The position numbers and the translations under genes are program-made. Below, piece by piece: positions 1 through 18,135 of a stretch of DNA of 18,135 nt. How positions within the stretch are numbered: position 1 is the first letter of the stretch; each line of letters opens with the position of its first letter. Origin of the DNA: a virus. Below the pieces are notes generated by a model. It did not search any database and had not been told where the DNA came from. It saw only the letters and a list, made by a program, of their open reading frames with translations. The DNA lies in the UHGV virus genome UHGV-0175528; one strand, 5' to 3'.

Positions 1-36
1 AAAAACAATATTATCAGCGGCTCGGAAGTGTCTAGA

Positions 37-972
37 TTATCTGTGGCGATTCAGAAAGATAAATTCTCGATTTCCACTTAACGGCTTCATCATCTCTAGT
101 ATCGCAATTGCTTCATCTGACAATGGAACAGTATGGTCGCGGTTCATTTTCATGCGTGCTGCAGGAATCTTCCACTCTCGCGCTTCTATGTCTACCTCTT
201 CCCAGAGAGCTTCAGCCGCTTCGGCAGGGCGGGTAATAGTAAGAAGTTGCCACATGAACAGGCAGCGTGTGGAAAGGCTAATGCTGGCTGTTCGCATCGT
301 CTGCATTAACTGAGGTAGCTGATCCGGTCGAATGCTGGGCATGTTCTTTTTCTGAGGCTTCTCGAAGGCTTTACCGATATTAACGCTGGGAACAGCATCA
401 ATCAGCCCTGTGTTCTGGGCATAGATCATGACCTCATTAATACGTTGGCACAGGCGACGAACAGTTTCCAGTGCTCCTCTGGCCTGAACCGGTTGTACGG
501 CCTGAACCAGTGTATGAGCTTTAATATCTGTAACGCTAACGTCGCCAATCGCAGGAAAGACGTCTCTTTCAAGAGAGCGCCAGATATCTTCCGCATAGTC
601 CTCTGTCACACTGGCTTTCTTCACATTCCACCAACGTTCAGCTACGAGTTGGAAAGTGTTGGTTTTGGCTTCCAGCGAACTGCGCAATTGTTCTTGCTGA
701 TGTTCCTGCGGATCGATCTGTTTAGCCAGTAGTGAGCGGGACTCTGCACGGTAGTTTCTGGCATCGGCAAGGGTAACTGACGGGTAGGAGCCTATGCTCT
801 TCTTTGCTCGTTTCTTGGTGACAGGGCGAATGTAGCGAAACTGCCAGATTTTACTCCCGCTGGATTTAATGAGTAGCTCAAGGCCATCGCCATCATAGAG
901 AACGTAGTCCGCCTCCTTGGGTTTGGCTGATTCTATTTCTTTAACGGATAGAGGTTTGGTTTGTCTTGCCAT
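37..972 (-). CDS. intA: P4-type (CP4-57 IntA-like) tyrosine integrase, N-terminal 311 aa only; ends after ...REFIFLNRHR, so the C-terminal catalytic region (HxxR and Tyr) is missing; probable pseudogene or remnant
   Basis: N-terminus MARQTKPLSVKEIESAKPKEADYVLYDGDGLELLIKSSGSKIWQFRY is typical of P4-family integrases. The conserved WxEVDxxxxEWxIPAxRMKxxRxHxVPLS block is present, but the ORF stops about 100 aa short at 37-39 (TAA). ATG at 970-972. Confidence 0.7.
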   Translation of the reverse strand: MARQTKPLSVKEIESAKPKEADYVLYDGDGLELLIKSSGSKIWQFRYIRPVTKKRAKKSIGSYPSVTLADARNYRAESRSLLAKQIDPQEHQQEQLRSSLEAKTNTFQLVAERWWNVKKASVTEDYAEDIWRSLERDVFPAIGDVSVTDIKAHTLVQAVQPVQARGALETVRRLCQRINEVMIYAQNTGLIDAVPSVNIGKAFEKPQKKNMPSIRPDQLPQLMQTMRTASISLSTRCLFMWQLLTITRPAEAAEALWEEVDIEAREWKIPAARMKMNRDHTVPLSDEAIAILEMMKPLSGNREFIFLNRHR

Positions 973-990
973 TGCCGGGTTTCCATAGTT

Positions 991-1044
991 TTAGGCACCT
1001 CAAAAAACAATAAAGCTTTATGAGGTGCCTAACAAGGTGCCTAA
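991..1044. repeat. Inverted plus direct repeats of AGGTGCCTAA upstream of the truncated integrase start; possible regulator or arm-type binding sites
   Basis: TTAGGCACCTCA (991-1002) is the exact reverse complement of TGAGGTGCCTAA (1021-1032); AGGTGCCTAA recurs directly at 1035-1044. Confidence 0.5.
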
Positions 1045-1098
1045 AAGGATCGGATTTAATTAGTTTTCTTCGGACTTCGCGGGACAAATTGAGGGCAC

Positions 1099-1130
1099 AA
1101 AAAAGCCCGCAGGGCTTGCGCCGTGCGGGC
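1099..1130 (-). terminator. Intrinsic terminator on the minus strand just downstream of the tmRNA 3'-end copy
   Basis: Minus strand reads GCCCGCA-12 nt loop-TGCGGGC followed by TTTTTT (plus-strand A-run 1099-1104, stem arms 1105-1111 and 1124-1130). Confidence 0.55.
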
Positions 1131-1177
1131 TCTTAGGACTTCATCGGATGACTCTGGTAATCACCGATGGAGAATTT

Positions 1178-1204
1178 TGGTGGAGCTGGCGGGAGTTGAA
1201 CCCG
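1178..1204 (-). other. Attachment-site core: 27-nt copy of a tmRNA (ssrA) 3' end (T-arm plus acceptor stem plus CCA), not a full gene
   Basis: Minus strand reads CGGGTTCAACTCCCGCCAGCTCCACCA, which matches my recollection of the E. coli ssrA 3' terminus; the flanking sequence on the 5' side is unrelated AT-rich DNA, so only the core is present. Confidence 0.55.
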
Positions 1205-1366
1205 TGATCGGGATTTACATAATGTGTTGAATATGAACGATTTATTTTTTCATGCAAGACATTATGTGCATTTTACGTACATATCGTTGTCCCAGTAACG
1301 TCCTGATTCTGTCCAATATTTTGAAACATGTGTAGAATGTGGATTTTCGATTTTTGTAGAGAATTT

Positions 1367-2281
1367 CGGATGAAGGTTCTTGTTCCACCTCCTGAAATTT
1401 GTATTTATTCTGATAAGTACCGACTAGACACATTGAAATTTCTTAACGACATTGACACGATGGGGGTGACGGATGGTTGTAAGCTTGAGATTGATTTATC
1501 TAACGTTCGTTTTGCTTCAGCTGCGGCATCGCTACTATTTTTCGCAATAGTTAATCGGGCAAATCTGCTTACAGGTGATCCTAACTTGATACGTTTCAAA
1601 TGGCCGAAAAAAAACGACAATCCAAATGGGCATAAGTGGTTAGTTAGCACCGGGCTCTCTAAAGCTCTCCTGGCTGGAACCCCAGAGAAATTAGAAAATC
1701 TTATTAAAGATGGGCGTTTTTTTCAGTCTGCTACCGAACCATTTTCGCATTTATTGGACACAGTTAGTGTATTACAGTCGAAGGCAGCGTTAAATCAGCA
1801 TCAGTTAAATCTGCTCATGACAGCTGTTGGTGAGGCACTTTTGAATGTTTCGCATCATGCATACGAACATGAGATGTTTTCACAAGATTTAATTCTGCTC
1901 CAGGGGAAGCGTTGGTGGCAGTGTGCGTGGTTTGATCCTGCGCAAAATGAGGTTGTTTTTATCGTTTGTGATCTGGGGTTGGGGATTTTTCGATCGTTTA
2001 GTCCCGAGGCTGATGGTGTTAGTATAGAAAAACAAGTATCTTCAGTAGCAAGAGCTATGCTTGTTGGGCAGAGCCGTTTTGTAGGGGACGGGCGAGGGAA
2101 TGGCTCGGAAGACATAAAGAGGCCTATCGGTGTTGGGTGTGAGGATAAAGAAACACTCTTAATTCTGACCGGCAATGTACGATATAGCTATAATTCTTTC
2201 GACGAAGAACCTCGCTGTGAGAAACTTGCAGAGTATATTCCAGGTACATTGCTTCAGTGGTCCCTTACTCCAAGGAGATGA
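1367..2281 (+). CDS. GHKL-family ATPase / putative serine-protein kinase (SpoIIAB/RsbW anti-sigma-factor-like fold) with an N-terminal STAS-like segment
   Basis: N-box GEALLNVSHHAY, G1 box VCDLGLGIF, G2 box GDGRGNG and G3-like PGTLLQW sit in the C-terminal half in the order seen in SpoIIAB. N-terminal KLEIDLSNVRFASAAASLLF resembles the downstream STAS-like protein. Start is uncertain (ATG at 1328, 1337 or 1367), with no strong SD. Confidence 0.6.
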   Translation, partial: RMKVLVPPPEICIYSDKYRLDTLKFLNDIDTMGVTDGCKLEIDLSNVRFASAAASLLFFAIVNRANLLTGDPNLIRFKWPKKNDNPNGHKWLVSTGLSKALLAGTPEKLENLIKDGRFFQSATEPFSHLLDTVSVLQSKAALNQHQLNLLMTAVGEALLNVSHHAYEHEMFSQDLILLQGKRWWQCAWFDPAQNEVVFIVCDLGLGIFRSFSPEADGVSIEKQVSSVARAMLVGQSRFVGDGRGNGSEDIKRPIGVGCEDKETLLILTGNVRYSYNSFDEEPRCEKLAEYIPGTLLQWSLTPRR

Positions 2282-2285
2282 AAAC

Positions 2286-2609
2286 ATGGTTATAGTCATA
2301 GCTAAGCAATTTTCTAAAACGCCGTTTGGTCGATACACGTCGGACGGTCCTGACAGTGCTGAAAGATTCAGAAGAGATTTTTTGGTTCCAGCCTTTAAAT
2401 CGAGTGGCGAAAAAATTGTTGTGGATTTCAGGGGGATTGCTTTAGGTGTGGGGTCTTCTTTCTTGGAGGAAGCCTTCGGTGGGTTAGTGCGTAAAGAGGG
2501 GATTGCCAAATCTGAAGTTAAAACACGCTTAGAAATCGAAAGTGATATGCCATTTTATCAAGAACAGATATCTAAGTTTGTTGATCAAGCAAAACCTGAG
2601 TTGGCATAA
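2286..2609 (+). CDS. Small STAS-like protein (DUF4325-like; anti-sigma-antagonist-like), 107 aa
   Basis: AAGGAG SD 8 nt upstream of ATG 2286, 4 nt after the upstream stop. Motif KIVVDFRGIALGVGSSFLEEAFGGL resembles the STAS DxSG phospho-acceptor region. Confidence 0.6.
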   Translation: MVIVIAKQFSKTPFGRYTSDGPDSAERFRRDFLVPAFKSSGEKIVVDFRGIALGVGSSFLEEAFGGLVRKEGIAKSEVKTRLEIESDMPFYQEQISKFVDQAKPELA

Positions 2610-2622
2610 GGATTTTTGAAGA

Positions 2623-3192
2623 ATGGCGCAATATGCATGGATGTTTAGTGTCACAAGCATTGCTTTAGTGTTTGTCGGATGGTGGGTAACGTATTGTAAC
2701 GCTATGCGAATAGCTACACGTTCAGAGTCAAAGTCTATAGTTGATTCATTGACGAAACTTGTGAGTGAGCTTGCTGATATTTCGATAGATTATTGGCTTA
2801 AAAAAGTATCTCACATAACACCTCCTCCTGAATCATTACAGGGTTCAGTTGTTCCTGTTGAGGCTGCTGAGTATCTCACTGTGCTTTTGGCGAAGGCAAG
2901 CCAGGCAGGGCATTATTTTAAGTTACTGAATATTCGAGGTATTGAAGCTGATGCAAGTAAGCTATCTGCAGTGTTAGAAAAAACAAGCCTTGACTGTGAG
3001 ATCGCTTATTGTCAATCAGCTTCAGAACGCTGTGTGAGGGCTAATGAAATTATGTCTGTTTGCATGGAGGTGATAGAAGATATTCACTCTAATTTTCAAG
3101 CAGCATACCCTCCATCAAAACATATTTCACCTATTGCATGGTATAAAAGTAAAGTCAAAGAAATTGAAGAATGGCACGCTAGTATGTATTAG
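2623..3192 (+). CDS. Hypothetical membrane-anchored protein (one N-terminal TM helix, about 150-aa soluble domain), 189 aa
   Basis: ORF follows the STAS-like gene by 13 nt. N-terminal AWMFSVTSIALVFVGWWVTYC is hydrophobic. AT-rich like its two neighbours; no recognisable catalytic motif. Confidence 0.5.
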   Translation: MAQYAWMFSVTSIALVFVGWWVTYCNAMRIATRSESKSIVDSLTKLVSELADISIDYWLKKVSHITPPPESLQGSVVPVEAAEYLTVLLAKASQAGHYFKLLNIRGIEADASKLSAVLEKTSLDCEIAYCQSASERCVRANEIMSVCMEVIEDIHSNFQAAYPPSKHISPIAWYKSKVKEIEEWHASMY

Positions 3193-4360
3193 AGTTGTAT
3201 GTCTTTACTGATTTCCCATCGTATTCAGCCAAATACGAACCGTAATGTCGAAAAAGCATTTCCGGTCCTTTATGCCCCATCTGACCAGCAAGCCAGAACA
3301 GGTTAACGCCCTGGCTAATGTGCCGAGTGGCGAACGTGTGGCGTGTCTGGTACGGATTGCGATAGCGTACACCAGCTTTTTTAAGGGTTGGCACCCAGGC
3401 TTTTTTTCGGATCGCGTCCGCATTTGCCCAAGGGGCGCGAGTTTTTGGATCGCTGAATATAAAGTCGCTTTTTAGCGCCGTGTAGGGCTTTTGTGCCTGA
3501 AGAGCCGCCAGCGCTTCGCTGTTCAGTTGCACTTTGCGGGTGCCGGCTTTTGTTTTGGTGCTTTTGATTACCCCGACTACGCTTGCAATCTGAACATGCG
3601 CGGTGTTGCCGATAAAGTCTATATCCGTCCAGCGCAACGCGCACAATTCTGAGCTGCGCAGTCCGGTATTAAAGGCAAAGCGAAACAGATTTCGCCATTC
3701 CGGGTAATGACAGGCGCCATAGATTGCTGCCGTCTCCGCTGGTGTAAAAGGATCGACCTCGTAATCATCACTGCCTGGTGTGTTGTCCAATACGTGATAC
3801 CGGCTGGCGCTGACTAGCGTGACAGGATTTATTGTTAACAAACCATCGGTCACCGCCTCATCTATGGCGCTGCGCAGGAATGAAAGATTATTGCGGATAG
3901 TTTTCAGTTTTGTTTTTCTGCTGGCGATCCAGTTTTTTAGTACTGCAGGTGTCAGTTCTGATACATGAAATTTATGCAATGCTGACAGCGCCGACAGGCA
4001 TTTTTCATAACCTCTAATTGTCGATGGTGACAGGTTACGGTTCTGGCAGATATTCAGGTATTCATCCAGGTAAGATTTTATATTTTTGTTTTTTTTCACT
4101 CCCCCGAATAGCTCCAGCTTTTGGGAGTTGGGGAAGTATTTTGCATACTCGAAGGTACCACTGATAATCTGATTTTTTATTTCTCCCAGCAGGCGCTCGG
4201 CATACTTCACACTGCGCGCGTTTACTTCCATTCTGGAGAGGGGCTCCCGACACAGAACCCCTTTATATGTAAAAGTGATAACCAGGGTGCTACCAGTTTT
4301 ATGCTGGCGAATAGTTACTCCTCTAGGGAGAGATAATGATCCTTGTTCTTTCTTGCCCAT
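3179..4360 (-). CDS. int: Tyrosine recombinase / phage integrase (lambdoid prophage Int), full length
   Basis: C-terminal catalytic region has RHTFATRH (HxxR region) and LFRHYGSY (Tyr). GGAGG SD 7 nt upstream of ATG 4358-4360; the track start at 4387 is a TTG. Confidence 0.9.
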   Translation of the reverse strand: MGKKEQGSLSLPRGVTIRQHKTGSTLVITFTYKGVLCREPLSRMEVNARSVKYAERLLGEIKNQIISGTFEYAKYFPNSQKLELFGGVKKNKNIKSYLDEYLNICQNRNLSPSTIRGYEKCLSALSALHKFHVSELTPAVLKNWIASRKTKLKTIRNNLSFLRSAIDEAVTDGLLTINPVTLVSASRYHVLDNTPGSDDYEVDPFTPAETAAIYGACHYPEWRNLFRFAFNTGLRSSELCALRWTDIDFIGNTAHVQIASVVGVIKSTKTKAGTRKVQLNSEALAALQAQKPYTALKSDFIFSDPKTRAPWANADAIRKKAWVPTLKKAGVRYRNPYQTRHTFATRHISQGVNLFWLAGQMGHKGPEMLFRHYGSYLAEYDGKSVKTYNSNTY

Positions 4361-4524
4361 TTTGTAACCTCCATTAAGTCGACCCAACGTTCTTTAACTC
4401 CGTCGACTTTTAATACATGTACCCCTTCTTTCCATATTCCTCTTTGTATCCGTTTGTTAACGGCATCAACCGTTTCTCCTGCGTTGCGGCAGTAGGTTGA
4501 TATAGGTACGCAATCCAGCCCCAC
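4315..4524 (-). CDS. xis: Putative excisionase (Xis-like small DNA-binding protein), overlapping the int 5' end
   Basis: 69-aa basic protein directly upstream of int, overlapping it by 46 nt as in lambda xis/int. Loose resemblance to excisionases (ISTYCRNAGETVDAVNKRIQRG). GTG start with a close SD. Confidence 0.5.
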   Translation of the reverse strand: MGLDCVPISTYCRNAGETVDAVNKRIQRGIWKEGVHVLKVDGVKERWVDLMEVTKWARKNKDHYLSLEE

Positions 4525-4532
4525 AGTTCACC

Positions 4533-4679
4533 TCATACAACACTCAGCCCACGGCAGTGGCACCACACTTCAAACATTCGCCTCACAACTTCACGACAGT
4601 AGAAGCCGTCAACGTCTCGCGTCAGGTCATAGCGATTGCCGTAACGCTGGCGTACCCATAGCTCAAATGCTTTATTCAT
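4533..4679 (-). CDS. Hypothetical small protein (48 aa), below the ORF-track length cutoff
   Basis: ATG 4677-4679 preceded by AGGAAA; MNKAFELWVRQRYGNRYDLTRDVDGFYCREVVRRMFEVWCHCRGLSVV. Fits the gap between the upstream gene and xis. Confidence 0.3.
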   Translation of the reverse strand: MNKAFELWVRQRYGNRYDLTRDVDGFYCREVVRRMFEVWCHCRGLSVV

Positions 4680-4682
4680 TCT

Positions 4683-4925
4683 CTATTTCCTTTTCATGGC
4701 TCGTAATTTTTTCAGATGAGCTTCCTGCTCTGTTTCTGCCAGAATTTGTCGGTATTCCTGGTGATCTATCCGTTCAAACGATTCATTAAAATCGCTTATT
4801 TTTACAGATTGTGTTCGCCCATCCATTCTTCTGTACAACACAGTGTTGTTTATGCAGCGAATAATTTTTATCGGGTAACCGGCACTGTCGGTATACAGTT
4901 GCCCTTGATTAATCAAAGCGAACAT
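4683..4925 (-). CDS. Hypothetical prophage protein (80 aa)
   Basis: Internal ATG at 4923-4925 has an AGGAG SD 5 nt upstream; the longer track ORF (to 5048) would overlap the upstream gene by 90 nt. Confidence 0.5.
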   Translation of the reverse strand: MFALINQGQLYTDSAGYPIKIIRCINNTVLYRRMDGRTQSVKISDFNESFERIDHQEYRQILAETEQEAHLKKLRAMKRK

Positions 4926-4956
4926 TTTTTCTCCTGCTCTCTGAATAGTGAGAACT

Positions 4957-5328
4957 TCAGAGCCGTATGTTTGTAGCGGGTTCAATACTGATAATTTCTG
5001 CTGAGATAAGCATCCCGGCAAGCCAGAGTTCTCTGGACAGGTCTTCATCCTGGCATATCAGTTCGCCAATATTAATGGTGGCCATGATATCTGTTTCCCC
5101 TGTGCGCTCATCCTCGACTTCTTCATAAGGCAGCGTTGCGTACAGGCTTTCAATAGCGCAACTGATAACATCCAGTCCGGTCAGATTGCCGCCGACAGTA
5201 ACTTCGAATGTTTCGCGGTATTCCCATAGTCCGAAAGTTAATCGAACGGTTTGTTTTGCCATGCGTCCGCATGACGTCAGATTCGGGTCATAGTTCATTA
5301 TTTGCGGTTGAGTATTCTGGGTGTTCAT
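4957..5328 (-). CDS. Hypothetical prophage protein (about 123 aa)
   Basis: ORF in the leftward operon; start chosen at the MNTQ ATG (5326-5328), which has a GGAA-type SD; acidic C-terminal half. Confidence 0.5.
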   Translation of the reverse strand: MNTQNTQPQIMNYDPNLTSCGRMAKQTVRLTFGLWEYRETFEVTVGGNLTGLDVISCAIESLYATLPYEEVEDERTGETDIMATINIGELICQDEDLSRELWLAGMLISAEIISIEPATNIRL

Positions 5329-5368
5329 CTGCATTTCCCTTAGCCCGGCGGCCTGCCGGGCATATAAG

Positions 5369-6196
5369 TTATTTAACCTGGATAAATGGTGTATTTGCAC
5401 CGCTGGTCATGTATTGCGGCAGTGTGCCGTTCCATTTATTGATGGCTTCCAACTCCATAACACCGGGGTTCTGGCGCAGAGCTTCACCGCGTAAACGAAT
5501 AGCATCGGCTTCGGCCTGGGCTTTTGTGCGAATCGCATCAGCCTGTCCGGCAGCTTCCGCGCGCAACATGTTGGCTTCCGCTTCGCACTGTTTAACTTCC
5601 TGCTCGCGCTGCAGTGTTTTCTGGTTCGCCGTGACTTTGGCATTAATGCTGTCGATAACGGTTGACGGGTACTCCGGCTTACCCACATATGAGAGGCTCA
5701 TTACCTGAATACCGATGGGTGTCATTTCCTCCTGGATGTCTTTAAGAGCTGCATCCAGTAGTTCAGACTTCCCGCCGTCGATAAATTTGTCGGTGGTCAT
5801 TTTGCTGGCCAGTCTATTGAGTGCGTCGGCGATCTTTTGACGTAGGTCGGTGTCGGTAATGTCATCCACGCCTTTGCGGTAGGTCTGAAACACCGTGGTA
5901 ACTTTGGATGGGTCAACTTTGTAGGCCACGCCGATGTGATAGCCGATGGTTGTACCGTCACTCATCTGGAAACTGAACGGTTCATCGTAGGTCTTCATTT
6001 GTTTGAAGGTCGGGAAGATGTAAACTTCAGTATTCCAGCCGGTCCAGTAGCGGCCAACGCCAACCACTTCACCGACGCCTTTGTCGTCGCCCAGTTTATT
6101 TACCTTGATGCCAACATTACCTGGTTCAACGCGATCGCAACCGACAAGGCCAATGGTCGGAAGAACAATGGCTAAAGCAAAAATAACTTTTTTCAT
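5369..6196 (-). CDS. SPFH/band-7 (prohibitin/HflKC-like) domain lipoprotein
   Basis: N-terminus MKKVIFALAIVLPTIGLVGC has a lipobox (LVGC). Central SPFH-like region and an Ala/Glu-rich coiled-coil C-terminus (AEAAGQADAIRTKAQAEADAIRLRGEALRQNP). Confidence 0.85.
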   Translation of the reverse strand: MKKVIFALAIVLPTIGLVGCDRVEPGNVGIKVNKLGDDKGVGEVVGVGRYWTGWNTEVYIFPTFKQMKTYDEPFSFQMSDGTTIGYHIGVAYKVDPSKVTTVFQTYRKGVDDITDTDLRQKIADALNRLASKMTTDKFIDGGKSELLDAALKDIQEEMTPIGIQVMSLSYVGKPEYPSTVIDSINAKVTANQKTLQREQEVKQCEAEANMLRAEAAGQADAIRTKAQAEADAIRLRGEALRQNPGVMELEAINKWNGTLPQYMTSGANTPFIQVK

Positions 6197-6381
6197 CTTT
6201 TACCCTTAGTGAAAGAAAGACCCTTGTAAATGGCATAAATGCAGGGCGGGGTCAGAAACGCCAGTGCAAAGCCGGAAATGACTGCTACCGTATCCTTCAT
6301 GGATATAAGGAACGGGACGAGTAGTCCGTAAATGCATGCGATAATTGCCAGTAAAATTACTATTCTGAAATACAATCTCAT
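6193..6381 (-). CDS. Small membrane protein (62 aa, two predicted TM helices) translationally coupled to the SPFH gene
   Basis: Its stop overlaps the SPFH start (ATGA-type overlap at 6193-6196). MRLYFRIVILLAIIACIYGLLVPFLISMKDTVAVISGFALAFLTPPCIYAIY is hydrophobic. Confidence 0.55.
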   Translation of the reverse strand: MRLYFRIVILLAIIACIYGLLVPFLISMKDTVAVISGFALAFLTPPCIYAIYKGLSFTKGKR

Positions 6382-6404
6382 TGGTTTGTTGCATCCCGAT
6401 ATTT

Positions 6405-6512
6405 TTAACTGACTGACAGCGCAATAAAGAGAATAATGATTTCTGTTAGTGTCAGTACTGTGGCAAGGATTAAAAGCAGTTTTACTCTGCTTAATTCACG
6501 ATTGCTTTTCAT
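6405..6512 (-). CDS. Candidate tiny hydrophobic peptide (35 aa), not in the ORF track
   Basis: ATG 6510-6512; MKSNRELSRVKLLLILATVLTLTEIIILFIALSVS has one TM-like helix; sits immediately upstream of the small membrane/SPFH pair. Confidence 0.3.
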   Translation of the reverse strand: MKSNRELSRVKLLLILATVLTLTEIIILFIALSVS

Positions 6513-6557
6513 ATAAACGGTTAGTAAAAAACGGAAGAATTATATTCTTCTTAATAT

Positions 6558-7139
6558 TTAATGTGTCACTGGCGCTTCTGGCATACCATGAGTATTCAGA
6601 TCGTGAATCATTTCATCCAGAAGGAGTTCAAGCCCTTCGCGCCCCATAGCAGAGACAATGAAACCATTATTAGGATCTGCGATGAGCATTTTTTGATAGA
6701 GAAACAGAACTCGCCCCATGCCTTCAGCTTCACCATATTTTTCAATAAATCCCCATTCGACATGGTTTTGCAGGGCAATGCGAAGTGGTCCTGGGTATAT
6801 ACTCATGCAACCATGCTTCCCCTTATAAATAACTGCGCGATCTGTAGTTCCGTTATCGTTAGGGATATCAATGGTGCCGTTCTTGTCTTCCACTTCACTG
6901 ATAAATTTCGCTACATATAGCCAGCGCCACTGGGCAACCTTCATATCGACTGAAAATTTGCCCAGCAGTCCGGCATCATCAGCTTCTGCAATACATTGCA
7001 TGATTCTTAACCCATGCCAGTATGGATTATCGTATTCACCATCATTAAGCCGCTGTACGGCCTCAACATAATCAATGGTTGTATTGCCAATTTTTATGCC
7101 ATGTGGCGTAACTTCTGGTCGGAACTCTGAATGATTCAT
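6558..7139 (-). CDS. Hypothetical protein (193 aa), no recognised domain
   Basis: Start taken at the MNHSEFRP ATG (7137-7139), which overlaps the upstream gene's stop (ATGA-type coupling). Confidence 0.55.
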   Translation of the reverse strand: MNHSEFRPEVTPHGIKIGNTTIDYVEAVQRLNDGEYDNPYWHGLRIMQCIAEADDAGLLGKFSVDMKVAQWRWLYVAKFISEVEDKNGTIDIPNDNGTTDRAVIYKGKHGCMSIYPGPLRIALQNHVEWGFIEKYGEAEGMGRVLFLYQKMLIADPNNGFIVSAMGREGLELLLDEMIHDLNTHGMPEAPVTH

Positions 7140-7324
7140 AATGTTTGCTCCTTTGCTGGTGGAATAATCGTGTAGCCAGCTCTTTTTGCCATCCACAGAA
7201 ATGTATCCATGCAGCCAACGAATTCATTATCCAACAGATGTTTTGAGTAAATTACTTCACCATTTTCAATGGTTAGCAACACTCTTACTTTTTTATGTGT
7301 TATGTTCTGTTGTTTTTCTTTCAT
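7136..7324 (-). CDS. Hypothetical small protein (62 aa), coupled to the downstream 193-aa gene
   Basis: GGGAGA SD 7 nt upstream of ATG 7322-7324; stop overlaps the next start. Confidence 0.5.
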   Translation of the reverse strand: MKEKQQNITHKKVRVLLTIENGEVIYSKHLLDNEFVGCMDTFLWMAKRAGYTIIPPAKEQTL

Positions 7325-7522
7325 TTATTTATCTCCCATATGCTTTGCGCAAATACAGGTTGGCTATATGAAGATAAGAATCTCCATGTTGTGCAATGAG
7401 GCAGGCAGTTTTATACGATGCCTTATTTTTCAGGAAAGTCATAACTGAGTTCCCTCTATGAATAAAGGTTGTAACAATCCCCGGCGATAAAACCGTAATA
7501 AACGTTCAGAGCATGTTTGTTG

Positions 7523-7888
7523 TTATTGCGCTAGTTCTTTTTCGGCAGCAGCTTTTGCATATTCACATGCAAAATTCAGAATTTCGCTACCGAGTGTTTT
7601 TATTTCGTTATTACTGGACATATGTAATACCTGTGTTGCATGCAATAAATGATAAACATTTACCGCAAATGAGTCCGGCTCCAGACAAATGCCTTCATAA
7701 TCATCTTGCTGTGAGGTTGTTTCTGTCATTGCTCCTGAAGTGCATGCGAGCCTGTTTTTGACAATTCTCTTTCCTCTAATCACTATATCGGCTACATCTA
7801 TTGCCTTTACAACCTCCGGGAGAAATTCCTGGTTTGTATAATCAAAGTTATCAACATGGAGAACAGTTATGTTTTCGAACTTTTTCAT
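7523..7888 (-). CDS. Hypothetical prophage protein (121 aa)
   Basis: Complete ORF in the leftward operon; no recognised motif. Confidence 0.5.
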   Translation of the reverse strand: MKKFENITVLHVDNFDYTNQEFLPEVVKAIDVADIVIRGKRIVKNRLACTSGAMTETTSQQDDYEGICLEPDSFAVNVYHLLHATQVLHMSSNNEIKTLGSEILNFACEYAKAAAEKELAQ

Positions 7889-8069
7889 GGCTTCCTCAGC
7901 TGACTTATATGTTCTGCTATATAGCGAGTCTCAGAAGTGTTTTCATATTGAGACTGTTTCCTCAATGATTGATAATTAGTTACCGGATGCTTATCCGTGT
8001 CCGGCGCACGACCACACGTAGCCGCGTGTTGGTCTCCATTTACAATTCAGCTCTCAATGGAGGATAAAA

Positions 8070-8296
8070 TGATTAACGAAGAGCAACTTGAAAAAGAAAT
8101 TTCAGCGCTCAAAAAAGAATTAATGTGGCACAAAGTCGCTATCTCTGCATTAATTCGTCAGGTGGTTTCACCTGAAGATAAAGTAAATTTTATGAAGCAC
8201 TTCTCATGTTCATCAAATGAATTTTTTACTGACGGTCCTCATCCAGAGGCTGGTTTTTGGATCCGTCAACTATTTTCGCAAGATAAGCGTAAATAG
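8070..8296 (+). CDS. Hypothetical small protein (75 aa) on the opposite strand to its neighbours
   Basis: GGAGG SD 6 nt upstream of ATG 8070 (MINEEQLEKEISALKKEL...); a strong hairpin lies 14 nt past its stop. Confidence 0.5.
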
Positions 8297-8468
8297 TGTC
8301 GTCAATGTTCGCATCGCTCTTGAATTTAAGAGCGATGCTCTTAATATCCTCTGAAATTATTGCCAGATTACCGTATGTTATATTTTTATTATTGCGCTCA
8401 GCGCTTTTTTGTATGCAATCAAGCAATTCACCAATGAGACATATGTGGTAAGCATCACAGTTTTTCAT
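8226..8468 (-). CDS. Hypothetical small protein (80 aa), possibly coupled to the upstream HTH gene; overlaps the 3' end of the + strand gene
   Basis: ATG 8466-8468 overlaps the TGA of the HTH gene (ATGA). However, the 11-bp hairpin at 8311-8338 lies inside this ORF, so it may be spurious. Confidence 0.35.
   Translation of the reverse strand: MKNCDAYHICLIGELLDCIQKSAERNNKNITYGNLAIISEDIKSIALKFKSDANIDDTIYAYLAKIVDGSKNQPLDEDRQ
8311..8338 (+). terminator. Strong hairpin (11-bp perfect stem, 6-nt loop) downstream of the 8070-8296 gene; probable terminator or RNA structure
   Basis: GCATCGCTCTT-GAATTT-AAGAGCGATGC, followed by TCTTAATAT. Confidence 0.45.
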
Positions 8469-8926
8469 GCGCAAGTATCCCCACCTGTTGGTTTACCGGT
8501 TAACAGCCACATCGGATCGCAGCCAAGAACATTTGCCAGTGGGATAAGCATACTGATAGTTGGTTCATACTCTCCGCTTTCCCACTGGATGATGATTTCT
8601 TCATCGAGATCGAGCAGCCTGGCGAGTTCGGCGGTTGTTAAGCCGCAGGCTTCGCGTTGGGTGCGAAGGTTAACCAGCCAGCTTTCAGGGAAGGATTGTT
8701 TTTGTTGTGCAGGAGAAGCCGCAGATAGAGCATATTCATGGATAAATTCCATTACTTCAATGCCCAGTTCCTTTGAGCGAGCACAATCCAGAAGATGGAA
8801 TGTGCGTACAGCACTTAGCAAATTTGCAATATTTAATGCAAAGGAATCAAGTTCTAAGCCCTTAAGCGTAACACAGCCGCAGTTGATAAAATTGGTTGTT
8901 TCTGGGGTTGCTTTTAGTGTTTTCAT
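8465..8926 (-). CDS. XRE-family helix-turn-helix protein (C-terminal HTH, about 90-aa N-terminal domain of unknown function), first gene of the leftward pL-like transcript
   Basis: C-terminal LTTAELARLLDLDEEIIIQWESGEYEPTISMLIPLANVLGCDPMWLLTG is a typical HTH_XRE. Sits directly downstream of a consensus-like sigma-70 promoter. Confidence 0.7.
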   Translation of the reverse strand: MKTLKATPETTNFINCGCVTLKGLELDSFALNIANLLSAVRTFHLLDCARSKELGIEVMEFIHEYALSAASPAQQKQSFPESWLVNLRTQREACGLTTAELARLLDLDEEIIIQWESGEYEPTISMLIPLANVLGCDPMWLLTGKPTGGDTCA

Positions 8927-8978
8927 ATATCCGCCAACAATTTTAAATTGAACATAATCAAGTTATAATTGATGGTGC

Positions 8979-9007
8979 GATATTATGCTTTGAGAAATAG
9001 GCTGTCA
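8979..9007 (-). promoter_or_regulatory. pL-like sigma-70 promoter driving the leftward operon
   Basis: Minus strand reads TTGACA (plus 9002-9007), 17-nt spacer, TAATAT (plus 8979-8984); nearby ATCAAG/TTGAT motifs resemble those in the cI-cro intergenic region. Confidence 0.5.
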
Positions 9008-9035
9008 AGAAAAAATTGATATCGTGCGTTTTAGG

Positions 9036-9061
9036 CAGAAAAAAAACGGGCAAAGCCCGTT
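9036..9061 (-). terminator. Intrinsic terminator downstream of the repressor gene
   Basis: Minus strand reads ACGGGC-TTT-GCCCGT followed by a run of about 8 T (plus-strand A-run 9038-9045). Confidence 0.7.
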
Positions 9062-9072
9062 AAAATCAAAGA

Positions 9073-9762
9073 CTAACCAAATCTGTTTATATTGAATGGT
9101 ACTGATGAGATCACTTTAGACTGGATATAAAGCAGAGCTAACCCCTCTTTTTCGATGCTCCATGGTTGATAATTGGGGTTATCAGATAACACCATGATTT
9201 TGCTTCCAATTTTCTGAAGTCTTTTCACGTAGCATTCTCCATCAAAACAAAATGCATAAATGCCATCGCCATCAAAATAAGTTACTGTCTTATCAAGAAA
9301 AAGAAGGTCGCCAGGTGAGATTGTGGGAGCCATACTGTCTCCTCTGGCGTTACCTATTTCTATATTTTTGAATGCCCGATTTCCAACAAGGCGTCGGGCA
9401 TATTCAGGATCAAGTTCTATTGAGCGCACTACATCTATCAAGTCACCACGTACATGAGTTCCATCACCGCAACTAAACTCAACATCAAGGACATTAAACA
9501 CGACGCTATCTGTTCTTGTCTGGTGTTTCTCTTGCGAGGAAAAGGTTGGTGAGGAGTCTTCACCTAAGAACCAGGATTGTGGATAACCGCTAATCTCTGA
9601 TAAATGCGCGAGCTTATCACTCCGTGGAAATGTTTTTCCTGTTGTCCAGTACTGCACTGATTGCGCACTCACACCTAACTTGCGGGCCAGTTGAGCCTGA
9701 GTCCATCCTTTGGCTTTCAGCATTGCGGCTATTCGATTTTCCGTGTTTTTGACGTTCTTCAT
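9073..9762 (-). CDS. cI: CI-like phage repressor (N-terminal HTH, C-terminal S24 LexA-type autopeptidase)
   Basis: HTH region WTQAQLARKLGVSAQSVQYW; S24 nucleophile motif GDSMAPTISPGDLLFLDK and Lys in CYVKRL. ATG at 9760-9762 has an AGGA SD; the track start at 9768 is a TTG. Confidence 0.9.
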   Translation of the reverse strand: MKNVKNTENRIAAMLKAKGWTQAQLARKLGVSAQSVQYWTTGKTFPRSDKLAHLSEISGYPQSWFLGEDSSPTFSSQEKHQTRTDSVVFNVLDVEFSCGDGTHVRGDLIDVVRSIELDPEYARRLVGNRAFKNIEIGNARGDSMAPTISPGDLLFLDKTVTYFDGDGIYAFCFDGECYVKRLQKIGSKIMVLSDNPNYQPWSIEKEGLALLYIQSKVISSVPFNINRFG

Positions 9763-9895
9763 GACCAAATCCTGTGGGTTTCTTTACAAGGATAAATCTT
9801 TATTTGATTTTAGTGTATTCGATCCTTTTGCAACTTGCATGTTAATTTAAACTTGATGTATTCTTGATTCATAAAGTTAATATTGGTGCTTTGTT
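9763..9895. promoter_or_regulatory. Divergent cI/cro control region (OR-like operators with pRM/pR-type promoters)
   Basis: 133-bp AT-rich spacer between divergent repressor and Cro-like genes. Repeated CTTGAT / ATCAAG-type half-sites (AACTTGATG, TTCTTGATTCAT, GCAACTTGCATG) are shared with the pL region. Confidence 0.6.
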
Positions 9896-10168
9896 ATGAA
9901 AGAAAGTGATTACGACAAACTTCGTGCATTAATTGCGCAAAATGCTGTAGCGCGAAATCTTGGTGTGACGCCGCAAGCGGTGAATCAGTGGTTTTCAAAA
10001 AACACAATTCCTGCTCGTTTCGTTTTACGCGTATGTGAAGTAGTTGCATGGAAAGTCACGCCACATGGCTTAAGGCCAGATCTTTATCCTCATCCTGAAG
10101 ATGGAATTCCTGATTCGTTACGCAAAATTTCAAATCCAAGCTTAGCGCACACAGAGGATGAGAAGTGA
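9896..10168 (+). CDS. cro: Cro-like / YdaS-family small HTH regulator
   Basis: Divergent from cI; LGVTPQAVNQWFSKNTIPARFVLRVCEV is typical of the Cro/YdaS family; 90 aa. Confidence 0.75.
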   Translation: MKESDYDKLRALIAQNAVARNLGVTPQAVNQWFSKNTIPARFVLRVCEVVAWKVTPHGLRPDLYPHPEDGIPDSLRKISNPSLAHTEDEK

Positions 10169-10208
10169 TGGTGGTGATATGAGCGAAAAAATAACTATTA
10201 AATACGAT

Positions 10209-10231
10209 GGGGCAACCATTTCGATTGCCCC
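10209..10231 (-). terminator. Hairpin between convergent cro and the minus-strand 97-aa gene; possible terminator
   Basis: GGGGCAA-9 nt-TTGCCCC perfect 7-bp stem, 7 nt past the minus-gene stop; followed on the minus strand by a T-rich stretch (ATCGTATTTAATAGTTATTTTTT). Confidence 0.4.
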
Positions 10232-10238
10232 AATCACA

Positions 10239-10532
10239 TTAGCGTTCGCTGAGAAGTTGTTGGTAAGCCTTAAAGGATGCGAACTGCATTCTACCTTCGG
10301 CATTGATTCCAATGTCTTCGCTTGTACACCAGGCGATGAACTCGGCTGTATCCGCTTCAACTTTAATAACTCGTTGCCCGCTTCTTTCGACACGCTTAAT
10401 CAATTTTTCAGCGTCGTGTTTCCACTCGGTGTAACTGTCGGAGAGCACATCAGCATCAGTAAAAATATTTTTGAGCTCATGATACTGAATCGCATCGCGA
10501 AACCAGAATAAACCAACGGCCTGAACTTTCAT
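10239..10532 (-). CDS. Hypothetical protein (97 aa) transcribed antisense to the early-right operon
   Basis: Very good SD (AAAGGAGG, 6 nt) before ATG 10530-10532. The overlapping + strand ORF 10158-10511 has a poorer initiation context. Confidence 0.5.
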   Translation of the reverse strand: MKVQAVGLFWFRDAIQYHELKNIFTDADVLSDSYTEWKHDAEKLIKRVERSGQRVIKVEADTAEFIAWCTSEDIGINAEGRMQFASFKAYQQLLSER

Positions 10533-10651
10533 GTCGAACCTCCTTTGGTTCTTTTGTTTATAGGGATCAAAAGGATAACTGAAGGAAGGTTCGGCACCAA
10601 TAAGTACGAATGTGCGGAATCTTAAAAGAATTTATCCGTAAGGAGATGGCG

Positions 10652-11359
10652 ATGAGCACTGCAATTTTTAACGGCAAAGCATCCATGACCAGCCTTGAAA
10701 TCGCAGAGCTGGTGGGTAAGCGTCATGACAATGTGAAACGAACTATTGAAACATTGGCCAAAGGTGGCGTTGTTCGGTCTCCTCAAATTGAGGTTTCCGA
10801 AAGAATCAATAACTTAGGTTTTAAAGTTCAATATGAGCATTACCTGTTTGAAGGAGAACAAGGTAAGCGCGACAGTATCATTGTCGTCGCTCAGCTTTGC
10901 CCCGAATTCACAGCCCGCCTGGTAGATCGCTGGCGCGAACTGGAAGAACAGATCCGTAAGCCAATGAGCGAAATCGAAATGGTTGCCGCAATGGCCCTTG
11001 AAGCCGTTCGCCAACAGAAACGGATCACTCAGGTGGAAGAAAAAGTCAGCCACGTTGCTGAAACAGTCGAGCAAATCAAAAAGGGCACTATTCGTGAGGG
11101 CTATGCCGGATATCGCCAACTGAAAGCGAAAACCGGTTTGTCAGATGATAAATGCCGCAATCTGGTGAACGCTTATCAAATTCCTACAGATACCCACGAG
11201 TTTATGACGCCGGACGGATTGTTATCACGTCGCGCAATTGTTGCTGTAGAACCGTTTATGGCTGCTTTTTATCGGGTTACGGAGGAAGCAGAACCGCGAG
11301 GGACTCGCTGGTATCACCCGAAAATAGGGTTATTTCAGGTTATTGGTTGGCAGCGGTGA
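10652..11359 (+). CDS. Rha-family phage regulatory protein (antirepressor-like), N-terminal Rha domain plus C-terminal domain
   Basis: MSTAIFNGKASMTSLEIAELVGKRHDNVKRTIETL matches the Rha (Phage_pRha) N-terminal signature; AGGAG SD 6 nt upstream of ATG 10652. Confidence 0.75.
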   Translation: MSTAIFNGKASMTSLEIAELVGKRHDNVKRTIETLAKGGVVRSPQIEVSERINNLGFKVQYEHYLFEGEQGKRDSIIVVAQLCPEFTARLVDRWRELEEQIRKPMSEIEMVAAMALEAVRQQKRITQVEEKVSHVAETVEQIKKGTIREGYAGYRQLKAKTGLSDDKCRNLVNAYQIPTDTHEFMTPDGLLSRRAIVAVEPFMAAFYRVTEEAEPRGTRWYHPKIGLFQVIGWQR

Positions 11360-11385
11360 AAAAAAAGCCGGGTAGTCACCCGGCT
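11359..11385 (-). terminator. Strong intrinsic terminator oriented for minus-strand transcription
   Basis: Minus strand reads GCCGGGT-GACT-ACCCGGC followed by 9 T (plus-strand A-run 11359-11367, stem arms 11368-11374 and 11379-11385). Confidence 0.65.
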
Positions 11386-11450
11386 CGCTCAACGTTAGTA
11401 AAGACAACTTCACAGAGAAGTAAGCCAGTAACATCCAAGAACATTTGCCT
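11362..11450 (-). ncRNA. Candidate small antisense RNA (about 90 nt, oop-like) with its own promoter and terminator
   Basis: Minus-strand promoter TTGAAA (plus 11480-11485), 18-nt spacer, extended -10 TGgTATTTT (plus 11456-11464); transcript would end at the 11359-11385 terminator. No ORF of meaningful length. Confidence 0.3.
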
Positions 11451-11775
11451 TAGTAAAAATACCAGTAAGCATATGAATGTTTCAAGCCTAAATATTGATT
11501 CTGCAATTTCGGGACGTTACACTGTTCTGGCACCTTATAAAGCGGGTGCCGGGATTGGAACCCCGGAATTGTCAGCGGCGACAAACGACGCGCCAGCGTC
11601 TTTTTTGTTGTCAGCGCCTGCGCACACCCAAATTATGGTGGGCTGGGCAGGGGAGCCGAAAGGCTCGCCGGTTCCCGTTGACGCCGGTAGTTCCAACCCT
11701 GTTCAGTCCGCCACCAGCGAGCTTGGAACCTCCGGTGGTGGATATTATCACCCACTGTCAACGGAGGCTGCCATC

Positions 11776-12138
11776 ATGGCTACTGTCCCAACTTCTCCAT
11801 ACCTGAAAATCGAAGTCGTCAACGGCAAAGCTGTTATTTTCTCCTTGCATGTTGCCTGTCATTTCAAGCGCATGCACCAGAACATCGTCGACAAAATCGA
11901 GTATCTGAACTGCTCACGCGAGTTTTTTACCCGCAATTTCATACCGGGTACTTATCACATCTATGGTGATTCTCTGCATGGTTATTACATCACCCTTGAT
12001 GGGCTGATGATGCTTCAGCTTGGGCTAAGTCTGCGCACAATGCGGTACTACGAGAGCTGCATTGAAGCATTCCATGAGGCAGAAAACAGCCTCAGTCATA
12101 CCGCTTTCCGCCGTAATCAATGGGAGGCGCGTCCATGA
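11776..12138 (+). CDS. Short Rha-domain protein (120 aa)
   Basis: GGAGG SD 7 nt upstream of ATG 11776; MATVPTSPYLKIEVVNGKAVIFSLHVACHFKRMHQNIVDKIEYL...FFTRNF...YITLDGLMMLQLG follows the Rha-domain pattern. The track ORF extends upstream to 11152, but that part overlaps the previous gene and a GC-rich segment. Confidence 0.65.
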   Translation: MATVPTSPYLKIEVVNGKAVIFSLHVACHFKRMHQNIVDKIEYLNCSREFFTRNFIPGTYHIYGDSLHGYYITLDGLMMLQLGLSLRTMRYYESCIEAFHEAENSLSHTAFRRNQWEARP

Positions 12139-12329
12139 TTAGTTACGAAATTATTATTTCCACAACGGAATACAGAAACGATGTATCAGTTCGCACAGAT
12201 ACATCTGTCTGGCACCGCCGCTATAAATCCAGAAAAACGGCGGAACGCAAAGCGGCAGAGATGTGTGAAACCATCTCAATGAAAGGTAGCCCGGTTAAAT
12301 ACGTAACTACGGCGGAGGTGCGTCCATGA
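12135..12329 (+). CDS. Hypothetical small protein (64 aa)
   Basis: GGGAGG SD 7 nt upstream of ATG 12135; ATGA overlap with the upstream stop. Confidence 0.5.
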   Translation: MISYEIIISTTEYRNDVSVRTDTSVWHRRYKSRKTAERKAAEMCETISMKGSPVKYVTTAEVRP

Positions 12330-12550
12330 TTCGTCGCGTTGTGAATTCTCTGTATCACCGATACAACCGTTGCCCCCGTGTGGGGCAGTGGTTCACCACC
12401 AGCAATGGTCACGTTTTGCGGGTTTGTCTGGTCAGTATCGAAAGCCAGAAAGTTGTGTGTGAATTACTGGGGCGTAACTACACCATCAGTTACCCTCTGG
12501 CGGTGTTTCAGTCCGGAAAAATGTTTAAACGCCTGGGAGGTGCCGTGTGA
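12326..12550 (+). CDS. Hypothetical small protein (74 aa)
   Basis: GGAGG SD 7 nt upstream of ATG 12326; ATGA overlap with the upstream stop; initiation context nearly identical to the previous gene's. Confidence 0.55.
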   Translation: MIRRVVNSLYHRYNRCPRVGQWFTTSNGHVLRVCLVSIESQKVVCELLGRNYTISYPLAVFQSGKMFKRLGGAV

Positions 12551-13503
12551 GTAGCAAAATTCTCGGTAACGTCTGGGATGCATGTGCCGCGTATGGAGTC
12601 AAAGGTGCAAAGCTGATGATCATGGCGCGTCTGGCTGATTATTCGAATGATGACGGGGTGTGTTATCCCGGTGTTGAAACAATATGCCGACAGCTTGGGT
12701 TGGGAGAAAGCACAGTAAGAACGGCAATTTCAGAGCTGGAGGCTGATGGCTGGCTGACGCGTCAGTCACGTCGCAAAGGTAATCGTAATACGTCCAATCT
12801 TTATCATCTGAATGCTGATCGGCTTGAGCAGCTTGCCAGAACGGAGCGGGATAAGGTCGCTGAACTGAAACAGCAACGCAGACTTTCAGTATTACGTGAC
12901 CCGTCAGAATCTGAACCTTCAAAATCTGACCCGTCAGAATCTGAACCTTCAAAATTTGACCCGTCAGAATCTGAATGTTCAGGTGTGTTTGACCCTTCAG
13001 ATTCTGGCAAAAAAACGGTTTTGACCCTTCAGAATCTGGACCCAGATCCACAAGGTTTAAAACATGATCCGCAAGTAAATTCAAAACATGATCCGCAAGA
13101 TATTGGCGCATCCGCTGACGCGTCTGCACCAGCGCGCTCTGCCCGACAGGAATATTCACCGGAATTTGAACAGGCCTGGCAGGAATATCCCAAACGTGCT
13201 GGTGGTAATTCCAAGTCGGCAGCCTTCAAAGCCTGGAAAGCCCGTCTCAGGGAGGGAATAAAACCGGAGACCATGCTTGATGGTGTGAGACGTTATGCCG
13301 CCTGGGTACGTGCTACAGGAAATACCGGCACACAGTTCGTGAAGCAGGCTGCGACGTTCTTTGGACCCGATCGTCACTTCGAAGACTTCTGGCAACAGCC
13401 AGCCGCTCCCGGAGGTGGGCGACAGCGACAGGTCGATGTCCTGGCTGGCCTGGGAGCCATGTCTGACAAATTCGGTAAATCCAGTGACAAATTGACATTC
13501 TGA
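12547..13503 (+). CDS. Phage replication initiator (O-like; N-terminal winged-helix/HTH DNA-binding domain, repeat-rich linker, C-terminal domain)
   Basis: GTG start coupled to the upstream stop, with a GGGAGG SD. N-terminal GVCYPGVETICRQLGLGESTVRTAISELEADGWLTR is typical of HTH replication initiators. Iteron repeats lie inside the gene, and it sits upstream of DnaC-like and DnaB-like genes. Confidence 0.8.
   Translation: MSSKILGNVWDACAAYGVKGAKLMIMARLADYSNDDGVCYPGVETICRQLGLGESTVRTAISELEADGWLTRQSRRKGNRNTSNLYHLNADRLEQLARTERDKVAELKQQRRLSVLRDPSESEPSKSDPSESEPSKFDPSESECSGVFDPSDSGKKTVLTLQNLDPDPQGLKHDPQVNSKHDPQDIGASADASAPARSARQEYSPEFEQAWQEYPKRAGGNSKSAAFKAWKARLREGIKPETMLDGVRRYAAWVRATGNTGTQFVKQAATFFGPDRHFEDFWQQPAAPGGGRQRQVDVLAGLGAMSDKFGKSSDKLTF
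12897..13039. repeat. Iteron array (five copies of TGACCC[G/T]TCAGA[A/T]TCTG, about 30-33 bp period) inside the initiator gene; probable origin of replication
   Basis: Copies start at 12897, 12927, 12957, 12990 and 13022; followed by two copies of AAACATGATCCGCAAG (13059-13100). In frame they encode DPSESEPSK-type repeats. Confidence 0.65.
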
Positions 13504-13513
13504 GGTGACAGCG

Positions 13514-14392
13514 ATGATGACGTTTAACCTGCGTGAACAACAAAAAAGACTACAGGCGCGAATGGATGAGTTACGGGCAGAGATTGCATTTGCTCAGAAG
13601 GGCGAAAAGCCATGGCCTTATCGTTCCTGCCTGATGCGTGAAGGTCGCGGATATTGCGAAAAACACGGTAAATACCATACGCATATACTGGTGTGGAGCG
13701 ATCGTAATGGCGAGGACAGAGAAAAAATTTCATGCTGCCCTGACTGCTTGATCGCTGAGGCTAACGATTTGACCATGGAATTGTCGTCCATCAAGGCGGA
13801 AGAGCTGACTGATAACGCCGGAATTGCCCTGCGTTTTCGGGACTGCGAGTTTGATAATTATCTGGAGGTTAATCCTGACGCAGCCAGAAATCTTGCAGCC
13901 TGTCGCCGCTATGCGGAGAACTGGCCAGATATGCTGGAGAACGGCACCAGTCTTGTTATGACTGGCAGTTGCGGTACTGGGAAAAATCATCTGGCGGTAT
14001 CAATGGCAAAACACATCATCCGTAACTATCTGGCCAGTGTGGAGATCACCGACGTGATGCGTCTTACCCGTGCTGTGAAAAACTGCTGGCGGAATGGCAG
14101 CGAAAAAACAGCGGATGAAGTTATTGAGCATTATGCGTCAATGGATTTGCTGATCATCGACGAAGTTGGTGTTCAGTTTGGCAGCGCGGCTGAAATGGCT
14201 ATTTTGCAGGAAATTATCAATGCCCGGTACGAAAGTATTCTGCCCACCATCCTGATTAGCAACCTTTCACCGGATGAGTTGTGGGCGTTCATCAGCCCCC
14301 GCATTGCCGACAGGATCACAGACGGGGGGCGCAACTGGTTGTCGTTCAACTGGCCCAGCTACCGTTCTCGTATCAGAGGTGTGGCTGCATGA
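13514..14392 (+). CDS. DnaC-like AAA+ helicase loader (IstB/DnaC family) with an N-terminal Cys-rich segment
   Basis: Walker A GSCGTGKNHLAVSMAK and Walker B LLIIDEVG; GAGGTGA SD before ATG 13514. Confidence 0.85.
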   Translation: MMTFNLREQQKRLQARMDELRAEIAFAQKGEKPWPYRSCLMREGRGYCEKHGKYHTHILVWSDRNGEDREKISCCPDCLIAEANDLTMELSSIKAEELTDNAGIALRFRDCEFDNYLEVNPDAARNLAACRRYAENWPDMLENGTSLVMTGSCGTGKNHLAVSMAKHIIRNYLASVEITDVMRLTRAVKNCWRNGSEKTADEVIEHYASMDLLIIDEVGVQFGSAAEMAILQEIINARYESILPTILISNLSPDELWAFISPRIADRITDGGRNWLSFNWPSYRSRIRGVAA

Positions 14393-15780
14393 CAATACCA
14401 GTCTGGCGTAACGATGACCTGGAAGGCGCTGTTATTGGCGCGTTCTTTCTGCGTGGGGCAGATCCTGAAGTGATGGATATTCTGGCCACATTGCCGGCGG
14501 ACGTTTTTTCTGTACGAGCGTATCGGGATATCTACACAGGTATCTGCAGACAGGCCCGTGTTTCAGGTGTGATTGACCCTGTGCTGCTGTGTAATGAGAT
14601 GCCGGAACTTGCCCCGGTGATTACTGATACCGGGCGCAAAACCTGGGTGAAGTCGTCACTGGAGCACTATGTTGCAGCGTTGCGGCGCAATGCCGCATTG
14701 CGCGATGCAGAAAAAACACTGAATGAGGCGTTACAGAAATTACGTGATGCGCATACCTGTGAAGCAGCTGAAGATGCTCTGAAGGATGCGCAGAACATGA
14801 TGGCCTCATTGTCGACGGGGAAGGGTATTATTCAGCCGGTACATATTGATGATGTGCTTCCGGAAGTGGTTGAACGTGTTGAATGCCGGAATCAGGGGCT
14901 GGAGAAATCCAGGACGCTGATGACCGGTATTGATGAACTGGACGCAAAAACAGGCGGTATGGAACCCGGCGACCTGGTATTTATTGCGGCTCGTCCTTCG
15001 ATGGGTAAAACCGAACTGGCGCTGGATATCATCGACAAGGTGACTGAGCAGGGGCATGGTGTTCTTCTGTTCACAATGGAAATGGCGAACATCCAGATTG
15101 GTGAGCGCATGGTATCTGCGGCTGGAGGAATGCCGGTATCACGCCTGAAATCTGTCGCTCACTTTGAAGATGAAGACTGGGCGCGTTTCTCCCAAGGTGT
15201 GGGGCGGATGACCGGGCGTAATATCTGGATGGTGGACCAGGCGAACCTGACCATTGACGAGATATATGCAACAACGAAACACCACCTGATTAAACATCCG
15301 GAAACGGCGCTGGTGGTGGTTGATTATCTCGGGCTGATAAAAACCCGGAGCACGGGGCGTCATGACCTTGCCGTGGGTGAAATCTCAAAGGGGCTTAAAG
15401 GCCTGGCAAAATCCGGCGGATTACCGGTGGTTGCGTTGAGTCAGCTCTCCCGCGGTGTGGAGTCCAGGCCCAATAAACGCCCCATGAACTCAGACCTGAA
15501 AAATTCCGGAGAAATAGAGGCGGATGCAGACATCATTCTGATGCTTTACAGGGATGAAGTGTACAACCCGGATACGCAGGCCAGGGGCATCGCAGAAATC
15601 AATATCACGAAACAACGTAACGGTTCTCTGGGGACGATTTACCGGCGTTTTTATAACGGACATTTTCTGCCTGTGGATCAGGAAAGCGCACAGATTCTTT
15701 CTACCCCAATGCAGCAGCCCCAGCCGCGCAGATACAGCAACAAACGAACTGACAGCAGTAAGATGGAGCGTTTCTTTTGA
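14389..15780 (+). CDS. DnaB-like replicative DNA helicase
   Basis: ATG 14389 overlaps the upstream TGA (ATGA). Walker A ARPSMGKTELALDI and DnaB-type C-terminal RecA-like domain (VVVDYLGLIK, SQLSRGVESR). Confidence 0.9.
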   Translation: MTIPVWRNDDLEGAVIGAFFLRGADPEVMDILATLPADVFSVRAYRDIYTGICRQARVSGVIDPVLLCNEMPELAPVITDTGRKTWVKSSLEHYVAALRRNAALRDAEKTLNEALQKLRDAHTCEAAEDALKDAQNMMASLSTGKGIIQPVHIDDVLPEVVERVECRNQGLEKSRTLMTGIDELDAKTGGMEPGDLVFIAARPSMGKTELALDIIDKVTEQGHGVLLFTMEMANIQIGERMVSAAGGMPVSRLKSVAHFEDEDWARFSQGVGRMTGRNIWMVDQANLTIDEIYATTKHHLIKHPETALVVVDYLGLIKTRSTGRHDLAVGEISKGLKGLAKSGGLPVVALSQLSRGVESRPNKRPMNSDLKNSGEIEADADIILMLYRDEVYNPDTQARGIAEINITKQRNGSLGTIYRRFYNGHFLPVDQESAQILSTPMQQPQPRRYSNKRTDSSKMERFF

Positions 15781-16034
15781 ACAACCAGACAATACCTTTT
15801 ACCCCTGAACAATTACGTAAACAGGCACAGGAAATGTTGCGTCATGCTGAACAACTGGAAAAGACGGGGGTAACAAAAGATGCCATTCGTCGGGATGTGG
15901 TTCCAGCGCTCAGGGAACTGATGCAGGTGAAACATCGCGCACAAAAAGCGGTGGATGAGCTGGTGGACTGTGTGGCAGAGCTGGAAACCAGAGTTGGGAA
16001 GTTTGAAAAGCTGGTGCAGGAGGTGTTGCGCTGA
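15777..16034 (+). CDS. Hypothetical small protein (85 aa, predicted helical)
   Basis: ORF between the helicase and Q; the track start is TTG overlapping the helicase stop; first ATG is at 15834. Stop overlaps the Q start. Confidence 0.45.
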
Positions 16035-16417
16035 TGCGTGATATTCAGATGGTTCTTGAGCGTTGGGGGGCATGGGTGGCAAATAACCACGAGGATGTTA
16101 CATGGCCATCAATTGCCGCCGGATTCAAGGGGCTTATTCCTCCAAAGGTTAAATCACGTCCGCAATGTAGTGATGATGACGCAATGGTTATTTGTGGGTG
16201 TATGGCTCGCCTGAAAAAGAACGACGGTGATTTGCATGATTTGCTGGTGGATTATTACGTAAGAGGAATGACGTTTATGGCGCTGGCCCGTAAGCATTAT
16301 TGTTCTGATGGATATATAGGAAAAAAACTTCAGAAGGCTGAAGGAATAGTCGAGGGGATGTTGATGGCATTGGGAGTGCGTCTTGAGATGGATCCTGAAG
16401 TTGGCAGGTGTAATTGA
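16034..16417 (+). CDS. quuD: Late-gene antiterminator Q (phage-82 / QuuD-like family)
   Basis: [34 protein letters not shown]...CGCMARLKK... closely matches my recollection of the E. coli DLP12 QuuD / phage 82 Q family; sits at the end of the early-right operon. Confidence 0.8.
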
Positions 16418-16448
16418 CTAACGTTAGCTAACAAAGTTGAATAAAAAG

Positions 16449-16466
16449 GGGGCGTAAAAACGCCCC
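16449..16466 (-). terminator. Intrinsic terminator serving the convergent porin gene
   Basis: Minus strand reads GGGGCG-6 nt loop-CGCCCC followed by CTTTTTAT; further hairpins lie between it and the porin stop. Confidence 0.5.
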
Positions 16467-16609
16467 AGAAGTTTATGGTAAAAAAATAACAGAAGGTTTA
16501 AAAAAGAAAAGACAAAAATGTCTTTCTTAATGCAGTGACGTGAGGGCGTCACCCACATGTTATGAGGAGATAAATATCTCCTCACAACATATCTTTTTAT
16601 TAAAAAAGA

Positions 16610-17707
16610 TTAGAACTGGTAAACCATACCAACAGCAACAATATCGTCGGTGTTTATACCAAGACCTCTGGTGAAATCATTTTTGTCAAGCAGGTTGATT
16701 TTGTAATCAACGAAAGTAGACATATTTTTGTTGAAGTAATAGGTTGCGCCTACATCAACATATTTAACTAAGTCTTGATCGCCCCATACTCCGAGATCCT
16801 TACCTTTAGATTGCAGGTAAGCAACGGACGGACGCAGCCCAAAATCGAACTGATATTGTGCAACAGCCTCAACGTTCTGAGCTTTATTGGCGACGAAGCG
16901 ATCAGCAAATACCGTCATATTCTGGGTTTCAGAATAGGTAGTGGCTAGGTAAATGTTGTTAGCGTCATATTTCAGACCAGCGGCCCAAACTTCTGCATTT
17001 TTACCGGAAGCAAATACTCCAGGAAGAACTTTCCCTAGATTAACCTGAGTGTCGGTACGGTCAGATTTCGCATAAGTTGCACCAATACCGAATCCTTCGT
17101 ATTCATAGGTAGCAGAGAAACCAAAGCCATCACCATTACCTTTGGTGTAGTTATCGAAACCGCTACGATCGTTTTTGCCTTGGTACTGGGCGGCAAAGTT
17201 CAGGCCATCAACCAGACCAAAGAAGTCGTTGTTACGGTAAGTTGCAACACCAGTAGCACGTTGGGTCATGAATACATCTGTTTGAGTCCAGGTATCGCCA
17301 CCGAATTCCGGCAGAACATCGGTCCATGCGCCGATATCGTATGCTACACCGTAGTTACGACCATAATCGATGGAGCCGTAGTCACCGAATTTCAGGCCAG
17401 CGAACGCAAGGCGAGTTTTATCCCCGGAAGAACCTTGAGATTCAGCACGGTTGCCTTTGAATTCATATTCCCACTGACCGAAACCAGTCAGTTGATCGTT
17501 GATTTGGGTTTCGCCTTTGAAGCCCAGACGAGCATAAGTTTTGTCACCATCGTGTTTATCGTTAGAGGAGAAGTAGTGCTCGGCATTAACTTTTCCGTAC
17601 AGATCCAGTTTGTTGCTGTCTTTGTTATAAATCTCTGCTGCCTGAGCAGACATCGCCATTAATACTGACGCAGCTACAGCAGAGATTGCCACTGTTAATT
17701 TTTTCAT
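16610..17707 (-). CDS. nmpC: Outer-membrane general porin of the OmpC/OmpF/PhoE family (NmpC/Lc-like), apparently intact; lysogenic-conversion gene
   Basis: Signal peptide [23 protein letters not shown] then [17 protein letters not shown]...; C-terminal ...VGMVYQF with terminal Phe; 365 aa; AAGGA SD before the ATG. Confidence 0.9.
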
Positions 17708-18135
17708 CGTGAATCCTTAGTCCTTTTCGGAACTATTATTAAAAGATATTGTCACTGCGGCCTAAATATACATCTAATCGGTATGGCTATTTCAAGATAT
17801 GGAGTTTATTTAATGGTTCAAAGTGTGATCAAGATCTCGTTTATGCGTACTGGTAATTATTGACGATGTTTTTGTAATGAGGGATGCGTTTCTGAAATGC
17901 AATGAAAAGTTATTGTTTTTGTATTTTATAATGTAAATTTTTTGCGTGCTGGTTTACGTACGTAAAAATTTAAATATGATGTTAAGAGTGGTCACTTTGC
18001 CACACAGCTTAAACCAGCCGCCAAACGGGGTTTTTTATGCCCGAAAAGCGGCGCAGTACGTTAAACGCGCTGGTGGTTGCGAATACTGGTCTTTCAGCTT
18101 GCTGGCTTTTTCGACAAGAGTTATTGGTATGTCAC

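Follow-up and report, generated by a model that had tools for sequence, protein, structure and literature searches.

The systems closest to the locus examined here are the CP4-57 element and the tandem arrays of integrative elements. In Escherichia coli K-12, CP4-57 shows the gene order ssrA-intA-alpA (Kirby et al. 1994, as cited in PMC10107115). Tandem arrays at tRNA and tmRNA genes form an established class, with 125 arrays of at least two elements listed in Islander, and ssrA is the most enriched target (PMC4383910). The sequence analysed in this paper, referred to as the window, is a stretch of 18,135 nucleotides from the virus genome UHGV-0175528. It can be stated with high confidence that positions 1-1210 of the window are the attR junction of two independent integrative elements, a CP4-57-type island and a lambdoid prophage, stacked at the 3' end of E. 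coli ssrA. This arrangement is well known and ordinary, as tandem arrays at ssrA have been described before. An Islander array consists of a tDNA, 3' fragments displaced from it in the direct orientation, and one integrase for each element. The window contains two integrase genes (37-972, truncated, and 3179-4360, intact) and one fragment (1178-1204), and the intact ssrA and the distal fragment of the island lie beyond it. No difference in kind from these arrays is seen, and the window adds an inner integrase inactivated by an insertion sequence (IS).

Compared to CP4-57, the island of the window has the same position directly downstream of ssrA, and the ssrA trailer and terminator are identical over about 110 nt. 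The integrase is 84.7% identical to K-12 IntA (63 differences in 413 residues), the architecture of three repeats upstream of intA is common to both, and an AlpA homologue exists in relatives of the island. Several differences can also be seen. In the window an IS3-family element truncates intA after codon 306, the island adjoins a displaced fragment of 27 nt and not ssrA itself, neither the motif of the arm-type repeats nor the arm-binding domain is that of K-12, and the relatives of the island carry PD-Lambda-4 where K-12 carries abpAB and rnlAB.

The displaced 3' end of ssrA was located at 1178-1204 on the minus strand. The window contains a single copy of the 27-mer TGGTGGAGCTGGCGGGAGTTGAACCCG, which was matched by none of 200 shuffles. 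Its reverse complement equals, without a mismatch, the final 27 nt of ssrA in E. coli K-12 and C5. In complete genomes with a match ending at 1204, the underlying annotated feature is ssrA. ARAGORN found no tRNA or tmRNA in the whole window, and the Rfam tmRNA model gave just a partial match of 13 bits at 1178-1219 (gathering score 47); the tmRNA body is absent from the window. The original prediction had recognised this sequence as a tmRNA 3' end without its body, and this is confirmed. The ssrA 3' trailer, from the CCA end to the terminator, follows at 1135-1177 (minus strand) and is identical to the sequence downstream of ssrA in K-12, C5, O104:H4 and the contig L018 (GCA_009799155.1). The native intrinsic terminator of ssrA, a GC-rich hairpin with a T-run, was found by terminator scan and as an inverted repeat at 1099-1134 (minus strand). 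It is identical in sequence to the terminator downstream of ssrA in K-12 and is now parted from ssrA by the prophage. An IsrM gene proposed by Rfam at 1099-1187 was rejected, as its score of 32 bits was below the gathering score of 376 and the alignment was confined to the hairpin of the ssrA terminator region.

The island integrase gene, intA', occupies 37-972 on the minus strand and was delimited from the list of open reading frames, the coverage of Pfam and NCBIfam profiles, and alignment to WP_000113815.1 and K-12 IntA. Its start codon, the ATG at 972, and the CCA end (1178) are separated by 205 nt on the same strand, and the corresponding ssrA-intA distance in K-12 is 203 nt, which agrees with the P4-type integrase expected about 200 bp from the tmRNA 3' end. 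The product has 311 residues compared to 413 at full length. Codons 1-306 are native, and residues 1-306 are 100% identical to the 413-residue WP_000113815.1; the final 5 codons (LNRHR) and the stop codon at 37-39, 36 nt from the window edge, come from the end of an IS. Arm-DNA-bind_3 (PF13356, residues 8-95, E 4.6e-21) and Phage_int_M (PF22022, residues 107-198, E 2.2e-24) were both detected, and Phage_integrase (PF00589) was matched just at profile positions 3-101 of 172. The NCBIfam model PRK09692 (NF007246) scored 680 bits against a cut-off of 434, covering positions 1-309 of 413. The missing 107 residues include H337-G-L-R340, H363 and Y373, and R248 is retained. Since the catalytic domain (R...HxxR...H...Y) is incomplete, intA' is a pseudogene of the P4/CP4-57 integrase family, and the early end before the HxxR/Tyr region that had been noticed previously is real. 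With HxxR, His and the Tyr nucleophile removed, the island can therefore no longer excise with its own enzyme.

Between the terminator and the start of intA', a repeat search revealed 3 copies of TTAGGCACCT at 991-1044, two of them direct and 12 nt apart and one inverted. These repeats probably serve as arm-type sites for Int over the int promoter. The same repeat geometry with another motif (TAGGCCCA) is present in K-12, and a GGGACCC-type motif is present in E94. The arm domain is also the most divergent part of the protein relative to K-12 IntA (29% versus about 7.7%).

The cause of the truncation is newly identified in this paper. Positions 1-53 of the window (plus strand) are the right end of a 1229-bp IS3-family element, with the inverted repeat ...GTGGCGATTCA and the transposase stop codon TAG at 33-35, and this end replaces the last 107 codons of intA. 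Of 5426 E. coli genomes, 1259 have matches to the sequence 1-60 at the ends of annotated IS3 family transposase elements, with 1-16 copies per genome and some of the copies on plasmids. Full copies were found at STEC309 L002:6825-8053 and at L021:1251-2479; they are 100% identical to each other, 1229 bp long, and bounded by TGAATCGCCAC... and ...GTGGCGATTCA. A programmed frameshift is annotated by PGAP, NCBIfam NF033516 scored 357 bits, and rve domains are present on L021. The features of the IS3 family, terminal repeats of the form 5'-TG...CA-3' and a frameshifted OrfAB DDE transposase, are thus all present, and neither PGAP nor NCBIfam gave an element name beyond "IS3 family".

The possibility was also considered that the integrase is truly intact, and that the early stop is an artefact of a sequencing frameshift or of a chimeric contig end. 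In favour of such an artefact, the stop lies just 36 nt from the window edge, and the contigs L018 and L019 end inside the repeat. However, integrase homology begins at position 54 in all matches, no integrase homology exists left of 54 in any frame, and the sequence there is the IS end that recurs in 1259 genomes. The sequence left of position 37, for which an IS end or an out-of-frame integrase remainder had been envisaged, is therefore the former. Moreover, the exact 311-residue product was found on 8 independent draft or metagenomic contigs (NCBI, ENA and Logan), and L021 reads across the whole 1229-bp IS into unrelated DNA with no remainder of intA beyond it. Continuation of intA in another frame is ruled out by the IS end and this read-through, and the probability of an artefact is practically negligible. 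Truncation by the IS is retained.

The far side of the IS is less regular. The source contig itself ends within the element. In L021 the element is flanked as TTC|IS|CCT with no target-site duplication of 3-5 bp, and either a deletion, a rearrangement or a join made in assembly accompanies this copy. Three draft assemblies have, beyond the IS, DNA normally located near 0.25 Mb, also lacking a target-site duplication, and this join may be genuine or may have arisen in assembly. None of the 5426 complete E. coli genomes contains the exact IS/int junction. An exact 36-mer search for it in metagenome and genome contig collections returned no match; the exact-protein look-up did match.

On the other side of the 27-mer lies the prophage. 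Its P arm beside the att core, at 1205-1369, is common to C5 up to 1326 and to other lysogens, and it is absent at unoccupied loci. The prophage integrase of 393 residues (3179-4360, minus strand) has Arm-DNA-bind_2 and a complete Phage_integrase domain in Pfam and belongs to PHROG 1; the 393-residue call was made in the identical contig L019, and the gene is present in 405 E. coli genomes. A putative excisionase of 69 residues (4315-4524, minus strand) overlaps the start of int. It had no Pfam match and is named from annotation, a homologue being annotated as excisionase in several genomes. The window covers 17 kb of the prophage, comprising the early region only. This lambdoid early and regulatory region (4530-18135) was assigned by Pfam, Rfam, identity to phiP27 and annotation of the homologous prophage of C5. 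It encodes an SPFH protein, a CI-like S24 repressor, a Cro-like protein, Rha/Ash, the C4 and isrK RNAs, O-like, DnaC-like and DnaB replication genes, a Q antiterminator and a porin. The lambdoid early genes are in the window itself, and lambda-like head and tail genes are known from the homologous C5 prophage only. The alignment of window 4530-18135 to the Stx2e phage phiP27 shows 94.7% identity and covers 56% of the query; together with the gene content, this substantiates the lambdoid nature predicted for the right-hand side. The alignment starts at 4530, and phiP27 has no match for 1205-4530, which holds the int/att module and a gene cassette. The use of the ssrA 3' end by this prophage is, compared to phiP27, a typical mosaic module swap.

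In C5 the block of identity between attL, which lies in ssrA, and attR is exactly 27 nt. Five further loci (L008, L009, L010, L012 and L013) also have this 27-mer next to the phage int module. The 27 nt at 1178-1204 are the att core of the prophage, with the CP4-57-type IntA core of about 14 nt nested inside it; the length of about 14 nt reported for the CP4-57 core (PMC10107115, Table 1) agrees with this nesting. A fuzzy search for degenerate att copies gave mostly noise, and only exact or near-exact copies, rechecked by exact matching, were used. A degenerate psaA-like copy was seen in STEC309.

Both the occupied and the unoccupied state of this locus exist. In E. coli C5 an intact island integrase is followed by the ssrA terminator, the 27-nt fragment, a lambdoid prophage of 48 kb, the full ssrA and smpB. 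At this homologous locus the prophage possesses the complete feature of an Islander array member, an integrase of its own and a co-oriented tDNA fragment. In L018 the IS-truncated intA' lies directly beside a full tmRNA gene with no prophage between them, and the identity of this contig to window 1-1204 is 100% and stops exactly at 1204. The phage int module with its 27-mer has at least 4 different left neighbours, among them another island integrase (E94), the end of a P2-like prophage (A41 and L012) and the csiD/gab side of the chromosome (L013). The array is double in C5 and triple in strain WAT. Most of the 668 island-bearing genomes have the island beside ssrA without this prophage, and the junction is common to just 13.

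The island and the prophage are thus independent elements. Under a different reading, the island remnant and the prophage would form one mobile unit that uses the outermost att sites, and the recurrence of the junction of terminator, core and phage arm in the 13 complete genomes and in L010 is in its favour. However, the parts occur singly, the island in the unoccupied L018 and the phage alone beside csiD/gab in L013. In C5 the prophage has perfect 27-bp repeats of its own at its two ends, and the island integrase required for a reaction at the outer sites is broken. A composite unit is accordingly considered highly improbable, and two separate elements remain the preferred interpretation.

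A decayed satellite or island beside an intact prophage at one shared att core, as a set-up for piracy or helper interactions, had also been proposed. The stacking at ssrA, the overlap of the cores and the truncation of the island integrase stand; satellite status is unsupported. A P4-like or PICI-like island would exploit the adjoining prophage for induction or packaging, and a shared att site would be part of this relation. The integrase is of the P4 family, CP4-57 was historically termed a cryptic P4-like prophage, and the two elements are adjacent with nested att cores. An AlpA homologue is present in this island type, and AlpA-type activators serve Gram-negative PICIs. However, relatives with this integrase allele (O104:H4 and C5) carry the phage defence genes PD-Lambda-4_A/B together with hypothetical proteins, alpA and a GTPase fragment, and neither annotation nor Pfam revealed primase or replicase, capsid-size or redirecting, or packaging genes in their islands; the body of the island in the source strain lies outside the window. 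The island occurs mostly without this prophage, the phage neighbours are diverse and unrelated, and the catalytically dead, IS-truncated allele also exists beside an empty ssrA. Additionally, the known helpers of P4 are P2-like phages and not lambdoid ones. A satellite-helper relation is therefore very unlikely, and the two elements are best regarded as independent occupants of one site.

Another kind of interaction, also judged to be very unlikely, is that the dead IntA' may bind the att site, occupying attR and the ssrA 3' end and altering the frequency of excision or integration of the neighbouring prophage. Such binding could occur because the promoter region with the three arm-type repeats and the arm- and core-binding domains are retained (306 native residues), and because the IntA core of about 14 bp sits within the 27-bp attR core of the prophage. 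If true, it would be a cross-element interaction such as the original prediction had suggested, but an inhibitory one.

A conserved, uncharacterised accessory cassette of three genes lies between att and int of lambdoid prophages, at 1370-3192 (plus strand) in the window, and is a more promising lead than the junction. The first gene (1370-2281, plus) encodes a STAS and GHKL Ser-kinase-like protein of 303 residues, the second (2286-2609, plus) a DUF4325 STAS-like protein of 107 residues with an invariant GSSFLEE motif, and the third (2623-3192, plus) a helical protein of 189 residues with an N-terminal hydrophobic helix. The closest described system is vapKSC, an anti-phage system of kinase, STAS protein and toxin (Chambers et al., EMBO J 2026, PMC13373217). 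The cassette is likewise a three-gene operon; by fold and architecture its first protein resembles the kinase, with STAS and an anti-sigma-factor-type GHKL kinase and no HTH, and its second is likewise small and STAS-like. By definition vapKSC combines a STAS+GHKL kinase with a STAS antitoxin, which bears a conserved Ser/Thr, and with the PIN toxin VapC, whereas the third protein here is all-helical and not a PIN/VapC nuclease. The cassette may work like vapKSC; it is no member of that system as defined, and looks like a variant with another third gene. PADLOC v2 and NCBIfam gave no match for the cassette, sequence searches of the PDB returned nothing significant, and Foldseek gave weak GHKL matches only. 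The third protein had no Pfam or PDB match and Foldseek was uninformative for it. A literature search on DUF4325 found no functional study.

Because the full ssrA and the other end of the prophage both lie outside the window, we infer the array of the source genome from C5 and from the pair of occupied and unoccupied loci. The CP4-57-type island with its P4-family IntA would have integrated first, directly downstream of ssrA. The attP of the lambdoid phage would then have recombined with the last 27 bp of ssrA, and this integration would have moved the original 27-bp end (1178-1204), the trailer and terminator (1099-1177) and the island (37-972) away from ssrA. An intact ssrA with an identical 3' end supplied by the phage is expected about 48 kb to the right, outside the window. 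The 1229-bp IS3-family element would have landed after intA codon 306 as a separate event, probably earlier than the phage. Instead of an order with the IS first and the phage later, the phage could equally have been lost from the unoccupied strains by precise excision.

The locus itself matters little, as it adds one case to the known turnover of mobile elements at the tmRNA gene and to the known decay of integrases through IS insertion. The pair of the window and L018 shows that the attB core of the phage consists of precisely the final 27 bp of ssrA and that attR retains a perfect copy. Phage Int and Xis could still excise the prophage and restore the contiguity of ssrA, terminator and intA'; because of the perfect 27-bp copy, this excision should not damage the tmRNA. 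By contrast, excision of CP4-57 in K-12 deletes T357 (PMC10107115). With the prophage between the two genes and intA broken, any "excision switch" of the CP4-57 type acting on ssrA would be uncoupled in this lineage.

The 27-nt sequence at 1178-1204 occurs once in the window, and a chance match is not expected. The last 27 nt of ssrA, the E. coli tmRNA gene, are its exact reverse complement in both K-12 and C5, and on the minus strand it is followed directly by the ssrA trailer and intrinsic terminator (1099-1177), the same as in K-12. No tRNA or tmRNA was found in the window by ARAGORN, and the Rfam tmRNA match there is only partial (13 bits vs a gathering score of 47). All sequence features described in the original prediction were found at the positions it gave. 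Between the two prophage ends of C5, the identity block is exactly CGGGTTCAACTCCCGCCAGCTCCACCA and the bases differ on either side, so the 27-mer is the att core of the lambdoid phage. The copy at 1178-1204 is attR of the lambdoid prophage, representing the original, displaced 3' end of ssrA. According to the K-12 annotation, the CP4-57 boundary lies 15 nt before the ssrA end, with a 14-nt pseudo-ssrA (psaA) at the other end; the published core CGCCAGC(T)CCACCA (PMC10107115 Table 1) agrees with it. Thus the two integrases use nested cores, and the overlap that had been proposed for them was borne out. Additionally, window 1099-1187 on the minus strand gives a partial Rfam IsrM match (32 bits vs a gathering score of 376), which aligns the ssrA terminator and a few 5' bases only. 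This suggests that Salmonella isrM arose, in the setting of tandem islands, from this same sequence downstream of ssrA.

The island integrase ORF, intA' (37-972, minus strand, 311 aa), has its ATG 205 nt past the 27-mer. It contains Arm-DNA-bind_3 and Phage_int_M, but its Phage_integrase catalytic domain stops after the first 60%, and the ORF matches positions 1-309 of the 413-position NCBIfam model PRK09692. When window 1-1400 was compared with 763 E. coli records, all matches started at position 54 or later; window 1-60 alone matched element ends annotated as 'IS3 family transposase', present in 1259 of 5426 genomes with up to 16 copies per genome, many plasmid-borne. The complete IS is 1229 bp long with terminal repeats TGAATCGCCAC.../...GTGGCGATTCA (STEC309 L002:6825-8053; L021:1251-2479), and NF033516 gives its OrfB 357 bits. 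In the window, the transposase reading frame stops at 33-35, position 53 is the last of the IS and integrase sequence restarts at 54. Residues 1-306 of intA' are identical to WP_000113815.1 (413 aa), and the IS supplies the five C-terminal residues (LNRHR) together with the stop codon. Therefore, the truncation is real and IS-caused, and a frameshift as the cause of the short ORF is ruled out, since the sequence left of 54 is IS. By a family-motif reading of the alignment, the lost 107 residues hold H337-G-L-R340, H363 and Y373, with R248 kept, in line with the earlier claim that the integrase is cut before the HxxR/Tyr region. The exact 311-aa protein is present on eight public contigs. On contig L021 (GCA_009793535.1, 1251-4532; three samples), the intA remainder is absent beyond the complete 1229-bp IS, which is flanked by TTC and CCT, without a target-site duplication. 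The DNA beyond this IS lies near 0.25 Mb in 676 complete genomes, adjoining the gene of a TnsA-N-domain protein, which points to a rearrangement mediated by the IS or else to a join made across the repeat during assembly.

E. coli C5 has the same arrangement as the window, but its island integrase is intact (413 aa). The island integrase, terminator and 27-mer come first, then a lambda-like prophage of 48 kb with int, the early region, Q and the genes for lysis, terminase, head, tail, J, lom and tail fibres, and after it full ssrA and smpB. Another contig (L019, ENA ERZ27289068, 18,530 bp) is 100% identical to window 1-10972 and is probably the one from which the window comes. The contig L018 (GCA_009799155.1, 9433-11046) carries a complete tmRNA gene, with the terminator and this intA'::IS junction directly after it; over window 1-1204 the two sequences are 100% identical, and identity breaks exactly at 1204. 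By its sequence, L018 is the unoccupied attB state of the same locus, with the same intA', and this limit of identity confines the region of phage crossover to the final 27 bp of ssrA. Because the unoccupied locus carries the same intA'::IS, the IS insertion did not depend on the prophage and, on the simplest view, preceded it.

The phage int module and the 27-mer adjoin varied neighbours in other genomes. In E94 the neighbour is a different island integrase, accompanied by ParB genes and a type I restriction-modification system; A41 and L012 have the ogr/D end of a P2-like prophage there, and in L013 the module abuts the csiD/gab side of the chromosome. In WAT (L007 74-100, 48711-48737), a triple tandem array was found at ssrA, composed of a CP4-57-type island, a second lambdoid prophage, which the module adjoins, and the phage type of the window. 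This second prophage carries a type II restriction-modification system, and its att region has longer, imperfect similarity to ssrA. The junction of terminator, core and phage arm exists in 13 of 5426 complete genomes, and terminator plus core in 725.

The islands of O104:H4 and C5, which carry this same integrase allele in intact form, encode two very large proteins, a few small ones, an AlpA homologue (PF05930) and a truncated GTPase, and also contain an IS and a fragment of ypjA. PADLOC assigned one of the large proteins and the protein next to it to PD-Lambda-4_A and PD-Lambda-4_B (L006 10682-15325; C5 L001 2682-7325), and a second neighbour, of 1248 aa, is without a Pfam or PADLOC match. 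PD-Lambda-4 was found by selection against lambda-type phages, and in C5 its island directly adjoins the lambdoid prophage. No replication, capsid-redirecting or packaging functions were found in the O104:H4 and C5 islands, the window being without the island body, and the suggested set-up for piracy or helper interactions found no evidence. Judged from these relatives, the island is a CP4-57-type defence island. In STEC309 (L002 6825-8823), the same IS type lies in the same integrase gene at a different site (equivalent to about window 204), with adjacent island genes, including those of PD-Lambda-4, lost. This is an independent inactivation; therefore, decay of this integrase is recurrent.

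Between the terminator and the intA start, three copies of TTAGGCACCT are found at 991-1044, two direct and 12 nt apart and one inverted. The same geometry is displayed in K-12 (L005 ~1000-1060) with the motif TAGGCCCA, and is conserved in E94 (L008 ~12503-12560) with a GGGACCC-type motif. It can be seen that the 8-10-nt motif, always in three copies, is allele-specific in sequence and co-varies with the IntA arm-binding domain, the most divergent part of the protein (29% vs about 7.7%). The repeats probably serve as arm-type sites for Int, and they would overlap the int promoter.

At the prophage end, three genes form a cassette (1370-3192), which is syntenic in all nine loci taken to represent species, a range that runs from Enterobacterales through Haemophilus to marine Gammaproteobacteria. 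In lysogens its place is between att and int, and the integrases there belong to two different families. The second protein, DUF4325 STAS-like, has an invariant GSSFLEE motif. The third (pLDDT 90.5) consists of helices throughout, with a hydrophobic one at the N-terminus, and neither Pfam nor PDB gave a relative for it. The cassette has the architecture of VapK and VapS from vapKSC, an anti-phage system of toxin-antitoxin-like type (2026, PMC13373217); however, its third gene does not encode a PIN nuclease. A tentative reading, somewhat short of an even chance, is that the cassette is a toxin module of vapKSC type, triggered by DNA damage or by phage. Further along, window 11530-11718 (plus strand) matches isrK (63.6 bits) and C4 antisense RNA (81.4 bits), both above Rfam gathering thresholds and inside a long mechanical ORF (11152-12138) scoring as Ash plus Rha. 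These RNAs mark a P1/P7- or Gifsy-type antirepressor immunity module in the lambdoid early region. Shortly downstream of the gene for the Q antiterminator, the prophage carries a porin gene of OmpC/Lc type (16610-17707, minus strand, 365 aa; Porin_1 E 1e-154).

Integration at tRNA and tmRNA genes, displaced 3' fragments, ssrA target enrichment and tandem arrays are established (PMC4383910, citing Williams 2003), and a published table lists several elements next to ssrA in E. coli and Salmonella, whose integrases are of P4, P2 and other types (PMC10107115). Therefore, the locus type is already known. phiP27 is closest to the prophage early region, and the alignment to its record stops short of the int/att module. 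The phage Int (3179-4360) has a complete catalytic domain, and a small ORF upstream of its gene is annotated elsewhere as an excisionase. Together, Int and this candidate excisionase would excise the prophage by recombination of attL with attR; as each core is a perfect copy, this would leave ssrA intact. K-12 CP4-57 differs, as its degenerate attR means that excision removes T357 and inactivates tmRNA (PMC10107115). The island remnant would be locked in place, both by the loss of a working integrase and by the reduction of its proximal att from the gene to a fragment.

What the first reader, a model, noticed from the sequence alone, without database searches (positions are those of the whole stretch)
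1328..3192. Phage-borne partner-switching-like cassette (STAS-GHKL kinase, STAS-like protein, membrane protein) between att and int
Three co-oriented, tightly spaced, visibly AT-rich genes sit between the att core and the integrase, a slot where temperate phages usually carry defence or conversion cargo (for example e14 carries lit there). Gene 1 has SpoIIAB/RsbW-like N, G1, G2 and G3 boxes in its C-terminal half. Its N-terminal segment (KLEIDLSNVRFASAAASLLF) resembles the small gene 2 product (KIVVDFRGIALGVGSSFLEEAF), but with Ala where gene 2 has the Ser-Ser pair, as if one is a phospho-acceptor and the other a non-phosphorylatable decoy. Gene 3 has a single N-terminal TM helix and could be the effector. 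I know of no described anti-phage or phage-regulatory system with this architecture.
Basis: partly seen in the sequence, partly recalled or inferred. Interest (0 to 1): 0.85.

Follow-up and report, generated by a model that had tools for sequence, protein, structure and literature searches.

The report
Prophage kinase–STAS switch with membrane protein
A prophage carries, between its attachment site and its integrase, a conserved three-gene cassette: an anti-sigma-type protein kinase, its small STAS-like substrate and a membrane-anchored helical protein. It looks like an undescribed membrane-effector version of the recently published VapKSC anti-phage kinase switch.

Summary
Window 1370-3192 encodes three tightly packed, co-oriented genes under purifying selection.

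- **Gene 2 (107 aa):** a Pfam DUF4325 STAS-like protein. Its conserved Ser57 aligns with the phospho-acceptor Ser48 of VapS.
- **Gene 3 (189 aa):** an N-terminal hydrophobic helix running into a four-helix bundle, with no enzyme fold.

The 1.88 kb cassette is a clean insertion. E. coli C5 has the same ssrA-att/integrase junction with 31 bp in its place.

The same trio occurs in all 21 kinase lineages sampled, almost always in prophages. It usually lies beside an integrase or directly downstream of the cI repressor. One case is the isolated Marinobacter phage AS1.

The closest described system is VapKSC (Chambers et al., EMBO J 2026). There, a STAS-GHKL kinase phosphorylates a DUF4325 antitoxin to release a PIN toxin. 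Here the PIN toxin is replaced by a membrane protein, a variant the paper does not mention.

The most likely function is a prophage-encoded abortive-infection or exclusion switch. That function, the trigger and the role of gene 3 are inferred, not shown. Verdict: new variant of a known kind.

The parts
1181..1206 (-). 3'-terminal fragment of ssrA (tmRNA); the att core duplicate at the prophage end
   Evidence: The reverse complement reads CGGGTTCAACTCCCGCCAGCTCCACCA. I recognise this from memory as the 3' end of E. coli tmRNA. Rfam gives a partial tmRNA match on the minus strand with E 1e-4, below the gathering score. ARAGORN finds no complete tmRNA in the window.
1330..3211 (.). 1.88 kb accessory cassette, present or absent relative to otherwise collinear E. 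coli loci
   Evidence: E. coli C5 (L031) aligns to window 54-1329 at 99.1% and to 3212-5336 at 95.4%, with only 31 bp in between. Of 828 E. coli genomes matching the flanks, only 1 carries the cassette. No flanking repeats were found.
1370..2281 (+). Gene 1 ('K'): N-terminal STAS domain plus C-terminal SpoIIAB/RsbW-like GHKL Ser/Thr kinase, 303 aa
2286..2609 (+). Gene 2 ('S'): DUF4325 STAS-like protein, 107 aa; the candidate phospho-acceptor is Ser57
   Evidence: Pfam PF14213 E 4.3e-14, the same family as VapS (E 2.7e-17). S57 is at least 90% conserved and F59 is invariant in 18 sequences. VapS S48 and F50 fall in the same columns.
2623..3192 (+). Gene 3: N-terminal hydrophobic (transmembrane) helix continuous with a four-helix bundle, 189 aa; the candidate effector
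3179..4387 (-). Lambdoid tyrosine integrase, convergent with and overlapping gene 3 by 14 nt
   Evidence: Pfam Arm-DNA-bind_2 E 1.6e-19 and Phage_integrase E 5.7e-19.
37..972 (-). Truncated P4-type integrase of a neighbouring ssrA island (context only)
   Evidence: Pfam Arm-DNA-bind_3 and Phage_int_M; the catalytic domain covers only profile positions 3-101 of 172. The intact 413-aa homologue is in E. coli C5.

Best explanation
The cassette is a self-contained, horizontally mobile prophage accessory module. It works as a one-way phosphorylation switch of the VapKSC type, with a membrane protein as output.

**Proposed mechanism**
1. In the lysogen, gene 2 (S, a DUF4325 STAS-like protein) binds the cytoplasmic four-helix bundle of gene 3 and keeps it inactive.
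2. On a cue of phage infection, gene 1 (K, a STAS + anti-sigma-type GHKL kinase) becomes active and phosphorylates S on Ser57.
3. Phospho-S lets go of gene 3.
4. Gene 3 then perturbs the inner membrane.
5. This aborts the infection or excludes the superinfecting phage.

**Shown here**
- The folds and domain architecture of K and gene 3.
- The family membership of S.
- Strict conservation of the kinase active site and of the acceptor Ser.
- Invariable K-S-small-membrane-protein synteny.
- Prophage cargo status.

**Inferred by analogy with VapKSC**
- That K phosphorylates S.
- That S inhibits gene 3.
- That gene 3 is a toxic effector.
- That the outcome is anti-phage defence.

The trigger is unknown and may not be ssDNA.

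For: **Gene 2 matches VapS.** Both belong to Pfam DUF4325. Ser57 aligns with VapS Ser48. That residue is the site whose phosphomimetic releases the toxin in VapKSC (paper).

**Gene 1 matches VapK in architecture.** Both have STAS + GHKL with no HTH, at 303 versus 302 aa. Sequence similarity is weak but detectable: 17.6 bits and hhalign E 2e-4. The intermediate P0227 links the two, scoring 30.7 bits to VapK and 8e-31 to the gene 1 profile.

**The trio is collinear in all 21 kinase lineages examined**. The third protein always begins with a hydrophobic helix followed by basic residues. It matches the gene 3 profile in 17 of the 21.

**Fused forms exist.** PHROG 5816 (441 positions) matches gene 2 only at its C-terminal positions 341-439, so the DUF4325 domain also occurs at the end of a larger phage protein.

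**The location fits lysogen-expressed cargo.**
- Beside integrases of different families in seven lineages: window, E. coli A41, Salmonella, Klebsiella, Pluralibacter, Vibrio, Cognaticolwellia.
- Directly downstream of cI-type repressors: Marinobacter phage AS1, a Pasteurella phage-plasmid, an Oceanospirillaceae prophage, and Francisella phage KIRK according to its paper.
- Source calls: 7, 12, 21, 53, 55, 65, 66, 77, 78.

**The cassette is a clean indel** under purifying selection.

**No phosphatase or sigma factor is present in the cassette**. This fits an irreversible trigger.
Against: - No experiment exists on any member of this family.
- PADLOC v2 has no model matching gene 1 or gene 3.
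- Homology of gene 1 to VapK is marginal and covers only the C-terminal half. Gene 2 versus VapS is not significant by BLASTP (E 1.5).
- Gene 3 has no recognisable toxin or pore fold. Its bundle resembles sensor domains as much as anything else, so it could be an input rather than an output.
- The window copy's hydrophobic helix is only borderline by hydropathy (1.6).
- The residue equivalent to the VapK ssDNA-site Phe is aromatic in only 109 of 243 relatives.
- A DNA-damage trigger would be awkward for a prophage that is itself SOS-induced.
- No multimer modelling could be run, so no K-S or S-gene 3 interaction is shown.
Confidence: 0.55

Rival explanations
1. The cassette is a regulator of the prophage's own life cycle rather than a defence against other phages. 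K senses DNA damage or another stress and phosphorylates S. The membrane protein then modulates induction, lysis timing (holin/antiholin-like) or host physiology.
For: The characterised relative CapK-CapS is a DNA-damage-responsive regulator. In several phages the trio lies immediately downstream of the cI repressor, in the immunity region. Gene 3 is a single-pass helical protein with no toxin fold.
Against: Gene 2 has no DNA-binding (wHTH) domain, unlike CapS. The cassette is dispensable: closely related prophage junctions lack it, and phiP27 has no equivalent. It moves between unrelated prophage types and slots, including tail and capsid modules. That pattern is typical of morons rather than core regulators.
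Confidence: 0.15
2. The cassette is a toxin-antitoxin addiction module that stabilises the prophage. Gene 3 is the toxin, gene 2 the antitoxin, and gene 1 a modifier, with no role in phage defence.
For: It has the same logic as VapKSC, which its authors describe as a TA locus. The operon is tightly coupled with small ORFs. It sits at the prophage end.
Against: VapKSC itself protects against phage Bas42, so TA behaviour and defence are not exclusive. The kinase active site is strictly conserved across 243 relatives, which argues for a regulated trigger rather than passive addiction.
Confidence: 0.12
3. Roles are reversed, as in classical partner switching. The membrane protein (gene 3) is the sensor or anchor that sequesters K or S at the membrane, for example to sense DNA injection or membrane stress. 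The output is a host or phage target outside the cassette.
Confidence: 0.13

Closest known systems
VapKSC (VapK-VapS-VapC) of Escherichia sp. E4736; Chambers et al., EMBO J 2026, PMC13373217
   Same: Both are three-gene operons in the order kinase, small STAS protein, third protein. The kinase has STAS + GHKL without an HTH (302 versus 303 aa). The N-box spacing is the same (E-x3-N-x3-H), as are the G1, G2 and G3 motifs. The second protein is Pfam DUF4325 with a conserved Ser in the same column and a short C-terminal helix.
   Different: The third gene here is a membrane-anchored four-helix bundle, not a PIN nuclease. Kinase sequence similarity is marginal. The gene 1 family has its own near-invariant RWW motif and lacks a conserved equivalent of VapK F54. 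The cassette is found almost exclusively inside prophages.
CapK-CapS transcriptional controllers of immune operons (same paper)
   Same: A GHKL anti-sigma-type kinase with its own STAS domain phosphorylates a STAS protein on a conserved Ser at the start of helix alpha-2.
   Different: CapK has an N-terminal HTH, and CapS has a C-terminal wHTH and represses a downstream operon. Gene 1 and gene 2 lack both domains. No immune operon follows the pair here, only gene 3 and a convergent integrase.
Classical partner-switching modules: SpoIIAB-SpoIIAA, RsbW-RsbV (Bacillus), UsfX/RsbW-RsfB (Mycobacterium)
   Different: There is no sigma factor and no PP2C phosphatase in or next to the cassette. The kinase carries its own STAS domain. 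The substrate is of the DUF4325 type.
SiaB-SiaC of Pseudomonas aeruginosa (kinase and DUF1987 STAS-like substrate controlling the SiaD cyclase)
   Different: SiaABCD includes a PP2C phosphatase and a diguanylate cyclase output (from my own knowledge). It is chromosomal housekeeping signalling, not phage cargo.
RexAB of phage lambda (functional and positional analogy only)
   Same: A lysogen-expressed exclusion module with a cytoplasmic sensor and a membrane effector, encoded directly downstream of cI (from my own knowledge). The trio occupies this slot in Marinobacter phage AS1, a Pasteurella phage-plasmid, an Oceanospirillaceae prophage and Francisella phage KIRK.
   Different: There is no sequence or fold relationship, and no PADLOC hit. 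RexB has four TM helices, while gene 3 has one.

Membership tests
VapKSC | Kinase with STAS + GHKL domains and no HTH (VapK) | tested here: met
VapKSC | Sequence homology of the kinase to VapK | tested here: inconclusive
   hhalign probability 47%, E 2e-4, C-terminal half only. hmmsearch gives 17.6 bits. There is a transitive link through P0227 (30.7 bits to VapK; E 8e-31 to the gene 1 profile).
VapKSC | [quoted passage not shown] | tested here: met
   Both match PF14213. S57 aligns with VapS S48 and is at least 90% conserved.
VapKSC | Third gene: VapC-like PIN nuclease toxin | tested here: not met
VapKSC | Conserved aromatic residue at the STAS-GHKL groove (VapK F54 / CapK W68) for ssDNA activation | tested here: inconclusive
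   By-eye alignment puts gene 1 F48 opposite VapK F54. That column is Y/F in only 109 of 243 relatives. No coordinates or DNA docking were available.
VapKSC | Kinase-dependent phage protection and antitoxin behaviour of S | not testable with these tools
   This needs toxicity, pull-down, Phos-tag and plaque assays.
CapK-CapS regulators | HTH on the kinase, wHTH on the STAS protein, and position upstream of an immune operon | tested here: not met
   Neither protein has an HTH or wHTH domain. Gene 2 is only 107 aa. The downstream neighbours are gene 3 and a convergent integrase.
Classical anti-sigma partner switching (SpoIIAB/RsbW type) | GHKL anti-sigma kinase fold with N, G1, G2 and G3 boxes | tested here: met
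Classical anti-sigma partner switching (SpoIIAB/RsbW type) | Cognate sigma factor and PP2C phosphatase in the module | tested here: not met
   Neither is in the cassette. Neither recurs in the flanks of related loci.
Pfam DUF4325 (PF14213, STAS-like) | Score above the Pfam gathering threshold | tested here: met
   Gene 2 scores 52.4 bits against a cut-off of 23.
Known defence systems in PADLOC-DB v2.0.0 | HMM match of any cassette protein | tested here: not met
   No hit for gene 1 or gene 3 at E up to 1. Gene 2 gives only a 12-bit match to 'Orf5'.

The most novel reading that the evidence does not exclude
This is the founding example of a large, prophage-borne family of immunity or exclusion modules. 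The family counts about 1,000-2,000 kinase clusters at 50% identity. In it, an anti-sigma-type kinase/STAS phospho-switch gates a single-pass membrane effector. That would make it a partner-switching module whose output is the membrane rather than a sigma factor, a repressor or a nuclease. It often sits in the same lysogen-expressed slot as lambda rexAB. Its kinase carries a family-specific WW motif and may sense a cue other than ssDNA.
Probability: 0.4. Interest if true: 0.72.

Novelty: new variant of a known kind. Interest (0 to 1): 0.6.

Why it matters
If the model is right, the kinase-STAS switch just described for CapKS and VapKSC is a general, modular trigger. Temperate phages would have coupled it to a membrane effector and spread it widely as lysogen cargo.

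The profile search finds 1,086 clusters at E below 1e-10. Hosts range from Enterobacterales to Vibrio, Marinobacter, Pasteurella and probably Francisella.

This would add an unannotated, common prophage defence or exclusion system to the catalogue. All members are currently 'hypothetical protein', and PADLOC v2 has no model matching the kinase or the membrane protein.

It would also give a simple three-protein system for studying two questions. One is how a phospho-switch controls a membrane protein. The other is how a prophage avoids triggering its own abortive system during induction.

Tried and rejected
- **PADLOC, NCBIfam and PDB sequence searches:** nothing usable.
- **tblastn of gene 1 against 50,697 phage genomes:** no hit at 1e-5. 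Gene 2 found only Marinobacter phage AS1 and a weak jumbo-phage hit.
- **Foldseek against AFDB50:** not available. BFVD gave only one marginal hit for gene 3.
profile-profile comparison gave probability 8%, not significant. The resemblance is at fold level only.
- **Promoter scan:** fewer promoter-like sites than in shuffled sequence, so no promoter is claimed.
- **Flanking repeats that could explain cassette mobility:** none found.
- **GiPD474, a Gifsy prophage defence ATPase:** checked as a possible identity and rejected. It is a ParA-like P-loop protein.
- **The jumbo-phage comparative paper mentioning GHKL and STAS:** irrelevant.
- **Multimer or DNA-complex modelling:** could not be run.
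Full report
**What is in the sequence**

Window 1328-3192 contains three co-oriented ORFs on the + strand. Alignment with homologues and the RefSeq annotation of the only E. coli complete genome that carries the cassette (strain A41) put the gene 1 start at ATG 1370, giving 303 aa, rather than at 1328. Gene 2 is 2286-2609 (107 aa) and gene 3 is 2623-3192 (189 aa).

The genes are separated by 4 and 13 nt, each spacer carrying a Shine-Dalgarno-like sequence. Gene 3 overlaps the 3' end of the convergent integrase (3179-4387) by 14 nt. GC content drops to 0.375-0.445 across the cassette, against 0.47-0.52 on either side. dN/dS against the A41 copy is 0.25, 0.31 and 0.07.

**Genomic setting**

- Positions 1181-1206 are, on the minus strand, CGGGTTCAACTCCCGCCAGCTCCACCA. 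I recognise this as the 3' end of ssrA. Rfam gives a partial tmRNA match here (E 1e-4, below gathering), and ARAGORN finds no complete tmRNA. This is the att duplicate at the end of a prophage integrated into ssrA.
- To the left lies a truncated P4-type integrase (37-972), a remnant of a second ssrA island.
- To the right of the integrase, the window is 94.7% identical to the early region of Stx2e phage phiP27. phiP27 itself has only 18 nt between attL (1-11) and int (from 30), so it has no cargo there.
- E. coli C5 aligns to window 54-1329 (99.1%) and 3212-5336 (95.4%), with just 31 bp in between.

The three genes therefore form a clean 1.88 kb insertion/deletion (1330-3211) in an otherwise conserved att-int junction. 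Of 828 E. coli genomes that match the flanks, one has the cassette. No flanking repeats were found.

**Gene 1**

Pfam gives only a sub-threshold HATPase_c_2 match (24.7 bits against a 27.4 cut-off). An AlphaFold2 model built on 28 homologues is confident (pLDDT 85.7, pTM 0.87).

Gene 1 is therefore a STAS domain fused to an anti-sigma-type Ser/Thr kinase.

In 243 full-length relatives, residues E155, N159, H163 (N box), D201, G203 (G1), G243 and G245 (G2) are invariant. G205, R242, G292 and T293 are conserved in 233-240 of the 243. This indicates a working ATP site. The family also has a near-invariant W182-W183 pair (238 and 242 of 243), which I cannot explain.

**Gene 2**

Gene 2 is a member of Pfam DUF4325, the 'STAS-like' family (52.4 bits). 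Across 17 homologues from very different hosts, the motif G-S-S-F-L-E is almost invariant: Ser57 is at least 90% conserved and Phe59 is invariant.

**Gene 3**

Gene 3 has no Pfam, NCBIfam or PADLOC match. Its AlphaFold2 model is confident (pLDDT 87.6). It shows one long helix (residues 5-64) whose first ~20 residues are hydrophobic, leading into a four-helix bundle.

The hydrophobic segment is borderline in the window copy (Kyte-Doolittle 1.6) but clear in several homologues (2.06-2.5). Basic residues follow it (R29, R33, K37), which by the positive-inside rule puts the bundle in the cytoplasm. That topology is an inference.

**Conservation of the trio**

A species-level genome scan found eight loci with gene 1 at 33-55% identity. 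They come from Pluralibacter, Budvicia, Rouxiella, Serratia, Cognaticolwellia, Enterobacter, an Oceanospirillaceae MAG and Aeromonas. All have genes 1, 2 and 3 in the same order.

The same holds for:
- Salmonella, Vibrio, Yersinia and Klebsiella
- the isolated temperate Marinobacter phage AS1 and a Pasteurella phage-plasmid
- five distant kinases picked from an exhaustive profile search

Altogether 21 of 21 kinase lineages are followed by a DUF4325 gene and then a small protein that begins with a hydrophobic helix. In 17 of them the third protein matches the gene 3 profile.

The exhaustive search finds 2,161 clusters (50% identity) at E below 1e-3, 1,086 below 1e-10 and 95 below 1e-30. PHROGs hold all three genes as families of unknown function. 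PHROG 5816 (441 positions) matches gene 2 only at its C-terminal end, so the domain also occurs fused to a larger phage protein.

**Where the trio sits**

- In Salmonella it is always next to the same lambdoid integrase, while the other flank varies: P4-type islands, a P2 prophage, or the csiD-gab locus.
- In Klebsiella and Pluralibacter it abuts a different, Rac-type integrase.
- In Vibrio it abuts the integrase of a small prophage. In Cognaticolwellia it lies between an integrase and a chromosomal TonB receptor gene.
- In Marinobacter phage AS1, the Pasteurella element and the Oceanospirillaceae prophage it lies directly downstream of the cI-type repressor. The gene table of the Francisella phage KIRK paper shows the same arrangement: cI, a 293-aa protein, a DUF4325 protein, then a TM protein.
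- Elsewhere it lies among tail or capsid genes.

These are the classical positions of lysogen-expressed accessory genes.

**Comparison with what is known**

The literature search for DUF4325 gave only passing mentions. One mention noted that a VapC subgroup is 'transcriptionally coupled to DUF4325 genes'.

The decisive paper is Chambers et al., EMBO J 2026 (PMC13373217). It describes two systems:
- **CapK-CapS.** CapK (HTH-STAS-GHKL kinase) is activated by ssDNA and phosphorylates CapS (STAS-wHTH repressor) on a conserved Ser.
- **VapKSC.** VapK (STAS-GHKL) is proposed to phosphorylate VapS (a STAS protein with a short C-terminal tail) on Ser48, releasing the PIN toxin VapC. The operon gives about 2 logs of protection against phage Bas42.

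I recovered the VapK and VapS sequences from the paper's AlphaFold3 source file.
- VapS is DUF4325 (E 2.7e-17), the same family as gene 2. Its Ser48 and Phe50 fall in the same alignment columns as gene 2 Ser57 and Phe59.
- VapK has the same length and architecture as gene 1 and the same E-x3-N-x3-H, DxGxG, RGxG and GT motifs.
- Sequence similarity is marginal: hhalign probability 47%, and 17.6 bits over the C-terminal half. It is bridged by intermediates such as P0227.

The third gene differs fundamentally: a membrane-anchored helical bundle instead of a PIN nuclease. Neither the paper nor its 69 supplementary files mention a transmembrane variant, prophages or DUF4325. The cassette is therefore not a member of VapKSC, because the defining toxin is absent. 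It is best described as a VapKSC-like switch with a different output.

**Most likely mechanism**

This is inferred by analogy with VapKSC.
1. S binds and silences the cytoplasmic bundle of gene 3.
2. An infection cue activates K.
3. K phosphorylates Ser57.
4. Phospho-S dissociates.
5. Gene 3 then acts on the inner membrane, causing abortive infection or exclusion.

The absence of any phosphatase or sigma factor fits a one-way trigger.

I do not assume that ssDNA is the trigger, for three reasons. The residue opposite VapK F54 is aromatic in only 45% of relatives. The family has its own WW motif. A DNA-damage trigger would also fire during the prophage's own SOS induction.

The rivals are a role in the prophage's own life cycle, a pure addiction module, and gene 3 acting as sensor rather than effector. 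None can be excluded without experiments. The strictly conserved three-gene unit with highly variable flanks argues against an output encoded elsewhere.

The contrast of Ala in gene 1 with Ser-Ser in gene 2 depends on an ungapped alignment. The profile-profile alignment of the two domains is not significant and ends before that motif. Gene 1 has a Ser/Thr at the N-cap of the corresponding helix in 203 of 243 relatives. In CapK and VapK the kinase's own STAS domain is proposed to build the ligand groove. I regard the decoy reading as unsupported, not disproved.

**Verdict**

The cassette is real, mobile and widespread. It is related in logic and parts to a system published in 2026, but with an undescribed membrane output and a strong prophage association. 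I rate it a new variant of a known kind, with interest 0.6.

Noticed in passing
window 37-972 (-), and window 1-53: The P4-type integrase is truncated to 311 aa: the catalytic domain covers only profile positions 3-101 of 172. Homology to the intact 413-aa gene of E. coli C5 starts only at window position 54, so something has replaced the integrase 3' end at the left edge of the window.
   Followed up: partly
window 1099-1187 (-): Rfam gives an IsrM sRNA match (32 bits, E 2e-7, far below the gathering score of 376). It covers essentially only the GC-rich terminator hairpin next to the ssrA fragment and is probably not a real IsrM gene.
   Followed up: no
window 1217-1267: A 16-nt inverted repeat (88% complementary, 19-nt spacer) lies in the att-proximal region shared with cassette-less E. 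coli. It could be a recombinase or host-factor site, or an operator.
   Followed up: no
window 3182-3211: The last ~10 codons of the integrase lie inside the cassette-specific DNA, because alignment to E. coli C5 resumes only at 3212. The cassette insertion therefore changed the integrase C-terminus.
   Followed up: partly
window 4530-18135: The early region is 94.7% identical to Stx2e phage phiP27, including repressor, Ant, DnaC-like loader, helicase, Q-like and GIY-YIG nuclease genes. The int/xis module differs from phiP27, so this is a mosaic prophage.
   Followed up: partly
gene 1 residues 181-187 (window about 1910-1930): The R-W-W-Q-C-A-W motif is nearly invariant across 243 relatives (W182 in 238, W183 in 242) and is absent from VapK. 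It may be a family-specific ligand or partner site.
   Followed up: partly
PHROG 5816 (profile positions 341-439 of 441): Gene 2 matches only the C-terminal end of a 441-position phage protein family. The DUF4325 domain therefore also occurs at the C-terminus of a larger phage protein; I did not look at what the rest of that protein is.
   Followed up: no
L009:4726-6332 (Aeromonas MAG): A HipA_2-like kinase gene and a DUF3037 gene lie immediately upstream of the trio. This may be another conflict-system pair in the same island.
   Followed up: no
L008:4671-5282 (Oceanospirillaceae MAG prophage): A protein with a Tad2-like (Thoeris anti-defence 2) domain fused to a phage gp49/66 domain is encoded about 1 kb from the cI gene, which is itself followed by the trio.
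   Followed up: no
L020:10623-16939 and L022 (Yersinia enterocolitica): A very large polyvalent protein (LPD5, LPD1, MuF_C and LPD38 domains; more than 2,500 aa) lies just downstream of the trio, in what looks like a phage or phage-plasmid.
   Followed up: no

What the first reader, a model, noticed from the sequence alone, without database searches (positions are those of the whole stretch)
5369..6512. SPFH/band-7 lipoprotein operon with two small hydrophobic proteins in the early-left region
A lipobox-bearing SPFH protein is translationally coupled to a 62-aa two-TM protein and preceded by a possible 35-aa single-TM peptide. SPFH scaffolds normally pair with NfeD-type membrane partners; here the partners are unusually small, and the operon is phage cargo in the region lambda uses for accessory genes. 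It could act as a membrane-level exclusion or abortive-infection module, or modulate host proteases.
Basis: partly seen in the sequence, partly recalled or inferred. Interest (0 to 1): 0.5.

Follow-up and report, generated by a model that had tools for sequence, protein, structure and literature searches.

The report
Phage SPFH lipoprotein with hairpin partner
This prophage carries a two-gene membrane module, a lipid-anchored SPFH (HflK/C-like) scaffold protein and a tiny two-helix partner, that recurs in many unrelated phages, including strictly lytic ones, so it probably acts during phage growth rather than as a host-defence cargo; its function is untested.

Summary
Window 5369-6196(-) encodes a 275-aa SPFH/Band_7 protein with a lipobox (LVGC, Asp at +2). 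Its start overlaps by 4 bp (ATGA) the stop of a 62-aa two-helix membrane protein (6193-6381, PHROG 1130).

The pair is a conserved module. It sits in phiP27-like, P2-like, P1-like and SSU5-like elements and in Enterobacter/Klebsiella prophages. It also sits in virulent N4-like, rV5-like, Agrobacterium, Roseobacter, Stenotrophomonas, Burkholderia, Pseudomonas and crAss-like phages.

The partner family has an almost invariant periplasmic-turn motif, G-x3-P-x-L-(I/V)-S-x-x-D-T...V-x-x-G, and no NfeD domain. The 35-aa ORF (6405-6512) travels only with phiP27-like backbones and is not part of the module.

I found no sigma-70-like promoter on the gene strand and no PADLOC hit. The module lies inside repressor-controlled early operons. 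The nearest relatives by sequence and fold are HflK/C, prohibitin and erlin, all extracytoplasmic cages tied to membrane proteolysis.

Best reading, by inference only: an inner-membrane-anchored periplasmic SPFH cage plus hairpin partner that acts in the infected cell, perhaps on FtsH-type proteolysis. Superinfection exclusion is the main rival. The window's copy is an ordinary member of a widespread family whose pairing I did not find described.

The parts
5369..6196 (-). SPFH/Band_7 lipoprotein gene, 275 aa (stop codon 5369-5371).
   Evidence: Pfam PF01145 E 6.7e-30; PHROG 200 E 6e-113. 95-98% identical to phiP27 L05. The AF2 model has an SPFH core plus a long helix at 178-242. Foldseek top hits are erlin1/2, HflK/C and prohibitin, E 5e-11 to 1e-9.
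6134..6196 (-). Signal peptide (residues 1-19), lipobox L-V-G-C with Cys20 (6137-6139), and Asp21 at +2 (6134-6136).
   Evidence: Read from the translation. G-C-D-R-V-E-P-G is invariant in the four-phage alignment A1, and Cys20 is nearly invariant (>=90%) across the 28 homologues of A3. Asp at +2 is the classical Lol-avoidance (inner-membrane retention) signal in E. coli; this is established knowledge and was not tested here.
6193..6381 (-). Partner gene: 62-aa two-helix (hairpin) inner-membrane protein.
   Evidence: PHROG 1130 E 1.5e-23. 36 close homologues in Enterobacteriaceae. 95 clusters at 50% identity, nearly all 55-90 aa, in 1.84 billion representatives. AF2 helices at 2-26 and 31-59. 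Found directly upstream of SPFH in almost all loci examined.
6193..6196 (-). ATGA overlap of the partner stop and the SPFH start (translational coupling).
   Evidence: The same -4 overlap occurs in 72 of the 79 pairs the script detected, and in P88, MY01, Pseudomonas phage 5400 and OLIVR5.
6289..6315 (-). Conserved periplasmic-turn motif of the partner, P23-F-L-I-S-M-K-D-T31.
   Evidence: In the alignment of family representatives, P is 100%, L 84%, I/V 94%, S 99%, and the downstream V 89% and G 99% conserved. The motif is recognisable from E. coli to Agrobacterium, Roseobacter and Pseudomonas phages.
6405..6512 (-). 35-aa single-TM ORF. A neighbour, not part of the conserved module; coding status uncertain.
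   Evidence: Intact and always 35 aa wherever it is present, but absent from many loci that carry the pair. No SD, no family hit, not annotated by PGAP.
5343..5361 (-). GC-rich 7-bp stem-loop (GCCCGGC-AGGCC-GCCGGGC) between the SPFH stop and the DUF5406 gene start (ATG at 5332-5334). No T-run follows.
   Evidence: Read from the sequence. The terminator scan did not report it on this strand. Function unknown.
6526..6550 (-). Weak AT-rich hairpin (GAAGAAT-ATA-ATTCTTC, -4.9 kcal/mol) followed by CGTTTTTT, between the phrog_1515 gene and the 35-aa ORF.
   Evidence: RNA fold. It is below the threshold of the terminator scan. At most a leaky terminator.

Best explanation
The locus is a self-contained, widely conserved two-gene phage module.

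The SPFH protein is exported, lipid-modified at Cys20 and, because of Asp at +2, most likely retained on the periplasmic face of the inner membrane. That is the same orientation as HflK/C. Like its nearest relatives HflK/C, prohibitin and erlin, it probably assembles through its long C-terminal helix into a ring or cage that fences off a patch of inner membrane.

The 62-aa partner is made in step with it through the ATGA overlap. It is an N-in/C-in helical hairpin, and its nearly invariant periplasmic turn (P-x-L-I/V-S-x-x-D-T) is the likely contact with the membrane-proximal part of the SPFH protein. It would supply the transmembrane element that the lipoprotein lacks.

The pair is transcribed as part of the repressor-controlled early operon, so it works in the infected or induced cell, as it must in the many virulent phages that carry it.

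Most likely job, by analogy only: to enclose or modulate an inner-membrane client, with FtsH-type membrane proteolysis as the precedent, and so shield phage or selected host membrane and regulatory proteins during development.

Shown here: domain identity, lipobox, gene coupling, conservation of the pair, distribution, fold class. Inferred: inner-membrane location, cage formation, partner contact, time of expression, and the client.
For: - Identity and anatomy.
- The pair is conserved across unrelated backbones: P88, RCS47, CMS-2020a; 94 of 96 loci; Enterobacter/Klebsiella prophages in the same early-left slot; a P2-like prophage and a phage-plasmid in E. coli.
- The pair also occurs in virulent phages: MY01, Fifi011, PVP-SE1, Pseudomonas 5400, OLIVR5, DSS3P8, BUCTxx99, RY5, cr85_1.
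- The SPFH family is in 731 of 50,697 phage records, including many virulent groups (for example 238 Staphylococcus records), and in 716 of 5,426 complete E. coli genomes, about half of the places on plasmids.
- The partner family is tightly defined, with an invariant turn motif.
- Partner alleles only 20-26% identical pair with SPFH alleles 92-93% identical. Any interface must therefore rest on the few conserved residues.
- The DSS3P8 orthologue is TM-anchored with no Cys yet has the same partner, which supports an inner-membrane location for the family.
- A natural in-frame partner-SPFH fusion, P0038, has a topology consistent with an N-in/C-in partner.
- No promoter-like site on the gene strand; the genes are chained in early operons.
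- Nearest solved relatives by sequence are HflK, prohibitin-2 and HflC. By fold they are erlin, HflK/C and prohibitin, ahead of stomatin and flotillin. HflK/C has the same periplasmic orientation and cages FtsH (PMC12005517).
Against: - No experiment on this family was found in the literature searched.
- Similarity to HflK/C is weak: E about 1e-3, and NCBIfam scores of 25 bits against cutoffs of 134-159.
- There is one SPFH gene, not a K/C pair, and the protein lacks the HflK C-terminal extension that contacts FtsH.
- The AF2 model is of moderate quality: pLDDT 66, with residues 17-63 below 50.
- Homologues in other taxa have other +2 residues (E, Y, S, A), so inner-membrane retention is inferred only for the C-D subfamily.
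- The promoter scan is crude and cannot exclude expression in the lysogen.
- Some SPFH-bearing phages lack the partner (PMBT37, EFDG1, HRTV-19).
Confidence: 0.4

Rival explanations
1. Superinfection exclusion. The periplasm-facing lipoprotein cage and its hairpin partner, made early after infection or induction, block genome entry of a second phage at the inner membrane. This would be functionally like T4 Imm/Sp or lipoprotein Sie proteins (my own knowledge).
For: Envelope location and early-operon position. Useful to virulent and temperate phages alike, which fits the distribution. The partner diverges much faster than the SPFH scaffold (20-35% against 79-93% identity), as expected of a specificity element in an arms race.
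Against: No similarity to any known exclusion or defence protein. No known Sie protein is an SPFH protein, as far as my literature searches reach. The most conserved part of the partner is the turn motif, not a variable surface. A cage-forming scaffold is an elaborate way to block an entry channel.
Confidence: 0.25
2. General membrane organiser or stabiliser for the infected cell. The cage maintains inner-membrane integrity or proton-motive force, or scaffolds phage membrane proteins (holin/antiholin, secretion of lytic enzymes) and so tunes lysis timing.
For: This is the generic role ascribed to SPFH scaffolds. In Kayvirus the distant homologue MbpS sits with membrane protein MbpV between lysK and tgl, and a role in exporting the lytic enzyme Tgl was suggested (PMC7150955). 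The family is very widely distributed, including in jumbo, crAss-like and archaeal viruses.
Against: In the window and most other loci the pair is not next to lysis genes. The Kayvirus partner is a different one-TM protein. The idea is unspecific and no data exist.
Confidence: 0.15
3. One reading: a lysogen-protecting abortive-infection or defence module carried as prophage cargo (a moron).
For: It sits in the accessory early-left region next to xis/int. It recurs in variable regions of P2-like and P1-like elements. It is mobile among backbones.
Against: No PADLOC hit. No promoter-like site on its strand and no terminator framing it. It is chained to neighbouring early genes. It is present in many obligately virulent phages, where a lysogen-protecting Abi makes no sense.
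Confidence: 0.08
4. A lysogenic-conversion surface or vesicle lipoprotein acting on the animal host, as claimed for the prophage-encoded HflK/C-like protein PM0222 of Pasteurella multocida.
For: PM0222 is reported as prophage-borne, released in outer-membrane vesicles, TLR1/2-activating, and attenuating when its gene is deleted (PMC9872710). The window's family is common in STEC Stx phages.
Against: Whether PM0222 belongs to this family was not tested. TLR2 activation is generic for lipoproteins. Asp at +2 argues for inner-membrane retention. The hypothesis does not explain the conserved inner-membrane partner or the presence in virulent environmental phages.
Confidence: 0.05

Closest known systems
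HflK/HflC, the FtsH-modulating SPFH cage of E. coli
   Same: N-terminally membrane-anchored. The SPFH domains and coiled coil are in the periplasm. It is the nearest solved relative by sequence (HflK E 3e-4 to 7e-4) and among the top fold matches over the full length. It has a historical link to the lambda lysis-lysogeny decision through CII (PMC12005517).
   Different: The phage system has one SPFH gene instead of a K/C heteropair, and a lipid anchor instead of a TM helix. The protein is 275 aa, without the HflK C-terminal extension that contacts FtsH. It fails the HflK/HflC equivalog cutoffs by more than 100 bits. It has a dedicated 62-aa hairpin partner that HflK/C lacks. FtsH binding is untested.
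SPFH-NfeD operons (QmcA-YbbJ, YqiK-YqiJ, archaeal stomatin-STOPP)
   Same: An SPFH gene immediately preceded by a co-directional, coupled membrane-protein gene.
   Different: The partner has no NfeD/OB-fold domain and no protease domain: no Pfam hit, 62 aa, two helices only. The SPFH domain faces the periplasm, whereas QmcA and YqiK face the cytoplasm (established knowledge). The partner family (PHROG 1130) has its own motif.
Prohibitin PHB1/2 and erlin1/2 complexes
   Same: Top structural matches and sequence matches to the coiled-coil and C-terminal part. Both are extracytoplasmic-facing cages linked to membrane-protein degradation (m-AAA protease; ERAD; established knowledge).
   Different: Both are eukaryotic, TM-anchored and heteromeric. 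Identity is only 15-18%.
Kayvirus MbpV-MbpS
   Same: A phage-encoded SPFH protein directly preceded by a small membrane protein, with abutting genes (PMC7150955).
   Different: Only 25% identity to the window protein. MbpS is TM-anchored. MbpV is a 102-aa single-TM protein with a charged tail and lacks the P-x-L-I-S motif. It sits beside lysis genes.
Phage superinfection-exclusion envelope proteins (T4 Imm/Sp; lipoproteins Llp, Cor, Ltp)
   Same: Small early-expressed phage proteins of the inner membrane or periplasm, some of them lipoproteins. This is a possible functional analogy (my own knowledge).
   Different: No sequence or fold relationship. None is an SPFH protein, and none was detected by PADLOC or PHROG annotation.

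Membership tests
SPFH / Band 7 superfamily (PF01145) | Band_7 domain scoring above Pfam's gathering threshold | tested here: met
   104.9 bits against 23.6, E 6.7e-30, residues 22-208
SPFH / Band 7 superfamily (PF01145) | Full-length architecture of cage formers: SPFH core, a long coiled-coil helix and a short C-terminal segment | tested here: met
   AF2 gives helix 178-242 after the alpha/beta core. Foldseek aligns 245-300 columns to erlin, HflK/C, prohibitin, stomatin and flotillin chains, E 5e-11 to 1e-6. The model is only moderate (pLDDT 66).
SPFH / Band 7 superfamily (PF01145) | Assembly into a large ring or cage on a membrane | not testable with these tools
   Only monomer prediction is available.
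Bacterial lipoprotein | Signal peptide ending in a lipobox [LVI][ASTVI][GAS]C | tested here: met
   MKKVIFALAIVLPTIGLVG-C20. The Cys is invariant in the four-phage alignment A1 and nearly invariant (>=90%) in the 28 sequences of A3. Asp at +2 suggests inner-membrane retention; this was not tested.
HflK / HflC (FtsH modulators) | Score above the NCBIfam equivalog cutoffs (TIGR01933, TIGR01932) | tested here: not met
   24.6 bits against 159.4, and 25.3 against 134.4
HflK / HflC (FtsH modulators) | Two paralogous SPFH subunits encoded together | tested here: not met
   A single SPFH gene in the window and in all related loci
HflK / HflC (FtsH modulators) | Periplasmic orientation of the SPFH domain | tested here: met
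   The cleavable lipoprotein signal places the domain outside the cytoplasm. HflK/C topology is from PMC12005517.
HflK / HflC (FtsH modulators) | Physical association with FtsH (HflK C-terminal extension inside the cage) | not testable with these tools
   The protein ends at residue 275, and the matches cover HflK only to about residue 306 of 419. Binding itself cannot be assessed.
SPFH-NfeD operon | Partner carries an NfeD (PF01957) C-terminal OB-fold domain | tested here: not met
   No Pfam hit at E<=0.1 other than a sub-threshold DUF6320 match. 62 aa, two helices.
SPFH-NfeD operon | Adjacent co-directional membrane-protein gene coupled to the SPFH gene | tested here: met
   ATGA overlap, conserved in 72 of the 79 pairs the script detected and in distant phages
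PHROG 200 (lipoprotein) + PHROG 1130 (membrane protein) | Significant profile match over the full length | tested here: met
   E 6.2e-113 (residues 1-274) and E 1.5e-23 (residues 1-61)
Known anti-phage defence systems (PADLOC-DB v2) | Match to any defence-system protein model | tested here: not met
   No hit at E<=0.1 for the three ORFs or five neighbouring genes
Moron (independently expressed prophage cargo) | Own promoter upstream and terminator downstream | tested here: inconclusive
   No sigma-70-like site and no scanner-grade terminator on the minus strand in 4500-7600. There is only a weak hairpin upstream and a GC hairpin without a T-run downstream. The scan is crude.

The most novel reading that the evidence does not exclude
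The hairpin protein and the lipid-anchored SPFH protein form a previously undescribed, ancient two-component phage organelle. This would be a phage-built periplasmic cage on the host inner membrane, shared by virulent and temperate phages of Proteobacteria and probably Bacteroidota. It would capture a host inner-membrane machine, such as FtsH or a DNA-entry or defence sensor complex, as a general host-takeover or counter-defence step. It would also define a new, NfeD-independent class of SPFH partner.
Probability: 0.25. Interest if true: 0.75.

Novelty: new variant of a known kind. Interest (0 to 1): 0.45.

Why it matters
SPFH proteins are among the most widespread 'unknown-function' accessory genes of phages. 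Here the family is in 731 of 50,697 phage records and in 13% of complete E. coli genomes. Published genome papers only speculate about them.

Three results make the problem testable. The Gram-negative phage version comes with a dedicated, sharply defined hairpin partner. It faces the periplasm like HflK/C. It is shared by lytic and temperate phages.

The testable question is whether the pair forms a cage, and around what. If the client is FtsH, phages would carry their own version of the host factor that first defined the hfl (high frequency of lysogenisation) phenotype. If the pair blocks entry or counters membrane-based defences, it would be a new class of exclusion or anti-defence device. 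For the SPFH field it would add a minimal, lipid-anchored, homomeric model with a new partner type.

Tried and rejected
- PADLOC scan of the three ORFs and five neighbours: nothing.
- NCBIfam: only sub-threshold HflK/HflC/FloT hits.
- Eight literature searches (SPFH with prophage, lipoprotein, phage defense, anti-phage, superinfection exclusion, phage-encoded; band 7 with Abi; HflC with phage genome). They returned only annotation-level mentions or speculation. The 'phage defense' hits were reference-list artefacts.
- The HflK/C structure paper PMC8807802 is not held.
- Promoter and terminator scan: nothing on the gene strand.
- My first script scored 15 loci as lacking a partner. A tblastn check showed 12 were threshold artefacts and one (L094) has no upstream sequence; only the two IS1-disrupted loci are true absences.
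- The idea that the 35-aa ORF is a third subunit was rejected on distribution.
- NfeD identity of the partner was rejected.
- The viral-contig scan returned only near-identical loci and added little diversity. Diversity came from tblastn against GenBank phages.
- The Clew-1 SPFH looked lipobox-less, but the annotated start is too short. The upstream in-frame sequence has ...ITAGC-SK. Its upstream ORF is a one-TM protein of uncertain relation.
Full report
**1. What is in the sequence**

On the minus strand the window has three consecutive ORFs: 6405-6512 (35 aa), 6193-6381 (62 aa) and 5369-6196 (275 aa).

The 275-aa product is an SPFH/Band_7 protein. Pfam PF01145 gives E 6.7e-30, 104.9 bits against a cutoff of 23.6. 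PHROG 200 'lipoprotein' gives E 6e-113. Its N-terminus MKKVIFALAIVLPTIGLVG-C-D is a lipoprotein signal with a canonical lipobox and Asp at +2.

The 62-aa product matches PHROG 1130 'membrane protein' (E 1.5e-23) and no Pfam family. Its charge pattern is basic at both ends with a short neutral turn, ISMKDT. Together with an AF2 model showing helices 2-26 and 31-59, this indicates an N-in/C-in helical hairpin. Its stop overlaps the SPFH start (ATGA, 6193-6196).

The 35-aa ORF is a basic N-terminus plus one hydrophobic helix. It has no Shine-Dalgarno sequence and no family match.

**2. Context**

The window is the early region of a lambdoid prophage about 95% identical to the left arm of Stx2e phage phiP27, where the SPFH gene is L05 and the 62-aa gene is not annotated. 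It is 99.4% identical over the locus to a prophage of E. coli strain WAT, where PGAP calls the 62-aa gene but not the 35-aa ORF.

The order on the minus strand is: CI/LexA-like repressor (9073-9768), HTH protein, several small genes, phrog_1515 gene (6558-7196), 35-aa ORF, partner, SPFH, DUF5406, DUF4222, xis-like gene, integrase at 3179-4387. The pair is therefore distal in the leftward early operon.

A consensus scan found no sigma-70-like promoter and no scanner-grade terminator on the minus strand between 4500 and 7600. By eye and by folding there is only a weak AT-rich hairpin plus T-run upstream of the 35-aa ORF (-4.9 kcal/mol), and a GC-rich hairpin without a T-run after the SPFH stop.

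**3. Is the pairing real?**

Yes, and it is the main result.

The SPFH gene alone, roughly its mature-protein core, matches at 86-91% nucleotide identity in P2-like phage P88, P1-like phage-plasmids (RCS47 and others) and, at 75%, in CMS-2020a-type phage-plasmids. In each of these unrelated backbones a small two-TM ORF lies directly upstream:
- P88 gp11: 67 aa, 4-bp overlap.
- RCS47: an unannotated 78-aa ORF overlapping by 20 nt, in the slot between upl and a tRNA gene/ban.
- CMS-2020a: 66 aa, 3-nt gap.

These partners are only 20-35% identical to the window's, while their SPFH proteins are 79-93% identical.

Across 96 fetched loci (GTDB genomes and IMG/VR contigs), a script plus a tblastn check found the partner in all but two. 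In those two (Shigella flexneri, E. coli ECMA0423) an IS1 end abuts the SPFH start. One further locus (L094) starts at the SPFH gene, so it has no upstream sequence to examine. The intergenic distance was -4 in 72 loci, +3 in 6 and -20 in 1.

In Enterobacter, Klebsiella and related prophages the pair occupies the same early-left slot upstream of xis/int and is chained to the preceding gene. In E. coli the SPFH gene is present in 716 of 5,426 complete genomes, with about half of the places on plasmids. Two sampled contexts were a P2-like prophage and a phage-plasmid, and both had the partner.

**4. Beyond temperate coliphages**

tblastn of the SPFH protein against 50,697 GenBank phage records hit 731 records, 654 over at least 80% of its length. 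Many of the groups hit are virulent: Kayvirus, Bruynoghevirus-like Pseudomonas phages, N4-like Erwinia/Klebsiella phages, rV5-like Seunavirus, phiCbK-like, crAss-like, Lak and haloviruses.

I inspected 15 diverse hits. A partner with the same architecture and turn motif is directly upstream in:
- Klebsiella MY01 (N4-like; 61 aa, -4 overlap)
- Erwinia Fifi011
- Pseudomonas phage 5400 (-4)
- Agrobacterium OLIVR5 (-4)
- Roseobacter DSS3P8 (+3; here the SPFH protein is TM-anchored, without a Cys)
- Stenotrophomonas BUCTxx99
- Burkholderia RY5 (an unannotated 49-aa ORF)
- crAss-like cr85_1 (more divergent)
- Salmonella PVP-SE1, where it sits one gene further upstream

A 31%-identical SPFH on a phage-like metagenomic contig (L015) also has it.

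phiCbK has a larger multi-TM protein in that position, Kayvirus a different one-TM protein (MbpV), and Clew-1 a one-TM ORF of uncertain relation. PMBT37, Enterococcus EFDG1 and Halorubrum HRTV-19 have none.

A profile of the partner searched against 1.84 billion cluster representatives found 95 clusters at E <= 1e-3, almost all 55-90 aa. Their alignment gives the consensus M-K-x-Y ... (Y/F)-G-x3-P-x-L-(I/V)-S-x-x-(D/S/N)-(T/D/S)-x-A-V-x-x-G ... P ... basic tail. P is 100%, S 99% and the second G 99% conserved.

So the partner is a real, sharply defined small-protein family whose most conserved part is the periplasmic turn.

**5. The 35-aa ORF**

It is intact and always 35 aa in the phiP27-like loci that carry it: 11 peptide variants with conservative substitutions, and variable sites at codon positions 3/1/2 of 9/8/3. 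It may therefore be a genuine small membrane peptide.

However, at least 24 loci with another partner allele have a 130-aa soluble protein upstream instead, and no other backbone has it. It belongs to the phiP27-type neighbourhood, not to the module.

**6. What kind of SPFH protein?**

- NCBIfam gives only sub-threshold HflC/HflK hits.
- Against PDB sequences the best matches are HflK, prohibitin-2, HflC, prohibitin and erlins, all weak (E 3e-4 to 0.7). Stomatin and flotillin do not appear.
- The AF2 model is of moderate quality (pLDDT 66; the SPFH2 core and the 178-242 helix score 70-90, residues 17-63 score below 50).
- Foldseek aligns the model over its full length to the cage-forming complexes. 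Erlin1/2, HflK/C and prohibitin are the top matches (E 5e-11 to 1e-9), with stomatin, flotillin and major vault protein lower in the list.

The three nearest groups all put the SPFH domain on the non-cytoplasmic side and are linked to membrane-protein degradation. HflK/C is a 24-subunit cage around four FtsH hexamers (PMC12005517). Prohibitin with m-AAA proteases and erlin with ERAD are from established knowledge.

The phage protein is nevertheless not an HflK or HflC orthologue. It fails the equivalog cutoffs, is encoded singly, is lipid-anchored rather than TM-anchored, and lacks the HflK C-terminal extension that touches FtsH.

**7. Mechanistic reading**

Shown:
- An exported, lipobox-bearing SPFH protein.
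- A translationally coupled hairpin partner with an invariant periplasmic turn.
- A module that moves as a unit between phage backbones and is kept in lytic and temperate phages.

Inferred:
- Inner-membrane retention, from Asp +2 in the enterobacterial subfamily, the TM-anchored orthologue with the same partner in DSS3P8, and the fact that the partner's periplasmic loop is only about six residues, so contact must be at the inner-membrane surface.
- Ring or cage assembly.
- A partner-SPFH complex. A natural in-frame fusion, P0038, is topologically compatible with this, but it may be a frameshift artefact.
- Expression with early lytic genes.

I commit, with modest confidence, to a phage-built periplasmic SPFH cage that fences or modulates an inner-membrane client in the infected cell, with FtsH-type proteolysis as the precedent. 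Superinfection exclusion at the inner membrane is the strongest rival. The fast divergence of the partner relative to the scaffold would fit a specificity element.

**8. Literature**

Within the held library I found no functional study of this family.
- Genome papers note phage SPFH genes and speculate on lysogeny control (PMC4936722, PMC10269572), adsorption or DNA entry (PMC13239085), or help with secretion of a lytic enzyme (PMC7150955).
- A prophage-borne 'HflK/C-like' lipoprotein of Pasteurella multocida was reported as a vesicle-associated TLR1/2 agonist and virulence factor (PMC9872710). Whether it belongs to this family was not tested.
- I found no description of the conserved hairpin partner.

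**9. Verdict**

The window's copy is an ordinary member of a very common phage gene pair. The pair itself is a new variant of the SPFH-plus-partner theme, with unknown function and good experimental tractability. I rate interest as moderate (0.45).

Noticed in passing
window 37-972 (-) and 1328-3192 (+): Left of the prophage integrase there is a second, apparently truncated tyrosine integrase (311 aa; the catalytic-domain match stops at profile position 101 of 172). Next to it are three plus-strand ORFs (1328-2281, with a weak HATPase_c_2 match at E 2.6e-5; 2175-2609; 2623-3192) of unknown function. These look like cargo between two integrases. In strain WAT the equivalent position holds a restriction-modification system, so this is a variable, possibly defence-related slot.
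   Followed up: partly
window 16610-17707 (-): A full-length Gram-negative porin gene (PF00267, E 1e-154) lies just beyond the Q-antiterminator-like gene at the right end of the window, on the opposite strand. It is either a phage-borne porin or the flanking host gene.
   Followed up: no
P0038 (from; 94-kb contig, P1-like partner allele): A 347-aa protein (cluster of 8 member sequences) is an in-frame fusion of the RCS47-type hairpin partner with the SPFH lipoprotein, through their 20-nt overlap. The result is hairpin, then signal peptide, then lipobox. It is either a Rosetta-stone-like natural fusion or a frameshift or sequencing artefact.
   Followed up: partly
L005 and L006, about 3400-4000 (Shigella flexneri SFBU1023, E. 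coli ECMA0423): From the sequence, an IS1 end appears to abut the SPFH start codon and to replace the partner gene. This leaves an orphan SPFH gene and is a natural partner knock-out.
   Followed up: partly
L003 2864-5093 (phage-plasmid RCS47): In this P1-like element the pair sits between upl/plp and a tRNA gene/ban. From memory of the P1 map, that is the position occupied in P1 by tciA-tciC; I did not check it here. It would mean one membrane-stress-type cassette swapped for another.
   Followed up: no
window 5343-5361 (-): A perfect 7-bp GC-rich stem-loop lies directly after the SPFH stop codon and 8 nt before the Shine-Dalgarno/ATG of the DUF5406 gene. There is no T-run, so it is not a canonical terminator. 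It could be a transcript-stabilising or processing element.
   Followed up: no
L101 1441-1545 (Pseudomonas phage Clew-1) and L105 1352-1501 (Burkholderia phage RY5): These look like annotation errors in public records. The Clew-1 SPFH gene is annotated too short and loses its signal peptide and lipobox (...ITAGC-SK). RY5 lacks an annotation for the 49-aa partner ORF. The phiP27 RefSeq record likewise omits the 62-aa gene.
   Followed up: yes
L098 1-244 (Erwinia phage Fifi011): A gene annotated as 'CLP protease' lies two genes upstream of the partner-SPFH pair in this virulent phage. This recalls the stomatin-NfeD/STOPP protease association. I did not check whether it recurs.
   Followed up: no

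Follow-up and report, generated by a model that had tools for sequence, protein, structure and literature searches.

In the immI region of phages P1 and P7 (c4, icd-ant; RF01695), the a' and b' segments of the C4 antisense RNA have complementary sites on either side, a1/b1 upstream and a2/b2 downstream, and the downstream pair lies over a ribosome-binding site. The CI RNA of satellite phage P4 (with seqA/seqC) acts through premature transcription termination. In P4, which we ran as a control, the C4 model matches at CI and isrK/c4-a1b1 at seqA, the RNA lies within an ORF matching Pfam Phage_ASH, and replication functions lie downstream. Relatives of CI and seqA are also detected by the Rfam C4 and isrK models within genes of the Bro network (PMC10111431). 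In Salmonella Gifsy-1, the isrK-orf45-anrP region combines an isrK RNA that has its own promoter and a leaky terminator with a translated frame and an antirepressor-like gene (PMC4825925).

We analyzed a window of 18,135 nucleotides from a viral genome (UHGV-0175528), focusing on the interval between two genes to which an earlier sequence-only reading had assigned Rha domains. The upstream gene occupies 10610-11359 on the plus strand as the longest ORF, with a likely start at ATG 10649 after AAGGAG and the stop codon TGA at 11357-11359. Its product matches Phage_pRha with 41 bits (cut-off 29.9), in agreement with the assignment, and its homologues carry the annotation 'Rha family transcriptional regulator'. 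The downstream ORF of 120 amino acids is better called Rha-like, since its Phage_pRha score is barely under the cut-off (29.2 versus 29.9 bits, E = 1.5e-6; TIGR02681, E = 3e-10). With moderate confidence, we interpret the interval as three small-RNA genes between two Rha-type genes of a lambdoid prophage, namely an isrK/C4 immunity switch like those of P1 immI, P4 CI and Gifsy-1 isrK, and an independent minus-strand RNA of about 90 nt and of the trans-acting type. Most of the biology at the locus is known; the addition is one unannotated sRNA candidate of moderate interest.

A GC-rich segment had been noticed earlier between the two genes, and GC content is indeed 0.56-0.62 across 11500-11800, against 0.39-0.47 on both sides. 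Judged by its matches to curated models, this stretch is a known phage immunity RNA pair, isrK and C4, predicted to silence the neighbouring antirepressor-like gene. The isrK RNA (11530-11606, plus strand; RF01394) scored 63.6 bits with a gathering threshold of 50 and includes its own terminator at 11587-11606, which was also found independently by a terminator scan. The Rfam match to isrK begins 7 nt downstream of a probable isrK promoter (TTGATT-17-TACACT, 11495-11523, plus strand), which stands back-to-back with a minus-strand promoter described below. The identity of the -35 and most of the spacer (11490-11516) across loci is by construction, because this stretch served as the exact search pattern; the -10 (11518-11523), outside the pattern, was identical in the variants displayed. 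The c4-a1b1 motif (RF03163) scored 21.7 bits at 11517-11569, below its gathering threshold of 46.7 (P4 control, 44.1), and going by the model scores this stretch is better described by isrK.

The C4 RNA (11631-11718, plus strand) matched RF01695 over the full model (positions 1-87) with 81.4 bits, compared with a gathering threshold of 45 (E = 6e-15). A long closing stem encloses two inner hairpins, and the RNA further contains the b' loop at 11672-11683, the a' segment at 11690-11696 and CCACCA at its 3' end. An RNAalifold consensus of 13 variants had 28 pairs; compensatory changes support 9 of these, and the last pair is the only one broken in any variant. Neither tRNA nor tmRNA was found inside the GC-rich segment. 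The sequence-only reading had missed that this segment consists of two curated RNA families. It had seen the isrK terminator, without recognizing it as such, as a second hairpin followed by a T-run on the plus strand (GACGC-GCCA-GCGTC-TTTTTT); this element is real, but it is located at 11587-11606 and not at 11598-11620.

Sequences complementary to the C4 loops were present in all 55 unique variants, both inside isrK (a1, 11555-11561, UUGGAAC; b1, 11570-11578, UGUCAGCGG) and in the leader before ATG 11776 (target region 11723-11767, plus strand; a2, 11723-11729, UUGGAAC; b2, 11756-11764, UGUCAACGG). The matches were 6-7 nt long for a and 9-12 nt for b on both sides, and they co-varied over 5 a' and at least 8 b' alleles. 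The b2 site runs into the Shine-Dalgarno sequence GGAGG (11763-11767), 8 nt before ATG 11776. In most variants the pairing extends over GGAGG (11-12 nt), and a U-to-C change in the b' loop of the window cuts it from 12 to 9 nt.

While complementarity and co-variation are observed, repression, RNase P processing and polarity would follow by analogy with characterised relatives. The exposed a' and b' segments of C4 would pair with a2 and b2, and the b2 duplex would cover the ribosome-binding site of the Rha-like ORF at 11776. This pairing would block translation of the ORF and, by polarity, probably reduce expression of the downstream replication genes, which are O-like, DnaC-like and DnaB-like. 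The a1/b1 sites in isrK may serve as decoys, able to compete for C4.

The a and b alleles are allele-specific, as in P1/P7 heteroimmunity, and as in these phages the regulated gene belongs to an antirepressor (Bro/Rha) network. Combinatorial a'/b' alleles could explain hetero-immunity between related prophages. In contrast to P1/P7, there is no separate immI operon; the cassette is part of a lambdoid early-right region, flanked by a Rha gene and by replication genes. Moreover, the controlled ORF is a 120-aa Rha-like protein and not icd-ant, and a1/b1 lie within an independently terminated isrK RNA. The arrangement resembles P4 in that the RNA lies within an ORF matching Phage_ASH with replication genes downstream. 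In P4, however, the isrK-like element precedes the ORF start, while in the window the frame traverses isrK too.

Gifsy-1 shows the same order of elements, its frame starting at an AUG roughly 107 nt past the 5' terminus of isrK (in the window ATG 11635, inside the C4 5' end), and the same conservation of nucleotide sequence with variable amino-acid sequence. Unlike in Gifsy-1, where orf45 is a separate ORF of 45 codons beside antQ, the frame here forms one unit with the Rha-like ORF and reaches beyond isrK on its upstream side. For Gifsy-1, no divergent RNA on the minus strand has been described.

The 'Ash-Rha' reading frame (11473-12138, plus strand) contains the strongly signalled internal start ATG 11776 that yields the 120-aa Rha-like part; the 101 codons upstream of it traverse the isrK promoter, isrK and C4. 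Phage_ASH (PF10554) matches amino acids 16-109 of the product with 54.6 bits (cut-off 26), which corresponds to nucleotides 11518-11799 and thus to isrK and C4, and amino acids 124-204 correspond to Phage_pRha. PGAP labels the homologues 'ash family protein', and genome pipelines annotate the isrK/C4 cassette only as protein. The two open frames noted earlier are both present in the window, at 11152-12138 and 11495-11806, and only the former stays open in relatives. The frame 11495-11806 was rejected as a conserved frame, being interrupted in many variants.

The segment had been suspected not to be ordinary coding sequence. This is borne out by the substitutions in the ash segment, which lack codon periodicity and show no third-position excess, but not by the frame itself, which is selectively kept free of stops. 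The Ash-Rha frame was open in 66 of 66 variants, with length differences that are all multiples of 3, and polymorphic stop sites numbered 0, 15 and 11 in frames 0, +1 and +2, the frames being equally prone to stops. An in-frame ATG is supplied even in a different upstream context (phiP27, L079). The openness of the frame in every variant suggests that it is probably also translated. By these comparisons, the same 300 nt are also maintained as an open frame joined to the Rha-like ORF, and they are probably translated whenever transcription runs in from upstream.

On the minus strand, an intrinsic terminator (11359-11386; GCCGGGU-GACU-ACCCGGC followed by U8) abuts the Rha stop codon. It had been described as strong and active only on this strand, with 9 U. 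The stem (11386-11365) has 9 pairs, 6 of them G-C, and the U-run (11366-11359) consists of 8 consecutive U, so that the description is correct except for this count. Termination should be limited to the minus strand, because on the plus strand the hairpin is preceded by an A-run and followed by CGCUCAACG. The terminator was present in all 27 unique variants, drawn from 102 loci, with 24-26 of 27 positions identical between alleles.

The promoter proposed for this strand (TTGAAA, 18 nt, TGgTATTTT) was found at 11485-11456, where a predicted sigma-70 promoter has its -35 TTGAAA at 11485-11480, an 18-nt spacer, and TGg plus TATTTT at 11464-11456. It overlaps the ATG at 11473 on the opposite strand. 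On consensus alone, the match does not exceed chance: 2.2 kb contain 3 such sites, with 2.7 expected from shuffles. As a positive control, the same scan recovered pO and the oop terminator of lambda, with equal scores (9/12 with TG, plus terminator).

The chance rate of promoter matches is one reason to consider that there may be no functional sRNA. The hairpin with its A/T-run could be a one-way insulator against stray antisense transcription into Rha, or a 3' stabiliser of the Rha mRNA, with the promoter-like site and the 10-mer discussed below conserved for other reasons (ash N-terminal codons, an upstream element of the isrK promoter, or a protein-binding site). In line with this, the -35 falls in codons 3-5 of the ash frame, directly upstream of the invariant isrK promoter, and its conservation is partly shared with other constrained features. 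Yet in a comparison of alleles A and C, 13 of 13 critical promoter positions were conserved versus 13 of 30 interspersed positions (p = 3e-4), and TG plus the -10 alone, which lie between diverged flanks, kept 7/7 versus 13/30 (p = 0.008). The N-terminal amino acids of ash also differ between alleles (MNVSSL versus MIISRP) while TTTCAA is kept. An insulator, moreover, would have nothing to insulate against, as no minus-strand gene lies within more than 5 kb rightward. We consider this explanation quite unlikely. An independent RNA of about 90 nt, divergent from isrK, is the most likely product of the promoter at 11485-11456 and the terminator at 11386-11359.

This candidate sRNA (11359-11449, minus strand) would run from a conserved 5' block through a central hairpin (11407-11421) and an AU-rich linker with GUUGAG at its end to the terminator. 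Its module exists as three diverged alleles, which all keep the terminator, the -35, -10 and TG elements, and a 10-mer, 5'-GUUCUUGGAU-3' (11433-11442, minus strand), while the intervening sequence is only 40-55% identical. The 10-mer, a putative seed, falls between about +1 and +16 of the predicted RNA in the different alleles. All allele pairs agree at 10 of 10 of its positions, compared with 22/49 and 5/13 in the flanks (Fisher p = 6e-4), and like the other conservation tests of the sRNA this one has little depth, being built on just three independent alleles. A U-tail of U6-U9 was present in all variants, with AU-rich linkers preceding GUUGAG. Hfq-dependent trans-acting sRNAs in general are expected to have a conserved single-stranded seed and an intrinsic terminator with a U-tail of at least 6 after an AU-rich stretch, and at the sequence level the candidate, with the invariant 10-mer at its predicted 5' end, agrees with this.

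We found the module in 237 of 5426 E. coli genomes, and also in IMG/VR and metagenomes. Its carriers include E. coli SE11 (NC_011415, 2159036-2159493), O157:H7 PV15-279, and the phages ASU11 and Stx2_EH1910. Its position is constant, always between this Rha gene and isrK, and it is absent where isrK-C4 follows another gene, suggesting that it behaves as a separable insert. Pattern scans of IMG/VR and metagenomes for wider relatives yielded, apart from one random hit, no alleles beyond these three and no other context, and more distant Rha homologues in other genera had no such module after their stop codon. The comparisons speak for a discrete transcription unit of about 90 nt on the minus strand, located between the Rha stop codon and the feature that follows, and make the element a plausible independent sRNA gene. 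The discrete sRNA proposed by the sequence-only reading is backed by the terminator, the promoter hexamers with TG, and the 5'-proximal 10-mer, all conserved in three alleles; the resemblance to oop that it had noted goes no further than size, orientation and map position.

Structure does not discriminate the strand of the element. The folding z-score was -3.5 for the minus strand and -2.6 for the plus strand, and the asymmetry of G-U versus C-A in hairpin variants was split, with allele A pointing to the minus strand and allele C to the plus strand. Both results give some room to the explanation without a functional sRNA. For the minus-strand RNA, the RNAalifold consensus was weak (-4.5 kcal/mol) and proposes pairing of the seed with the 5' arm of the terminator.

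The element might alternatively be a nut-like or processing site on the plus strand, with a boxA-like CGCUCAAC and a variable boxB-like hairpin, or encode a small protein on the minus strand. For a nut site, CGCTCAAC at 11386 is followed by a hairpin of 5 bp and 5 nt in a layout resembling boxA-boxB. However, the leftward operon has no second copy of the hairpin, the sole boxA matching the lambda consensus (CGCTCTTAA) lies on the minus strand at 8334 and is accompanied by different hairpins, and none of the five minus-strand ORFs translated (6558-8926, 10239-10532) encodes an arginine-rich N-like protein, and on these grounds we ruled the nut site out. For a small protein, the window allele has a minus-strand ORF of 22 codons from an AUG at about +6, contrary to the earlier statement that no ORF lies between promoter and terminator. 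That statement is nevertheless right for conserved ORFs, because the start is CUG in allele C, the commonest allele, and the frame is not kept; a minus-strand small protein was ruled out as well. Both options are largely refuted and extremely improbable.

The minus-strand RNA had been likened to the oop RNA of lambda. The two agree in size and orientation (leftward RNAs of 77-90 nt), in having their own promoter and intrinsic terminator, and in map position between early regulators and replication genes. A homologue of oop was rejected on sequence similarity: the local score was 16, compared with 13.9 +/- 2.4 for 500 shuffles, 101 of which scored as high, and only the terminator tail aligns. 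Nor does the likeness extend to overlap with a coding sequence, as oop overlaps cII by 55 nt, whereas the U-tail of the candidate overlaps the Rha gene at its TGA only. In a comparison with the literature, the candidate also resembles P22 sar, an intercistronic small RNA against an antirepressor operon that ends at the 3' end of the upstream gene. However, sar covers the ant ribosome-binding site (immI, arc-ant junction), whereas the candidate leaves a gap of about 24 nt to ATG 11473, a stretch taken up by its own promoter.

By analogy with oop and sar, the RNA could act only in cis. Paired with read-through mRNA at the Rha/ash-rha junction, it would provoke RNase III cleavage or interfere with transcription, and Rha would become uncoupled from the antirepressor-like and replication genes further downstream. 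It would be fully complementary to 11359-11449 of any rightward transcript, including any read-through transcript that joins Rha to the ash-rha ORF. Its promoter overlaps ATG 11473, its terminator overlaps the Rha stop codon, and its map position recalls oop. Purely cis-acting antisense RNA needs no conserved sequence, yet the 10-mer is invariant amid drift; the RNA covers no ribosome-binding site and no coding sequence past the stop codon, and the dissimilarity to oop sequence weighs in the same direction. We think an exclusive action in cis unlikely. Drift of the RNA body between alleles around a fixed 5' sequence of 10 nt fits a trans-acting, probably Hfq-type, seed-driven sRNA better, and the conserved 5' block, a feature unlike oop, suggests action in trans. 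For both the expression and the targets of this RNA, we infer from sequence.

Within the window, no convincing target of the sRNA was found, with the best non-self duplexes at about -31 kcal/mol and shuffled queries reaching up to -29.6. A G-U-rich duplex of 24 bp at 12562-12589, near the start of the O-like gene, was rejected as a target, being barely beyond the shuffled controls. An exact repeat of 15 nt at 8524-8538 is not a target either, because, with respect to the mRNA of the HTH gene, it reads in the sense of the sRNA itself. At permissive E-values, Rfam returned only chance-level matches to the minus-strand RNA (SorY, suhB and SorX, 16-18 bits, far under gathering), and no sequence match was found in the published sRNA literature searched. 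The EcOnc sRNAs checked map elsewhere, EcOnc24 and EcOnc11 (now HnrS, together with EcOnc10 and EcOnc12) being located in tail or late regions. The candidate of about 90 nt is, on comparative grounds, conserved and listed in no database.

Compared by description, the candidate is akin to AgvB, AsxR and HnrS/EcOnc10-12, which are Hfq-bound sRNAs of pathogenic E. coli. Like them, it is a short gene that stands alone, moron-like, in a lambdoid prophage; it ends in an intrinsic terminator whose U tail is long, and has its functional sequence (putative in the candidate) at the 5' end. Unlike the candidate, these sRNAs lie in late regions.

Tentatively, the locus may be a switch of three RNAs and one protein. 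In this proposal, about 300 nt would encode isrK, C4 and the translated N-terminal part of the antirepressor-like protein that they control, and an undescribed trans-acting sRNA with an invariant 5' seed, whose promoter lies over the start codon of that protein, would couple the immunity state of Stx-type lambdoid prophages to host or phage mRNAs. Reading the "Ash domain" region as an isrK/C4 immunity-RNA cassette would provide a concrete mechanism for holding an antirepressor-like gene, and perhaps replication, in check. If the minus-strand candidate is expressed, it would be an uncharacterised sRNA in about 4% of complete E. coli genomes, placed at the decision point of the lysis-lysogeny circuitry in toxin-converting phages; without expression, the locus adds nothing beyond known immI/CI biology. 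The typing literature describes the 'Rha/Ash' genes of these prophages as having no known function (PMC8951638). Stx2a-converting phages are among the prophages that share this early region.

The window corresponds to the immunity and early region of a lambdoid prophage. On its minus strand lies a CI-like repressor gene (9073-9768; HTH and S24 peptidase domains). It also carries a Cro/YdaS-like gene (9896-10168, plus), a Rha-family gene (10610/10649-11359, plus) with its stop codon directly before an intergenic spacer, a Rha-like ORF of 120 aa (11776-12138, plus) and two small ORFs, together with genes for an HTH_36 protein (12547-13503), a DnaC/IstB-like ATPase (13505-14392) and a DnaB-type helicase (14281-15780). 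The window's nearest public relatives, at 82-92% identity, are prophages of E. coli and Stx-converting phages; LC567818, the published Eru7 representative (PMC8951638), matches it only from the isrK promoter to the right. A 97-aa ORF of unassigned function (10239-10532, minus), preceded by AGGAGG and called a hypothetical protein in the relatives L001 and L009, lies in opposite orientation between the cro-like and Rha genes; it is moron-like and breaks into the rightward operon. The leftward region also contains an SPFH/Band 7 family protein (5369-6196, minus; 105 bits), an accessory gene unrelated to the RNA finding.

An Rfam scan of the whole 18 kb at the gathering threshold gave exactly two matches, isrK (11530-11606, plus; 63.6 bits, cut-off 50) and the C4 antisense RNA (11631-11718, plus; 81.4 bits, cut-off 45). 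The GC-rich segment between the two Rha-type genes, to which the sequence-only reading had drawn attention, was borne out and is this isrK/C4 cassette. The plus-strand hairpin with T-run, which had been placed near 11598-11620, is real but lies at 11587-11606; since Rfam puts isrK at 11530-11606, it is the isrK terminator. A predicted isrK promoter (TTGATT-17-TACACT; 11495-11523, plus) ends 7 nt upstream of the isrK 5' end, and its -10 is identical among the variants listed.

The comparison drew on 55 unique isrK-C4 variants, taken from E. coli genomes, IMG/VR and metagenomes. The C4 fold showed compensatory changes at 9 of 28 pairs. Its exposed segments a' and b' occurred as 5 and at least 8 alleles, respectively, which reassort, and in all 55 sequences every allele was matched by two complements, one inside isrK (a1, 11555-11561; b1, 11570-11578) and one in the leader before ATG 11776 (a2, 11723-11729; b2, 11756-11764; all plus strand). 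In most of these variants the b2 pairing runs on over the GGAGG serving ATG 11776. In the window, the b' loop reads UUCCC, not UUUCC, which cuts the Shine-Dalgarno pairing from 12 to 9 nt. Both cassette membership and co-varying complementarity are shown. By this pairing, C4 would block translation from ATG 11776, isrK would compete for C4, and the replication genes downstream may be affected through polarity. Across the window and the 55 related loci, a' and b' reassort freely, always with their own partners, and many hetero-immune types should therefore exist among E. coli prophages.

Most of the finding is a further example of a regulatory cassette already known. C4 with paired sites in isrK and leader is the arrangement that defines P1/P7 immI, in which icd-ant is under c4 control, and also that of P4 CI with seqA. 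Phage P4 yields the same two Rfam matches, and the same RNAs have been equated before, Rfam isrK/C4 being relatives of P4 seqA/CI (PMC10111431). The order isrK, AUG at about +107 and antirepressor-like gene is common to the window and Gifsy-1 isrK-orf45-anrP, in which short IsrK serves as translational activator of the read-through mRNA (PMC4825925).

Annotation pipelines label this cassette only as protein. The conceptual product of 11473-12138 (plus), a frame running through the isrK promoter, isrK and C4 into the 120-aa ORF, matches Pfam Phage_ASH at aa 16-109 and Phage_pRha at aa 124-204, and its homologues are named 'ash family protein' by PGAP. The Phage_ASH match (PF10554) occupies window positions 11518-11799, corresponding to the isrK and C4 nucleotides; in phage P4 (L154, 8168-8584, minus), Phage_ASH matches the old 'cI ORF', which overlies the CI/C4 match. 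Because the domain overlies RNA genes in both phages, the PGAP name and some 'Icd-like' names mark C4-type RNA cassettes. P4 epsilon, which one paper equates with Ash, is instead a member of another family, PF25738.

No codon periodicity of substitutions was seen in 11473-11775 among unique relatives, as expected for an RNA-constrained sequence. The plus-strand frame was stop-free in 66 of 66 unique variants, and length differences were all multiples of three (ATG offsets 281, 284, 287). Polymorphic stop sites numbered 0 in this frame against 15 and 11 in the other two, with single substitutions equally prone to give a stop in each (3.85%, 3.82% and 4.7%). An in-frame ATG was still present in phiP27 and L079, whose upstream contexts are different; in phiP27 it comes from an ATGA shared with the gene before. 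What appears to be maintained is a translatable frame, not the amino-acid sequence. Openness in a second frame, also claimed earlier, held for the window but not for many relatives. Given the open frame, indels in multiples of three, stop bias and supplied ATG, the stretch most likely serves twice, as RNA genes and as a translated N-terminal extension or leader that tolerates sequence change, in agreement with observations on Gifsy-1 orf45.

On the minus strand, the intrinsic terminator at 11386-11359 works in that direction only, as had been proposed, with a tract of 8 U, not 9. For over 5 kb to the right of it, none of the window ORFs is a minus-strand gene. The promoter said to be good is present, but its match alone is at chance level (3 sites, 2.7 expected). 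The interval, described as free of minus-strand ORFs, holds a 22-codon ORF in the window that is not conserved in relatives, and a small-protein reading was rejected. A nut-site reading was also tested and rejected.

Of 5426 complete E. coli genomes, 237 contain the 113-nt spacer from the Rha stop codon to ATG 11473; it is also present in nine phage records, IMG/VR and metagenomes, and always lies between this Rha gene and isrK. Its module has three diverged alleles, A (window), B and C (commonest), comprising 27 unique sequences from 102 loci. Between A and C, identity was low in the body (22/49) and from the 10-mer to the -10 (5/13), against 24/27 in the terminator, 10/10 in the block ATCCAAGAAC, 6/6 in the -35 hexamer and 7/9 in TG plus -10, with all critical positions kept. 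Against interspersed positions, this was significant for promoter (Fisher test, p = 3e-4) and 10-mer (p = 6e-4), although the conservation case draws on three alleles only. Assuming a start about 7 nt past the -10, the 10-mer (GUUCUUGGAU on the RNA) falls at +1 to +4 in B and C and at about +8 in A. The module is absent from isrK-C4 cassettes behind other genes (phiP27, L079) and thus is a separable moron-type insert. In L008 (E. coli ETEC4090, ~1350-2450), an IS element with an integrase core domain gene directly follows AAATAT of the isrK -35 region, parting module from cassette; this amounts to a natural promoter knock-out.

The predicted RNA (about 90 nt, 11359-11449) has a conserved 5' block, a hairpin differing in sequence by allele, an AU-rich linker and a terminator with U6-U9 tail, a layout shared with enterobacterial seed-type sRNAs. 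The promoter and terminator scan, applied to lambda, scored pO and the oop terminator the same as the candidate's signals, which are thus comparable in quality; sequence similarity is lacking, however, and oop overlaps cII by 55 nt whereas the candidate touches only the Rha stop codon. The observation is confirmed and its interpretation partly supported. That the 5' block stays invariant while the body drifts points to a partner in trans more than to a purely cis-antisense role, although pairing in cis with the read-through mRNA is unavoidable if both RNAs are made. Folding z-scores did not pick a strand (minus -3.5/-4.1/-3.0, plus -2.6/-4.1/-3.9), and the alleles split on strand in G-U/C-A asymmetry. 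The candidate had no Rfam family, its sequence was not found in searchable literature, all catalogued EHEC sRNAs that could be placed map elsewhere, and no credible target was found within the window. It is a reasonable, unannotated predicted sRNA gene, and we lean slightly towards a discrete RNA being made. Evidence of expression and targets for that RNA, or of functional translation across isrK and C4, would make the finding more interesting.

RNAalifold (11356-11449, minus) indicated that the 5' block GUUCUUGG can pair with the terminator 5' arm (CCGGGU.AC) as an alternative to terminator formation; this pairing is weak and, both partners being invariant, beyond a co-variation test. An exact 15-nt repeat of the candidate's 5' region (CCAAGAACATTTGCC) lies at 8524-8538 (plus) inside an HTH gene (8465-8926, minus), a segment present in 9 other loci with allele A or B. 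The HTH mRNA would carry it in the same sense as the sRNA and is therefore not a target; the repeat is probably a coincidence. A perfect lambda-type boxA (CGCTCTTAA), for which no counterpart was found on the rightward side, lies downstream of the HTH gene within two overlapping 7-8 bp hairpins (~8290-8345, minus) and could be nutL-like or a terminator.

Follow-up and report, generated by a model that had tools for sequence, protein, structure and literature searches.

The DNA analyzed here, referred to as the window, is an 18,135-nucleotide stretch of UHGV virus genome UHGV-0175528 that covers an entire immunity-replication region. Genes for an initiator, a DnaC-like protein and a DnaB-like protein follow one another in the early-right operon, after CI/Cro. 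The features considered below were located as follows:

12547..13503, plus strand: replication initiator gene (318 aa), with a GTG start that overlaps the upstream stop as GTGA
12547..12894, plus strand: N-terminal winged-helix DNA-binding domain and long helix (aa 1-116), the proposed iteron reader
12897..12973: five tandem 15-bp iteron units, TGACCCGTCAGAATC alternating with TGAACCTTCAAAATC
12988..13007: distal iteron TTTGACCCTTCAGATTCTGG, in frame, coding for FDPSDSG
13020..13039: distal iteron TTTGACCCTTCAGAATCTGG, codon phase shifted by one base, coding for LTLQNLD
13042..13100: proposed DNA-unwinding element, an A/T-rich tract in which three GAWCCRCAAG units recur every 21-24 bp or so
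13100..13101 (ORF nt 554/555): recombination junction, mosaic in both directions, at which the specificity module meets the C-terminal domain
13101..13503, plus strand: helical C-terminal domain with a GC-rich start, the proposed recruiter of the loader/helicase
13514..14392, plus strand: DnaC/IstB-like AAA+ helicase loader gene, with its ATG at 13514
14389..15780, plus strand: DnaB-family replicative helicase gene, joined to the loader stop by an ATGA overlap

The ORF that carries the repeats had been taken for an initiator in an earlier, sequence-only reading, and this was borne out by its PHROG annotation (phrog_270, “replication initiation protein”, E 3e-79). Database labels for the gene are “helix-turn-helix domain-containing protein” or, wrongly, “GntR family regulator”. 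The Pfam family HTH_36 (PF13730) was matched at aa 23-70 (E 9.7e-12; score 45 bits, gathering cut-off 25). In an AF2 model of low overall confidence (mean pLDDT 52.8), helices at residues 43-50 and 54-66, a wing at 70-88 and a helix at 90-116 (pLDDT 66-82) gave the N-terminal domain a winged-helix topology, residues 118-200 were predicted to form a disordered linker that includes the repeat codons (118-185), and C-terminal helices were placed at 205-257. A fold search with this model yielded weak MarR-type winged-helix matches and nothing at E <= 0.001, and a sequence search against solved structures matched FadR-/PaaX-type HTH proteins only (E 0.05-0.4). Because the model is of low confidence and the fold matches are weak, it is by inference alone that this protein is assigned as the iteron-binding protein. 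Early in the C-terminal domain there is an imperfect palindrome, GCTGACGCGTCTGC, at 13114-13127.

Assignments of the two downstream genes were made using Pfam, PHROG and NCBIfam profiles. The loader matched Pfam IstB_IS21 (E 1.7e-15), phrog_50 (E 4e-89) and NCBIfam DnaC (E 1.6e-37), and 879-nt loader homologues are annotated in relatives. The helicase matched Pfam DnaB_C (E 1.8e-73) and TIGR00665 (E 5e-93).

Seven copies of a 15-bp unit were found at 12897-13038, beginning at nt 351 of the initiator ORF. Each unit is made up of an 11-bp dyad (TCAGAWTCTGA) and a 4-bp spacer, the extended dyad core being (G)TCAGAWTCTGA(C), and the tandem array can be read as unbroken alternating half-sites (GTCAGA-W-TCTGAC-NN-GTCAGA...) with a 15-bp period. 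At 12897-12975, TRF called a period of 30 with 2.6 copies (97% matches, score 151) and, alternatively, a period of 15 with 5.3 copies. The exact TGACCCKTCAGAWTCTG core was matched five times, at 12897, 12927, 12957, 12990 and 13022, with spacings of 30, 30, 33 and 32 bp, or about three helical turns. When up to three mismatches were allowed on both strands, 11 matches were obtained against 0.12 expected, all of them within 12897-13038, and none of 200 shuffles reached this count. No other multi-copy clustered repeat was found across the whole 18-kb window.

These results confirmed that repeats, far above chance, lie where the sequence-only reading had put them. Their description required revision, however: the true period is 15 bp, the “30-bp unit” being two alternating variants, and in place of three full 30-bp copies TRF gives 2.6, within a total of seven 15-bp copies. 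All had been described as in frame, which holds for every copy except the last (13022), which sits in codon phase 2 and reads LTLQNL. Despite the differing codon phase, TTTGACCCTTCAGAATCTGG is identical to TTTGACCCTTCAGATTCTGG at 19/20 positions. In composition and GC-skew profiles, the sole signal was a locally C-rich top strand caused by the repeat itself. Scanning of 12300-13700 for promoters and terminators gave no terminators, nothing within the repeats, and, on the minus strand, two weak promoter-like sites where 1.0 would be expected.

Directly to the right of the iterons, AT content reached a local maximum of 70% at 13050-13089 and then fell to about 30% at 13110-13149 (27-37% at the start of the C-terminal domain). 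The tract is merely moderately A/T-rich, at 70% over 40 bp compared with 54% window-wide, and it is maintained in divergent relatives. Its GATCCRCAAG units start at 13045, 13066 and 13090, and TRF called a period of 24 with 2.5 copies at 13045-13100. Two copies of a second repeat had been reported here; both AAACATGATCCGCAAG copies are present (13060-13075 and 13084-13099), and a third, shorter copy exists too.

Locus diversity was drawn from a scan of viral contigs; the scan of genome contigs contributed a single locus (Citrobacter), since its peptide patterns were strict. Conservation was measured as the majority-base frequency at each codon position among 58 unique relatives. At 12987-13100, codon positions 1, 2 and 3 gave 0.94, 0.91 and 0.90, compared with 0.93, 0.97 and 0.69 in the N-terminal domain, and the columns of the distal iteron at 12988-13007 were at least 90% conserved. 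The out-of-phase last copy was retained in about 70 loci; in the three most divergent loci (L087, L089 and L090), the last copy is in frame at a 33-bp spacing. While the encoded peptides differ (DPSESE, HPSESD, EPPESG, FTLQNL, FTRQNL), the DNA core YCAGAWTCTGR persists, and in L089 and L090 the distal 20-mers are 85-95% identical whereas the N-terminal coding DNA is just 63-66% identical. Judged by the last copy, kept in another codon phase, and by the conserved third positions, selection acts on the repeat DNA itself.

Iteron number ranged from at least 2 to about 9 copies per relative, with 4-8 copies in total counted across the relatives' loci, and protein lengths ranged from 287 to 328 aa in 5-aa steps. 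In one allele (P0094), all tandem copies are gone and both distal copies are kept. The distal copies change in concert (55/58 and 52/58 concordant), largely along two clades, so common descent or gene conversion, and not co-evolution with the protein, may account for this pattern. Helical phasing of the strong sites is lost in alleles that differ by one 15-bp unit, such as Stx2_KH16-043.

The initiator gene is mosaic on both sides of the 13100/13101 junction. Part of the gene was found in 407 of 5426 complete E. coli genomes; in about 350 of these 407, as in 21 of the 24 phage records with a match, the shared segment is limited to ORF nt 555-957, and the exact specificity module was present in 57 genomes. 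Conversely, five loci (L045, L046, L074, L085 and L090) have nt 2-554 alone in common with the window. At 13100/13101, three further N-terminal modules (making four in all) are found fused to the same C-terminal domain; each has a repeat family of its own and, after it in the equivalent place, an A/T-rich tract of short repeats. In the other direction, the same N-terminal domain and core were found on several unrelated C-terminal domains (L085, L087, L089, L090, L095 and L097), including in Pantoea. A second junction lies within the C-terminal domain, at ORF nt 875/876. Across these mosaics the N-terminal domain and the repeats appear as one inherited unit, co-varying in both directions over the junction.

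In our view, a phiP27-like lambdoid prophage very probably has its theta-replication origin at 12897-13100, inside its own initiator gene. Conservation at the DNA level, the copy in a shifted frame, the A/T-rich tract, the two-way co-variation and the gene context together favor this interpretation, and every discriminating computational test preferred the function we infer here to that of a mere repetitive linker. Such a linker, of the DPSESEPSK type, would have been made by slippage and would be functionless as DNA, its likeness between copies coming from tandem homogenization. Ser/Pro/Glu-rich linkers are common, the segment is predicted to be disordered, and copy number changes in in-frame 15-bp steps among close relatives, all of which would fit. 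Yet the two distal copies are non-tandem (33 and 32 bp apart), and the out-of-frame copy has kept its near-identity although N-terminal domains differ by up to 35%. Codon periodicity is absent, with conservation at third positions greatly exceeding that in the folded domain, the DNA core stays while the peptide varies, and P0094 has both distal copies without any tandem ones; a slippage-made linker is accordingly very improbable. The repeats might instead have a regulatory role, bound by the initiator or by some other regulator of the phage, with the true origin elsewhere; variants of this idea are autoregulation, a roadblock to transcription of the early-right operon, copy control by “handcuffing” and exclusion. 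Plasmid iterons also serve in copy control, and the co-variation of the N-terminal domain demonstrates domain-site pairing rather than a replication start. There is a precedent in SPP1, whose initiator is reported to bind a second site, oriR, which is not the early origin (PMC3485210). Three observations speak against this: within the 18-kb window, neither the motif nor any other repeat forms another cluster; each of the four modules has the classical origin layout, with an A/T-rich tract after the iterons; and, in ORF numbering, the array sits only a few bases away from where the origins of lambda and P22 do. We regard a purely regulatory role as unlikely.

A further alternative concerns how the tract is opened. 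Its TGATCCRCA units could be host DnaA boxes and/or a GATC cluster under Dam/SeqA control, with opening governed as in P1 oriR or oriC. Relatives do carry TGATCCACA, an 8/9 match to the DnaA box TTATCCACA, and the three GATC sites within 45 bp are the tightest such triple of the window. The units of the window itself, however, are each two mismatches from TTATCCACA (at 13044, 13065 and 13089), and matches of this quality are not enriched (66 against 56 expected), so DnaA boxes near the iterons were rejected for the window. The number of GATC sites varies from 1 to 3 across the 58 relatives, in which the majority third unit is GAATC, and the cluster was rejected as a conserved feature on this basis. 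Helicase recruitment by DnaA would also be unnecessary, since a loader and a helicase are among the genes of the phage itself. Control of opening by DnaA or methylation has, in our view, very little chance of being correct.

If 12897-13100 is the origin, initiation may proceed as follows. Dimers of the winged-helix N-terminal domain would bind the dyad cores, for which GTCAGAATCTGAC is a candidate site. Given spacings of about three helical turns, the five exact cores are proposed to lie on one face of the helix. The bound cores would form a nucleoprotein complex that destabilizes the A/T-rich tract (13042-13100). Next, the DnaC-like loader (13514-14392), brought in by the C-terminal domain, would set the DnaB-like helicase (14389-15780) onto the opened DNA. 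The remaining steps of replication would be carried out by the host primase and polymerase. Because the linker tolerates nearly any peptide, the array could grow or shrink in 15-bp (5-codon) steps, or even shift frame, with the protein unharmed. More speculatively, the origin might differ from the lambda O-some, with array length tuning origin strength, burst size or incompatibility between co-resident prophages like a rheostat; this is doubtful at present. Were it true, there would be consequences for the replication of Shiga-toxin phages, and the locus would offer a clear example from nature of an origin dual-coded in two reading frames.

The result puts a concrete origin annotation on a replication module found widely among prophages of Enterobacteriaceae; the initiator protein has 2241 relatives at E <= 1e-10. 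Shiga-toxin phages carry the module as well, phiP27 and Stx2_KH16-043 being examples. Replication of Stx phages sets the dosage of the toxin gene, so it is of practical use to have the origin, and the determinant of its specificity, annotated. The mosaic family also offers a natural experiment on initiator-origin specificity and dual coding.

The same module is found in the Stx2e phage phiP27 as L17-L19, the initiator having 97% DNA identity to L17. Iterons, second repeat, and DnaC-like and DnaB-like genes are all shared, with three tandem units and five copies in total in phiP27 compared with five and seven in the window. L17 is annotated as hypothetical or as a “helix-turn-helix domain-containing protein”, with no rep_origin feature. 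Within the searchable literature, no paper was found that ties phiP27 to iterons or an origin, or that describes a binding or replication experiment on this module. The “P27” of Kozlowska et al., which has lambda-type iterons, is a replicon other than phiP27 (PMC7466680).

Iteron plasmids (pPS10, F, R6K and RepA_N types) likewise combine a winged-helix initiator with direct repeats beside an A/T-rich region, and the RepA_N structures 4pt7 and 5kbj were weak fold matches (ranks 44-45). In these plasmids, however, the origin lies beside the rep gene and not inside it, and the window is without convincing DnaA boxes, unlike those iteron-plasmid origins that have them. None of the plasmids in PLSDB appears to replicate by means of this module; the PLSDB matches were prophage-like regions in plasmid or misassigned records.

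In lambda, P22 (gene 18) and phage L (gene 18), as here, dyad-bearing direct repeats lie in the middle of the initiator ORF. They start at nt 349 in lambda and at nt 353 (rep_origin) in P22, compared with nt 351 in the window. Lambda and P22 also share the A/T-rich tract to the right of the iterons, the location in the early-right operon after cro/cII-like genes, and the division into a specificity unit (N-terminal domain and iterons) and a C-terminal domain that couples to the next replication protein. The placement of an origin within the initiator gene has been stated as a principle for lambda, P22 and L (PMC8022706). Whereas lambda has four iterons of about 19 bp at 20-24-bp spacing, the array here consists of seven abutting-type 15-bp units, five of them in tandem. 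Lambda P hijacks the host DnaB, so that lambda borrows its helicase, whereas the present module has its own DnaC-like loader and DnaB-like helicase. The “lambda-O-style” arrangement proposed earlier stands as architecture but not as protein family. Phage_rep_O (PF04492) was matched by lambda O (E 6e-36) and P22 gp18 (E 7e-38) and, in the Pfam search, not by the window initiator, an HTH_36 protein. Homology of the initiator to lambda O and P22 gp18 (BLASTP E 0.038 and 1.9, respectively; hhalign probability 0.4%) was rejected, although the alignments are shallow and would be compatible with a very remote winged-helix kinship. As the initiator and lambda O are not homologues, the layout is analogous and not homologous to that of lambda.

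Among systems with a self-encoded helicase, P22 and SPP1 are the closest functional analogues. The three-gene module of SPP1 (G38P initiator, G39P loader, G40P helicase) also has an origin inside the initiator gene. G39P is not known as an AAA+ loader of the DnaC/IstB type. SPP1 oriL lies within gene 38 and consists of iterons (AB boxes) and an A/T-rich DUE, with the loader and helicase genes adjoining, and G38P is assigned to pfam09524 (PMC5737612), a family with no Pfam match in the window initiator at E <= 0.01. SPP1 further differs in host phylum (it is a Bacillus phage), in protein families and in its repeats, which are unrelated, so the likeness between the two modules is functional and architectural only. 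With the layout familiar from lambda, P22 and SPP1, the origin proposed here is of use as an annotation but comes as no surprise, and the module adds another case to a principle already established in those three phages.

Tandem Repeats Finder and motif counts (exact and mismatched) confirmed the repeats at the location given by the sequence-only reading. The segment 12897-12975 was called at period 30 (2.6 copies, 97% matches, score 151) and also at period 15 (5.3 copies), and 13045-13100 was called at period 24 (2.5 copies). Exact TGACCCKTCAGAWTCTG cores occur at 12897, 12927, 12957, 12990, and 13022; at ≤ 3 mismatches, 11 matches were obtained across both strands, every one within 12897-13038, compared with 0.12 expected by chance and with 0 of 200 shuffles reaching 11. 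No further clustered multi-copy repeat was found in the 18-kb window. The repeat actually has a 15-bp period, made up of the 11-bp dyad TCAGAWTCTGA and a spacer of 4 bp, and the previously proposed 30-bp unit is a pair of alternating 15-bp variants, TGACCCGTCAGAATC and TGAACCTTCAAAATC. Instead of three full and two diverged copies there are seven, five tandem units and two dispersed 20-mers, and the second repeat, earlier read as two copies, has three GATCCRCAAG units. The repeats do lie inside the initiator ORF, but the claim that they are in frame fails for the last copy, which is one base off in codon phase. The features were located as follows.

37-972 (minus) and 1328-2609 (plus): truncated integrase and HATPase_c_2/DUF4325 pair region
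9073-9768 (minus): CI-type repressor gene, upstream of the initiator
11530-11606 (plus): isrK Hfq-binding RNA match (Rfam, gathering-level, 63.6 bits)
11631-11718 (plus): C4 antisense RNA match (Rfam, gathering-level, 81.4 bits)
12120-12329: small ORF (PHROG 7046), function unknown in PHROG
12326-12550: small ORF (PHROG 1153), function unknown in PHROG
12547-13503: initiator ORF holding the array (318 aa)
12988 and 13020: dispersed 20-mers, TTTGACCCTTCAGAWTCTGG
13045, 13066, and 13090: GATCCRCAAG units of the second repeat
13514-14392: DnaC/IstB-like AAA+ loader gene, downstream of the initiator
14389-15780: DnaB-family helicase gene, after the loader
16610-17707 (minus): full-length Gram-negative porin gene (Porin_1, E 1e-154), directly past the Q antiterminator gene

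The initiator matches PHROG 270 'replication initiation protein' over its whole length (E 3e-79) and Pfam HTH_36 at its N terminus (E 9.7e-12). Also upstream are a Cro/YdaS-like gene and Rha/Ant/Ash genes, and integrase, Q antiterminator, and porin genes are found farther away. Based upon this gene content (CI, Cro-like, replication genes, integrase, Q), the window was assigned to a lambdoid prophage with the array in its early-right operon. Among annotated phages the nearest is phiP27, an Stx2e phage (97% identity), in which the counterpart gene L17 is labelled just hypothetical or helix-turn-helix and whose record carries no origin feature.

Several other observations were made in the window. 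The isrK and C4 matches fall within ORF 11152-12138, in its Pfam Phage_ASH part (aa 123-216), and suggest that an immI-like antisense-RNA/antirepressor switch of the P1/Gifsy type may lie shortly before the replication genes; RNA genes may account for part of what is annotated as 'Ash family protein'. The two consecutive small ORFs have near-identical translation-start regions (GGAGGYGCGTCCATGATTMGT, 12123-12143 and 12314-12334), and the stop of the second overlaps the initiator start (GTGA). A second integrase gene, truncated in its catalytic domain (matching positions 3-101 of 172 only), adjoins a gene pair encoding a histidine-kinase-like ATPase (HATPase_c_2) and a STAS-like DUF4325 protein. 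These genes sit outside the intact integrase (3179-4387) and may be the remnant of another element, or a cargo or defence island at the attachment site. The porin gene looks like prophage-borne lysogenic-conversion cargo of the OmpC/NmpC/Lc type.

Several comparisons among relatives show selection acting on the DNA of the array, which is present in 74 of the 75 related loci scanned. The copies at 13022 and 12990 are identical at 19/20 positions and encode LTLQNLD and FDPSDSG, respectively. About 70 of the related loci have the last copy phase-shifted at a spacing of 32 bp, and the three most divergent ones (L087, L089, and L090) have it in frame at a spacing of 33 bp; therefore, compensating indels flank a motif that is itself kept. 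Across relatives the peptide over the repeats varies (DPSESE, HPSESD, EPPESG, FTLQNL, FTRQNL), yet the core YCAGAWTCTGR is kept and is a perfect palindrome in some (CTCCAGAWTCTGGAG in L089, GTCAGAATCTGAC in L097). Among 58 unique sequences, majority-base frequencies by codon position were 0.94/0.91/0.90 over 12987-13100, with no codon periodicity in conservation, versus 0.93/0.97/0.69 in the folded N-terminal domain; third positions of the disordered linker are thus conserved far above those of the folded domain. In L089 and L090, N-terminal coding DNA falls to 63-66% identity while the distal 20-mers remain at 85-95%, and the protein allele P0094 has lost all tandem units and retained both distal copies.

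An AlphaFold2 model from 20 homologues, of modest mean pLDDT (52.8; folded parts 66-82), gave the following architecture.

Helices 43-50 and 54-66, wing 70-88: winged helix
90-116: long helix
118-200: disordered stretch (pLDDT 30-36)
205-257: helical C-terminal domain

Codons 118-185, covering the iterons and A/T-rich repeats, fall inside the predicted disordered stretch, which explains how constraint on the DNA, expansions by 15 bp, and a frame shift can all be tolerated by the gene. Database protein lengths step by 5 aa (298, 303, 308, 313, 318, 323, 328), with an additional 287-aa allele (P0094, distal copies only), and loci carry 4-8 copies, most commonly five. A fold search returned only weak, generic winged-helix matches (MarR-type dimers at E ~0.01; 4pt7 and 5kbj, both RepA_N initiators, at ranks 44-45). 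Such matches fit a dimer that reads a dyad without being evidence for it.

Using megablast, 407 complete E. coli genomes and 24 phage records were matched to the initiator gene; in about 350 of the former and 21 of the latter only ORF nt 555-957 are common, and homology starts at 13101, immediately past the repeat block. In these genes the C-terminal domain (IGASADASAPARSARQEY...) is also joined to three other N-terminal modules, each with its own repeats at the equivalent place.

L008 and L013: TGGTGCAnnAnATTCACCAGG, four copies
L009, L010, and L012: AAACCCAATTTCG, three copies, plus 12-bp CAGAGAATACWA repeats
L014: ACGTYAWAACGGAACA, two copies, plus TACAGAGATTAC, four to five copies

All three modules show the same order, with a 60-70% A/T tract after the repeats and the GC-rich shared segment after that. 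Each of these modules is a candidate origin because it has its own repeat array and A/T-rich short-repeat tract. Their arrays, which carry no annotation, lie about 270 nt before the shared junction. Several Stx1a, Stx2a, and Stx2d phages have these modules, and Pfam gave no match for two of the three N-terminal domains.

Conversely, L045, L046, L074, L085, and L090 have only nt 2-554 in common with the window. The distant relatives L095 (E. coli plasmid pHNAH212872-2, 3429-4370, a plasmid-borne prophage) and L097 (Pantoea) retain the N-terminal winged helix, including its STVRT recognition helix and RRKGNRN-SN wing, as well as the same core in 15-bp tandem arrays, joined to unrelated C-terminal domains. 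Downstream of L095 no DnaC-like or DnaB-like genes were found, PerC and methyltransferase genes being there instead; therefore, the same origin-recognition module appears to be linked to another route of helicase loading, presumably one that depends on the host. Given that modules are swapped both ways, the DNA-binding domain and repeats co-vary bidirectionally across 13100/13101, a pattern long known for lambda-family O/ori hybrids. PMC8022706 gives a summary of the O/ori principle. Near the initiator 3' end there is a second mosaic junction, at 13421/13422 (ORF nt 875/876), past which relatives carry another C-terminal tail (...GKSLPISGFSEQDYGSTNFNW). In the relatives checked, this switch coincides with a loader gene of 891 nt instead of 879 nt, suggesting possible tail-loader co-specificity analogous to lambda O-P.

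The array is probably the replication origin of this prophage module, as judged from sequence, and the earlier interpretation is supported. N-terminal winged-helix dimers would bind the dyad cores. The distances between the five exact cores of this allele are 30, 30, 33, and 32 bp, each close to three helical turns, which would place all five on one face of the helix. The complex might then strain the neighbouring A/T-rich tract (13042-13100), and the C-terminal domain could recruit the DnaC-like loader, which would load the DnaB-like helicase of the phage onto the DNA once it is open.

It is unlikely that the repeats instead serve regulation or copy control and that the origin lies elsewhere, given that the immunity-replication region has no other repeat cluster and that the iteron and A/T layout is found again in all four modules. 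Still less probable is a functionless slippage linker, against which stand conserved copies that are frame-shifted and non-tandem and the absent codon periodicity. It is equally improbable that the second repeat represents DnaA boxes or Dam/SeqA sites: its units are 2-mismatch boxes without enrichment, and GATC numbers just 1-3 among relatives.

A literature search found no paper on the origin of this module. As a candidate origin, so far unannotated, of a prophage replication module that is widespread and occurs in some Shiga-toxin phages, the array is useful for annotation and well suited to work on dual coding and on the specificity of initiators for origins. Origins within initiator genes are a well-known type and would not surprise a specialist.

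The layout matches lambda, P22, and L, whose origins lie within genes O/18; iterons start at ORF nt 349 in lambda, 353 in P22, and 351 in the window, with the A/T-rich tract to the right. The likeness to lambda O holds for this layout but not for the protein: lambda O and P22 gp18 match Pfam Phage_rep_O (E about 1e-36 to 1e-38), whereas the window initiator does not, and BLASTP and hhalign comparisons were non-significant, so membership of the lambda O family was rejected. The Stx phage 'P27' used in biochemical work on O-iteron complexes has lambda-type iterons (ATCCCTCAAAACGAGGGA; PMC7466680) and is a different replicon from phiP27 L17. Although its protein families differ, SPP1 is the closest experimentally defined analogue by gene content (initiator, loader, and its own DnaB-type helicase): gene 38 contains its oriL (AB-box iterons with an A/T-rich DUE), for which G39P acts as loader and G40P as helicase (PMC5737612).
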